64,000 bases of DNA, from contig OX337240.1 in assembly GCA_946965045.2 (NCBI GenBank), positions 124,001-188,000 of the forward strand, read 5' to 3'. Source of the DNA: Epithemia pelagica (taxonomy: Eukaryota; Protista; Bacillariophyta). Of the stretch, positions 1 through 64,000 are shown piece after piece (position 1 is the first letter of the stretch; each line of letters starts with the position of its first letter). The position numbers and the translations under genes are program-made. The notes beneath the pieces are model-generated. The model searched no databases, was not told the DNA's origin, and saw nothing but the letters and a program-made list of their open reading frames with translations.

Positions 1-639
1 TTCATGGTTATCAATACCCACAATAGTGATATGGCGGGCAGTCTTAGAAAGGATGCGCATGTCAGAACCAGCAAGTCCTCCATTAGCACCACGGTCAATC
101 AATTGATTTCCTGGTAAAGTAGATTTCCTGGAAAACAGATAGCGTGGAACATGTCCTGCTTGTTTATGCATGTTGGTTTTGAAAGTAACCTTCTTGCTCG
201 TCTTGGACTTGGCGTTAGAAAGAACACTAGTCAGGTCAGTTGCCGGGTGATTGATATCAGTCGTCATGGCTTGGTTGATAAATTGTGTAACCGGATCTGA
301 ATCATCTGGATGCTCAGGGACAACGCCAGGTGAGTCGTCATCAGATGCAACTTGGTTGGGGTCAGGATCAGGTTCCGGATCAATGTCGAGGGCATGTGTT
401 TGCACTTTCCTCGGTGTTGTTGATGAAGGTGCTTGAATCATCTTGTTATACTCAATGATCAACTTGCGATCTTCTTCAGAAAGTTTGAACCATAGGTCAC
501 GCGGTAGACTAACCTTGGACGAAGAGGATGGAGATTCAGATGTCGCTGTGGTGTTATGGACATGATACTCCATATCATCTTGTGAGGTTATGTCAGCATC
601 TGTATCTTGGCCATATAGTGATTCATGTTGTTTGACATG
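1..639 (-). CDS. pol: Copia A pol N-terminus (aspartic protease region), partial
   Basis: Manual translation continues in the gag frame past the TGA at 640-642 with no further stop: HVKQHESLYG...VSLPRDLWFKLSEEDRK...LIDRGANGGLAGSDMRILSKTARHITIVGIDNHE. Confidence 0.88.
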
Positions 640-1827
640 TCAACGGCGACTATGAACAGATGACTGGGTTGCTTGATCATGGTCATAAGCTGCATCTAGA
701 AGGAGACGGAAGTATGATTGATAGCAAAGGGATTTTGCACCGGATTTGGTGTTCACCACATTATCCAAGATCTTGACTCGGCGGAGATCAGGTACCTTTT
801 CTACAGCTTGCATGAAGAAGGTCATCCTGGTATGATCAGGGATGCGATCAGACAATGTCACTAGATTGTCTAGCAAACGTAGCTGCTCTTGAAAGTGTAG
901 AAGAAATTGATGTGTTGTTCCGCGCCATGTGTCGTCAAGACGTAGATTGGAAATGTAGTTGGTTAAACGGAGAACCTCTCGCTTTGCTAGGTCGGATTCG
1001 GTATGCAAAGAGTGTAACTTCTGCAATACGGCACGCGCATCTTCATCATGTTCATGTTCACGTACATAGGCTCGACCTTGGTCAGTCTGAATGATACGGA
1101 CAAGAACAGAGTAAAGAAATACTTGTTGCTCTTGAAAAAGTTCTTCGGCATACTCATCATCATGGGGTGGTGTGTATTTGAAATTCAGAACGTTGGATAG
1201 GCCTTGAGCCTTAGCTGTAGTCTTGAATACACGCCAGAATGAATCGTAGTATCGTTCATCCTTGAATACCTCATATGCAGTTGCATCGCGCTTAGTTCCC
1301 TTTCTGAATGCTGTAAGGTCTTGTTGAGATTGGGATGCGGCAGTAACTGTGCTGACAGATTTCACAGATGACGGTGACTTCATTGGCGAGACTGGGACTT
1401 GACTAGGTGGTCCCTTAGAGAAATCTGTGTTGATCCTCCAAGTGTTGAACTCTTTCCTCGTTAGGTTCATCCAGTCGCTATTGGATAGCTCGTCTTGAAT
1501 TTCATTGGTCTTGTATATGGCCCAATAAGCCAAGAGCTTGATCTGCTGTCTTGTGGGGCCTTGTAGATCATGTGTCTGTTTGTTGACCTTGTATTGTGTC
1601 AGTTCCTTCATGGATTCCTCGGTATTAGTTTGCATATACGAGATAACATGGGTAATGTTCTCAAAACCATGGTATTTCATCCACTTCATTAAGTAGTCGG
1701 CCCTTTCTTTGGTAAAGAATTGGCAGACAGTAAATATGATGTGGTCAAATAGGTCTGTGTCCGAGACATTGTCTTGGTTATCTTCTCCCTTAAGAGTCGT
1801 AGGTGTCTTGGGTGATTGAGGATCCAT
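640..1827 (-). CDS. gag: Copia A Gag (395 aa up to an in-frame TGA)
   Basis: CoDi-type gag motifs FRKGTKRDATAYEVFKDE, YSVLVRIIQTDQGRAYVREHE, WRGTTHQFLLHFQEQLRLLD. Confidence 0.88.
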   Translation of the reverse strand: MDPQSPKTPTTLKGEDNQDNVSDTDLFDHIIFTVCQFFTKERADYLMKWMKYHGFENITHVISYMQTNTEESMKELTQYKVNKQTHDLQGPTRQQIKLLAYWAIYKTNEIQDELSNSDWMNLTRKEFNTWRINTDFSKGPPSQVPVSPMKSPSSVKSVSTVTAASQSQQDLTAFRKGTKRDATAYEVFKDERYYDSFWRVFKTTAKAQGLSNVLNFKYTPPHDDEYAEELFQEQQVFLYSVLVRIIQTDQGRAYVREHEHDEDARAVLQKLHSLHTESDLAKREVLRLTNYISNLRLDDTWRGTTHQFLLHFQEQLRLLDNLVTLSDRIPDHTRMTFFMQAVEKVPDLRRVKILDNVVNTKSGAKSLCYQSYFRLLLDAAYDHDQATQSSVHSRR

Positions 1828-1828
1828 G

Positions 1829-1958
1829 GTGTTATTTGGTTGGTTCGATGTTTATTTAATGTGCGGTGTGATGTGGTTTATTTAATGTGTGATGTGTTAT
1901 TTGGTTGGTTCGATGTTTATTTAATGTGCGGTGTGATGTGGTTTATTTAATGTGTGAT
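1829..1958. repeat. Tandem duplication 2 x 65 bp directly upstream of the gag ATG
   Basis: GTGTTATTTGGTTGGTTCGATG... starts at 1829 and at 1894; each unit contains GTTTATTTAATGTG twice. Confidence 0.9.
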
Positions 1959-2212
1959 GTGATGTGAACCCGGATGTACCACGTGTGCCACGTATGTACC
2001 ACGTATGTGATACCCGGATGTGTGTTGTGATGTGCGACTCCTGGAAATTTCCGTTGATTTCGACAAATTTTCGCCGAGTTTCAACAAATTTTCGCCGAAT
2101 TTTCGCGATTTGACGGGAATGTGTGGCGTGTTGTGCGACCAAGGGTACCCGGATGTGCGTTGAGTTTAAGTCTTGGAAAGGTTTTGAGAGGACGGGAGTT
2201 AACTATGAGTAA

Positions 2213-2992
2213 TTAAGCTTCGGTCTCCGAATCCCCACTCTCTTCCGAATAATCAGAGTTGTTTCCAGGCTCAGATGGAGCAGCACAAGCAACAGAAGAA
2301 GGGGTATCACCTTCAGCCAGGTGGTTCTCGACCTCGGTACGCAAAGGGAAGATAGTTGCACGATGGTCCTCGATGGTATGGACCTCGTGGATGTAGGCAA
2401 CGTAGTTATCTAGGCGTACAACGTTAGGAGGCAGAGGGCAAGTCGTCGTGTTCACGACGTGGATGGTATTGTAGTATCCAGTTGGGCTCTCGAAGGTTAG
2501 GAAGCGGAGGTGGACAGTACGGATGGGGTTGCCCGAGAGGGCGGCCAAGATGAGGCGACGCCTCGGAGAACGATGAAGTTGGTCGTTCAGACGGTCAATG
2601 TCTTCTTGGTCGACGATGTGGGTCACCGATTGGAACTGGCGTTCGATCTGGGTCTCCCCACGGATGATCTCGGGATCGAAGGTCGAACAAGTTGGTTGAC
2701 GGAAGTACTTGATATGATCAGCAATCAACCGGGTGGTACGACGGGATCGAGAAGGGACGAGCCGACGAGGCGGACTCGGGGGCCGAAGCAACGGCGCAGG
2801 GATTGGAGCGTGAGGCTGGGTTGGAGTCTCGAATGGGTTGCTGTTGGAACTGTCGACGGAGATGTTGACCGATGTGTTGGCTGCCATCGGCGTCGGCACC
2901 AGTTCCTGCTGCACCAGGGTATCGGGCTGCCCGGGATGCAGGTTGGCTCGATAGATCTGTCGTACAGGAGTGATAATCTCGTTAGTATCCAT
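2213..2992 (-). CDS. Extra ORF (259 aa) of Copia A, between PBS and gag; unknown function
   Basis: Real ATG 36 nt downstream of the LTR end, uninterrupted, same sense as gag-pol. Pro-rich N-terminus, globular-looking middle, acidic tail. Confidence 0.7.
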   Translation of the reverse strand: MDTNEIITPVRQIYRANLHPGQPDTLVQQELVPTPMAANTSVNISVDSSNSNPFETPTQPHAPIPAPLLRPPSPPRRLVPSRSRRTTRLIADHIKYFRQPTCSTFDPEIIRGETQIERQFQSVTHIVDQEDIDRLNDQLHRSPRRRLILAALSGNPIRTVHLRFLTFESPTGYYNTIHVVNTTTCPLPPNVVRLDNYVAYIHEVHTIEDHRATIFPLRTEVENHLAEGDTPSSVACAAPSEPGNNSDYSEESGDSETEA

Positions 2993-3014
2993 GAAACCAC
3001 AAGGAAATAAGCTT

Positions 3015-3028
3015 TGAGACTGTTAATC
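3015..3028 (-). promoter_or_regulatory. Primer-binding site of Copia A, complementary to a tRNA-Asn(GUU)-like anticodon arm
   Basis: Plus strand reads TGAGA-CT-GTT-AA-TC immediately before the LTR TG. Confidence 0.6.
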
Positions 3029-3811
3029 TGTTACAATTCTTTCTGAATCGTAGGGACATTGATGCTCGGTAGAGCAGACAATCAGGTAGGTCACCAACCG
3101 ATACAAGCTTCTCAGGGTCAGAGAAGCAAGCAAGTCGAAGTCTATCAGAAGGATAGTCGGGACACAAAAGAAGATGTGATAAATGGTGATATTGTTAGAT
3201 TGTGTGTTGATTACTACGATAGGTCTACGTGAAATGTTCGGTCCTGCCAAGGGTCGTGTGTCATAGGTTCTTGGCGGCAACAGGTTTGGAATAGTTGGAG
3301 TTGATTCATGTGATGTATATGACATGTATATGTGGGCGGATAACATATACAGGGTCAACAGCTCTTGCTTTGGGTTGGCATAGTTGTTTTCATGGCGCGC
3401 AGCTTGTTGACAATTTGGAGATTGTGGGAATGGAAATATGGTCTCGCGTGATCGTGTGTCGTGCTTGGGATACTTAGACCGTTGGGTCGGATAGATGCCG
3501 ATAGCGCTCGGATGTCGCTTGGGCGCGTTCGATGATTTCGGGCGCGTACGCTTAGGGCGTTAGTATAATGTCCGAGCAACGGCCAAATTTACGTCCGTTG
3601 TAATACCGCACGACCCAGTTTAGTCTTGAGAGTGAGTTCGTCAATCTATTCTCACTTTTCATGATTTGCGAAGAAATATAGGTCGATATAGCGCGAAGCT
3701 AGGAAACATAGCTCGAAGCTAGAGGGCATGATGCGATAGCACGAGGCTATGTGACATGGGGAATCGATGAGATGTAGAATCTAACCACCATAGACGGTGA
3801 GAATTCTAACA
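3029..3811 (-). repeat. 5' LTR of Copia A (783 bp)
   Basis: Termini TGTTAGAATTCT (minus strand, from 3811) and TGTTACAATTCT (plus strand, from 3029) form an 11/12 inverted repeat with TG...CA ends. Host reading frame is lost exactly at 3811. Confidence 0.85.
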
Positions 3812-4547
3812 TCGGGCATAATCACCTGTTGTTCCAACAAGTGGGTGCCCAATTGAACGGCTTGTGCTAGTGAAATGTCAAAGTGTGCTTGCAGAGCTCG
3901 CGTCGCTTGTTCCCCCGTAAAAATATTGCGATGCACAGTCCATCCCTTGGTAACGTCTTGTATGGGCAATAGGTCCTTGAGCAATTCGTCATTTCCAACA
4001 CGGTCATTTTCTTGTTTTTGTTGTTTGGCGTTTGTTGCTGCGGACCGTCTTCTTTTGTAGTACGAGTACTAGTTGGTAGGACAATGGAATATTCCTCAGT
4101 GCCTCGGGGAGGTCCCAGATCCACGACAGTTTCAGGAGAGTGTTGAGGAATTTGAAAGCGTGGATTGGAGGGATCAAACTGTTGTTCAATTTCTTGTTGA
4201 AACCGTTGATAGGCCGATTGATAGACGACTCGTTTTTCCTGCTGCTCCTCCTTTTTGCTCTTATTGATCTTCTTCTTCTTGTTATCCTGGACTGTCTCAC
4301 AATGGTCCGTTCCATCCCATTCGTGCAGGACGGCCAAGGTTTCATCGACGCCTCCGACATGACGGGTATTGAAAAAGACTTGCGGTGTTGATCGACGACC
4401 CTGACTGAGAGCAATCATATCGGCTCGCTTGTCGGGATGTTGGGTGGCACTAATTTGCACCAAGGGAATGCCCCGCCGTGCAAAAGCCGCCTCGACGCGA
4501 CGACTGTGCGGACAGCCGTCGGCACAAAACATGGTAATGCGGCCCAT
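3812..4547 (-). pseudogene. Glutaredoxin + DEP domain protein, frameshifted near 4000 and truncated by Copia A
   Basis: CPHS active site and STPQVFFNTRHVGG (Grx). DEP-like LLPIQDVTKGWTVHRNIFTGEQATRALQAHF...LGTHLLEQQVI lies in a shifted frame and is then cut by the LTR. Confidence 0.8.
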
Positions 4548-5635
4548 GGTGATGATTGTGTGTGGAATTGGTAGTTTTTTTGGTGTTCCGAACGAATATA
4601 GCAAGAAGATATCCAAAAAAGGAGCTGGAGCAAACAAAAATTGTGACACTGTGGTTGCCCATTGCCCACAGCCCGACGCGACGGTTTCGTGACGCCCTGT
4701 AAACTTCGTGAGCACGAAAGAAGGTCGACGAGCTTCCCCTACCAGATGCTGTTCCAAAGTAGCTACGAAAATTATGGAATGATCAAGATCCAATCGTGCC
4801 TGATTCAAAAATGCCTAGGCCATTCGCGACCTTTGAAATTATAAGCCCTGGAATCGTGTGTTTGGTTGCTCCGGATTCCATCGAACGTACTCGTGCGTCA
4901 TTGGAAATTGTACAGGTCTCTAGACCCTTGACGGATTGATCGACTGTCAGGATCGACAGAACGACCGATTTTGGACACCCATACTCCTATTTTTAAAAGG
5001 TGGACAGAAGCAATAAAAAGAATAGTTTGGTCATCCCTTCGTTCGACCTGACGGGCCATGTTCACGTCCTGACGAAAACGACGGACGTTTGCTCCTTTCA
5101 TCAATATCCAAGGCTTCCAGAATTTTAGTTGGTCGTGGGGGACCTGGGGGCTCTGGTCCTCATTCGTGGGTGTTCTCTCCCGACCGCGATCGAGAAGCGA
5201 CTCCTTCTGTGCCACAAAAAAGATCCAGAAATGCCACGCGAAGAATTGATGGAACGACGTCGATCCGGTTGCCACAGTCTTCTACCGATCGACTACCATG
5301 AACCTATGCGTGATTGTTTCGTCGGATACAATTTCTCGTTCGCGATTGCCAAATCATTGTCGCTTTGGATTTGTTGGAGAAAGAGGAGCAAAACTCGCCG
5401 TTCCTGAAGTGTATTGTATATGGTGTACCTCTATATCTATACAGAACACAAGACAGTCCGTGGAACGAGGAACAATGCATGGAACCACGATTGTATTATT
5501 GTATTGTCGAGTATAGTTAGAGCCAATGGAATTGTTCTTGTTTCCGATTGGATTCGATGCAGCACAGCAACATGCATCTTCACCAGTCGACAAACGTTGT
5601 TGCAGGACACTGGGGACAACCATAGCACACGGCTC

Positions 5636-6103
5636 TCAAGACTGATGTAACGACAATGCGTTTGAGGGTTTGACATTATCCTCACGGTCCTCCGCTTGCC
5701 GCTCGGTCGACTCATTTGGCTCCTTTGTTCGACCAGCCGCAGTTGCTGCGACAATACCTGCAATCACAGCCATTGCCCCTGCCCAGAAACCAGTCACAAA
5801 GGTTCCCCTGGCATCCACCAAACTTTGAAGTACATGGGGCCATCCAGGTTCGACATAGACATTGCCCATGGATGGATGAGGACACAAGACTCCGGCCACA
5901 ATGCCACTGGCTCCAAATCCTGCTGCTGTGACAATGACACATGGAACCAAGACACACGCACCGGCAACCACAGCTACCGTTCCCACCTTTTTCATCCATT
6001 CCTTTTTGTCATGATGATCTTTGGGTTCGACTTGCGTTTTTTCAGTTTTGTTCATGGTCTTGCCACAAATGGAACCTGCCATTGTTTTCTCCGTCATGAT
6101 CAT
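5636..6103 (-). CDS. ISG12/IFI27 (Ifi-6-16)-like protein, copy A, degenerate core
   Basis: AAGFGASGIVAG...LQSLVDARGTF. Middle of the motif is scrambled; first Cys of CPIC and the C-terminal CPHC are lost. Confidence 0.65.
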   Translation of the reverse strand: MIMTEKTMAGSICGKTMNKTEKTQVEPKDHHDKKEWMKKVGTVAVVAGACVLVPCVIVTAAGFGASGIVAGVLCPHPSMGNVYVEPGWPHVLQSLVDARGTFVTGFWAGAMAVIAGIVAATAAGRTKEPNESTERQAEDREDNVKPSNALSLHQS

Positions 6104-6815
6104 AATATGTCTTGGGGATGGTGGTAGCGAAATGATAAGAGATACTGCGATGCACAGGGAGCAACGAGTCCCCAAAAAACACTACTACCCGTCACGAGCC
6201 GTTATCGCAACACCAATAACACCAGCAACCTCAACGGTCCGACTACATCATGAACCAGGACCTCAACACAAAGACGGATGTATGTGAGAAGCGGGACCTC
6301 AAATTGTCTCAATCGTTGGGTCGGGGCGATAGAGCTGAAGTCCCGTTTCCAAGACCGATCAGGGATCCAGACGCGACGGAGAAGCGACTTTTATGCGGTG
6401 GTTTGTTTTTGCATTTGGATGGTTTGCCTTGCTCCATGATAATGAACACGAGGAGTCCCGGTCAAGAGGAAAAACCACATGTCGTCGATTTTGGCAGCAT
6501 CTCTCGAGGTGTTACTGGTGTTCAGCACCTGCCCAGCGGTGCATCGGCTTTGCCATTCACAATACCACAGTCTGGCCGCACGCAATCACCAGCAGCTTAT
6601 CGTCTTATTCCACTCTGCTACTTGCAAACATTATGGAGAACACGCCAGACAACATTTCGAAACAATGTCAACCACTAATACAGTGTATGTGTGTGTGGAG
6701 ATGGACGAAACCGGGTCCAACGTGTAGCATCCACGACAACGCCATCAACCCCTACCACTGCACGACAAAAGAAACTGTAACCACAATAGCGGAAGAAGAT
6801 CGGACTACTTCCTAT

Positions 6816-7408
6816 CTACATGGAGTATACTCCCAAAATACGATTTTTTTCTTGGAATGTTCTCTTTTGCTGGGATCGTTTCGACGCCGTCGAGGCACCA
6901 CTAGTTGTCACAGTCGCATGACAATGGGGACAAGTGTACGTGACGATTTCCGGCTCTGACTCCTCCGTCTCCTCTTCCTTCGACGTTTCCTGTTCGTCGT
7001 CGTTTGGACTACCAGCCTTGGCGGCCGCGGTCGCACCTGCGGCAACGGCCGCACCTCCTCCCCACATGCCCGTCACAAAGGTTCCGGTGGCACCTAGACT
7101 TTGCAGACCGGCAAAGGCAGATCCCGCAGCCACATTCCCAATCGATGCTTGCCAGGCGCCGCCGAACCAGCAATGATCCCACCGGCTCCAAATCCTGCTG
7201 CGGCGGCAATGGCACACGGAACCAATACAATCCCACCGACAACTGCAGCTGCCGTTCCCACCTTTTTCATCAATTCCTTGTCATCCTTCTTTTGCTTGTC
7301 GTCTTCATTCTTGTTCTTTGGAGTCTTGGTTTCTTCTGATTTTCCTTGGTCAAGAGTCTTGTTCATGGTTTTGCCACAAATGGGACATGTCATCCTAGTG
7401 GCCGTCAT
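6816..7408 (-). pseudogene. ISG12/IFI27-like protein, copy B, one frameshift near 7165
   Basis: MTCPICGK...AAAGFGAGGIIAGSAA in one frame; WQASIGNVAAGSAFAGLQSLGATGTF...TYTCPHCH in the next. Confidence 0.8.
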
Positions 7409-8307
7409 TTGGGATCTTTACAGTTTTTGGTTGGCGATGGTAACAACGATTCAAGTGTTCAAGCAAACGGATTGGAAAACAATGAGAGACGAGAGGGACA
7501 CCCACAGCTTGGAGTTTCCGAAGCAAAAACTCACAATGGCACGACACAACGAGCGCCGCCAACCCAGCAGTAACAACAATTAAGGAAGAAAGCGAGGACA
7601 AAAACTCTCTCTTGTTGTTTGAAGAAAAGGGTGACGCACGATGGTCGTTCTGCAGAATTTACCAATCAAACTTCAAGATGTGTACATGGAGAAGAAAGGG
7701 TTCCTCACCACGAATCATAACAACGGTTCAGACAACACGTTTCCAAAAAATTAAAGCATCGTCGTTTGTCGTTCACGGGGATGCTTTTTTCGTGCAGGTC
7801 TGGCTTTTGCGTTCACTGTCTGTCTCTACAAAAGAGAGAGAGGACGGAACAAACGCCGGCTCGAATCCAAAGGAATGCACAAACGTGTGGGCAAACCTGT
7901 GGTCCTGGATCCAAACAAATTCATTCCCCGGAACAATAATTGTAGAAAAGTGTGTCGGTGTAGATAGGGGAGTTCGTGCGGGTACCTCCACACGAGCCAA
8001 TCAGGGATGAAACAAATTATACTTGAAGGTTCTCGTTTCGACGATCAAGGCAACCTTTACCAATATTTCGTGGTACATCGATACAGGACGTGTCGCGATG
8101 GTACGTTACACTCCTACAACGGTCGAGCTTTTCTAATAGCAAGCATGTTTGTTTGGTTTCTCTGTGGTTCCTGTCTCCATCAGTCTATCTCATTATTTCG
8201 TATAACAGGGGAGACGGAGTGATAATGGTAGAAGCCACACGATAGCGAAGCGCGACCTCAAATCGTCTCATTCTCATTTGAAATATTAGTATGGATAGTT
8301 CTTATTA

Positions 8308-8395
8308 GATCGCATGACAGGGGACAAGTGTACGTGAAGATTTCGGGCTCGGAATCCTCCGTCTCCTGCTTCTTCGGCGTTTCCTTTTCGTCGTT
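8308..8395 (-). pseudogene. 3' fragment of a further ISG12-like copy
   Basis: DEKETPKKQETEDSEPEIFTYTCP, homologous to the tails of copies B and C, with shared flanking sequence. Confidence 0.65.
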
Positions 8396-8477
8396 TACCA
8401 AATGGAGGAAGAAGATCGGACTACCTCTCTGAGTGCACTACCATCAAATGGCGCGATTCTTCTTGAATTGTTCTCTA

Positions 8478-9101
8478 CTACTGAGATCGGTTCGACGCTG
8501 CTACTGAACCACCACCCGTCGTCACAGTCGCATGACAATGGGGACAAGTGTACGTGGTGAAGATTTCAGACTCGAACTCGTTTCTCTGCTGCTCCTCTTG
8601 CGATTGGTCTTTTTCTTCTATGCCGTTTCGACTACCAGCCACGGCAGTGGCTGCGCCCGCGGCGACGCTGGCTCCACCTCCCCACATGCCCGTCACAAAG
8701 GTTCCGGTGGCACCCATACTTTGGAGACTGGCAAAGGTCGATCCAGCAGCCATATTCCCAATCGATGCTTGCCACGCGGCTGCCGCCGAATTAGCCATGA
8801 TACCACTGGCTCCAAATCCTGCGGCTGAGGCAGCGACACAGGGAACAACGACACAAGCACCGGGAATTAAAGCTGCCCGTCCCACCGTTTTCATCCATTC
8901 CTTATCATCCTTCTTGTCGTCGTCGTCGTCTCCATTCTTATCTTGGGTGTCGGGATCTTGAGAGTCCTCCTTCTTCTCCTTCTTTGGATTCGTGGTATCG
9001 AATTCTTGTGTTTCTCGCGTTTTGTCTTGATGGGCAATCTTGTTCATGGGCTTGCCACAGATGGGACATGTCATCCTTCTACTACAAGTGGTGGTCGTCA
9101 T
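8478..9101 (-). CDS. ISG12/IFI27-like protein, copy C, intact (207 aa)
   Basis: MTCPICGK; GFGASGIMANSAAAAWQASIGNMAAGSTFASLQSMGATG (ISG12 motif); TYTCPHCH. Confidence 0.8.
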   Translation of the reverse strand: MTTTTCSRRMTCPICGKPMNKIAHQDKTRETQEFDTTNPKKEKKEDSQDPDTQDKNGDDDDDKKDDKEWMKTVGRAALIPGACVVVPCVAASAAGFGASGIMANSAAAAWQASIGNMAAGSTFASLQSMGATGTFVTGMWGGGASVAAGAATAVAGSRNGIEEKDQSQEEQQRNEFESEIFTTYTCPHCHATVTTGGGSVAASNRSQ

Positions 9102-9886
9102 GGATTGGGACTTTGTATTAGTCGTTTGTCCTTTCTTATATATTTGTTTTGTTTGGTGATGGTAACGACAAGAACAACAACAACGACCCAAGTGAGTGGT
9201 GGTGGTGAAGCAAATGGGGACGATTGTATACAATTTATGCGTGGAGGTTTCCTTTTTGCTTCGCGACAAGGATCCAGGCAACCTCCATAGTGTTTGTGCT
9301 ACCCAGATACAGGACACACGTCTCGCTGGGTACAATCGTCGACACTACACCAGCACCAGGGTCGAATCAAGGTCGAGCTTTTCTAGTGTGTGTTTGGGTT
9401 CTGGTTTTTTGTTTTTTGTTTTTGGTCCCCATCCGTCCTTCTCGTCATTTGTTCGTACAACACAGGAGAGGGAGTCCTAATCATGGTCGTAGTAACCTTA
9501 TAGTAGCAGCCACACGATAGATAGCGAAGCGGGACCTCAAATCGTCTACCTATAGTCCCGCATCCGCTCCTCGGAAATAAAAGCGACCTATAAGCGACGT
9601 TTCTGCTGTTGCTTTCTGTATCCCTACCCAACGCGCGGCGATGAGTCAGTCCCCACCGAAACCAGCAGACCATGATGTCGTCGTCCATCCCCTTTCCGCG
9701 ATAGCCACCATGATTACTGCTTGATTCGTTGGTGTCGACTCATTCCAAACGAACACAAGATTGACCAAACAGAGAGAGAAAAAGAGAGAGGGAGCGAGAG
9801 AAAGGTTATACGCTATACACACACTTTGGATCCGACCCATTCTCGTGCCGAGTTCGAAACAAAGAACAAGCAAAGCACAACGCATC

Positions 9887-12667
9887 ATGCATCTATGGTC
9901 CTTTGTTGTCGCCCCTTCGGTCTGGTCCGTTTTGTTTGCCAGTAACCACAACCGGCCACACACACGAGTACAACAACAACAACAACAACAACACTCAACG
10001 GTGCGGCGACTTTTCTGGACGACCACTCCTCCTGCGGTTCGTCGTACCACATTCGTGCTGGCATCTCCCGAAGAACCACCAGCGGAACCACCAAGCCGCA
10101 GCCGCACCACAGTGTTGCTCGATTCCAACGCTACCGTCGCCAATGGCGATACCACCACAACCACAACGACCAAAGCGACAAGCAGCAGCAGCAGCAGCAA
10201 TGTCTCATCATCGTCATCTTCTCAATCATCCGTGTCCGAGTCTACTACGATGGAACCAGCAACCGTGTCGGACCACTCTTTTATCGGCAACAACCTGGAC
10301 GAAACCAGTAACAAAGTCAACGACAATGACGAGATGGACGATTCTCCCACCAATACATCGCCGTACAATTTGAGTGATTGGTTGAATCAAATCTATGTCG
10401 ATTTGGAACAACCGGGCCTGTACAATCGCTACGTGACACCCTCGTTGCGATTTAGTGTGGTGACACCGCCGACTCGGAATGGCACCAGTACCTGGATGGA
10501 TCCCCATTCCTATTACCAGGACGACAAGGACACCACTGCCAACACGGAAAAACCCTTGGCCGTCTTTCTTCCCGGGTTGGATGGCTATGGCTTGTCGGCG
10601 GCCCGGCATCAATACGACGATTTGGCCCGGACCTTTGAGTGTTGGCGCCTGGTCGTCTTGCCCGAGGACCGGACACCCTTTGGCGAATTGGTGAATCACA
10701 TTTGCGACTTTGTCGTGGACTTGGCCAGTCCATCCAGTACAACCACGAACGCCAAGAACCATATTCGACCCGTGACGTTGATTGGCGAAAGTTGTGGCGG
10801 TCTCGTGGCAGCCGCCGTGGCCCTCCAATTGGAACAACGATATGGTGGTTCGAGTAGTACAAGTACTAGTGACGACCAAGACAAGGAACCACAACCCAGA
10901 CGCAAGACTAATCAGAAGAAGCAGAAGAATCCCTACTTGCAAGGATTGGTCTTGGTCAACCCGGCCACGTCGTTTGATCAAACCAATTGGGATGCCTTGG
11001 TGCCTCTTCTCACTGCCTTGCCATCGTCCTCCAGTCAAGACAACAACAACAACAACCAAAACAATTTGACACCCTACGGCGTGGTGGGAAGTTTGATTTT
11101 GGCCGCCTTGATTCCCGATTCCGAACAACGCCAACAAATTTTGAGTGCCATTACCTCCTTACCGACTTTTCCGCCTCGCAATTTGCAAGATTTACAAGAC
11201 AATTGGGGAGCCATGCAAGCGAGTTTTCAAATTACCGAAGAGCGATTGCCGGCCGACGTGTTGCAGTTTCGCGTGTCGGAATGGGTCGATGTCGGCGATG
11301 CCATTGTGCGGCCCCGATGGTCCCTCTTGCGTCCTCTTCCCACCTTGCTCGTCGTGGGCGAACAAGATGCTCTCTTGCCATCGGCCCAAGAAGCCACGCG
11401 ACTCGCCTCGGCCGAGTACCTTCCCCACGCCGAAACCCTCAAAGTGCCGAATCGAGGACACTTTGTCTTGGATAATGCCGTGAATTTGACCGAAGCCATT
11501 TTGTATTCCCAAATTGATCCCCTGGACTGGAAAGGAGAGGGTACCATTACCACCACTTCCTCCAAGACAACCAAGAAAAAGAAGCGATACGATCCCATTG
11601 TGGATTGGAAACGACCATCGTCCGAAGCAATTGAGACCTATGTGCAACAACAAGTGCGACCGTTGCAACGAGCCTTTAGTCCCGTCTTTTTTAGTACCGA
11701 CGCCAAGGGCAAACGATGGAGAGGATTGTCCAAATTGCCTCAGATGCACTTTGCACAAAATGGCCAAGCCGGTAGTAGTAGTACTACTACGGCCAATCGC
11801 CCGCTCTTGTTGGTGGGCAATCATCAACTCTTGGCCGTGGATTTGGGTTTGCTGTTGACGGAATTGTACCAACAACAAGGCTGGCTTCCTCGCGGATTGG
11901 CCCATCCCGTGTCCTTTACTCCCACCTCGAATGAATTTGCGGCCGAACTCTTGGGTCGCACTCCCGGATTGACGGGTCCGAATCGCAATGCCGGACCAAC
12001 TGCGGCCTTTCAAACCTTTGGCGCGGTCCAAGTATCGCCTCGGAATTATTATCGACTCATGCAAACGGGACAACCTACCATGTTGTTTCCCGGTGGTGCG
12101 CGGGAAGCCTTGACGGGTGGCCGATCGGATTATCCCTTGTTTTGGCCCGACAAGACGGACTTTGTGCGAACCGCTGTCAAATTCAACGCCACGATCGTTC
12201 CCTTTAGTGCCGTGGGCATGGCGGAAAGTGCCCAACTCGTCTTGACCTACGAGCAATTGCAACGAGTTCCCTTCTTGGCGAACGCCTTGGCCAATGCCAC
12301 GACCTCACCCACGGACAACAAGGACGACGAGACGGGTTCTGGTACGAGTGCCAGTCGTCGCCGCCGAATGTCGGCTCGAATGGATGCAACGAACGAAACG
12401 GATTTGCAAGCCGATTTGGTCTTGCCCACCCTACCGGCCCGGAATTACTTTTTGTTTGGTCCAGCCATGGATACCAGTGCCATTGATCACAAGGATTTGA
12501 ATGCCTGTCAAACACTCTATGACCAGTTGCAGGAACAAGTACGCACGGGACTGGATGACTTGTTGGAGGCTCGTAAAGACGATCCCTTTGCCAATACACC
12601 GCGTCGTGTCTTGTACGAACAAGTCTGGGGGAAACAGGCACCCACTTTTTCCGTGGACAAACTATAG
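9887..12667 (+). CDS. Phytyl ester synthase / ELT-family acyltransferase (alpha-beta hydrolase + DAGAT domain), about 926 aa
   Basis: FLPGLDG, LIGESCGG, LVLVNPATSF, LLLVGNHQ, RGLAHP, FGAVQVSPRN, LFPGGAREAL. Uninterrupted ORF; first ATG at 9887. Confidence 0.9.
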   Translation: MHLWSFVVAPSVWSVLFASNHNRPHTRVQQQQQQQHSTVRRLFWTTTPPAVRRTTFVLASPEEPPAEPPSRSRTTVLLDSNATVANGDTTTTTTTKATSSSSSSNVSSSSSSQSSVSESTTMEPATVSDHSFIGNNLDETSNKVNDNDEMDDSPTNTSPYNLSDWLNQIYVDLEQPGLYNRYVTPSLRFSVVTPPTRNGTSTWMDPHSYYQDDKDTTANTEKPLAVFLPGLDGYGLSAARHQYDDLARTFECWRLVVLPEDRTPFGELVNHICDFVVDLASPSSTTTNAKNHIRPVTLIGESCGGLVAAAVALQLEQRYGGSSSTSTSDDQDKEPQPRRKTNQKKQKNPYLQGLVLVNPATSFDQTNWDALVPLLTALPSSSSQDNNNNNQNNLTPYGVVGSLILAALIPDSEQRQQILSAITSLPTFPPRNLQDLQDNWGAMQASFQITEERLPADVLQFRVSEWVDVGDAIVRPRWSLLRPLPTLLVVGEQDALLPSAQEATRLASAEYLPHAETLKVPNRGHFVLDNAVNLTEAILYSQIDPLDWKGEGTITTTSSKTTKKKKRYDPIVDWKRPSSEAIETYVQQQVRPLQRAFSPVFFSTDAKGKRWRGLSKLPQMHFAQNGQAGSSSTTTANRPLLLVGNHQLLAVDLGLLLTELYQQQGWLPRGLAHPVSFTPTSNEFAAELLGRTPGLTGPNRNAGPTAAFQTFGAVQVSPRNYYRLMQTGQPTMLFPGGAREALTGGRSDYPLFWPDKTDFVRTAVKFNATIVPFSAVGMAESAQLVLTYEQLQRVPFLANALANATTSPTDNKDDETGSGTSASRRRRMSARMDATNETDLQADLVLPTLPARNYFLFGPAMDTSAIDHKDLNACQTLYDQLQEQVRTGLDDLLEARKDDPFANTPRRVLYEQVWGKQAPTFSVDKL

Positions 12668-12910
12668 AGCAATCGAATTCAGTAGTCCATCACGAGCGGC
12701 TGCTATTCTCGCCCACAAATAGAATGTCATTACAGAGCATAGCATCACTAAACCACTCATCGTGCAACACCCACAAGTTCCACCTTCTAGTTAGAAAGAA
12801 CAGAGAAGACAGACAAGATGGTTCTTCAATTTAGGATAACTTTTATGGCTCTATTTGCATTCAAGAAATGGTTCTTTTTTGAAGGTGCACATGGAAGCAA
12901 TCACCAAGTT

Positions 12911-13465
12911 TCACGTCAGGACTCTTTTACAGTACGGACAACTATAGGACAAGATTCCTTCGTCCTCTTGCTCTTTTGTTTTGCTTGGTGGTGTGTCTTG
13001 AGTGCGGCTGGTATCACTATTTGTACCACTCATGGCTGTGGCGGCTCCGCCCGACAACAAGGCCACGGCCCCTCCGTACATGCCCGACACAAAGGTGCCG
13101 CTGGCTCCCAAGCTTTGCAGAGTGGCAAACCAAGACCCGGCGGCGACTGCACCACCTGCCGCTTGTGAGGCAGCCGCCGCAGAACCGGCGAGAATTCCAC
13201 CGACACCAAATCCTGCCATGGCTGCCGCAGCGCAGGGTACAAAGACCAACGCTCCTAGACCCATGGATACCTTACCAAGCTTGCTCATCGAAAAGTAGCT
13301 TTGTTCACAGGATTTCTCATATGTATCCTGCCGGTGTCCTTCTCCACAAAAGAAACAATAACCGTAGGGCGACGGTGATGGCTTTTGCTCACATTTCTGG
13401 GAGGAGAAGAAGTAGGGCCACCATGATGACTTTGGTTTGGGTTTTTCAGACCAGAAAAAGGACAT
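12911..13465 (-). CDS. ISG12/IFI27-like protein, copy D, intact (184 aa)
   Basis: YCFFCG; GFGVGGILAGSAAAASQAAGGAVAAGSWFATLQSLGASG; YSCPYCK. Confidence 0.82.
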   Translation of the reverse strand: MSFFWSEKPKPKSSWWPYFFSSQKCEQKPSPSPYGYCFFCGEGHRQDTYEKSCEQSYFSMSKLGKVSMGLGALVFVPCAAAAMAGFGVGGILAGSAAAASQAAGGAVAAGSWFATLQSLGASGTFVSGMYGGAVALLSGGAATAMSGTNSDTSRTQDTPPSKTKEQEDEGILSYSCPYCKRVLT

Positions 13466-14033
13466 GTCTATGAACGCCAACAGCGTGATGGTTCAATCCG
13501 TCGTTGTGCTTCGATTTGAGATTTTGTGAAGGCGAAGTTTTGGCCGGGGGGATGCATGTTCTTCAAGTTTCTCCGAGCCCAATTCTGTGCACGTCTGCGC
13601 GCAAGGCGAACTTCCATCCACGATCCGTTCACCCAAGTCCACTTTCTGTATTCTCGTTATCAAGAGAACTCCCGGCAAAAACACTCTCGTTGTCCTCTCA
13701 TTCTCATTCTAATCCATGACATGCTTCTTCTAATCTTGTTTCACGCGATCTTCTTTTGGTGTTTTGTGTTTGTTGCTCAAGCACCCACTAGCCTGTGCGA
13801 CCAAGAATGTTTTGCTGCGACTGCACGAAAGTTTTTCTCTCTCTATGTTACTGAATCCATCTCGGGAACAAAGTAACAGACCATGGTCGACCACGCTCGG
13901 TACACATAGAACACGAACAGGGATAGCAGTGTAGTTTCTCCGAGTCGTGATGCAGACGTGACTACAACTCATCCTAGCAAAGAAGGTCACGTACGAGAAC
14001 ACAATACTCTTGGCACCGCGTGAGTTTCGAATC

Positions 14034-14585
14034 ATGGTCCTGTCTCAACGCAATCTCGACAAGGTCAGTCCGCCCGATACGAAGAACGTGGTTTGTGGAA
14101 AGCACCCATCAACGGTAGCCGAAGACGACAACGGCGGTCAAGCAGTATTGGATCAGACGAATAGCTCCATTCTCAAAGAGAGGGAGTACGCGGACCGTTG
14201 GACCTACCGAAGCTACATGAAACTCATTGGCAATGTCACGATTGGTGTCGGAGTGACAGCCTTGCTGCTTCCCTCTATCACAGCTTCCTTGGCCGGTTTT
14301 GGTTCGGGTGGAATTGTCGTTGGATCCAAGGCCGCGGCGTGGCAATCGGCGATTGGGGGTGTGGTGGCAGGCTCTTTGTTTGCCAAGCTTCAAGGTATGG
14401 GAGCCAGTGGGTTGTTTCTGTCTGGTATCTGGAAAGGAGCCGCCACGGTGGCGGGAGGAGCCGTCACTGCCGCAGCATCCAGTACAAGTTCTCGTGGAGA
14501 GGAGGAAGCGAGCAGCTTGGAAGCCTCCACAGAACATTTCGAAGAGAAAATGCAGGACATTGTCAAAGAAAAGAAGTCGTCATAA
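14034..14585 (+). CDS. ISG12/IFI27-like protein, copy E, intact (183 aa), divergent from copy D
   Basis: LAGFGSGGIVVGSKAAAWQSAIGGVVAGSLFAKLQGMGASG; no CxxC pair. Confidence 0.8.
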   Translation: MVLSQRNLDKVSPPDTKNVVCGKHPSTVAEDDNGGQAVLDQTNSSILKEREYADRWTYRSYMKLIGNVTIGVGVTALLLPSITASLAGFGSGGIVVGSKAAAWQSAIGGVVAGSLFAKLQGMGASGLFLSGIWKGAATVAGGAVTAAASSTSSRGEEEASSLEASTEHFEEKMQDIVKEKKSS

Positions 14586-16913
14586 GATCACACTCTTGTT
14601 AGCTTCAAACGCATCGACTATATCCGATGGAAACATCCTTGTACTTGCGTCAATCGCTTCATTGTTATGAAGAATGTCTCATCCATTGTCGAATCTGAAA
14701 GCTCCAATTGCCAGTCACGACGGACAAGAGGACGCCGTTGGAACCCGATTGCTTTTTTCCTTCCAAAGGCTTGTGTTAGTGTGTGTTTGTTGTGTTCCTA
14801 TGTTCGTCCCCTCTCCGAATAAGATGTAGTATCAGGGTTAGTTTCTTGCTTTTCTTCTATCGTTACAACTCTATCGTTTATAGTGACAGACAGTTGCAAT
14901 AACGACAAGAGAGTAGCCAGAGCGCTTGCTTGTAGCTACCTTGCGGAATTTTAAGATGTAGTGTATCGACGATTTGGTTTGAATGATAGTCGTTCGTGCA
15001 CTATACTGTAAGACTTGTTCTGCTCAGCTCTTCTCTCTTCCGATTCAGTGCTCTCGCCATAACAAATCTGAAATCGTCTACTAATATAGCAATCATGTTA
15101 ATTCGAAATGTGCAGTTTGCTGGAGAGATGGTATTATTGAGAGGATCCGATCGGAATCGAATCGGCGTGCCATGTCGTACTTCGGCATAATTTGTTACCG
15201 ATCCATATGATGTTTCCCACTAACGCCAAACGCAACGCAACGCAACAGCACTCTAGCTTGATGATTGGAGACCCAAAGTTCTGGAATCTGTGAAATACGA
15301 ACCCCGCAACTGGTCTAATAGCTAGCTGGCGTTTTTGTCGTCGTCGTGGATCTTCTTCTCGTTCATTTCCTCCTCCCAGCACACTGTTCTTTTTTCACTG
15401 AAGAATCTCTTCTTGGTCGTTTTCTTTTTCTTTGTCGGTTTCCAGTTGTTGAATCCAAGAGAGGATAGAGGGACACGACACACCTCTCAAAGAAAGATCC
15501 AATAGATTTTCGCCGTCGTCGTCGTCGAATCTCAGCAATTCCGAATAGGAGTCCAACCGGCGTTCCACTTCCACATCGTTTTTATGCCCCTCTAGGTAGC
15601 TGGATGGTAGTAGAGGTAGCAGAGTTAATAGTTACATTGAAAGGGGGGTCGGCCTTCTGGGGGATCGACGCAGCAAAACCCAACACATCCTCCGCGGGAG
15701 TCTTCCTAACCAGTTTATTATAATTGACAACAAGAAACAGACTGAAACGCGAAAGGAGTCTTCGCCATCACAGATCACACACCAAGGAGGGGGGGATCTT
15801 GTCAAAAATAATAGCGATCAGACACGACACATCAATGCGACCATGAAATCGTCGGTCGTTGCATGTTTCCTACTGGCCGCCAGTCTGCTGGCTCCACACT
15901 CTTGTCTTTCCGAAGCGTTACCTGGTAGCAGATTCAATGTGTTGGTAAGGAAAGATGGTCATTTGTGGGTGTGTTTTGTTGTCGCCTGACGACAGAAGAT
16001 TCAATAATCTGAGAATGGTTCCTCTGTTGGTGTCGGTGTTGTCTCAACTTGTACTGGTTTGGTTTCTCCAGCGTCCACAATCGTTATACAAGGCCGGTGG
16101 ATACGATCATACAGATGCCATGTTCGGCAACCCACCCTACGGTGAATCGATTCAACAACGATTGTATTATGCTAACAATAATACAATGTGCTATTTCGTT
16201 GCGGAGCAGCTCGATACCACCCATTGGCTTGTGCCCTTTATCATGATGATAGACCGAGGTGATTGTTCCTTTGTGCAAAAAGTGCGCAATGGACAAAAGG
16301 CCGGTGCGTCAGCCGTCTTAATTGCCGACGACATTTGTCTGTGTGATCGAGAGGTGTGTCAAGACGAAGAGACCAATGGTCAGGATGTATATTGTCAATC
16401 TGAAGTGTAGGTCTTTGCGAACTGCACTTCTTTCGCACATTGTACTTGAAGCTTCAGCCTGGAGTCCAAATTCTTCTTTTCTTGGCGTTTCACTATTTTT
16501 AAGGCCTATGATGGCAGACGACGGCACCGGATCTGATGTCTCGATTCCCTCCTTTCTCTTGTTGAAGGAAGATGCGGACCCGATCAGAAATGCTTTACTG
16601 AACAAAGAGCATGTCGTAGTCGAAATGTCCTTCTCGGTTCCAGCACCGGATAATCGTGTGGAGTACGAGTTGTGGACAAATCCGGCAGATAGTCATACAA
16701 GAGAATTGCATGAAGATTTCCATAGTGTTGTTCAAGCCTTGCAAGATCATGCTTCCTTCACGCCGCACATGTACATTGAGGATGGTGAACATGCTGGATG
16801 TCATGGTGACGATGGAACAAACTTTTGTGGGGATTTGTGTATCAACCATGGTCGATATTGTTCCGTTGAATTGGATCTCAACAGTGGTGCCACTGGGCAA
16901 GAAGTAGTATTAA

Positions 16914-17087
16914 TACTTCCCGGTGTCGAGTCCTTTCAAGGAGGGACCGCCCGGCGCGGAGGGTAGAATGACGAGGAGGGCAATGGTCGAGGAGGGCGCA
17001 CGCCCGACAAGACAATTGCCCGTCGAGTCATTCTCCCGACAAGCCGGGCGCGCCCGACGCGAGAGGACGGCCAGACACAGGGAAGTA
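16914..17087. mobile_element. Short GC-rich MITE-like insert with TA-bounded inverted termini
   Basis: TACTTCCCGGTGTC (16914-16927) versus GACACAGGGAAGTA (17074-17087): 13/14 inverted match. Confidence 0.6.
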
Positions 17088-17480
17088 GTAAACTTACTCC
17101 CTATCAAGCTGTGTAGGTAGTGAGAAATTCCTGCAATAGCAGCATTCTGTGTATATTATTTTCAGCCAAAACGCTCAATCCCACCTCTTTGGCACTGCCC
17201 GCTCTCCAAAAAACGGGCTCGCGCTTTTAAGTATCTGCCTCACCCCAAAAACCTATTTCTCATGCTGACATTCTCTAGGACGAAAGGTATTTAAATATAA
17301 TGTCACAATTTCTGTCCAAATTCGTATCCGGTTTCCACGCTCGGAACCACAACATCCATTCCATCCAAGCATGCTAATCGTTACCTCCGATGGTGAAACA
17401 AGAAATGACAAACCCAACAATCCAACCACGGCTCATCTGCCCATTAATATCGGAGAGAAAGAACTCACGGGTAACCAACG

Positions 17481-19103
17481 ATGTCAGACCGTCCACCTGA
17501 ATATGAGTGGACTCTCGCCCTTCATCAGACTCCGCACTACGACGTCAACATCCAGGACAACCTGCGCATCGGATCGTTCGTGTACCTTTCTCACAAGACG
17601 AAAGGATCAAGGACACACTACAATGTTGCTCGACTCGAAGAACGCCAACGTGATGAAGATGATGAAGCAATGGAATCAATTGTTGTCCGATGCCGTTTAT
17701 TCTACCCCTTGTTTGAATCACCACCGAACCAGACCAACCCAACCCCACCGTCGCACTCCTTTCGTCCAATTACCCATGGCCCTGGTAGCGAAAACACTGA
17801 ACTATACGAATCAGCAGATTTATGCTGGCTCAAGTTCATGAGCAAGACATCAGGACCTCAGTGCATCCATCCTTCTTTTGTTTTCACTCCGAAGGAACTG
17901 GAACACCCCAAGAATGCTTGGGCTGCAAGTATTTTCAACGTCTACATTGTTCGATATTGGGAGAACAAGGACTGTGACAAACGAGAACTGGTTCCCCTTC
18001 CTGATGATGCGCATATGGGTTTTATCAACGACCACCCAAAGTTCAAACCCAAACCCAATACATTTAAGCCACAGCGTTGCCTACATGAAGCCATTTGGAA
18101 TGGCCTCTATACAATCAGAAAGAGCATTCACAAATTACTCAACAAACGCTCAGGACAGGGATCTGACAGAGAAGTGGTTTCCTTGAACATTGGTTGCGTT
18201 GCAATGGAGAGTATTCAATTCATCTCTCAAGTCGCCAACACATTGATTACCCTGAATACTCACCCCATTTCACTGTCTGAGTCCTTCTTTCATTTGGACT
18301 CTTCCCTATCACGATCAAAGGTACGAATTCTAATACACGCTCATGCATGTGAACCACTTCATTCCTCATAACAACATTCACACCATTCCATTGTCTAAAT
18401 CCTCCTTCCATTGCAACAGGTGAAAATTTCTTTCCATGGCGGTGTTCTTCGTTTCAAGACCCAATCCGAATTGAATGTCCTCCGCATGATATTGGGACCC
18501 AGTGCGACGTATGGATTGTCCGAACGACGTCCTAAACTCGACGATGGCAGGACAGGACTGGTGCTACGACGCGAGCAAAACCTCACAGTTGTTGCTGGTG
18601 CTCAAGATTCCAACCCCCACGAATCCGACGAAACATCGGAACCTCCATTCAAGCGCCGGATTGTGGACCAACGCGTCGATTTCATATTTTCACCTTATAA
18701 TGTTCGTCTTACCATTTCGTACGAGCGTTATCAATATTCCGTGAGCCGTGATGGCAATCTCAAACACCTCCCTCCATGCCCCAATTTGGAAAAGATACTC
18801 CAAGGACAGTCTCAAAACGATTTGGCAAGTGAAAGTGACTTCTCCCTGTCATCAATCGACACGAACTTAAAGCCACCTTCGTACACAAAGGCTGTGTCAA
18901 AGATCCACATTGGCGATCAGTACATGTACAAGGGAGAAAGTGTCATGGAAGTCTCTTCCATCACCCGCCAGGAAACTGATGTCAAATTTGACTGTCGATG
19001 TGTTGGTGGAGTGGGGTTCAATCGTAAATCCCCAAAAGAGTCACTGGTTATCCAACGAACTGACGCTGAAGAGTTACTCAAAGACATCCTTTCGTTTGCT
19101 TAA
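17481..19103 (+). CDS. Transposon partner gene, about 507 aa, N-terminal BAH-like domain; intron 18321-18419
   Basis: LRIGSFVYL...YNVARLEE...VRCRLFYP...ELYES...FVF resembles the BAH core. A phase-0 GT-AG intron joins the two ORFs in frame. Confidence 0.62.
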
Positions 19104-19142
19104 CATTCCATTATCAGTAGTTTACATTCGATACTTATCATC

Positions 19143-22100
19143 CTATGTTTCACACTCATCTTCTGCAACTAGTTCGTCTTCATCATCATCATTCATAGTA
19201 CCCAAAGACGCGTCGTCGTCCTCCTCGTCATCGTCACTGTCATCGTAGTAGTCCTCGTCATCGTTATCGTCACTATCCTCATCTTCCTCAGGGTCTACAA
19301 CAAGTGATGTTCCATGTGTCATCTGGTCTACATCGTCAATTGGTGTCCATGTACCAGGTTCAAAAAAATCCCAGTCATCGAGATCCATAATATCCGCCAA
19401 TTCTTCTACCGATTGTTCGTCCGATTTGTTTTCCTCTCTTGGCTGTTCCGCACCTCTATTGCTAGCTCCATTGTCCGTTGGTGACTGTCCAGCAGTAACA
19501 GTGACTTCCATTGATTGTCCGGCATCTCCATTCTCATTCGTCGACTGCTCAGCACCTCCATTCTCATTCGTCGACTGCTCAGCACCTCCATTCTCATTCG
19601 TCGACTGCTCAGCACCTCCATTCTCATTTGTCGACTGCTCAGCACCTCCACTCTCATCTCTTGACTGCCCGGCTCCTCCACTTTCATTACCTGTCTGTTG
19701 ACCACCTCCATTGTCTTGTGTACCCGGAATTCTGCGACAAAATTCCATTGTACCCTTATTCTTTGCAACCCAGGTTTTCCTTGCCAGCGCATTGTCCTCG
19801 CTGCAATTTGCATTACCTTCTGTTATATCACTGTATTCGTATCGACACATGAAAACCATGCGTCGTTGCAACCATCTCGCCATTGGTTCTAGTCTGGACC
19901 TCCTACCCTTTCCCCTATTTGTACTACCACCCCTTTGTGTTCTGGAAAAATAGAACGTCTTAAATAAACTATTGAATGCTGTAACAGTGTAGGTGAGTAG
20001 CCATTTTCAACAAACAAGAGAACCTCTTTCGCTTTCGCAGGTTACTACTCACCTTCCCACCCCTGTTGAGCGTGGGATGACAGGTTGCGCCAGTGGATCA
20101 GGTATTCCATTACGTGACCACTACCTATCAAGTGTGCGTAGTTGGTTATCCCATTCTCACCACACAAATCCACCCAAGTTGCAAAGAACTCATCCGCCTT
20201 GCGCTGATAGTCAAAAATCTCACTGTCTGTCATGCTGGTTTTCTTGTTAAGTCGTTCCATGGAAATGACGTAGTCGGCTACACACTGCTTCCACTTGACT
20301 CGTTTCTCTGGGTTTGCGATACATATATCTACCAGTTCATCAAACTTGGGTAACATTCTTCGGATGCGGACGTTGTCCATAGTGATAGTTCCAAGTTTAC
20401 GCTTCTTCTTCTCATACGGTGCTTTCCACTGCGTCGGCATATCACTCGTTCCCAGTATGGACTGGTTCATACATTTTTGGACTCGCTTGATGAAGTGGTT
20501 ACATCGCTTTATTTCTGAATTGTCATATTCTTCAGGCATCCAATCGAACTCTTTGACCTTTGCACTTGCCAGACCGTGTCGCAAACACATGGTAAGAATC
20601 TTGATTCCCATGCGATTCTCCATATGGAGAATGCATGGGACCGTGTCCATCATATAGACAATTGCGGTAGCAGTCTTGGACTGCTTATAATCATCTAACA
20701 CCTTCTTCGCTTGGTAGTAAATCCACTCTTTGACATGGTGGGCCTTGAGTCGTCGTTGTCGTTGCTCTAGTGTACCATGCACATCTAGTTCTCTAACCAC
20801 CAGATCATTGGTTATGAACCTCGCATATTCCAGACGCTTGGCAACATCGGCTTTGCCTAGATCAAAATGGATGGACTTGATGTTCTCCTTCTGAACTTTG
20901 GTTGGGTCCATCCTGGGGTCCTCTTGCATAATCAACTCGGAATCACCCCATATATCAGTTAGACTCTCGTAGATGCTAGGCATCTCCTTGACGAAGTGGT
21001 CCACTTCCTTTTGTAGACTGTCTACATGAGCCCTTGTACACATCTTGTGATGTCTACATACCCAGTTTGTTTTCTTGGAATGTCCTAGTTGCGAGCACAG
21101 GCTGCAGTCTTCGACACGTCCTGTGGGGAGATGGAGTTCTCCACTTCGTACAGTACATTTCGAACAAGGGAAGTTAACTTGTTGAGCGGCCCCACCACGC
21201 CCAAGTAGCTTCCACTCGCAACTCATATCGCAATTAGTGCATATTTTGAGCGGCCATACTCCGAATTTCGTGGGAAGTACTTTTACGGCAGCTTCACGGA
21301 TCTCTTCGATCATGTTCCGAAAGATCGATCGCACTAAGCCCTTGCTCTCTGGACGACAAACACACAACCGGAAAACAACTGTTGCGTGATTGGGCAAGAG
21401 GGTTGGACATGTCGTTGAACTTCAGCCCTCCCAGTGTATGGCTTAAGTTTTTCGTGAAAAGAGCGCCGTCCAAACTCTGTGCCAACTGGATGGGCCGCCA
21501 ACAAGCGTCTCCGTACAGACAATTGCCTGCCACTAATATTCCTGCCATAACATCGGCTGCCCGGAAGGCAAATCCTTCCGACCCATCGGTCTTGTGCCGG
21601 AAAAGTCGGTAGGGGCAGAGAAGACTCCCAAACTTCTCGACTTCTTGGGCTACATCCTGGATACAAGAACTACTTGGGATAAGTGTGTGTGTATTAGCAA
21701 CTCCATTGCTTTCCACTTGTCGTAGGACTTCAATGCCGCCAAGGTTTAGGACGCCACCTGCGAGATCCATTTTCCGTAGAATGTTAAACGGTGTGAAGAC
21801 GTAATCGCGTACATATTTACGAAATACACCATATGCATTCTCGAACATGAGCCCATTGTGTATGGATTTGTCAAGGCACAGTTGTGCCACGTCTCGGAAG
21901 AATTCTCCTGCTGCTCTACTCGTGTCATCCATCCTACTGGTCCTTGATACGAGGATTTCTCGGATATGTGACACCAGTTTTTCACGGTCCTTGATGTCGT
22001 AGCAAGAGGCGGGGAGATCAATCTCTTTGCTTGTCGCTTTTGTTTCCGCGTCTTTATCCCTCCAATACCGAAGGTCATCTGATCTATTCTTCAGCTTTCT

Positions 22101-23331
22101 TCTACAATCGGTCAAATCGTCGGTTACTTTCTTCAGGGACTTGCGATAGTCAGACACAGCTTGATGTGCTTGTAGCAGATCCTGTTCCAAACAATGGATC
22201 TGATTGTGGAGACGTGTGATTTCTTCGTTGTCTTCTTGTGTCGAATCCATGTTGGCAGATTCGTCAGCATTATCTAGAGTTTCATTACTACTAAGGTACG
22301 TCTTATTTCTTGTCTCTTCAGTTGTTGATGAGTCGCCTTGCTCATCTCTGGACTGCTTACTCTCTGCATTTTCGAATGGGGGCAGGTCATCTAATTCTTC
22401 ATTGTCGACATCAAACGACTCGGCTTCATCGACTGCATGGTCTCGAGAATCATGAGCATAAAAGCTGTGATGGCTGAGGGGGTCCTGGAAAAGAGGTAAG
22501 TTTAACAGAAACTGTGGAGTTTCTTTCTTGTTTGCAGCGTCGTTGTATTCGTCTTCATCAATCTCACTAATGAGGTCGTCATCGTCTTGAGGAACATTCC
22601 CTTGGGTTGGGTTCTTAGTTTCATCCTTGCCTTGTGGATGCTGGTACAGAATGCTTTCGAGAGTGGATGATGGAGGTGGAGGTATGATCCTTGATCGTTT
22701 CCTCCTCTGTCGTTTCTTGCGTTTGCGAGTCGTTCTCATGGAATTTGTCGCCATTGCATGGTCGACAAAACAAATCAATTGGCGGTGGTTTTGGAGAGTT
22801 CTTCTTCTTTGGGTCGATGTATGTGGGATGCCAGAAATTTGTGTGCTTGGATCTACAGGTGTATCGACCGCCTATTGCCTTGCGGTTTATCTTGTGAGAA
22901 GGACGGAAACCAGACTCGTCGTCTGCCTTTTTGCATTGGCTACAGAAGGTGTATCCTGGGTAGCGTTCCTCGCGGTCTCTGCCATAAACAGAGCAGGGGA
23001 CATGGTCTTCGTCCATAAAATCAAGAACAATCTGGGCAATCCGCTTTCTCTCAACAGAGTTTTTTTCACATGTGATATTCGATTCTTTGCGTCGGGTCCT
23101 TGTCTGTTTGTTGGGAGATGGAAGGAGCTTCTGGGCTTCCTCCGCTTCGCGTTTTGCCAGTTCGGCGAGAATTTCTTCTTCCGTCTTGAACCTGCTATCC
23201 TTGGCACCTCCATCGTTGGAATCTGATGCCGTCTCTTTTTCTCGAAGGCGACGAGACTTCCGAGAACCTTCAGTGGAAGCGGTGGGTTGCCTCTTCTTTG
23301 CGTAGTTCTTCGGGGGCTTCTGTTTTGGCAT
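19143..23331 (-). pseudogene. RAG1/Transib/Chapaev-like DDE transposase; frameshifts near 22690 and 21360; intron 19979-20052
   Basis: QSLDG (D), TNCDMS..WKLLG (D), PCSKC, PCILH, ITNYAHLIGSGH, and QQGWE|AFNSLFKTFYFSRTQRGG after splicing. Acidic tail. Confidence 0.8.
19501..19710. repeat. 30-bp coding minisatellite (GAEQSTNENG), about 7 units, 4 near-identical
   Basis: TTCTCATTCGTCGACTGCTCAGCACCTCCA at 19531, 19561, 19591 and 19621, with degenerate flanking units. Confidence 0.92.
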
Positions 23332-25653
23332 TCAACGAGGATAGGATAAGTAATAATACAAGTATTACTCGACTCAAATGGCGCTGTCCTCATTGTTTCA
23401 TCGTCGACTTCTCTCGGTTGGAGTTCGTACTTCTGATGACTCAACTACGATTGAAAGGCGATTAGGTTGGTGTATGTTATTCATTGATGTATATAAATTA
23501 ATGCTGTAGAGGTGTGCACGTGTGAGTGGGTGTGCTGTGCTCGCATTTTTTTCCCAAAATTTCGTTTGTGTGTGAAAGGTGCCAATTGGACCCGTTGTAT
23601 CTCGACGAATATTACCTACTTTTGTCATCGGACAAAAACGTAACATTGTGTTGTATTGATAGTGTCATGGACCGTTGGCCGATGACAAAGTTAGTGGGTA
23701 TTGCATTGGCAGTTTAGAACCAAAATCGGATGGTCGTTGGGAATGAAATTTTGGTGGTTATATTTAACAAAGGATGAGCCACTGTTTGGGTCATAGTTGG
23801 TGGGGGGTTTCTGATACGACATCTTGGTGGATCTTGGACGTTGGGGTCTCGCCATGCGCGCACAATATGCACAGAATGCTGCTATTGTGGAAGCCATGTC
23901 ACAAAGTGTCACATAAGTGTCACACACGAGAGGGAAACCGCGCGACTCGCACGAAACTACTTCCCGGTCGTACAAAAAATTCCTACTGTAGTATAAAAAT
24001 GTGAGACGAACTACCTACACAGTCTGGTATGGAGTTAGTGAACGAAGCATTGCGTCGAATTTGTGTCTGGAATTTGTATGGCAAGGACAATGGAATTGGA
24101 TTGCCTTGGTGGGAATATGTCAAGCACTTTACCGAACTCTGTGATAGTGAATCCGTTGCGTCTGGAGGCAAGGTCTTTAGCGATAAAGCCTGTGTGAAAC
24201 AGGCCATGGAATTAGCGGGAGTAGACAAGGATATGGTCGATGAGTGCATGGAAAAATCTGGTGGTACAACGGAGGATCAACCAAACCAACTTTTGGAGAA
24301 GGCATTGGCGGATCAACGGGCGTCGGATGTTGGTCATATTCCCCTTCTTGTTGTGAACCAAGCTGTCATCTGCGGTTCCTTGAATTTGGATACAACATTC
24401 AGGGCAATATGCACCGGCTTTGCAGCTGGATCAGTGCCACCAATTTGTCTCGAGTGTGCCACTTCTCAGGACAAGAAGACATGCGTAGAACACAGCTCGG
24501 GTGCCTACCAAACTAACGGGTTACTCGGTATCAATACCCGAAATACCGGTGTGGCCATATGTATCGTGGTCGTGGTGATGGTCCTTCTGATGGTTTTCTT
24601 TGCTTTGGACAGGCGCCAAAAGGCTTTTATGCGACAGCAAAGTCAAAGTGATGAGGATGACCTCGATGACAGAGCTGTAACCTTAGAATTGTCCTAGACA
24701 ACGAGAGAAATAAGGGACATGTCAATGGAGAGAGCCACACACAATGCCGATTATACGCAAAAGACACACAGCAATCAGAACTATGTGTGAAAAGAAGAGC
24801 AGTCTGGATGGCACGATGCCCGCCCTGTCCCCAGTGGCTGCTGCACTCGATCGCTCGTGTATTGCGTCCTTGCCTTTACTGGTACTCTTACTACTCCACA
24901 AACCAATCATGGCCCTTTGCTTTCGCAAGAATTCTAACCCATCTCTGTTCACCAGGATACACAACATGCACCCCACGACTCGTCCTAGTCTCTCTGTATA
25001 CCAACACACCCGGTAAAGATCGTCTGACGAAACACTGTCGTCTTATCGAAAGCACAAGAAGGTTATTCTCCATACAGAACAGGCCTGGACGACCATCCCT
25101 TGGACAGCACTCCGGCGACAACATATGAGAACATGGCAGAGCATGCTCGGCACACACGAATCACGAACAGAGGTGACAGTGGAGTTTGTTGGAGCCGTCG
25201 TGTAGACGTGAAGGCAAATCCCTATGGTAAACCTTCGTATGTTCCAGATTTTCTAACAAACACAATAATCTTGGCGACGTCAATGGTCCGGAGCCTGTCT
25301 CCACGCCATCTCGGCAAGGCCAGTCACCGACACAGAAAGATGGGGTTTGCTTTTCTTGTGGAAAACTGGAAAACACCTGGGCCAGTCGTAGACCAAAAAG
25401 AAGATGGCCCCCGAGAGGTCAATCATGTCAATATTCAATAGGGCTACCAGGTGCTTGGAACATGGGGGGATGATACTATGAATCCTCTATTATGCACGTC
25501 ATCAAACAACGGCTTCCAACTGACGTATTTCACCTAAATACGTCAGTACTTTCAAGCAGGTGGCATAGTGTGACCAGTGACCGGCCTTTCTATAATCTCT
25601 TTTATCCCCCTTTGACGCACGGAACTTTCGGTTCAAGCAACCCCCGAAGCCAC

Positions 25654-25929
25654 ATGAAACTCATTGGCAATGTCTCCATGTGTGTCGTAATGACAGCCTT
25701 GTTGCTTCCCTCTGTCACAGTATCCTTGGCCGGCTTTGGCTCGGGTGGAATTGTCGTTGGATCCAAGGTCACGATGTGGCAATTGGCGATTGGGGGTGTG
25801 GAAGCAGGATCCTTGTTCTGGAAAGGAGCAGTCACGGTGGCGGGAGCAGCCGCCTCGTGGAGAGGAAGCAAGCAGTTTGGAAGGCTCCAAAGAGCGTCTC
25901 GAAGGAAGTACAGGACATTTACAAAATAA
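25654..25929 (+). pseudogene. ISG12-like copy F, a decayed duplicate of copy E with an internal deletion
   Basis: Near-identical to 14216-14640 but lacking the AKLQGMGASGLFLSGI segment. 26228-26256 is identical to 14667-14695. Confidence 0.8.
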
Positions 25930-26276
25930 GAACTTCAAACACATCTACTATATCCGATGGAAACATGTTTGTAGTACTACTTTTCGGTGACCTGGAGTTA
26001 GACTGTAAAGCACTACGTGCGCCATAGCATTTCTTAGAAGAATCCGTACTCACACACCTCTTTTCTGGTGTACCAGTTCGTGGTCATCCCGCTTTCAAAC
26101 GAATTCGCCTGTCGTTTTGGTCTTGGAATTCTATGTATATTTCTCTCTCTTCTACTCTACTAGCTAGGAGTGGAAGCACTCGGGGACATCCTCTCTGCAA
26201 TTCTCGCTTCCTTGTTGCTTTGCTATGATGAAGAATGTCTCATCCATTGTCGAATCCCTCCTCTAGCCAAACAGTA

Positions 26277-26320
26277 GGTGGGTCGGTGGGTCGGTGGGTC
26301 GGTGGGTCGGTCGGTCGGTC
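26277..26320 (+). repeat. (GGTGGGTC)4(GGTC)3, a canonical G-quadruplex motif
   Basis: Four GGG tracts separated by TCGGT loops at 26280-26306. Confidence 0.8.
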
Positions 26321-27686
26321 TCGTAGGTACCCTCCGATTGCGGGGGTACCTCCCGTCTGCTGTCCATACGGTTATTGCCAAATTTTCCTAAAAAATGTAA
26401 AAATTACTTCTGTCAAATTTCCTTTGATTTAGCAAATTATTATAACGTCCAAGCCAACTGTAATAACTGGCTTGGCCATATTGTGTAGCCGCTTGCGCTC
26501 ATGCAAACCGTGATTGACGAGACATGTGCACAGAGAAATCTACGAGCCCATTTTGTACTCTATAGTCTATACTGTTTCAGAAGCGAGTACTCTTTACGCA
26601 GTAGTGGATCAAGCTTCACGGAATCATCACGCACACACACCAAACCATGAAATACACACACATCATGGATCATGGTGCAATGCACCTCTAGGAGTATCAA
26701 CTATCAACACAAGCTCCTGGCACTTTGTCTATGGGAAAGATAAAAAGAATAGTCCACTACTAGTTTAGGCTGCCTCCTTCCTGGGCTTATACACCCCATG
26801 ATGATGCTATCAAAACTTCGCCTCATCATTGCAGTGGTTGATTGTTCTTTGCAGTGGTTGATTGTCATGTTTCATGTTGTCATCCTTCCTTTGATGCATT
26901 CCGCCTTCACTTGTGATCTAGGTGGATGGTTTTGACCATAAAGTTGTCACTGTGGTCGTTCGTACGGCTGGATTGGTTTTTGGTGTGCTCATGGTCGTCT
27001 TTTGTGGTGTTGCTCGAAAAGTGAGACGATTCCTGGCCCTTTTGTGCCAGAAATACAAGGCGTGACCGGTGCGTCGATTTCGAACGATCGAAGGGAGGCT
27101 GGCGATATTACCCGGCTGGCGCTTTGGGAAAAAATACGGGACAATTTTTTTCCTTTCGGATGACGGACGAACAAAGGTACCCCCCCAAACGCACCCAAAG
27201 CTCCAAAACGCGATGAATTAAAACCCGAATGGGAATCCAATCGGCTTTCCATCGGCCGCGTGTGAGGCATCGGACAGACCGTTTTTTGGTCACCGTTGCT
27301 TAACAAGGAAGAGCCCGCGAGAATCCGAAATCCGAAAGATGCGAACCGTCCGTTGGCTGTCCATTCTATGATTCTTGTGTGCAATGGCCTTGTGTTGTTC
27401 GCCGTCTTCCATGACATCATGGAGGACCACTGACGGTTCTCTTCCAACATTATATTCTTATCATGATGGCGACTTCTTCTACCTACTATTAGGTAGTCCT
27501 ATCTTTATGGGATCACAGCCGCCTTTTTAGCGCTCGTTTTCTACTAATCTCACAATCTGTGCTTTGATCCAGGGACAGAGTGTTCTTGTTCTTGTTGTTG
27601 TTGTTGTCGTTGTTATTGTTGCGTCTTGTCAGAGAACCAGGCCAACTACAAACGAAAACCAACACCACCCAGAGACTCGCCAGAAG

Positions 27687-28241
27687 ATGGTGTCCATGAG
27701 CAACGCCAAGAAGACGATTCTTGTTTTGGTATGGTTGGTGAGTTTGTACTCGACGAGCTTGGTGCATGGTCGACGAATCTCTTTTGGTCCAAAACGACAT
27801 CAGCAGCAAGAAGAAGAGGAACTGCAGCAAGAGCAACCACAAGATACTTCCGAACCACCCGGAACCAACAAGCCTCGCAAGACGAAACGACAAATTCGTC
27901 AAGAAGAAAAAGGGGACGAAATGGAAACCGCCACCGCCACCACTCTTTGGAATCCTTACCAGCAAGAACTATTTCCGACTGCCATGCAGCTTCCCCCTCC
28001 TCGATCCCTCCCCGAACAAGAGGATTCCTCCTCTGGATCGACTACTACTAGGACGAGTCGTGGACTGGATCGTCCTCGTCGGGTGGTGAAACTGCAACCG
28101 GGGGAACGGAGATTGTACACACCATCTCCTCCGACATGTCCCCCAGGCAGCAGCAAAGGGATGATGATGATGATGGGATCCAGTTGCGGAGGCGGCAAGG
28201 CCATGATGGGCTCGAGTACGAGCAGTGATAGAGGCAAGTAA
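27687..28241 (+). CDS. Putative secreted low-complexity protein (184 aa) with a K/G/M/S-rich tail
   Basis: Hydrophobic N-terminus TILVLVWLVSLYSTSLVHG; tail SKGMMMMMGSSCGGGKAMMG...RGK. Confidence 0.55.
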   Translation: MVSMSNAKKTILVLVWLVSLYSTSLVHGRRISFGPKRHQQQEEEELQQEQPQDTSEPPGTNKPRKTKRQIRQEEKGDEMETATATTLWNPYQQELFPTAMQLPPPRSLPEQEDSSSGSTTTRTSRGLDRPRRVVKLQPGERRLYTPSPPTCPPGSSKGMMMMMGSSCGGGKAMMGSSTSSDRGK

Positions 28242-29267
28242 TGGTAAGAACACACCACGCCAAGGATCACGAACGACCGGATACCAATGCCCCCAGATGA
28301 CTCGTTTCCTTCCATAGCAAGACTTGTGGTGTGTGTGTGTTTGTTGGTGTGTTGGTGGTCCTGTACTCGTCTTGTCTCCGAATAGGATGAAGTATAACGG
28401 CAAGGTAGTTTCTTTTACTTTTTCATTCCATCTATTGTCGTTGCAACCACACTATCATAGAATCACAGTTCCAGTAGCAACACGAGAGCAGGCAGAGAAC
28501 TTCCTTGTACTAGCTACCGTGTCGAGAAACGTCAAACTATTCCATCTGTCGTGTATCCTGGTGGAACACCAAACGCAATACAATACAACGCAACAAAACG
28601 GCAGTTGCTTCGAAAACAGCACCCGCCCAAAAATTCTCTTGTGGTTCTGAAAACGAGAAATTCTGTACGTTCTTCTTCTGGCATGTGTGGAAGGCATCAT
28701 CATCATCATTATCTCTTGTGGGAGTGGCGAGTCCGATGGCAGCTCGCTTTCGAATGCGTAGTTTGTATCCGTATCCCATCGGCCGGAGGAAGAACCATTA
28801 TTATTATATTTGTGAGGGCACATACCCCCCAAAGATCCTTTCCCACCACGCACCACGCTCCCTAAATGGCCTGCTCCTACAATATGTCATTGAAGTGTGT
28901 GATCTGACCCTACAGATTTTGAGGTGAACTACCAAAAGCGATCCGGAAGATTCAGTGGTAGCTACCACTCCTACATAGCCCAAGCTAGAGGATCACGCCT
29001 ACCAAGACCAAGATCCTAGAACCTACCTACCTAGAACCCACAACCCACAACGCGCCGACCAAATGGTCCGAGGTTTGAGTTTTAGTGTTGTTTTCTTGGA
29101 TGAGCCACAAAACCTCTTTACGAAGAACCAACCACACAAAAGAAAACAAAACCAAACATGCAACAACACGAATCCGAGATCGTAGATATTACCTGCATTC
29201 TACCGAGTCGTCCTCCGACTTGTGTGCGTGAGTTGGCTCGTTTGGGAATCGGATACTTCTATCCATC

Positions 29268-29464
29268 TGGTTTCATGACCCCAAACATGAGTAAAAATCC
29301 CTAAGCAAGAGAGCAACGCGAGACACTCGAAACCATTTTGTTGCATGTGAGTGGGTATTCTGTGACATGACGACGTCACACTCACACGCAACAAAATGGT
29401 TTCGAGTGTCTCGCGTTGCTCTCTTGCTTTGGGATTTTTACTCATGTTTGGGGTCATGAAACCA
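29268..29464. repeat. Foldback: 86-bp arms with 2 mismatches and a 25-nt loop
   Basis: 29268-29353 is the reverse complement of 29379-29464. Confidence 0.95.
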
Positions 29465-29638
29465 ACCATATGTACATACAAAACAAAACAAACACACGGA
29501 CAAACGAAACAAAACGTCAAGAACTGAAATCGGTTTTAGGTATTAGTACTTTGGTATAGGTGGTGCCGATTCCTTTGGTGTTGGGACTGGGTTGTGACGG
29601 TGGTGGGTGGAAACGACTGTGGTGATGGTGATTGGGTG

Positions 29639-31447
29639 TTACGAGGCCGAGGCCGCCTTGGCGGCAGCCGCATGAGGACAGGTAGCCGCAGGAGCAGGAG
29701 GAGCAGCTGGAGTCGTTCCACTGCTGCTCCTGGCGGAGGAGAATTGACGTGGTTCAAATTTCAATTCGGGCACGGTACAGCTGATGACAGAATCCAAGCC
29801 ATAGTCGACGTGTTTCCAATGCGCGACGGGTTGGGCCGGGGCAAATTCCCATTGCAGACAGAGCGAGGCCAAGAGCGCGGCCGTTTCCAAATGCGCGACG
29901 CGACTGCCGGGACATTTGCGAGCGCCTTGCGAAAAGGGTCCATTCATGAGGGCATGGTCCAAGACCAAAGCCGAAGGATGGTCCCGACGGGCTTGAACGG
30001 CCGGGGCCAAGAAGCGTTCGGGCACAAAGTCGAGGGGATCACTTCCATACAAACTGGTGTAGTCCGCGTCACCCGGATGGGCAATTTGATCCGGATCAAT
30101 GCCCTTGGAATAATTGTCCAAGGCCACGGTGGAACCGGGCGGCAAGGTCTGGCCATGCACCTCCACGGCGGTCGGAAACCGCCGTTGCGGAATGGGTATG
30201 AACGTATTGGCCAAGCGATGACTTTCGCGAATGCAGGCATGCAAATAGGGGGCATTCTGCGGCGCAATGGATTCGGGCGTAATGCCCTTGGCAGCTTGTG
30301 GGCCCAAAAAGGCTTCTTGTTCCTGGACAATGCGTTCTTGGGCGCGCGGACACTGCGCTAAATGCCAGAGTTTCCACGTGGTATTGCCGCCCGTCGTATC
30401 GACGCCGGCCGTCAAGAGGCCTTGGACAATAAACTTGGCATCCTCCACCGTGACGCGCTTGTCGGCTTGCGTTTCCGATTGTTGGCGCGCCATGGCGGCC
30501 ACGGCATAGGATTGTCGTTCCGATTCGGTCCACTCGGTCTCGGGTTTGTCGAGCAGCGCTTGTATTTTGATGGCACTCATGGCATCGGCCTTGGTAAAGG
30601 TATCGGCAAAGTCGCGATAGCGCGCCGTTTCCCAGCCCAGTGTTTTGATCATGATACCATCCCAAATGCTCAAGGTCATTTGATTGTTGAGCCGTAAAAA
30701 TTTGGCCACGGTTTCGCAAAATTCCAAATCCACTGGATCCGTCTCGTGCGTGGGATCGGCGACGCGCGGATTGTGACCAATCATGACGTTGCTAAACATG
30801 TCAAAACTGGCACAATTCAAATACTGGTTCAAGTCGTGCGCCGAGGGCGGTGCCCCCCGAGCGGCTAGCCAGGCCGCGTCGCAAATGGCCGGCAAGTAGC
30901 GTTGGGCACTGGCCGGACTCAACAAGTCGGTTTGGACAAAGGACCTTAAGCGTTTCCATTCGGGACCGGACGGGGTAAAAAAGTGTTGGGCCAAGCGGTT
31001 GCGATCCTTCAAATATTTGCCAAAGCCAAAGGCCGATTGGGCGGCGCCACTGGGATATTGGCCTTCGTGACGCAACAAGCGCGCCATGGTGACGGGATCT
31101 TGAAGAATATACACGGTACCATACAGACCCGATCCGACACCGGGCAAGCCAAAGGAATAAAAATCGCCAAACTGACGACGCATGGCTGGATAAAAGTCCA
31201 AAATGCGCGTGAGATCAAAGGGCGGAATTCCGGAATGCGACGACCACAAGGAACCCAGGAGCGGCAATGAGGGAACCTTGACCAGTTGTGGATGTTTATT
31301 TGTAGTATCATTCAGGGTAGCTGCCGCTGGTGCCGCGGCCGCCGTGGATTTCCAACACTGGTGTGCAGCGGGTGGCGCCCGCACCATTCGTTGGAAAGTG
31401 CCTTGTTTCCATAATGAGGAGGAGGATGACTGGAGGATTCGATGCAT
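29639..31447 (-). CDS. Cytochrome P450 (602 aa), intact
   Basis: PSLPLLGS, AGVDTT (I-helix), ESHR (ExxR), PERF, FSQGARKCPG (heme Cys). Confidence 0.95.
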   Translation of the reverse strand: MHRILQSSSSSLWKQGTFQRMVRAPPAAHQCWKSTAAAAPAAATLNDTTNKHPQLVKVPSLPLLGSLWSSHSGIPPFDLTRILDFYPAMRRQFGDFYSFGLPGVGSGLYGTVYILQDPVTMARLLRHEGQYPSGAAQSAFGFGKYLKDRNRLAQHFFTPSGPEWKRLRSFVQTDLLSPASAQRYLPAICDAAWLAARGAPPSAHDLNQYLNCASFDMFSNVMIGHNPRVADPTHETDPVDLEFCETVAKFLRLNNQMTLSIWDGIMIKTLGWETARYRDFADTFTKADAMSAIKIQALLDKPETEWTESERQSYAVAAMARQQSETQADKRVTVEDAKFIVQGLLTAGVDTTGGNTTWKLWHLAQCPRAQERIVQEQEAFLGPQAAKGITPESIAPQNAPYLHACIRESHRLANTFIPIPQRRFPTAVEVHGQTLPPGSTVALDNYSKGIDPDQIAHPGDADYTSLYGSDPLDFVPERFLAPAVQARRDHPSALVLDHALMNGPFSQGARKCPGSRVAHLETAALLASLCLQWEFAPAQPVAHWKHVDYGLDSVISCTVPELKFEPRQFSSARSSSGTTPAAPPAPAATCPHAAAAKAASAS

Positions 31448-32039
31448 TCTGTGGATTCTACTTATACTGCCTTTGTGTTGTTGCGATCTCTATCCTACAA
31501 ACAACAACAACAACAACAACAAGCTGTGTGGAGTTGGTCAATCTCTCCAACCGCAACAACCACAACAAGAGTTCAATGATCCGGCCAAATCAAAGAGCGG
31601 AGGAGCGAGCGATTTGCGATTTTCTACTTGTTACCCCCAAGCAGGCTTAATCTCTGGTCGCACATAATAAAGGATTTATTCAGCGACCATATAAATCGCA
31701 TCCCCGTTAGAAAGTAGGTTTGGTGTGAGCGCGGTGAATCCCTAGCGGGTAGGCGCGGCAGCTGGAAGAATAGACTATTCCCTTGAAAAACTGCATGGAG
31801 TATCTTTCCTCTCTCTCATGTGGACACGTCAGAGTCCAAGCGACCGTTGGGAGTTGGAGGACCCGGCCGGCGCGGAAGACAAACATACAGCCCGTAGTCT
31901 ACCTAGCTAGCATCTCGGACGAGAACTTGGAAGGGTTTAGCAGCATCCTACGGTATAGTTCTATCATCATCATCGTCATCCCATGACGGGTAGTTGCAAT
32001 GTCAATAGTAGTCGAAGAAACTAGGTACTGCTGTGGAAC

Positions 32040-32194
32040 AGAAACCATGGTTGGTTCCATCATTGTTCCAACCCAACCGCCACCACTTTGGCCGTTCATT
32101 GCTCGACAATGGTGTCAAAGGAGGGTCGGGCACGGGTAACCGGATGCCAACAGTATTGCAACAAGGTTCGAATGGCGGGGGAGGCAATTCGATT
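32040..32194 (-). repeat. Diverged duplicate of the kinase C-lobe tail (cf. 32498-32652)
   Basis: IRTLLQYCWHPVTRARPSFDTIVE versus I*ALLQDCWHPVPCARPSFDTIVE. Confidence 0.85.
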
Positions 32195-32517
32195 CGGAGG
32201 ATGGGCAGTCGATTGGTCTATCTAGTAGCTACCTAGGTATAGTAGTAGGTAGTTTCGGTTGTCGCTTGTGGTAGATCTGGAGGGTTTTTGACGGCTTGTA
32301 TGGTTGTTGGGATTCCTCTTTCGCCAATGGAAGCATCCTAGCTAGGTATTCGGTCTATCATCATCATCATCATCATCATCATCATGACTGTGTGTGCCAT
32401 CAAACTCTTGTACAGCAGTAACGACTGGTACGATAGTTGATATCCCAAGCACAATATATTAGAACCGGTAGTAGTAGCTATAGTATGGCTGGGGAATAGA
32501 AACCATGGTCGGTTCCA

Positions 32518-34015
32518 TCATTGTTCCAACCCCACGGCTGCCACTTCGGCCGTTAATCGTTCGACAATGGTGTCAAAGGAGGGTCGGGCACAGGGGACGG
32601 GATGCCAACAGTCTTGCAACAAGGCTCAAATGGCGGGGGAGGCAATTCGATTTTGAGAATGGGCCGGCGTTTTGTGCTTGTGCTTGACCAAGGAGGTTAA
32701 TTCCAAGGTGGTTTGGGCCCGTTTTCGGTTTTGGTTGGGATTGGCATAGGGTTTTACCAACGAACACACTTCCCACAACAAGATTCCAAAGGAATAGACA
32801 TCGGCTGGATAAAAGTAATCTTGTCCTTGCGCTACTTCGGGGGCCATGTATCGGAGTGTACCAACATTCCACGTCAAGCATCGTTCGTCGTGCCGTTGGA
32901 CATGACGGGCCAAGCCAAAATCCAACAAACATACCTTGCTCGGTGTACATGTTGTTGTGGTGGTTCTTGTGCTGCTTCTTCTTTGGAATGATCGGTGTTG
33001 TTTGGGAAAGGATGACGACGACGAGGAGGATGCCGTAAAGGAGGACCGCAGCAGGCTGTTGGATCGAATCGAAGACGATCGGAGACTCGAGGAGCCTCGA
33101 GTGTCAAGATCATCACCCTCATGGTTGTCAAACCGCAATCCGACATTGGCTGGTTTGAGGTCACGAAACATGACTTGTTGGGCATGCAAAAAGGCCATGG
33201 CCTTGGCCACACCCAAGGCCACGTGTTGAATGCGATGACTTTGAATCCATCGACACTTTTTTTGGGAGGACGATCCACCAAACGGCACGACCCTTTTGCG
33301 GCTGCTCGAATTGGTCCTCCACGTAGAAAGGGTGTGATCCAAGGATTCCGTCATTTGTTCTTGCAAGTAAAAGGCCGTTTCGGCATGGGTCCAAAAGTCG
33401 TGCGAAAGACCGACCAAGGAAATGATATGGGGATGAGGACGCAAGTGCGACAGAATGCGCACTTCATTTTGCAAATCTTGAAAGGCCAAGGTGGCCGTTT
33501 GTTCATTGGCCAAGGTCTTGTCGTGAAGTTTCTTCATGGCCAATGGTGGTTGGTAGTTCTTGTTGTTGTTGTCGCTTTTGTTGTTGTCGTCTTTTTCGTT
33601 GTCTTTGTTTCCTCTTGTCGAGACAACTGCAAGGGGAGGACAAGAAGTAGAAGCAGTGGTACAGGACAGGGTGCTGTTTCTTCCTCGTTTGGTGGCGGTT
33701 CCCAACACACCACTGGAATCACAGGATGTTGCCATTGTGGAGAAGGAATGGGACAGGGTGGTATCCGTGGTACGAGACGATCGCTGCGAAGCTTCGGGTG
33801 CCAGGCAACAACTCGTTTGGTCGCTCGCCACTGGTTGCTCCTCTTGTTGTTGTTGTTGTTGTTGCGGACCAGATGAAAGAGCGGTGGTGGTGGAGGTTGG
33901 ACGAATGGTCACACTCAGTACCGAAGCAAAGCCTCCCTTGCCCAAGAGACGTCCCACTTGAACTTGATCGGGATGGACGGTCCAGAGAGAGGGAGCGCTT
34001 GTACAAATCGTGTAT
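32518..34015 (-). pseudogene. Ser/Thr (TKL-like) protein kinase, 5'-truncated, premature TGA at 32626-32628
   Basis: LGKGGFASV, AMKKL, FRDLKPANVG, DFG, GTLRYMAPE, DVYSFGILLWE, CWHP..RPSF. No ATG found upstream in frame. Confidence 0.88.
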
Positions 34016-34087
34016 TCTATCGCTACCTTGAGACGTTTGCCTCAGCAACAAGATCAACCACAAGACGACGGAAATGAGGAAGATTCG

Positions 34088-34543
34088 TGTTGTTTTTCAC
34101 TACTGTCGAGTAACGAAAAAGAGCTCTTTTGCAAAATTGTGTGTTTCTAGATTATCGTGTGCAAGCTATGAATCGCTCCTGCTTATGCGTTGAGCGTTGA
34201 CTCGTAGATTGGTGCGTTGATCGACCAAATTGGCGGTCCCAATTGTTTATGGACGACCTTGCTGCCTCTTCTGAGATTGGTGGCTCCCTAAGTAGCGTCC
34301 GTTTACTTAGGAGCCAGTACCGTTATTGCTCTGGCTATGGGAGTCGTTGTTTAGAGCGGCATGAGTGTTACATAGCCGTCGTCCAAATCCCATGTTGAGA
34401 TGAGTCGTTCGTCTTTGTTGATTTGTGATTTGTGAGAGGCGGCGGTTCAATGATGCGTTGGGCGTGTTGTGTCATGGGAATTCTGTCTCTGTCCCCCATT
34501 GTCCCCCACGTGTAGTTAGGCCCTTGCGTACAGTATTTGAACA
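34088..34543 (-). repeat. 3' LTR of Copia B
   Basis: TGTT...AACA termini; matches 39919-40374 except CATTGTCCCCC versus CATTGTTCCCC. Confidence 0.97.
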
Positions 34544-34550
34544 CTCCCTC
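34544..34550 (-). promoter_or_regulatory. Polypurine tract
   Basis: GAGGGAG abutting the 3' LTR on the minus strand. Confidence 0.75.
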
Positions 34551-34579
34551 ACAGAGCGGTATTGTCAGGACTACCAGGA

Positions 34580-37500
34580 CTACCAGCCCATGATAGATTT
34601 GCGATGTCGCTCGAACGTATCCTTGTCTAAGGCTTTGGTGAAGATGTCGGCGGTTTGTTGCTCAGTATCACATGGTAGTATTGTGATCTGTTTCTGTTCC
34701 ACATATTCTTTGAAATGGAAAAGTTTTGTACATAGATAGCGTGTTCGAGGACGATATTTGTGGACGGTAGCTAATTCGAACGCTCCATTGTTGTCCTCAA
34801 ACGCTCGGCAATGCACTCTTGGTTGCGTCGATATGACCTTGTATCCCCGCGTTTTCATTTCCTTGGTGATATGCATCAGTGGGATAACCGTCCGTAGTGA
34901 CGTCGACAGACTAATGATCTCGGCCTCGGTTGTGGAAAGAGCAATCTCAGTCTGTAATTTAGAAGCCCACACAATAGGGCAGCCCCCGTAGAAGATGATA
35001 TAGCCGGTACGAGATCGTGCCATATCCGTCCTGGGCATATCAGTTTTATTGAAGTTCCCACAAAAATCCGCATCGGCATAGACATCGAAGTTGGTATCTT
35101 CTTGTGGATTCAGTAGTATGCCGAGAGTACGGGTCGACGCAAGATAGCGTCCGATTTGCTTGACTGCTCTTCCGTGTATTTGCTTTGGATTTGCTGCAAA
35201 TCTCGCGCATTGGTGCACGGCATACGAAATGTCCGGTCGTGTACTCTTTTCGAGGAAGTTCAACTTCCCAATCACAGAGCGATAATGGAAGTGTCCGTCG
35301 AATGGGTCACCGTCGTCGTCTGAGCGCATCTTTACTGTACTTGCTGCTGGTATGTCTTTTCCTTGGGCGTCCTCCGGCAATCGTAAGTCATCGAGAATCG
35401 AATCAATTAGGCGTGTCTGAGATAGATGCATCTGACCCGATTCCTGTTTTGTGATATGGACCCCTAAGAAATCTTCAACCCCGTCTTCATATGTCATCTT
35501 AAGCCCGATCTCTTCTAACTTGGCGATGATGCGATTCAGTTCTTCTGGATCCGGCCCTGTAAGAATTGAGTCATCTGTATACAATATGTATATGCTTTGG
35601 CCGTGATAAAACAGGCATTCGTCATGAGAGCTTTGTGTGAATCCTGCCTTCTCGAGCTGTTGTACCAGATGTTTGTTCCATACACGTGCTGCTTGCTTCT
35701 GTCCGTAGTAATTACGCCGTATTTTGAGTACATAGTCTTCGGCCTTTTGTTCACCCTTAGTGTCGAAGGTAAAAGCCTTTGGAGCCTCCATGTACATATC
35801 CGTCTCGGCCATTGCTTGGGTGTACGCTAGGACGTAGTCGACCTGTTTAATAGCCCATCCTTGCGCCAGAGCGGTAGTTAGAACATATCGTACAACAGGC
35901 CATTGGACAACAGGGGCATAGGTCTCCCAATAGTTGACCCCCTTTGTTTGTCCGGACCCATCAAAAGCTAGTCGTGATTTCCACTTGTAAATTTCCCCGG
36001 TCTCTAGCCTGCGCTTCCGCATGCAGCTCCAGACAGCGCGAGTAATATAGCTACCGGGAGGAATGTCTTTTCGCCGTACGATCTCCCACAATCCATTTTC
36101 CGTGTGATCTCTGACTTCCTTTTGTGCGGCCTTGATAAATTCGTGGCGATCTGGTTGCTGCATGGCTTCGTGCCAATACATAACGTCAGGATTCTTCTGT
36201 GCTTGCGCCGTCATGCTCACGATGCCTGGGAGAGCAATAGCTAGTTCCCCCAATGGATTTAGGTCGTCGCCGAGTTCTGCCATGTATTCTTGATATCGTG
36301 TTGTCGGTCTTGGCTCCCTTTGTGACCGTCGGAGACCAGCTCCCTCATGCACAGGGATATTTGGTACGGCATCTCCCTCATCGTCTCTTGTCGGTGTAGC
36401 CTGACCTTGGTCCACTATCTCCTCGTTATTGTCTACCTCCCTCATGGGTGCGTCGAGATTGATAGCTTTTGCTCGTTTGGGTCGTGCTGTTCCGCTCGTC
36501 CGTTTGCTGAATCCCGCGCGCTGTTGCCAATAAGAGATTGGTTGGGCTTCTCCAAAACTACGACGGATAGTCTCAAAGTTGTCGTCATAGTGCACATGGA
36601 ACTGTGGTGATGATAGGCCCGATGAAAGGGACAAAATAAGCCCAACCGTCCTTGCATGTTGCGCCGAGTAACCCAGGAAGATACCAACCCGCGATCGTTC
36701 GGACCACTTTGGTAGGCCCTTTCCAGCTTGAAGTTCGTTATCCAGCACATAACTTGGGCATCCGAAGGTATGTGCATTTCGGATGTTGAATCGCACAGGG
36801 GAACCGGAGAAGAGTTCAATCGGTGTCTTGTCTTTATGTTTCTTCAACGGAGCTTCGTTAAACATGTCTGATGCATACCGAACGGCATACGGCCATAGGT
36901 TCGTTGTGATTGCTGTGGGCCATCGTCGGTGTGCATGCAATAGCATAGTTCTTGCCGAGTCTTGTAGATCGCGTATCCGACGTTCGGCCATGCCACTCTG
37001 GAAATGAGCGTTGACGCCACTGAAAGTCAGTCGCTGGCCTTTGCTCGCGACTGCTTTTCTAAACTCATTGTCTGCGAAAATCCCATTGTCGGCATGATAA
37101 TGCTGGATAGCTACCCCATGGGTTTCTGCCCATGACTCGAATCTCTCCTTAGCTTCAATAGTATCAGTAGCTGAGGTAGACCGCTGTAGATGTACATAGC
37201 CGATTCCCGAGAAGTGATCCACGAAAACAGTTGCGACGCGATATCGTTCTCGCGTGGGAGTACCGCGCATGTGTGCGATATAGCCAGGCGTATTCGAGAT
37301 GAGCTGGTCCACTGACACGCATTGACCGGGGCGCGTCATTGTATCTAAAGTTCCTTGCGATCCCTTGACTCGCCATGGTTTCTTCGTCGCTTTGCCATAC
37401 ATGCACGCGGTGCATGCTGGAACTGCACATGATCCCAGTCGCCTTGGTAATGCTCCTTGGCGTGCCATGGTTTGGATCTTTGCCATTGATAAATGTCCGA

Positions 37501-38617
37501 GTCGATGGTGAGTGCGAAGGAGTTCAGCTGTTGGACTTTCATGCGGCACCTCTTCTTCGTTTGGTATCACATGCACCACTTTTTCCGTATCGAATAAAAA
37601 ATCTGTCGTCAATGGCGTGTCTCGATGTGGAAAATATTGCTCGTTGTGTTCGTCATCCATGTCCGTCCGGTCCTCGAGACTCCCTTCGTCGTCACTTGTT
37701 CTTGGTACGTTGTCTTCCTGTGTAGCGTCGTCATCGTCTTCAATCACATTTGCCTCACTAACAATCGGTGGATTGTTGTCATCTTCACAGACTTTACAAC
37801 AAAAGCTTTGGTAGTGGGTCATTCCGGTTGCCGTGGAGAACTCTCCCACATTTGTGCCTCGCCGATTCAACGGAATCGTTCGTTTGCTCGCTCCTTGGTT
37901 CCATTCCAGGGTAATTGTGTCGTCAGTGGTGATACATCGGGTGCCATGCGGCTTCGGTCGGTGATCTCGTGCCACTTGTGCCCAGTGTTGCGGGGAAAGG
38001 AGCCGATGTGACGTGGATGGAATATAGAATGACCCGGGGAGCACAATGCGGTATACTTGCCCATCGTCGTCTTCGATGTCCCATTTGATCGTCGTGGAGT
38101 ACACCTCGGTCTTGTATAATCCAGCAATTCCCTTTATTTTGCGTTGAATTGGTGTTGGAGATGTCAAGCAATCGGTGATATCGTGGGTGATTGATGCTGT
38201 GGCACAGTTGTCGATGAAGAGAGGTTTGCTGTCCGAGTCAAATCGGACCGAATGTGCCTTGACCAGTTTGCTTGCCACCGGAGCTGCGAGTATCGTGGTC
38301 ATGCACAGTCCTTTCATGAGGCTCGCGTTCCACTGTTTTCGTCGTCTCCTGGTTGCTGGCGATCTTGGCCTTGGTCTAGATCTGGGTGGTGGAATAGCTG
38401 CATCAAGTATTGCCAGGCTATTGGCCATCATGGTCGATAGCGTGGTCCATAAATAGTCGATCCATCTTGCATTCGTGGCTGGAGCAGTAGTAGTTGGAGC
38501 TTCATCATCATAACCTACTAGGACATACAAGTAAATAGTTGTAGTCGCTAGTAAGATATAGATGAGCTGTTCGAAAGTCTTGGTGAACAGCCCGAGGAGT
38601 GACCTCGGGTCTGGTTG
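34580..38617 (-). CDS. pol: Copia B Pol (protease, integrase, RT, RNase H), in frame with gag
   Basis: IDNCAT, HHRLGH..C.AC, VDQL/DNG/AER, WKSRLAFDG, LYTDD, ADIFTKAL. No stops between 38617 and 34580. Confidence 0.95.
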   Translation of the reverse strand, partial: QPDPRSLLGLFTKTFEQLIYILLATTTIYLYVLVGYDDEAPTTTAPATNARWIDYLWTTLSTMMANSLAILDAAIPPPRSRPRPRSPATRRRRKQWNASLMKGLCMTTILAAPVASKLVKAHSVRFDSDSKPLFIDNCATASITHDITDCLTSPTPIQRKIKGIAGLYKTEVYSTTIKWDIEDDDGQVYRIVLPGSFYIPSTSHRLLSPQHWAQVARDHRPKPHGTRCITTDDTITLEWNQGASKRTIPLNRRGTNVGEFSTATGMTHYQSFCCKVCEDDNNPPIVSEANVIEDDDDATQEDNVPRTSDDEGSLEDRTDMDDEHNEQYFPHRDTPLTTDFLFDTEKVVHVIPNEEEVPHESPTAELLRTHHRLGHLSMAKIQTMARQGALPRRLGSCAVPACTACMYGKATKKPWRVKGSQGTLDTMTRPGQCVSVDQLISNTPGYIAHMRGTPTRERYRVATVFVDHFSGIGYVHLQRSTSATDTIEAKERFESWAETHGVAIQHYHADNGIFADNEFRKAVASKGQRLTFSGVNAHFQSGMAERRIRDLQDSARTMLLHAHRRWPTAITTNLWPYAVRYASDMFNEAPLKKHKDKTPIELFSGSPVRFNIRNAHTFGCPSYVLDNELQAGKGLPKWSERSRVGIFLGYSAQHARTVGLILSLSSGLSSPQFHVHYDDNFETIRRSFGEAQPISYWQQRAGFSKRTSGTARPKRAKAINLDAPMREVDNNEEIVDQGQATPTRDDEGDAVPNIPVHEGAGLRRSQREPRPTTRYQEYMAELGDDLNPLGELAIALPGIVSMTAQAQKNPDVMYWHEAMQQPDRHEFIKAAQKEVRDHTENGLWEIVRRKDIPPGSYITRAVWSCMRKRRLETGEIYKWKSRLAFDGSGQTKGVNYWETYAPVVQWPVVRYVLTTALAQGWAIKQVDYVLAYTQAMAETDMYMEAPKAFTFDTKGEQKAEDYVLKIRRNYYGQKQAARVWNKHLVQQLEKAGFTQSSHDECLFYHGQSIYILYTDDSILTGPDPEELNRIIAKLEEIGLKMTYEDGVEDFLGVHITKQESGQMHLSQTRLIDSILDDLRLPEDAQGKDIPAASTVKMRSDDDGDPFDGHFHYRSVIGKLNFLEKSTRPDISYAVHQCARFAANPKQIHGRAVKQIGRYLASTRTLGILLNPQEDTNFDVYADADFCGNFNKTDMPRTDMARSRTGYIIFYGGCPIVWASKLQTEIALSTTEAEIISLSTSLRTVIPLMHITKEMKTRGYKVISTQPRVHCRAFEDNNGAFELATVHKYRPRTRYLCTKLFHFKEYVEQKQITILPCDTEQQTADIFTKALDKDTFERHRKSIMGW

Positions 38618-38620
38618 TCA
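38591..38620 (-). promoter_or_regulatory. Putative stop-codon readthrough signal
   Basis: TGA CAA CCA GA followed by CCCGAGG-TCACT-CCTCGGG. Confidence 0.72.
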
Positions 38621-39877
38621 TTCTTCATCCGAGGACTCTTCTTGGGCAGGGAGATCAGCCAAGGCATTTGCCAAACGGAGTGCCGGGGTGGTTCCTTCTT
38701 TTCCCGTATCCGGGTGCGCTGCGTCATATGCTTTCTTCTTGTCTCCAGTCAATCCGCGTCCGTTGCAAGTGGCTGAGGTATGGTTCTTGTTGAGAGACCA
38801 TTTCTCGTGCCACTTGCACCAATAGTAGGTCTTGCCGTTCACTTCTTTTATTTCTGGATCTCCCTCAGGCGGACCAGTGGTTTGCCAAGCTTCTTTGAGT
38901 CCCTCTTTGTCCTTAGTCTGTTTAGCCTTGCCGGTCTTGTTGTTGCTACCAGTGCTACCTTCATTGCTTTGTGCAGAACGTCCCTTCGCCATGCGTTTCA
39001 CCTGGGCCTCAAGGGCAATAATCTTCTGGTCGCGCTCCGATAGGGACTGCCATTTCTTGGCTTCTACTAGTGACTGGTACTTAAGCCGTGCCCAATCCAT
39101 GAGTTGCGTGGGTGTTAGGTTCGGCGAATCTCCTTCTTCGTATGCGTTCTTGCGACGCCTGATCATTTCCAGAAAGTTCTCGTCGTTCACCGTTTCATAT
39201 GCCTTGAATAGGTTTGGGAGGAGGTCGAGGGTCCGTTCCCCACGTGCACTTAGGCCCTGCAATGTTTCTTTCACGTACGAGTTGAACTTGATAATGTCTC
39301 CGTTGAAGTCTGCGATATGGATGTGAAGGTCCGACAGACGCTGGCGTAGCACCATTACGGTCGCTTCGGTATCCACATAAGCCAAGGAAATGATGACCTT
39401 GAGGAGCAACGGCCCGACACCCTTGTTATCCACTATGAATTCGTCGCGTCGGAGATTGACTTGTGCCCTCGCTTCTTCGTTTAACGATGCCATGAGACAC
39501 ATGTAGGACATGTAGGAGTTCTGCGTGATGCGATTCTGTCCGAGGAAGCTGTCCACGTAGTCTCGCACTTGTCGAAGGGAAACTCGTCCGTAGGCTTGAG
39601 TAAGGAGATGAGTAGGAGCAGCTGGAGGAGCGGGTCCTGCTGCAGGAGGGACCACAATATGTTCCGGAATGGAGAATGTGCTAGTCCAAGATTGCTCGAC
39701 GATGCGATCTTGAAACGAATCGAGGAAAAGCTTGAGTCCCTCCGCATGGAGGTCGTAGAGATCTCCGCCATCAAAAAGGCCTGTCGTCGCTTGCTTGTAT
39801 AACTTCGAGCCTGCCGCGGTCGTAAAGTTGATTACGTTGTTCGCGTTGGCGTTGGCGGGAGAGATTGCAAAAGCCAT
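38618..39877 (-). CDS. gag: Copia B Gag (419 aa)
   Basis: GPLLLKVII, FNGDIIKFNSYVK, DLLPNLFKAY, and zinc-knuckle-like YYWCKWHEKWSLNKNHTSATC. Confidence 0.92.
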   Translation of the reverse strand: MAFAISPANANANNVINFTTAAGSKLYKQATTGLFDGGDLYDLHAEGLKLFLDSFQDRIVEQSWTSTFSIPEHIVVPPAAGPAPPAAPTHLLTQAYGRVSLRQVRDYVDSFLGQNRITQNSYMSYMCLMASLNEEARAQVNLRRDEFIVDNKGVGPLLLKVIISLAYVDTEATVMVLRQRLSDLHIHIADFNGDIIKFNSYVKETLQGLSARGERTLDLLPNLFKAYETVNDENFLEMIRRRKNAYEEGDSPNLTPTQLMDWARLKYQSLVEAKKWQSLSERDQKIIALEAQVKRMAKGRSAQSNEGSTGSNNKTGKAKQTKDKEGLKEAWQTTGPPEGDPEIKEVNGKTYYWCKWHEKWSLNKNHTSATCNGRGLTGDKKKAYDAAHPDTGKEGTTPALRLANALADLPAQEESSDEE

Positions 39878-39904
39878 GGTCGACGATCAGAGATGCTGTT
39901 TACA

Positions 39905-39918
39905 GCGCAGAGGAAGCG
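39905..39918 (-). promoter_or_regulatory. Primer-binding site of Copia B, complementary to the D-arm of initiator tRNA-Met
   Basis: Plus strand GCGCAGAGGAAGCG directly before the LTR TG. Eukaryotic tRNAiMet carries GCGCAG-N-GGAAGCG. Confidence 0.68.
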
Positions 39919-40374
39919 TGTTGTTTTTCACTACTGTCGAGTAACGAAAAAGAGCTCTTTTGCAAAATTGTGTGTTTCTAGATTATCGTGTGCAAGCTAT
40001 GAATCGCTCCTGCTTATGCGTTGAGCGTTGACTCGTAGATTGGTGCGTTGATCGACCAAATTGGCGGTCCCAATTGTTTATGGACGACCTTGCTGCCTCT
40101 TCTGAGATTGGTGGCTCCCTAAGTAGCGTCCGTTTACTTAGGAGCCAGTACCGTTATTGCTCTGGCTATGGGAGTCGTTGTTTAGAGCGGCATGAGTGTT
40201 ACATAGCCGTCGTCCAAATCCCATGTTGAGATGAGTCGTTCGTCTTTGTTGATTTGTGATTTGTGAGAGGCGGCGGTTCAATGATGCGTTGGGCGTGTTG
40301 TGTCATGGGAATTCTGTCTCTGTCCCCCATTGTTCCCCACGTGTAGTTAGGCCCTTGCGTACAGTATTTGAACA
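39919..40374 (-). repeat. 5' LTR of Copia B
   Basis: 456 bp, matches 34088-34543. Confidence 0.97.
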
Positions 40375-41556
40375 GATTCGACAATCACTACCAAGAGAAA
40401 TTCCACTAGAAGGAAAAGACGACAAATCATTGATTTTTCGGGCAATGATTATTTGGGCTTGGCACACAGTGCACAGTGGAGGACAGTATCATGCAGTCGA
40501 AGGACGATATAAGCAAGCAGTGACAAGCCTACAACAGAACGACAATCTAGCTGCTGCGGCACCACCCCTAACGGGTTCCACGTTCCACTGGATCTCGCTC
40601 AGGCTCAGCGCATCGACATAACAATAACGCAGAATATGCTTTTGAGTCTGACGCGGTTCGACTCGGACCATCGCATACCGTCTGTGACGTTAGCTGACAT
40701 GTCTGCGACTCCCTGCTGAGCCATGTTGGGTTCCACATCGAGTCTCATGTCATGTATATCGAAGGGTGGACCAATACAGAATCTAACTAGTGGCGCTTCA
40801 CGAAAAGGAATGCCATGTGTGGCGGCGGTACGGTGTGGCGATGATGACTGCCATCTCAGGAACAAATGAGGACATTCCAGTGTTTGCAGTATGCACAATG
40901 GCTCAACAATAGACGGAAAAGGAGTCTATGTTTTCGCTTTCCTGGAGAGTTCGATCGACGAGGACTGCTGAACTAAGGAGATGCTTGTCAATGTCACGAA
41001 AAAGCGGCACAAGGCAGTCATCGTCTGTTCAATGGCAGACTTCTCAGTCTTTTGCTGTTTTGTAGCTGTGTTCTCCTCCTTGTTGTTCTCGCAGAATGCA
41101 ATGGGGTGTTGTTTCTCCGTGGAGTACTCGTTCGACTTCAGAATGTTTCCCTGTTTCGTATTCCCTGTTTCGTATTTAGCGCTTCACATCCAAACTTCAT
41201 TGAGTTCTTTCGAGTTTTGGAGAGGATCCGTGTCCCCGCTGGGGCGCCTCGTTATCTACTGGATCCACGTTCGCCGAGCCTCCACCAGGCTCCAATTCCT
41301 CGCAAGAGCTCACAAGACAACGAGAACCAGAAAATAACATGAGCACAGCTGTGGTGCCACCACAAACACAAATGGGTCAAGTAAGAATCCACAAATGGGT
41401 CAAGTAAGAATACGTGATGGCCTAACAAACATTCCAAGAATTTGATTCACGTTTAAATTACTTTAAATGACCAACCTGACGTTGGAGCACTGTTGTGATT
41501 GACATCGTTCGAATTCTGTTATTAGATGGCTCACTTACACTTAGACTAGTTTACCT

Positions 41557-41934
41557 TTAGGTGCTGCCACTACCCCCCTTGCCACTACCCTTCTTCTTGC
41601 CGTATGGCAATTCTCGTTCCTCCTGCGAGGACAGATCTCGTTCCTGCGAGGAGGGAAGAGCATCCATCATCTTGCCCTTGCCACCACCCTTCTTGCCGTA
41701 TGGCAATTCTCGTTCCTCCTGCGAGGAGAGATCTCGTTCCTGCGAGGAGGGAAGAGCATCCATCATGGAATCTTCAGTATCCAAGCCGGCATGGGCAGTC
41801 GTCGAGGACTCGAGAAGGCGCTTCTGGGGAAGACGGACGTGCATCTGTTGAGCATCGACAACAAGGGCCACGAGAACAACGACCGCCATGAAGGACAACA
41901 TCTTGAAACCAAAACGAACAGGAAAGAGACTCAT
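41557..41934 (-). CDS. Small secreted silaffin-like precursor (125 aa) with RXL motifs and K/G-rich peptides
   Basis: Signal peptide MLSFMAVVVLVALVVDA; 2 x 96-bp repeat MMDALPSSQERDLSSQEERELPYGKK(GGGKGK/KGSGKGG). Confidence 0.72.
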   Translation of the reverse strand: MSLFPVRFGFKMLSFMAVVVLVALVVDAQQMHVRLPQKRLLESSTTAHAGLDTEDSMMDALPSSQERDLSSQEERELPYGKKGGGKGKMMDALPSSQERDLSSQEERELPYGKKKGSGKGGSGST

Positions 41935-42249
41935 GATGATCTTCTTGTGCTCGACTTGTTTTGTCTTGGAGGAACTGGTATGCAAATTGAGCTTTGCAAA
42001 ATTGTGAGAATGTCAGACGCAGTGGTTCTGCGGGGTCTTAAAAGTTTGAAACGATACAAAAGATCTTTGGGCCTCCTTGAAATCTTTGGGAGGCCATCAA
42101 TTATTGCTTATCCACCGGTGTTTTATCGCAATAGGAGATTGAGTACTTTCTCCATGTTCCATTTCCATAATACAAAAAATGAGGTCATCGAGTCCATCCG
42201 GTGACCTTCGCTGGTGAACGAAAACCTCCGACTGGGAGTGCAAAGAGTA

Positions 42250-42854
42250 AGGGCTGGGTAAGCCGATCCATGTTCGGCTAAGTAGGTTCAGTACAAAAGC
42301 TACGTAGCGTACATAAAATCCCATAGTACACGTATTACCTGAAATGGTAGGAAGTCCGAAAAAATGCAAAAACACTCCACGATGACGGCGAGATCCGTTG
42401 ATGCCGCATGCATTTACCGATGCATCGCATCAACATCCTACTACTGTAAGTTGTTTGAGTTTGCTAGTATTACTGTGTTCTGCAGCTACAGAAGATTTGT
42501 CGCGTTGGATCAAAAGGTATACTCATTTTTCTGTGGTGATGTAATCCAAAAACCTTCCTAACTCATTCATTTTTCAAGGGTGCCTGAATCAAAGTGAAAG
42601 CATAGTTGATCTAGTAGTAAAGAGTCTTATTCTAGAAGTGATTCAGGCAGGCTCAATTGTTCAGGAAGTTATTGCCATGGGGGTGATTTCTTCGACCATT
42701 GTCGAGCGATGGTTTCCGGATTGCATTGTTTCTCGTGGCAGCAAGTTTTCGATTTGTGACCATTCGCCCCACTTGTTACAGTGATGAAAATAGTACTACG
42801 TAGCTTAATGTACTGAGCCTACTTAGCCGAACATGGATCGGCTTACCCAGCCCT
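42250..42854. mobile_element. 605-bp MITE with about 60-bp TIRs and TA flanks
   Basis: AGGGCTGGGTAAGCCGATCCATGTTCGGCTAAGTAGG... inverted at both ends; TA at 42248-49 and 42855-56; no coding capacity. Confidence 0.88.
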
Positions 42855-43055
42855 TAGTCTTGTGTCGGAGGTCGGAGGAATGCCGGCTGCACCGTACAAT
42901 AGATATACGAGTATGGGACGAAAAATTCCACCGTGACAGCGTAGACACAGCGCACGATCAGGTATGTGGTGGGGCTTAATTAGAGTGTTACGCTTAAAGT
43001 CTCAGTTTACTGACAATTTGTCAGTACAGAGAGAAATTCACAGTAACAAAACAAC

Positions 43056-44739
43056 GTGGAGCACAACGATCCGGAGGGAGGACACTCCATCTCAATGCCG
43101 AACCTCCGTGCCCCTTTCCTCTTCTGGAGACTCGACGACCCAATGATCCTACCTTGCTTGCCATGGACCAACAAGATGTGGTACACGCTCGTTGACCCCG
43201 CTTGTTGGAAGGACAAACAGCACCCGCTCTCTTTCCATTCGATCCGATCTTCGACCGTCTTTCAATGGGTTGCCACCAGGTGCAGTCCCACTTGGTATTC
43301 CATCCTCTCCGTCCTGTCCTTGTCGTCGTCGTCATCGTCACAACAAGCCTATGGTAGAGCCACAGTCAGTCGAACCAACTACAACAACCGCCAGTGGTGG
43401 TGGCCCTTTGCATCGACGCACCCAACTCCGGCACAACAACAACAATCATCGTCGGACGATCCCCTCCCCTTGCTGGTTCCCGAAGAATCCGATCCCACCC
43501 ATGCCCATGTATTTGCCTTGTTGCGAGAAGCCGTGATTCGAGAAAAGGGTGGCTATGTCCATGCCGATTTGGGATTTCTCTCACCGGCACCAAGTGGTCC
43601 CATTCGAGGTTTGGGCATGGTCCAAGATTCCGACCATTCCTGTCGAACCCAGTGCAAACCAGGAACTTCGGCGGAAAAACGAAGTTGGATAAAAACGAAA
43701 CAAGTGCGACAAAAATGTTTGCGCAAATACAATCCCCAAAAATGTCAAGAATTGTTGGGCGCCGAACTGACCCTGGCCTCGCACTTGAATAACCACTGGA
43801 CCACCACGAGACGGAACAAACGCCCGCGCAATTGTATCAACAAGAAGAAGTCTTGTTACGCATTCCCCTGTCGTATCAAATGACCCGATCGGTCGCGATT
43901 GAAACCTTGTCCGCCTTGATCCCCGACGAGGTTCAAACCAAGCACAATTTTCATACCTTGGACGATGCCGCCCTCCTCACACTGCTCTTGGCCCATGAAC
44001 GAGGATTGGGTCGGTATTCGAAATGGTATCCCTACCTCTTATCGCTTCCGGACGAACCCACGTGTGGGTATTCCCGTTCCCTGCGGCCCCAAATGCTGGA
44101 TGCCCTTGAAGCCATGCGGCATGAATTGGCCATGGATGTCGAAGGCTGGTCGGCGGAAATTGTCAAGGCCGCCTTGTACGCAGATCGGATTGAAGATGGC
44201 TTGTCCAATGATATTGGGGAGTACATCCAAACACCTCCCGGCGTGTCCAAACCGGCCAATTTGAAATGGGCCCTGTGTACCGTCTCGTCCCGCGCCACGG
44301 CCGGCCACGAAGAACATGGATCTCTGCGGACGCGGGGCAAGACGGGGTCCACCTTTTGCCACGAGGCCCATCGTTCGGGGGGACAAAATCCCAAGAGGAT
44401 AAACCAATCCAGCGGTGTGTACAGGGGAACATTGTAGATGGCCTAAAGTTCCTGACCCTTGCGCAGAGGTCGAGGTTGTCCGTGTCGAAGTCTCCGTACC
44501 ACAAAGGTCCCTCGGACATGGTCGGTATGATTTTTAAACAGTTTGCTCGATGGATGATTGTGTTGATGTTGATGGGTATAGGAGACATGAGCATCGACAA
44601 AGTCTCCCCGCGCAATGCGTTCGGTACCATTCAATTCAATGAACCCGCCCGCATTGACATCGCGATTGATCAAATCCAAGAGTGGCACGAGTCTGTGGGT
44701 TTTTTTGACCATAATGCTGGAATGAATTATTTGATGTGA
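43056..44739 (+). pseudogene. SET-domain (Rubisco-LSMT-like) protein with a frameshift, an internal inversion (44329-44692) and a stop
   Basis: Plus strand: EKGGYVHADL, LLRIPL, LLLAHER, PYLLSLP, WALCTVSSRA. Minus strand: LVPLLDLINRD and LRKGQEL*AIYN. Confidence 0.85.
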
Positions 44740-44759
44740 ATATGGCAATGGGTTGTCAT

Positions 44760-45050
44760 TTGCGTTGCATCACGTTGCCTATGCACGTCATTTCACACAG
44801 GTACTAGAGGGGAAACGAAACGGCAAGATGCGTAACCATGGCAACGCCGTTGGTGCATGCAAAAGCGCCATGATTGTCAAACGTTTCGGTCGAGTCGGCA
44901 TCCTGGTCGGACCGATTCAAGGGTATCGAAAGTTCTGGAAGAAGTTTAGTATTATTTGTTTCTTTGTCGCCAATGGGTTTGTCCACACCATGTGGTCGAT
45001 TCCAGATCCTCCATAGCAAGTCCATGACATCCCGTCCCTGATTCGCCAAC
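44760..45050 (-). pseudogene. Possible C-terminal fragment of an amino-acid permease
   Basis: SIPLNR...NGVAMVTHLAVSFPL*Y loosely resembles SITLNL...V..SYPLQF. Weak match. Confidence 0.3.
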
Positions 45051-45490
45051 TTTTTGGCAAGAAAATATTATCAACGATTTCCACGAGACAAGCTCGTAAC
45101 TTGTTTGATGTGGAAGAACAGAGTGCTCCTATAGACTTTCTCAAAAACCAAGGGACTGGCTATCGAGTGACAAGCATACCTAGTGCGACCATATGAGCAA
45201 GAGCAACAAACGACGAGCAGTGCCTCGTCACCGTCGTCTTGAACAGATCGAGTGGCAATTCCTCATGTATCGAGTCATAGGTGGTAGACTCTACATTGGT
45301 TGTGGTTTTGTTGTTTTGTTCGGGACACATTTTAGGAGTTAACTTTACTCCTAGTCTCCTCTCTAGAGAGTGATTCCTAGGAGTAGCAACGATAGAACGA
45401 GCCCGCCCCTCTCCAACTCCAACGGCGGCCAACCAAGAAGTCGATCCAGCCTCCGATCCAAATCGGAAGCTCCAAGGGACGCTTGCAAGA

Positions 45491-47277
45491 ATGGATGGTA
45501 CCACAACCAAATAGCCAAGCAATCATGACGAAGTGTTTCAACAACGACAACAACTATCGAATCGACGCAGCCGCCACCACCTCAATCCTCTCCGTCTTCT
45601 CACTATCAATCCATTCCCAATGCCCAACCAGCAGCATCAGCACCATCATCCTCGTTGCCACGAGAAGACCCGTTGGAAACTACTGGCAACGCGGAACCAA
45701 ACCACCACGAGTCAGACTCGGCAACAGCAGAACCTCTACCTCCATTGTATCCCATACACGCTCGACCACCTCAATCCTCTCCGTCTTCTCACTATCAGTC
45801 CATTCCCAATGCCCAACCAGCAGCATCAGCACCATCATCCTCGTTGCCACGAGAAGACCCATTGGAAACTACTGGCAACGCGGAACCAAACCACCACGAG
45901 TCAGACTCGGCAACAGCAGAACCTCTACCTCCATTGTATCCCATACACGCTCGACCACCTCAATCCTCTCCGTCTTCTCACTATCAGTCCATTCCCAATG
46001 CCCAACCAGCAGCATCAGCACCATCATCCTTGTTGCCACGAGAAGACCCATTGGAAACTACTGGCAACGCGGAACCAAACCACCACGAGTCAGACTCGGC
46101 AACAGCAGAACCTCTACCTCCATTGTATCCCATACACGCTCGACCACCTCAATCCTCTCCGTCTTCTCACTATCAGTCCATTCCCAATGCCCAACCAGCA
46201 GCATCAGCACCATCATCCTTGTTGCCACGAGAAGACCCATTGGAAACTACTGGCAACGCGGAACCAAACCACCACGAGTCAGACTCGGCAACAGCAGAAC
46301 CTCTACCTCCATTGTATCCCATACACGCTCGACCACCTCAATCCTCTCCGTCTTCTCACTATCAGTCCATTCCCAATGCCCAACCAGCAGCATCAGCACC
46401 ATCATCCTTGTTGCCACGAGAAGACCCATTGGAAACTACTGGCAACGCGGAACCAAACCACCACGAGTCAGACTCGGCAACAGCAGAACCTCTACCTCCA
46501 TTGTATCCCATACACGCTCGCATGGCCTTGATCAAGAGCAATTTGGGACCGGGTTGTTTGGATTTGCCCCATGCCTTTGCGTTAATGGCTGGAAATGGAT
46601 CGTCGTCTGCGACGACGTTGGCTTCGTATGGACCGGCACTGGCCTTGTTTGCCCTCATTTGTACCCAAGGCATTTACAGCATGTGTCAAGCCTGGTTGAA
46701 ACAAGTCTGCCATTACGACACCTTGCCGCTACCGCAATCATCCCATGTTAGCGAATCGACGACAATGGCAGCCGCAGCTGTGAATCCTCCCCATGACACG
46801 TCGGGATCCAGCACGGAATCCTCGTTGCATGGGACTCAACGAGCCTTGGGACGAGAAATTTCCACCGCCTCGTCCTCCTCGTCCTCCTCCGCTTCCGACC
46901 ACCACGAGGTTCCATCCTTGCAAACCTTTTCGCATGTCGCCCAAGTCGCCTTGGGTGGATCCTTCACGGCCCGTCGTTTGGTCCAAGTCCTCTCGTTGTT
47001 TGTCCGACAGGGCGGGGTCTGTTGTATCTTTTTGAGTTTGTCTCGACCAATTTGCAAGCCTCTCTGTCGTGGGAAGTCTCAAATGACATAGCCTTGCTCG
47101 GTATCACACTGGTCATGTGTGGCCTCGTCTTTTGCGATGGATTCACGACCTCAGTTGGCTCGTGATCATGCCATTGCCACGGCCACCATTGCCGGATTGA
47201 TTCAATTTGTGCAAAACCAACCACAACAGAACGGCGACAACAACGACGACATGTATGCTCAGGCTCCTCACAATTTA
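45491..47277 (+). pseudogene. Amino acid/auxin permease (SLC36/38-like) with an amplified N-terminus, an early stop and frameshifts
   Basis: MALIKSNLGPGCLDLPHAFALMAG and QGGVCCIFLSL(V)STNLQA. TAG at 45512; frameshifts near 45540 and 47040. Confidence 0.78.
45577..46520 (+). repeat. Tandem array 5 x 189 bp (63 codons)
   Basis: Unit starts at 45577, 45766, 45955, 46144 and 46333; only a few substitutions between units. Confidence 0.97.
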
Positions 47278-50129
47278 GAGCGTGGTTAATGGTCGAAGAT
47301 GTGTGAAGGAAATCGAAACGACCAGTGTCAAAACCTTTTGTCTTGGATCGACAGCACCAACAAGAGCAACAAAGGGTCGTTTCATCCATTAGCCGCTTTC
47401 CACAACCAACAACCAAACACTGCTTCAACCAAGACAACTCCCCAACACTGCTTCAACCACGACAACTCCCCAACCACAAGAACGCCGTTGTCGTCGCAAA
47501 CGGACCCAGCTGTCGATCGAACCAGAAACAGGTGCGACCACCAGCACCACCACTTGGACCAGGTTCATTCAGGGCTCATCCATGAGTTGATCTTCATCGA
47601 CTGGAAGGTCTGTGGCAGGCAGTGGTTGGCTTTCAAGCGGCACATGTTTCTGGTTCTCCCAACAATCCACCAGTCGTTGGATCAAGTCCAACTTTTTTCC
47701 TGATAGTGGTAACTTGAACTGTTGGCACTTGGCCCTCAGTGTGGTAACAGTGATTGGGACCCCCTCCATGACCTGCTCAATTGAAGGTTACAGGGCTTCC
47801 ATCCGACTTAACTCCTCTGCTCGGACTCGTTTCTGTTCTTGCTGTTCTTGTTCTGACAGTTCTTCCTTTTCTCTAATCTTTGACCGAGATGTTTGGCGGA
47901 TATGGTGGTACTGGCAGGGTCCAACGACTTTCCCTCGACAGCAAACACATGAACATGGCATTGTTGCAGCCATTATCTCTTTTTCTTTTGAATACATTGA
48001 GTCCTTCGATCCGATAACTTCATGAAACGAGTTGCTTCCGGAAACAGAGTCCAGGTTGGGTAGCTTTGTCCTGTCTGTAAAAGCAACAAGATCGTACCCG
48101 GCATCCCGGAGCATGGTGTACTCACCAAAATTGTCTGTTGCATATCCAACGTGACGATTGTCAATCCCATACTTGCCTTTCTTGAGAAACTCTCTTGACT
48201 GGGCTTGGGCAAGGCTGTCCCAGTTGACCTTCATTTTTGGCAAAACTTTCCGCAGCTGGTAGAAACGATCCAGTGCTGTGGCACACCGTGTCCCATGCTC
48301 AGATGTCCTCGTCAGCTCCAGCTCCCTGATCTTGTCTTTTGCAACCTTCCCTGCCGCATCGTGTGGTCCCTTGAAATGAAACTTCATTGCGAATCTGTGT
48401 TTGGGTGGATTGCAGTCATGGCGTTCACCATAAGTTGCCAGTGAATGAAAATTGTGCTTACACTTGTACTGTGAGGCACAATTGTCCGACCATATTACAG
48501 CAACCTGGATCGGAGCAAGGTACCTCTGCACCTGGTCGAGACAGGCATTGTGGAACACATGGTTGTTCTTTTTGCCCTTTGACATTGAAGGGCCAAAAAA
48601 GTAGAAGCATTCCACTGTGCAGGTCCATACATCTTCTGTTTCCCCAGTGTCGCTAACAATGATGGGAACCGTTCGAGCAGAGTGCAAGACCATGAAGATA
48701 TCAAGGACGGCATGGTTGTCCACAGAGCTGTTATCAGTTTGGGCAGCACGCAGATCCACTGTAGCTGAAAAATCAGTGAGCACAACGGCTGTCCCTGGCT
48801 CCACTGTCTTGATATCAGTGAGACGACATCGGTTGATCCATTCTGCTTCAGCTTCGTGCGTTCGGCATATTTCCAACTGGTGCTCCAATTTCTGAACCAG
48901 ATCCCCGACTGACAATTCTACATCAGCTAGCTCTATCTGAGTATTTTGTTTTCCTTTGGCGTCTGTGCCACTTTGCGGGGCATATACCCATTCTTTTGCA
49001 GCAACTCTCAAAGATGAATTCAACAAAGCTGAACAATGGATGAACTGCTTGTACTTGTTCCTGACACCACAATTTTGGCAACTATTGTGTGTACAATGCC
49101 ATGGGATCATCTTCGGTGCCATGGCATGGGGATCACAGGGATTACAGCGAAGCATTGGTTGTGCCTCCAGCCCACAGCACGTCGACAACACAAGGTCAAA
49201 GCTTCTTTTCCATAGAGCTTGTTCCAACAATAAACCGCGTCCCTGAAGGTTGTCCTCATCTTCTCAAAATGCGCGGTGAGTTGGGCAGTCACATGTGTCA
49301 AGCTCATCTTGTAGATGAGGGTTCTCCGTGATTGCATTCTTCAGTGCAATCACGTACTCATTGAGTGCACTTGTGTGCAGGTTCACACATGACTGTTCTT
49401 TCGGGGCTTTGCAACACTTGCAACAGTTTGTGCGAAAAACTGTTTCTGATATTGTTTTGTCTGGGTTTCGTTGCATCCACGTTTTGTACAAGTCCAACCT
49501 TGTAAATGTCATGTAACGATCATGCCACAGTGGATCATTGAAGATCCGAAGGGGATGGCGTTCTGCCACCCCATTCACCATAATCTTGACGACTCGTGCA
49601 GAGTCTGTGTCGATGCGTGTGCCGTTGTGCACCTCATCATGCACGTAATCATTAACCAGGCTGTGTGCCTCATCAACATAGCAATCAGAACGTGTTGTAC
49701 GGTCATGACATTGGAATATTTCATTTTTTTCTGTCATGACTCTGGCACTTTCAAATGCCTTTCTAATCAACTGAGTCCCCCGGGCTGGTAGTCCCAAACA
49801 CTGGTAGAGTCTGGAACGGAAAGGTGCGTTATCAGCATCAAGAACCGCAGCTGTTGCAACAGCACGTACAGCATCATGGATTTGTCCAGGACGTGTGCCC
49901 TCCCCTTTATGAATATCAAGAAACTTCCTTACTCCGCTTGCGATAGTTTCTGCGGGCGAACGTTCTTGGTCTTGCCGTTTCAGAGCGTTGCAATTCACCT
50001 CCAATTCTGGATATTGATTCAGTATACGCCTGATGCATTCGACATATACCTCTAGACCATGATTAGCATTGTTGCTTGTTCCTGCTTTGGTCATTTTTTC
50101 AATTGGAACAACCAACGTACACTGCACAT

Positions 50130-50400
50130 CACTTTGCTACTGAACAACAGTTTTCCCTGTTGTTTTATTTTTATTCAGAATTTTTGCTACTGATTACTCT
50201 CTTTTTTTATCTCGTAATTTTTAATCACCATTACAGTTTGATTAAGGGCTCTATTCCGCAATCCATACTGATCACTGTCGTAATCAGAACACTATCTTCT
50301 GAATTATCAACATTCAATGCAATCCTACCGTATTTGAGTAAAGCAACGAAACATTCTGTTTAAGAAGATTTATTCAAATCTATCATTGTGAATAAAGATT
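50130..50400. repeat. Left subterminal AT-rich motif region
   Basis: TTATTCAGAAT at 50171 plus several (T/C)ATTC variants. Confidence 0.6.
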
Positions 50401-50547
50401 GCAACACAGAAAAAGACGACGAGACACATACGCGACGAGAGAGATGAGGAGAGAGAGAGAAAAAAAGCTTTGTGATGATAAATGAAGGAACAAAAGGTTG
50501 ACGAGAGATGAGAGGGACTACATACAGCAATACAAATCACATAGTGT

Positions 50548-51267
50548 CTACATTTTGTTATCTGTCGTACAGATCGCAAGCGTATCGTTTGCAGGACGCC
50601 CATTTTCATCCACACCGTACAAAGTCGTTGCCACAAAGGCATTCTCCACATTCACGTTTAACATTTTGAAGATTTCCCTGGGATAATCTTCTGGATCACA
50701 CTTATCACAATACTTGATCGTCATACAACCGTCTTCCTCGATATGGAAGATCTCCCGATGCAGCATCTGAAACTTTCCCACAACCTTGTTTCCCACCACA
50801 ATCAGAAACGCACTCCGAACCCGAAAGTCGCTTCCCAACTGGATTTGGGACTCCGCTTTGGGATTAAATCCCACGTTATAAAACTGGCGCTGCACGAGCA
50901 ACATCCCATCACCACACTTGTTAACACCACCACTCATTGAAGATACGAATGTCGGTAAGCCATAAACACGGTCCTCCTCCTTTTTTAATTCCTTGTTATC
51001 GGACTTCTTTCGAGAATCTCCCAATGCTGTCACCATTGTGGCCAACAAAAACTCAAAGCCTTTCTTTCGATCCGTTTCAGACAGAGCCAAGAAATATACG
51101 ATTTTTGTTGGGATCTTCTCAGGGATTTCCGCCATCCTGGAGAAGTAATCAATGTTCCATGATTTGTTGGATGTTTTCTTCATGTTGATATCCACGGACA
51201 CTTTCACGGTGTTCTCTCCAATACAGTTTACCTCTTCTCCTTTTGCTTTGTGCACAGAGGAAAACAA
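50548..51267 (-). CDS. Cargo ORF (about 240 aa), weakly GNAT-acetyltransferase-like; 5' end unresolved
   Basis: IVYFLALSETDRKKGFEFLL (motif A-like) and RQFYNVGF (motif B-like). Possible upstream exon via a GT-AG intron. Confidence 0.45.
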   Translation of the reverse strand: MFSSVHKAKGEEVNCIGENTVKVSVDINMKKTSNKSWNIDYFSRMAEIPEKIPTKIVYFLALSETDRKKGFEFLLATMVTALGDSRKKSDNKELKKEEDRVYGLPTFVSSMSGGVNKCGDGMLLVQRQFYNVGFNPKAESQIQLGSDFRVRSAFLIVVGNKVVGKFQMLHREIFHIEEDGCMTIKYCDKCDPEDYPREIFKMLNVNVENAFVATTLYGVDENGRPANDTLAICTTDNKM

Positions 51268-51381
51268 GAAGTTGTGCTGCTAAACGATGTATTAGACGTG
51301 TGGGTGATGATTGCGCACCAGATACACACACATTCAAATTATAGAGAGGCTTGCGTTCTATATTCAAATCATTTCTTTGCC

Positions 51382-51525
51382 GTCTCCCTCCATAGAGTAT
51401 ATCTCCTACTCTATGGAATTTGAAACTTTCTATTATTTCAGATTATAGATCTTATTTCATTTCATATTGTAGACGGTCATTCGCAGTCTCCCTTCATAGA
51501 GTAGATCTCCCACTCTATGGAATTT
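51382..51525. repeat. Two 40-bp direct repeats 104 bp apart, each a hairpin
   Basis: TCCATAGAGTA-n7-TACTCTATGGA (51389-51417) and CATAGAGT-n9-ACTCTATG (51495-51519). Confidence 0.88.
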
Positions 51526-51886
51526 TAAATTCCTTTCATTTTGTAGATATAGTTTTAGAACTTCAAATTTCCAAACTCATTTCCACCAACGTACCAATAG
51601 CTACCAACAGTTCCTCATATGCCACGCCGGACAAGGTGCCTTTAATTATTATAAACCGAAATGCGCGCATTCTTCTACCCCGGCACGCTCACAATCTCCC
51701 CGCGAGACCCTCGCCAAGACATTCGGAACCAATTACTTCTCCGAAGACACCAACAAGCACAACATCTTGTGGTCTACCAATGCTTTCGTATGTCAAATGG
51801 AGCAACCTCCACCATTGACCTACTACATCACATCTCCAAGTTGCTACGACCCTTCCCTGATTATCTCTGTCCCTTAATGGAAAACC

Positions 51887-53290
51887 ATGTCGGATGATCT
51901 TGCAAATAACTGGGGCAAGACGTTTGTGTTAATAGACCAATCGATGTACAAGAGGAAGTACAACACTGCCTTCAGTGAAGATGATTACCAAACTGGCGAA
52001 GCGCTGAAACATTCGATCGTCGACGTCACGCAAGGAAGATTTTCGTTTGAGAAGTTGACACCAAACGGCTCTGACGCCAATCTCTATGCTATCACCAGTC
52101 TTTGTCAAGGAAACAACTCTACGGTCCTCGTCGCCTGTGGCAGCTACGTAGCAGGAGACCAAGGACCACTACAGTCTTGGACCACAACGACGTTCCAGAT
52201 CAACGACGGACCATCCTTTGTTGCACACCCAGAATCTGAAGATATTTCCAAGTTTGCCAAGCAACATACAATTCCCCTCCCATACCACATCCCCGGTACT
52301 ATTTCTCCAGATACCTTGGCAATTTACGAAGATGAATGCCTCCGTGTTCTACATGCCCGTTGTATATACCAGACGTGCATCTGTGAGCCCATTACAACAC
52401 TATTCTTGGAGCTGATGCTGGCCTCAAATGGCAGTGTCCTAAGTGACCGCGCTTTATCTATCATCGCAGCTATTTCCAAACGCCACGGTTTCTACATCAT
52501 TGTGGATGAAATTCTGACCGGAGGTCGATGTCAATCGATGCTTTTGACGATTACCAAACCCAAACAATTCACCAGTCGCGTGGCTTATATAACAATGGGC
52601 AAGTGGTTTCAATGCGGTATGGTTCTATGTGGTTCGTCGTATCGTTCTGTACTCTCTGAACAACGTGCCTTGATGGGCGTTCGTGGTGCCTCTACGACTA
52701 TTGATGTCACAGAGCCCTATCGTTACTTCAAAGAGGTAGTACTACGCCTATCACAAATCAACTCACGCCGACAAAAGGTTTTGCAGAAAATCCTACCCAA
52801 CAACGCATCAGGGGATGATTGGGGTGAAGGACTTGTCATATTTGTTCCTCGTCGCCTTCAAGGGATTAGACAGGGTACAAAGAACAGACTCCTCCCTTTG
52901 TTAAACAATACTCCAATCGACTTCATCCGAACGAATTCCGAGCCCACTTGGAACAAAGAAATCGTCAACCAGAAAACCATGTCAGATATTTTAAATTGGA
53001 CGACGTGTTCACCATTCATCAAGCAAGATGATATTGAAGACGACCGTCAAGCGCTCTATACCGTGATACTGTTCCTAATCGATGCCGCCTCAATCCATGA
53101 TTGGAAAAGTTCCAAATTCTTCCATACAGAAGTGATTAACCAACCAAATTTCAATATGCGACGAACAACAAACGTTCTAAGCCTTCTAAAGACAAAGGGA
53201 TTTCTTTGCAAAACACAGAAGCTTTCTACAAGAGTTCAAGCATGGGCCTTGCTACCGGATAACTTACGAATGCCAACAAACGAGAACTAG
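51887..53290 (+). CDS. Cargo gene (467 aa): class-III PLP aminotransferase-like fold plus possible C-terminal winged helix
   Basis: VACGSYVAG, FLELMLASNG, HGFYIIVDEILTGGRC, YITMGK (Schiff-base Lys position), WGEGLVIF. Intact ORF with ATG. Confidence 0.75.
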   Translation: MSDDLANNWGKTFVLIDQSMYKRKYNTAFSEDDYQTGEALKHSIVDVTQGRFSFEKLTPNGSDANLYAITSLCQGNNSTVLVACGSYVAGDQGPLQSWTTTTFQINDGPSFVAHPESEDISKFAKQHTIPLPYHIPGTISPDTLAIYEDECLRVLHARCIYQTCICEPITTLFLELMLASNGSVLSDRALSIIAAISKRHGFYIIVDEILTGGRCQSMLLTITKPKQFTSRVAYITMGKWFQCGMVLCGSSYRSVLSEQRALMGVRGASTTIDVTEPYRYFKEVVLRLSQINSRRQKVLQKILPNNASGDDWGEGLVIFVPRRLQGIRQGTKNRLLPLLNNTPIDFIRTNSEPTWNKEIVNQKTMSDILNWTTCSPFIKQDDIEDDRQALYTVILFLIDAASIHDWKSSKFFHTEVINQPNFNMRRTTNVLSLLKTKGFLCKTQKLSTRVQAWALLPDNLRMPTNEN

Positions 53291-56200
53291 TTAAAGCCAA
53301 TCACCATATAATCGTCCCTGTAGCTGAGGAATACTATAATCTCCTGTTTCCAGTCGCTGTGACCATGAACTTCCGATAGAAAAGAACTGGTTCTTATATT
53401 CCCTTGATTCTTCTTCCATGATTGGGAGTAATAAACCAGCTTCTCGGTAGTCAGAACTATTTAACAGATCATCCATTGAATCATATATCACCGACACTGG
53501 TGCTAACTTGACCGGTGCCACCCAGCACATACAGGCAACCATGGTTCCCTGTCGGTCATCAAATATGACCTTTCGTAGCTGCAAAGTAGTCCTATCCCGA
53601 ACAACAATATGAACAGACAACCCATCCTTTCCGATGATACAAGAAATTGGTCTTCTCTGTATCTCTAGTTTGTCTGGTCCATAATCTTCCCGGGAATAAA
53701 CTTTAATTATTCCGTCCATCAACCTGTTTCTGCCAGATTTGGTAGGCAAATCTGCAAGGTCTTGTAAATAATGCAACGCATCATGTTGGTACATGCGCAT
53801 TAGCGTAAGCTTCGTCCAATCAACAGTTGCCCTCTTAATAGACAATGCTGGTTTCACTTGCTGGATCTTCCGTTCGCCTGCGAAGCCACCTTCCCAATGA
53901 AGTGTGGCAGGTCCCATTTCATTATGAAACCTCGTTACAGCTAACAATCCCAAGGAGTTACTCTTCATGATGTTGTTCATCTTCTTATTTGTCGAGGACG
54001 TATCGTCTAATGAAGAATCATCTTGACTTGCGACATACTCGATGTTCTCCATGTCATATAGACAATCCAAATACACCTCGACCACCTGTTGCAGGTTAGC
54101 AATTGTCTTCTGGTTCAACATGAGCCATGAAATGGCGACGGTTAAGGAATCAATGAATCGTCTTACAACCTTGAGCTCTTTTTGAATTCCTTCCCGACGT
54201 AACATTCTGTGGTTGGAGAAACATGGTAAAGTTAACAAAAACTTAAGGAACCTTGCTGAGAAAAGATAATTCTCACTGACCCAAGTACCAGTTCCCCAAC
54301 TTGATGTTGATAGAGGTTGTGCTGCAAAAAATCGCGAACATCGAAGCAGTTTTATGTCTGTTAGATACTTGTTCAATTGTTTTCCCATTGTGGCAAGAGA
54401 TTCGTGACGACTCATCCACGCAAATATTAACTCTAGGACAGTCTTCATGGTCCCCAAGAAAACCATATGCATAGGTGCATAATGGCACCTTTGCATACCT
54501 GAAGAGTCACGCCATGATTCAGGGAATATTGGTACTTGATCTCCATTCTTGGCCGACAGGTAAACTTGATCGATCAGTTTATTGGTACAACCACAAGTCC
54601 GTAGGTATGCACTCAAATTGCCTTTTGTCCAATAACTCCTAGACGACCTTCCTTGCTTCGGATTGGTTGTTCGGACGTTGTGATGGGCGAAGATAACTGC
54701 CTGCTTCAGCCATGGAATACTTAGTTCCACAGATGTAAGATAATTTTGTGGATCCACAGATGTATCCTTGCGTTGTCGTTTACCATCCTGCTTGATTACC
54801 CTCGTGTTTCCATGTTGGGTAGGGTGGTTTCGCTTGTCAGAAGTATCTTCCTTACTAAAGATTGGCCTTAGGTTTGGTGGTCTAGGAGCACCTGAGGACT
54901 TGTCATATATTGTTGGATAGTTCTTCGGTGTAGCAAATTTGAAGCCTGGTTCAAACAAATTCCAGTTTTGACAGTCGGATATACAGCCTTGATTGTTGTT
55001 TGAATCCTGACCTTGTTTCATAATCCCCAGATGATTTAGTCGTTTCCGTCGACATTTGGAACAAGCGGGTAGTTTGTTTTCTTTCTGTAGCTCGTCCACT
55101 TTCGTTGCCACACCCCAGCATACAGAGTAAGTTCCATTGTGGTCTCCTACTCCAAACATGGACGTGCGTTCGGGGCGATCGATTCCAGTTACAAGTTTAC
55201 CGAGTTTTACATGCACGATTCGCTTCAATCCACCGTGAAAGAGTTTATGACCAGCCGCATTGAATTTTTGCATTTCATCTAAGAGTGCCTTTTCCACTGA
55301 TGAATGGTCGTCGCCCTTAGCTCCAAGTCCCATGAAATAAGTTGTTGCTCCACTATTGTGGTTAGAATCACAAGAACCAAGCGTAAATGTATTCACCCAA
55401 ACCTGGTTACGGGAGGATTTCGTGTTATTGGGGTCGAAATCATCTCTCCACTCCCGTAACCAGAGATGCAACTCACATTGATCTTGTTGTGAATCTTGTG
55501 ATGGCGATTCTTGTAACTCAAGTAATACTTTGCGACCATGGGGTGTAGCCGCCACGTTAGGGACACGGTCGTAGTCGTCCAAAACGATCCGAGCGGAAAT
55601 TTTCAAGTCGTCGAACTCCTGGGCTTTCCCAAATTCATTAGCTACCAAATCCACAAGAGAAACATAGGAATGCAGACCATCTGGTGTTTTCCGAACGACT
55701 GGAATTGGCAGATTTTGCATGAAAGAGTTTTTGCCTTTTAGATAGAATCTGTCAAAATCCTCAACCGACGTGGGCAATCTTGTCTGTTTGAAAATTGACA
55801 GGGAAGGGTTTGGAGCATTCCCTGCCAGTAATAGGATGTTGGCCAACAAACGGCGTTGGTTTCCCGATAGCTCAATCAACAGCGACGACATGAGAACAGA
55901 AAATTGTGCCTCTTCCCAAGTTACTTCATCCGGCTGAAGTCCAAAGGCTTTTGAAGTTAGGTACTTTAATCCATGACCATTGGCTCTCATGTTTTGCCAT
56001 ATGAAGGAGGGAGATTTTGAGCCATCAGCGAAGCCCATTGATCTCAGGGTGTCTTCCGATAGTGATGACAATAGCGGTGTATCTTGGTTGGGCGCAGAGT
56101 CTCTTCCGTTGAGTGGATCGAAACAACCATTTTGGGCCTCTTCCGTGTCTCCCATTTCGTACTCCTCATCTTCCCCTTGAAAAATAGTGTTGTTGCCATG

Positions 56201-56509
56201 AGAAGGACAATGGGAACCGGGAATATTGGTTGTATCCAACCATTTTTGCATGGCATTTCGATGAAATTTCGACTGTGCATGTCGATTTAGGGCCTTCCAT
56301 TGAGGTATATAGCCCTTCTCTCCACCAGTGTGCGCCACCTGATGGTTCAGACATGGAAGACATACCCAAAATGGAATTTTGGCATTAGAACAACATTCAT
56401 TCTGACACCTGCCGTGGTACAAACCGTTGCAGTAATTGGTTGGACCATTGGGATGGAGGCTAATTGGGGTACTTTGGCAACACTTAGGGCACTGGAAAGT
56501 TCTGTCCAT
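53291..56509 (-). CDS. EnSpm/CMC-type DDE transposase (1072 aa), intact
   Basis: N-terminal Cys/His clusters; WRDDFDPN, IDRPER..GVGDHNG, CSKC, APMHMVFLG, GPATLHWEGGFAGERKIQ. Confidence 0.85.
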   Translation of the reverse strand: MDRTFQCPKCCQSTPISLHPNGPTNYCNGLYHGRCQNECCSNAKIPFWVCLPCLNHQVAHTGGEKGYIPQWKALNRHAQSKFHRNAMQKWLDTTNIPGSHCPSHGNNTIFQGEDEEYEMGDTEEAQNGCFDPLNGRDSAPNQDTPLLSSLSEDTLRSMGFADGSKSPSFIWQNMRANGHGLKYLTSKAFGLQPDEVTWEEAQFSVLMSSLLIELSGNQRRLLANILLLAGNAPNPSLSIFKQTRLPTSVEDFDRFYLKGKNSFMQNLPIPVVRKTPDGLHSYVSLVDLVANEFGKAQEFDDLKISARIVLDDYDRVPNVAATPHGRKVLLELQESPSQDSQQDQCELHLWLREWRDDFDPNNTKSSRNQVWVNTFTLGSCDSNHNSGATTYFMGLGAKGDDHSSVEKALLDEMQKFNAAGHKLFHGGLKRIVHVKLGKLVTGIDRPERTSMFGVGDHNGTYSVCWGVATKVDELQKENKLPACSKCRRKRLNHLGIMKQGQDSNNNQGCISDCQNWNLFEPGFKFATPKNYPTIYDKSSGAPRPPNLRPIFSKEDTSDKRNHPTQHGNTRVIKQDGKRQRKDTSVDPQNYLTSVELSIPWLKQAVIFAHHNVRTTNPKQGRSSRSYWTKGNLSAYLRTCGCTNKLIDQVYLSAKNGDQVPIFPESWRDSSGMQRCHYAPMHMVFLGTMKTVLELIFAWMSRHESLATMGKQLNKYLTDIKLLRCSRFFAAQPLSTSSWGTGTWVSENYLFSARFLKFLLTLPCFSNHRMLRREGIQKELKVVRRFIDSLTVAISWLMLNQKTIANLQQVVEVYLDCLYDMENIEYVASQDDSSLDDTSSTNKKMNNIMKSNSLGLLAVTRFHNEMGPATLHWEGGFAGERKIQQVKPALSIKRATVDWTKLTLMRMYQHDALHYLQDLADLPTKSGRNRLMDGIIKVYSREDYGPDKLEIQRRPISCIIGKDGLSVHIVVRDRTTLQLRKVIFDDRQGTMVACMCWVAPVKLAPVSVIYDSMDDLLNSSDYREAGLLLPIMEEESREYKNQFFSIGSSWSQRLETGDYSIPQLQGRLYGDWL

Positions 56510-57065
56510 CGATGCCAAAATTTAGCTTTGAGGTGCGCAAAGGCAAACAGGGATGATTCGGTGCTCCACATCCACTTCAATGAAAAAATGGATACGATTT
56601 GTCGTCCATGGCGCAAGGTTTCCATCCACACTCATTTTTAGCGACTGGAAAGAGCGACCAGTGGTAATCGTGATCTTGACTCTAGTCGTGATCTTATTAG
56701 TCAGTGAATCACGGACCAGATGCAATTCGTGATTGACGCTTGAATTTGAATGTGACATGGGTGTGCTGGCGTGGGTAAAAGACGCATGCCGGGGTTTCAT
56801 TTATTTGACTATGAAGAAAAGAGTGAGGGTTGCAGGGAAGTGGACGCATGATCAGTCACTGAGCATTGGAATATTCAATATAGATATTTCAAGTACGTAT
56901 TTAGTAAAAATTCAAATATTTATTTCTAGAGCAAGGCCGGTCACGGATAAGGGAGTCTGCCTGGTTGGTAGAAAGTCATTCCGTTGGGTAGAAAGGTTGT
57001 ACTTCCACACTGTGGACCACGGCAAAAGTGCTTAATCAGTATCAACAGGGTATCTTGTAACGACG

Positions 57066-59688
57066 ATGGAAGTTGGTGTGACAGCGGAAAGCAATCCACT
57101 GCATCGGGTGGCAGCCAGAATCGACGAGAGAGTGAACGGATCGGTGCAACGTGATTCTGAGAACAATACTGGTGCGGTCAGTTACGATGTTCCATCAGCT
57201 CATCAGTACTTAGTACCGGCGGATTTTCTCCCATATCCAAAGGACTATTTCCACCCGCTGACTGGATGTAATCCAAATACAGAAGAGGAAGCAGAACGAC
57301 TATGGCCGTATCGAAAAAATCGTCGAACGGATGGTTTGAGCGACAGGAGCATGCCTGATGGTCGGGCAATGTTGTTGGAAATTCAGGCAACGCGAGACAG
57401 TTTACGAACCTTTGTTGTAAGCAAACTCAAAGATGGTTTTCGTCAAGTTGCACGCCAGAAGAATATCTTGATGTCTGGAAGGTCGTCACACCCAGTTACG
57501 TTATCCGATATCCGTGACTATCTGATTCACCTTCCCTACAACGAGGATAATAAACAAGCGGTATATGAATTGGTTCATAAATTTCACCGAGATCGTTCGT
57601 GGTTGGCTACTGTGATCGATGAGTGGCTGTATAAGAACAAGATGTATTTGTTGAAGCAAACCAAACCACAGTTTAACGAAAACAACAAGAGAACAAGAAA
57701 CAGTCCGACGGATAGAGGTGGCTTTTCTGCTGTGGGGAGGTCTGCCAAGTCACAGACTGTTGGGGGCTTAATGATCCCAATGTTGAAAAAGGCAGGGTGG
57801 AGTGTCTCTCTTACAGAGGGGCAATCAAACGAGAACAAATATGTGAAATATTGGTTCAAGCCAAGAGAGATGTACTATGTGGTTACACGTAAAACAATGG
57901 ACGATCGAATGAATGATGAAGGTCCGAACCAGGTAAGTTTTTGCCGAAACAATTATCCTTTTAAGTCTGTTCTAAGTCTTCTCATGTTGGTCGTTGTTTA
58001 TTAATTGCAATCAGGAGAGCATGGAAAAAACACGAAACTTTCTTTACGATAAGTTGGGTGTGAACGTGGATGATTCTTTTCTGACGGAGCTATACGCCCA
58101 TATTGAGGGTGAATGCTCAATCAATAAGAATACCAAGAAGAGAGCCAAAAAGGCCCCACCTAATACTACAGAAAGCAATGTATGCCATGGGAATGAAGTT
58201 GCTGAAAATGAGGGACCAGATTGTGATACTTCCGTCGTGGAAGTTGCAGATTTGATGAGTCAACCACTCTTTTCTCCAGGTATGGAAGACGCCGTTGGAA
58301 ATGAGGTAGAAATGGCCATTCAAAACACAGATTGTGAGACAGTCGTCCCGTTGGGTGTCATGCAATCTATGAAAAAAAATAAAGCACCTCAGTCTGTGCT
58401 GGGTATGATAAACTCGAATGCCCATGATGATTCACAGGTAAGAAAAAAAACTACTCTTCCATTTGGTTGTTCAATTCTAATTACTATTCTGTGTTGTTTG
58501 TGCAAAAGAATGGAAGTATGAGTAACAATGATACTCCATCATCACGAACGGGTCAATCCGGGGGGAGCAGGAGTGCTACTCTACCATATGACAACACGAC
58601 AAGGAATGATACAAACCGGGAGAGCAGAGATTCCCGGGTTGATATAGCAAAACGGGCACGTTTGGAAGATTCGCCAGCAAAGAATACACGACAAAATAAG
58701 AAGAACAGGAAGGACGGGGGCAACGAAGGTCAGCCGTTCGTTACCAACCTCCAAAAGGACAAGAGCAGGAACATGGACGGGGTGAGTAGGAGTGCTACTC
58801 TACCAAAACAGAGTATGAATAGGAGTGCTACTCTACCAGAACATATTATGACTGGAACAACGACATCCGGGGGGAGCAGGAGTACTTCTCTACCATGTGA
58901 GAACACAACAAGGAATGATACAAGCCAGGAGAGCAGAGATTCAGGTGTTGATGTAGCAAAAAGGGCACGCATGGAAGATTCGCCAGCAAAGAATACACGA
59001 CAAAATAAGAAGAACAGGAAGGAAGGGGGGAACAGAGTTGTCAAACGAACTGTTGCCCAACAAGGTCCAAGGATTCAGAATCATGTCGTTGAAACCATGA
59101 TAATTGTTAGTCCGGAGAAGCAGAAAGAGAGTAATGAGGAGGTAAGGAACGAAAACACACTGGTATATCATGTGTTGTTACAGAAATTGATTAACTGACC
59201 ATGTGTTGAGGTTCCACAGGAACAAGGACATGGAGATGCAAATGGCAAAAACAGTGGTAATGGTGAAAAGAATTTATCTTCCGAGAATAAGGTAAGAGAA
59301 AAAATCATTTCAGTTGTGGGAGGGTAATATCTAACCGGTGTGATTCTTATTTCAGGGAGAAGCGAAGTGTGACCATACAGTTTTATCCGGTTTTGTGCCA
59401 GAAGACGTATCATCGTATTTTACGCCATCATATTATATGCATAATCCACATTGGCCAAAACAGTGCCAGCGATTGTGTTGTAACAAGATGTTTGGTATCG
59501 ATGGTGGAATCAAGGTGAATTCGAGGAACCCGGTTATGTGTTGTCCCAATGCGAAGAAACATGACCACTCATGTGATTTCGCGTATTGTGCAGCATGTTA
59601 TTCGGTCCTTGTCGCAGAGAGTGGAGAGACTAGTGTAGCTCGAACACGACATACGCGTAGATCAACAAAAGATTCATCTAAGAAATAA
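57066..59688 (+). CDS. Second element gene (TnpA-position partner), 775 aa, 5 exons, C-terminal Cys-rich finger
   Basis: Exons 57066-57932, 58015-58437, 58509-59141, 59220-59291, 59356-59688. All GT-AG, all phase 0, no stops. Ends CQRLCC...CCPNA..H.HSCDFAYCAACY. Confidence 0.82.
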
Positions 59689-59859
59689 ATTGTGGTTGTC
59701 AGTTTACCTTATAGACTTTTGGTGTGCAGGTTTGTAGACAGAAAAACGTGTGTGGTGCTTTGAAAACCATCCTTGTAGAGACGGCGATCAGCATGGTCTT
59801 CGTGTCAAGTTTTGTGTCGAAGTGTAAAACTTTGTTAGAAATTTGGAATTGGGTGTCTT

Positions 59860-60160
59860 ATTCAACAGTTCATCGGTGAGTAATACCGTGTTCAACATGA
59901 CCCTTTTGAATAAAAGTTGACGACAATTTGTGTCCAATTCAGAATAATACCATTGAATAATATTGATATTGTTGAATAACAATTTGAATAGGAGATACTG
60001 ATTTAATAAGTCGATTCTGAATAAGTTTTACTGTAGTGAATAGAGTTTGATTAAGTAACATGTTGATGTGAATAGGCAAAAGCACATTCTGAATAAGCCA
60101 TTTCGCGGATCGGTGGTGAGCGAGAATATTATTCAGTGGTATAGATGTGAATATGGTAAT
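59860..60160. repeat. Right subterminal array of about 10 GAATA motifs
   Basis: ATTCTGAATAA at 60014 and 60086 (reverse complement of the 50171 motif), plus many (T/A)GAATA. Confidence 0.75.
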
Positions 60161-61912
60161 CAATGCTTAAACAAATGGTATGTTATGTGCAGTGTATGTA
60201 GGAGGGATCTACCAATGGGTCTGTTGGACTCAACGTCTTGATTTGACCACCATCCATTAGCATCTTGTTGCTGTCGTCGTCGAACATACTCTTGTCCTTT
60301 GCGCTTGCCAAAAACAGAACCAGCAATCCTCATGCATGGTGTCTCATCCATGTCAGCCACATTCTGGAAAGGCACAACTTCTCCGCAAAGTGGTGTTGTT
60401 TCAGAAATTCCATCTCGTTCAGCTTCATGGTCAGATCCCCGACAAGGCGTTTCTTCTGCTTCTTGTGCCTCCCGCAACAGTGCATCAGGCGCCCATGAAA
60501 CACGTCGCCTCTTACTCTTGGCTGCAGGGTCCTCAGCTGGCGTTGCACGTTTGCTGGATTGTTGTGCTTTCCTGGTTGTTGACAACAATGGTTTTAATGA
60601 ATCTCCCAATTCACGCAGTCGGCTTCGGTGCATCGGTAGCTTCTTCGTGCTGAGCTGGATAGGAACTGCAGCTTCAATCTGAAATCTTGTTGTTGCCTTG
60701 CCAACATAGAAATAACTAAGCTCCGTGCTGTTCCTTTCTCCTGTAAGTGGATTAGTTGGTGGATTGTAGGTTTTCTTGAATACTCCTGATGGTAACCCAC
60801 CAAAGCCACATAGAGCCTTCCTGATGGTGATCGGAGGAATTGAGTAGGGAGAAGGGATACCAAACAGCTCCCGCTCAACAATTCTTGCCCAGTGGTGTTC
60901 AACAAACCACTTTTCTTGGCATTCCACATTGCTGGATGAAACAAGCTCAAAGGCTTGTCTAATAATGGAAAGCCTCTTTCTTGATTCTGTTAACCCTCTT
61001 GGCATGATCGCAAATTTTGTGAAATGTTCGGTTGTTCGGTCGATTTCAGATCTTCATGTGCGGAAACTAATGGTTCAAATATGCTTCCAACGACTAGTGT
61101 AGGACTCAATATTGCATCCAGCGAGACACAAAGCAGACATCTTTCATATAAGCCACGACACGACGAATCGACACGCAAGAGATGCCAACCACCGACGACA
61201 ACAAGAACGACAACACCAACATGGAAGAGAAGGGTGGAAAACCTGGATCTGTGCCTCTCCTCGAAAACGCAACTCATCGGCAGCCTCAAGCACAACGACC
61301 CAGGACGACGACAACGACAATTGTGCTACTTCGACGAGAATGATTCGACGTCCCCGTAGTTCCACTACTGCTTCCTCTTCCAGCAACAAAACAACAGCAA
61401 CCAGCCACCAAACAAGACCAACAGTCGCCGTCGACCTGTTCCTTCCATTGCTTTCGACGTGGATATTGTCTTGTCCAAATGTCGCAGATCGCAGACTCAA
61501 ACAAACCATGCGTCAAACCCACACTACGAAAAACAAGACGACGACCAACAAGCAGAAAAAGGCATCACTACCATCCACTGCCAAGGCGCCACCACCACCA
61601 TTGGATCGTACCACTCCCGAACCAGAGGCCACTGCCTCGTCTTTTGCTTGTCGTCATCGATTGTGGCCGTATCCGAATAGTCGGCGGACAAAGTCTTGGA
61701 GGGCATGCATGCCGAAGCGATTAATCTCGTGCAGCAATTGTTAATAAAAATTTGGTTTTGGAGATTCCCAGTCGAGCCGCTTCCAATCAAGTCTATGCGG
61801 CCGAATGTGATTGCATTGTCTTGGGATCCAAACGCATTCGATTGCGAACCGCTGAACGCATGGCATTGCAAGCCCGCGATGTCATGTTGGCACTTTTGTC
61901 ACGACGAACCAC

Positions 61913-62964
61913 ATGAGCAAAGCCCTCTTGTACTATCATGGATCGGCCCACCGAATGCCGCAACGAGTTTGGCGGTATCCACTGCCCCTGGACAATGATA
62001 CCACCACCACCACCTTCTCCAAACCAGCAAGCAAAACCACTCAACCTAATCGTCGTGGCATTGAAGTTTGGACCACCCCTTGCATTGTAACCTGTTTTGG
62101 CCAACAGTTGTTGGCGCAGTGTAGCATGTTGCTCAATCCGGCCAATCCGCAATTGTCGGGGTTGTCGCAATTTCCCTATTTTCCGCGAGGAGGTCCCGTG
62201 CCAGCTTCCGACATAAAACCATGCACAAGGATTGGCAACCCTTGGGCCATGTCAGTGCGTGGGGTGGCATGGAAGTGGGATCGGGCATGATGTATGCCGT
62301 GTCCGTCATTGATGGCCTCGTCCATCAATTGGGAGGATGGAAATTGCGAGCCGCCTGTCAGTGGCATCAACTACAAGCGCATGTGCGACAATCCAGTGGA
62401 TTCTGGGGCGAGAAACCGGACCACCACACTACTTCCACGACCACTCCTACTCAATCGTCGTCGTCGTCGTCCCAACGTCCCATGGTCGAGGCGTGTCCCA
62501 TGGGACACGTGGTAGAAACCACGCAGGCCTGCGACGCCTTGCTCCACCACTCTGCCGCCATTTGGCATACTGCACCGCCTTTTTGTCGGCATCACGACCA
62601 GCCGGAACAGCGTCTCGCCCAGCAATCGGCCTTGAATCATCACCACCATTCCACCAACCAGAACAACCACAACAATAAGGAAATTCGATTGGCCGTGCCC
62701 TTGGTGGGTGCCGGTGCACGAGGATTTTCCGTCGACGTGGCGATTCACGTTGCGGCGCAAGTCTGTGCCGATTGGATGTTGGAACATACAGCCACCACCA
62801 ACGACAAGGATAGCAAGAAGAAGGACAATTCTCCACACACGGACCATGTTGGTACCATCACCTACACCACGGTCGTATTTGGACTCTTGGAACCAGCCCA
62901 TGCCAAACAAGTGGTGGCCGCTCTGACGGGGAGATTTGAATCACAACCACATGAAGAAGAATGA
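61913..62964 (+). pseudogene. Macro-domain (ADP-ribose binding/hydrolase) protein, frameshift near 62220
   Basis: LLNPANPQLSG, VIDGLVHQLGG, IWHTAPPF, AVPLVGAGARGF. Confidence 0.82.
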
Positions 62965-63541
62965 TTGAATCGATTGGCCGTGCTCTTGGTGGGTGCCGGT
63001 GCACGAGGATTTCCCGTCGACGTGGCGATTCACGTTGCGGCGCAAGTCTGTGCCGATTGGATGTTGGAACATACAGCCACCACCAACGACAAGGATAGCA
63101 AGAAGAAGGACAATTCTACACACACGGCAACCATGTTGGTACCATCACCAACACCATGGTCGTATTTGGACTCTTGGAACCAGCCCATGCCAAACAAGTG
63201 GTGGCCGCTCTGACGGGGAGATTTGAATCACAACCACATGAAGAAGAATGATTGAATCGATTGGCCGTGCCCTTGGTGGGTGCAGGTGCACGAGGATTTC
63301 CCGTCGACGTGGCGATTCACGTTGCGGCGCAAGTCTGTGCCGATTGCATGTTGGAACATACAGCCACCACCAACGACAAGGATAGCAAGAAGAAGGACAA
63401 TTCTCCACACACGGACCATGTTGGTACCATCACCAACACCATGGTCGTATTTGGACTCTTGGAACCAGCCCATGCCAAACAATTGGTGGCCGCTCTGACG
63501 GGGAGATTGGAATCACAACCACATGAAGAAGAATGATTGAA
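62685..63541 (+). repeat. Tandem triplication (285-287 bp) of the macro-domain 3' end
   Basis: TCGATTGGCCGTGC starts at 62685, 62970 and 63257; each unit carries the stop codon. Confidence 0.95.
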
Positions 63542-64000
63542 GAAAAGGTGTGCTAGGTAGTTTTCCAAGTTTTCTCGTCACAGACTCTGCACCAAAACCT
63601 GAGGAACAACAGTTTTGTCGGTCGTGGACACTCCCGTATCGACTACCTATACTCCAAAACCCAAACAGTTGTGCAAGAAACAACCAGGAGAACGACCCAG
63701 AAGAACACGACTGTCCGACTCCTTCGATGGAACCATCTTCCCCACACTGCAACGGCACAAAACGATAAACCACCAACCATCCTCCATGGAGCAGCCGCAG
63801 CCAAATCATCCAGAGGACCAACCACCACATCAAGTGACGTCCTTTTCCCGCGTCTTGCAGCAATTACACAAGGCGTGTTGTCAGAGTGACCTGGACGATA
63901 CCACGACGTATCCCTGCATGTCTTTGCCGATCAACAAGGCTTGGTGGCTTTCAGTCATTATGATGTATGGTTGGGATTGGAACGATGGACAAAGCCACTC

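Follow-up and report, generated by a model that had tools for sequence, protein, structure and literature searches.

The ISG12 family, which includes human IFI6, IFI27 and IFI27L1/L2 and is also named Ifi-6-16 or FAM14, is medically prominent, and both its membrane topology and its mechanism are disputed; to our knowledge no member has a solved structure. Its members are small proteins, found in tandem clusters (in human at 14q32), with a Gly/Ala-rich hydrophobic core of ~80 residues that carries the signature GFG...GS.AA...GS.FA..QS.GA.G. Traits associated with the family include residence in ER, mitochondrial or nuclear-envelope membranes and effects on apoptosis or on the membranes of viral replication. 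Induction by interferon or viruses is a trait of some vertebrate members and not of the family as a whole, which Parker and Porter are said to have described in 2004 as spanning unicellular eukaryotes to humans. We know of no animal member with CxxC pairs at its termini and of no interferon system in diatoms.

A different system, the LITAF/SIMPLE-like proteins (PF10601), is built from a CxxC knuckle with its hairpin, a hydrophobic membrane segment and a second CxxC knuckle with its hairpin. In LITAF the knuckles are separated by nothing more than the anchor, one helix with a length of ~25 residues. The cysteine hairpins that flank this anchor bind one zinc, and the protein has both its termini in the cytosol (Ho et al., 2016, PMC5142333).

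Here we describe a gene cluster of the diatom Epithemia pelagica that is best explained as an old, lineage-specific tandem array of ISG12/Ifi-6-16 genes, with three working copies (C, D and E below), three decayed ones (A, B and F) and a fragment. The less ordinary feature of this cluster, which otherwise appears to belong to a known family, is a putative clamp of four cysteines at the ends of the proteins.

Layout and state of the loci

The window that we have analyzed is a stretch of 64,000 nucleotides and contains, between positions 5636 and 25929, six loci of ISG12 type and a single fragment of a gene tail, and no more (ORF listing, and tblastn of every copy against the window). A, B, the fragment, C and D are located on the minus strand, E and F on the plus strand. 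D and E are arranged head to head with ~570 bp between their starts (13466..14033, from the ORF coordinates), and this spacer is presumably, to judge from the coordinates, a shared promoter region for the two divergent genes. An earlier note on this DNA had described six loci plus a fragment, with C, D and E intact and three copies decayed, in tandem and divergent arrangement. The ORF listing and tblastn gave the same count, C, D and E are open with the full motif, and the coordinates and strands agree with the arrangement proposed. The Gly/Ala motif that the note had placed at these loci was found at the intact copies but not in the fragment, which lacks it.

The intact proteins are small, ~180–210 aa (183–207 aa in the window), with a Gly/Ala/Ser-rich centre of ~80 residues without charge, predicted to form four helices, and polar, acidic linkers on both sides. 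In size and in this hydrophobic core they agree with the ISG12 family. Copy C (8478..9101, minus strand, 207 aa) shows the complete order of elements, i.e., an N-terminal CPxCG knuckle, an acidic linker, the ISG12 core, another linker and a C-terminal CPxC. Its N-terminal pair (Cys12 and Cys15) is encoded at 9057..9068 and its C-terminal pair (Cys186 and Cys189) at 8535..8546, both on the minus strand. Copy D (12911..13465, minus strand) codes for 184 aa and has its CxxC pairs at residues 37/40 (13346-13357) and 176/179 (12929-12940), on the same strand. Copy E (14034..14585, plus strand, 183 aa) corresponds to the annotated protein P0006 and has a 95% identical counterpart, P0007, in another assembly. 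Three of its four clamp cysteines are gone, the second N-terminal one being the sole survivor.

The remaining loci show different degrees of decay. Copy A (5636..6175, minus strand; ORF listing, tblastn and alignment) is an open but degraded frame, with a probable start at 6103 or 6097. In the alignment it has a gap at the place of the deletion found in B, and a further loss of 2 nt brings it back into frame. Its core is unrecognisable after GFGASGIVAG, the AAGS.FA part is wrecked, and three of the four flanking cysteines have disappeared, including the whole C-terminal pair. The Pfam search gave no PF06140 match for A, which scored 126.8 bits with the subfamily profile. Copy B (6816..7408, minus strand) is a pseudogene that lacks 4 nt present in C near 7157, within the ...GSAA/WQAS... 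stretch, and the resulting frameshift splits it into two ORFs (7094-7408 and 6816-7217). It keeps both CxxC pairs, and its C-terminal piece appears in a public annotation as a protein of 105 aa (P0020). The orphan fragment (8321..8395, minus strand, ~75 nt; repeat family D7, tblastn and alignment) is what is left of a lost copy, namely its acidic tail and C-terminal CxxC region, and 2 nt are missing within the Cys pair. Copy F (25492..25929, plus strand) is a decayed duplicate of E, to which its homology begins only at ~25639. Its core has suffered a 48-nt in-frame deletion, with the junction at ~25824, followed by frame-breaking gaps that sum to 29 nt. Decayed as it is, F has been annotated as a protein of 145 aa (P0008).

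A search with the subfamily profile detected nine family loci in the genome, all of them on contig 16: the six of the window and a sister cluster of three (G, H and I) ~225 kb away. The genes that flank the cluster code for a hydrolase-acyltransferase and a vacuolar sorting receptor, and no defence gene was found among its neighbours.

Family assignment and relatives

The earlier note had identified the motif as that of Ifi-6-16/ISG12, and the Pfam scores support this identification. Against the PF06140 gathering cut-off of 29.1 bits, E (35.8 bits, the best in the window) and C (30.5 bits) are above the threshold, and D is at the border (27.5 bits as protein, 28.7 in six-frame translation and 29.5 with its neighbours in frame). 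A, both pieces of B, and F fell under the cut-off, as expected of decayed copies. The core of C contains 82 uncharged residues, with 52% Gly, Ala and Ser and 25 small-xxx-small motifs (hydropathy analysis). With such a composition, with single-copy scores barely over the cut-off, and with one sub-threshold archaeal match in the control set, the resemblance might be thought to be a chance one between low-complexity Gly/Ala-rich membrane segments that share no homology. We consider this extremely improbable and have rejected it. The invariants GF, G, S, AA, GS, FA and GA are position-specific and align in all the copies and in distant relatives, PF06140 is matched by all 32 subfamily members with E-values down to 7.5e-13, and the neighbours given by a language model are Ifi-6-16 clusters without exception, although with low scores (0.80). 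As far as sequence comparison goes, chance is excluded because the HMM E-values of the intact copies range from 7e-9 to 3e-6 and their scores with the subfamily profile from 129 to 179 bits. A sequence search of the PDB gave no relevant match.

The diatom proteins therefore have the core, the signature, the small size and the tandem arrangement of the family, and share with it the presence of members in organisms without interferon. They differ in having no signal peptide or presequence, in their long acidic linkers, and in the CxxC found at each terminus of most diatom copies and absent from the distant relatives P0001-P0005; interferon regulation, in addition, cannot apply to them.

A profile search over 1.84 billion representatives recovered 2549 relatives (E<=1e-3). 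Few matches came from word-index searches in which C, E and the paralogue profile were used as queries, and it was the exhaustive profile search that brought the diatom subfamily to light. The closest named relatives belong to Epithemia, Synedropsis and Cylindrotheca. Homologues have already been deposited from Epithemia clementina (KAL7559452.1), Cylindrotheca closterium (CAJ1962346.1) and Synedropsis sp. CCMP1620 (MMETSP); they have the CxxC–ISG12–CxxC layout and fall into, or next to, the clade that the copies in the window form, but are annotated merely as hypothetical or unnamed proteins. Two metagenome relatives are already labelled “Interferon-induced 6-16 family” in public databases, and the family also includes fungal clusters. 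A search of the literature for ISG12, IFI27 or 6-16 in diatoms found nothing relevant. The earlier note had put into its heading that the family occurs in an organism without interferon. Given the fungal clusters, a fungal Pfam annotation (PMC10051545), the shrimp member (PMC9144789) and the deposited diatom homologues, this is not an anomaly, and that a diatom should have the family is, by itself, expected.

Paired cysteines at both ends of the proteins

A CxxC pair is found at each end of B, C and D and of all the genes of the sister cluster, and comparison of their sequences establishes B, C, D, G, H and I as members of a diatom ISG12 subfamily with terminal CxxC pairs. In the typical layout one CxxC, often CPxCG, is located at the extreme N-terminus and the second ~10–20 residues before the C-terminus. 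In an alignment of 32 relatives (A6) the four cysteines are invariant, including both pairs of C, over a mean column identity of 17%, and the linkers vary freely while these cysteines stay fixed. Among 145 hits, 23 carry a CxxC no more than 30 residues away from each terminus, and these include 17 of the 30 best hits; the average in shuffled sequences was 0.035.

Two AF2 models gave pLDDT values of 89–94 at both knuckles, with a beta-hairpin at each, and low values in the linkers. In C the values are ~90 at the N-terminal pair and ~89 at the C-terminal one, where the predicted hairpin has strands at residues 182-185 and 192-195; helices are predicted at 67-93, 98-113, 120-131 and 134-160. Both models have a pTM of only 0.28, with the membrane core at low confidence. 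Foldseek and VIA-align searches with the two models returned nothing beyond generic matches to long helices and weak ones to zinc ribbons. The predicted confidence at the knuckles is consistent with one zinc held by four cysteines and with cytosolic termini.

The comparison with LITAF is one of architecture only, i.e., two CxxC knuckles, each with its hairpin, around a hydrophobic segment. In the diatom proteins the insert between the knuckles is a multi-helix ISG12 core of ~82–95 residues plus disordered linkers of ~20–130 residues, and there is no detectable homology between the two. The copies in the window gave no match to PF10601 (zf-LITAF-like, cut-off 23.8 bits) at E<=1, and only one of the 32 subfamily members gave a hit, a sub-threshold one of 18.4 bits. 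Membership in the LITAF family was thus rejected, the HMM threshold not having been reached, and LITAF is considered an analogue only.

Sequence conservation, the models and the analogy with LITAF suggest that the terminal pairs probably bind one zinc ion together. The two CxxC pairs would share one Zn2+ and form with it a split zinc ribbon at the cytosolic side, where both ends of a membrane hairpin would be tied to each other, as they are in LITAF. Alternatively, the pairs could act as redox-active dithiols, be S-acylated, or form two knuckles that bind metal or protein separately. Zinc binding is here a prediction, a fifth cysteine in the first helix (“PC” motif) is nearly conserved in A6, and the linkers that lead from the knuckles to the core are long and disordered in the AF2 models, all of which leaves room for these alternatives. 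We nevertheless find this improbable, since the two pairs are gained or lost jointly (Fisher p = 1e-9 over the 145 matches), the classic zinc-ribbon knuckle consists of CPxCG with a beta-hairpin after it, AF2 gives high confidence at both termini simultaneously, and many subfamily members have weak, sub-threshold matches to zinc-ribbon Pfam families. A counterpoint to the clamp is provided by E, which gives the highest Pfam score and is conserved in a second assembly, and which would function, if it does, without the clamp; E is a derived member that has lost it. In the literature we found no description of an ISG12 protein flanked by a zinc ribbon.

One shared Zn2+ site would place both termini on the same side of the membrane. 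If the termini are indeed tied by a four-cysteine site, the topology of the core would be constrained, in that it would cross the membrane an even number of times or form a monotopic hairpin.

History of the cluster and possible roles

All the duplications are old, with dS between duplicates from a minimum of 0.27 to more than 1. The dN/dS values among the intact copies were between 0.17 and 0.38, indicating purifying selection. By pairs, they were 0.17 for D-G, 0.48 for A-C, 0.42–0.54 for B-C and 0.82 for E-F. In the tree, for which the two pieces of B were joined by an X at the break, the nine loci are found in a single clade, which also contains the Epithemia and Cylindrotheca sequences and three further relatives; A, B, C, E and F form one group, and the pairs E+F and H+I have support of 100/100. 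Duplication followed by decay, as proposed in the earlier note, is supported by the mapped breaks, the dN/dS values and the tree.

The same note had gone on to read this birth-and-death as the sign of an innate-defence or programmed-death locus. Under such a reading, turnover would be driven by an arms race with viruses, aldehydes or other stress; the animal relatives (PMC13705193) and the shrimp one (PMC9144789) are antiviral or linked to apoptosis, there has been tandem expansion with several pseudogenes, and P0019, from another assembly, appears to be a truncated allele of H. However, selection on the intact copies is purifying, with no sign of diversification, the dS values indicate old duplications and therefore no rapid turnover, the flanking hydrolase-acyltransferase and vacuolar sorting receptor genes are not related to defence, and duplication followed by decay is common in non-essential genes whatever their function. 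The proposal is thus not supported, and we regard it as having a small chance of being correct. Better placed, although still unlikely, is the possibility that these are constitutive proteins of organelle membranes (e.g., mitochondrial or ER), with copy numbers that drift neutrally and pseudogenes that are just redundant duplicates. It would be in keeping with the purifying selection, with the wide distribution of the family in interferon-free eukaryotes, fungi included, and with the restriction to nine genomic loci on one chromosome. On the other hand, housekeeping genes seldom tolerate such a proportion of dead copies, and the strong divergence of the linkers and the loss of the clamp in E suggest relaxed or diversified roles.

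Taken as a whole, the reading that we consider probable is an old tandem ISG12 cluster with a putative split zinc ribbon and a proposed role at membranes. By analogy with IFI6 and IFI27, the small-residue helices would pack together or form oligomers within the membrane of an organelle (ER or mitochondrion), whose integrity or shape they would change, and the thiol/zinc site may confer sensitivity to redox or metals. Such a function would be borrowed from animal proteins of disputed mechanism, and on the same analogy a defence or cell-death role of the cluster is possible; for diatom biology it would be a candidate stress or cell-death component. A far bolder version, to which we assign very little probability, would be a hitherto undescribed class of ISG12 proteins with a zinc clamp, in diatoms and perhaps in other protists, in which oxidation or zinc loss would open the clamp and turn the hairpin into a membrane-permeabilising, redox-triggered death or antiviral effector, the ancient core from which animal IFI6 and IFI27 would derive. 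In this version the clamp would also decide the dispute over topology for all of the family, with both termini on one side. If its two ends are indeed tied, the subfamily would offer a tractable, non-animal system for the role of the core.

Near-identical proteins are found in other assemblies (P0007, P0018, P0019 and P0024). In the sister cluster, G is an open frame without an in-frame ATG, which makes its gene model uncertain. That the genome is that of a diatom is supported by its silicon-transporter matches, ten of full length plus fragments, the best of them at 755 bits, and by the closest named relatives of the cluster.

Identity and condition of the copies

The genes clustered in the window form an ordinary tandem family of a known domain, and part of the family has decayed. 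The list of open reading frames, together with tblastn searches of the complete window with each candidate, placed six ISG12-like loci and one fragment, all within 5636-25929; tblastn found no further ISG12-like locus in the rest of the window. Copies A (5636-6175), B (6816-7408), C (8478-9101) and D (12911-13465) are on the minus strand, as is the 75-nt fragment (8321-8395), detected by tblastn. Copies E (14034-14585) and F (25492-25929) are on the plus strand, D and E being arranged head to head with ca. 570 bp between them.

C, D and E are open frames that contain the full Gly/Ala-rich motif. Compared to C, B has lost 4 nt in the ...GSAA/WQAS... stretch (near 7157), and the resulting frameshift leaves two ORFs that overlap. 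A is also gapped at this position, and another deletion of 2 nt brings it back into frame; the common gap may be a lesion older than the A/B duplication or a coincidence of the alignment. The core of A has no resemblance to the motif past GFGASGIVAG, Pfam gave no match for this copy, and its first N-terminal cysteine and entire C-terminal pair are lost. F aligns with E only from about 25639, and in it a 48-nt in-frame deletion that takes out part of the core is followed by gaps totaling 29 nt. Finally, all that is left in the fragment is the acidic tail and a C-terminal cysteine pair that is damaged. The ORFs and the alignments with C and E thus bear out the earlier note, which took three copies as intact and three as decayed. 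Its locus count for the motif (six plus a fragment) also stands, except that the fragment does not carry the Gly/Ala motif itself.

The scores against Pfam Ifi-6-16 (PF06140, gathering score 29.1) were 35.8 for E, 30.5 for C and 27.5 for D, and the pieces of B and F matched, below threshold, those parts of the model that were expected of them. The outcome of a six-frame search of the full genome agreed with these per-protein scores. In a language-model search the neighbors were Ifi-6-16 clusters only, with low scores and most commonly from Ascomycota and Chordata. With E and C above the gathering score, the Ifi-6-16 identity proposed earlier is upheld and the assignment of the cluster to this family is correct.

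The presence of such genes in an organism without interferon had been presented as a surprise, but it is no anomaly. Parker and Porter reportedly defined the family in 2004, with members from unicellular eukaryotes to humans. An exhaustive profile search of 1.84 billion representatives returned 2549 relatives at E<=1e-3 and 299 at E<=1e-10, and two unnamed metagenome relatives were labeled “Interferon-induced 6-16 family”. Diatom homologues were already deposited, annotated as hypothetical proteins only. The domain is found in fungi, as seen in the Ascomycota among the language-model neighbors and as described before (PMC10051545), and a shrimp member of the family is antiviral (PMC9144789).

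Copy number and history of the family

The genome amounts to 60.5 Mb in 23 contigs. That the host is a diatom is well supported: a silicon-transporter profile had 17 matches in the genome (10 full length, up to 755 bits), and the ISG12-like proteins have their nearest named relatives in three diatoms, Epithemia clementina, Synedropsis sp. and Cylindrotheca closterium. A profile built from 70 relatives found nine ISG12 loci in the genome, all on the contig of the window (contig 16), i.e., the six of the window and a sister cluster of three (G, H and I) at 361.5-364.2 kb, about 225 kb downstream. All nine fell in one clade (support 80/90) of a maximum-likelihood tree built from the core; this clade also contains the proteins from Epithemia and Cylindrotheca as well as three unnamed relatives. 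Within it A, B, C, E and F clustered together (81/77), and the pairs E+F and H+I had support of 100/100 each. Most of the deeper forks were not resolved, as expected from so short a domain.

Pairwise dN/dS values (Nei-Gojobori) were 0.17 for C-G and D-G, 0.30 for C-D, 0.38 for H-I, 0.42-0.54 for B-C, 0.48 for A-C and 0.82 for E-F. Purifying selection acts on the intact copies, and the decayed ones are drifting toward neutrality. Since dS was at least 0.27 in every pair, none of the duplications is recent, and there was no sign of diversifying selection at the coarse level of pairwise dN/dS. The pattern of birth-and-death evolution claimed in the earlier note is present, although slow and with no diversifying selection seen.

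Two members of the sister cluster deserve comment. G (contig 16, 361330-361962) is a 210-codon open frame with no in-frame ATG before the core; its neighbor in the tree, a 243-aa protein from another public assembly, suggests that the start of G lies further upstream, possibly across an intron. H (362357-363124) differs at several residues from its counterpart in another public assembly, which has a different, shorter C-terminus lacking the cysteine pair, as a one-base frameshift would give, and may be a frameshifted, perhaps decaying, allele of H.

Cysteine pairs on both sides of the core

B, C, D, G, H and I have one CxxC pair before the core and one after it, and so do most of the relatives closest to them. 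Of the 145 hits, 23 had a CxxC no more than 30 residues from each terminus, 17 of the best 30 among them; composition-preserving shuffles gave 0.035 such proteins on average. The N- and C-terminal pairs co-occur (odds ratio 15, Fisher p = 1e-9). In an alignment of the 32-sequence subfamily the four cysteines were invariant over a mean column identity of just 17%, with linkers of about 20 to about 130 residues. The N-terminal pair is mostly CPxCG and begins inside the first ten residues, so that a signal peptide is absent. This clamp is lost in E and in its dead duplicate F, E retaining only the second N-terminal cysteine (...VCGK...); E is annotated in spite of the loss and has a counterpart in a second assembly, 95% identical.

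In AlphaFold2 models of C and of one compact relative, both knuckle regions were predicted as small beta-hairpins (pLDDT 89-94), with disordered linkers and a membrane core of low to moderate confidence. The core of C contains an uninterrupted run of 82 uncharged residues, is 52% Gly+Ala+Ser and is modeled as four helices, two short ones flanked by two long. Many subfamily members matched zinc-ribbon Pfam families weakly, below threshold, and fold searches with the AlphaFold2 models returned nothing informative. The natural reading of the paired sites is a putative zinc ribbon whose two halves are separated by a membrane hairpin, and in which the four cysteines would jointly bind zinc. The cluster belongs to a diatom subfamily in which this split clamp of four cysteines is conserved; the clamp has apparently not been described before.

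In LITAF, cysteine-containing hairpins either side of a hydrophobic anchor have been shown experimentally to bind zinc, with both termini cytosolic (PMC5142333). The likeness holds as architecture, i.e., a hydrophobic membrane segment between two CxxC hairpins, but in the diatom proteins the inserted segment is a whole ISG12 domain. Membership of the LITAF family was rejected, its HMM matching neither the window copies nor, above its cut-off, the subfamily members, and the comparison is one of analogy only.

Possible role and gene neighborhood

By analogy with LITAF, both termini would lie on the same, cytosolic, side of the membrane. The small-residue helices might mediate oligomerization. 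Animal members of the family act on ER or mitochondrial membranes and affect cell death or viral replication, a picture that is itself debated (PMC13705193). A similar action in the diatom would be borrowed from animals; the innate-defense or programmed-death locus proposed in the earlier note is unsupported, and as a hypothesis we regard such a role as improbable.

Between C and D there is a 968-aa open frame (9761-12667, plus strand) with an alpha/beta-hydrolase domain and an acyltransferase domain (19.9 bits, under the Pfam cut-off of 23), a pairing that recalls plant fusions of the phytyl-ester-synthase type. Between E and F, a vacuolar-sorting-receptor-like gene, with a PA domain followed by a VSR thioredoxin-like domain, is split into 15955-16966 and 24029-24697 (plus strand), positions 1-91 of the VSR_TRX profile matching at 16322-16966 and positions 88-208 at 24029-24697. 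The ca. 7 kb stretch inserted between the halves (about 16970-24030) makes it either a disrupted gene or one with a giant intron containing a transposon. Inside this stretch at least six tandem 30-nt repeats (19466-19705) encode the decapeptide ...NENGGAEQST... within an acidic 246-aa open frame (19143-19883, minus strand). Just downstream of F there is a GGTGGGTC/GGTCGGTC-type microsatellite (about 26270-26330), adjoined by a 40-nt stretch (26217-26256) that occurs a second time downstream of E (14656-14695).
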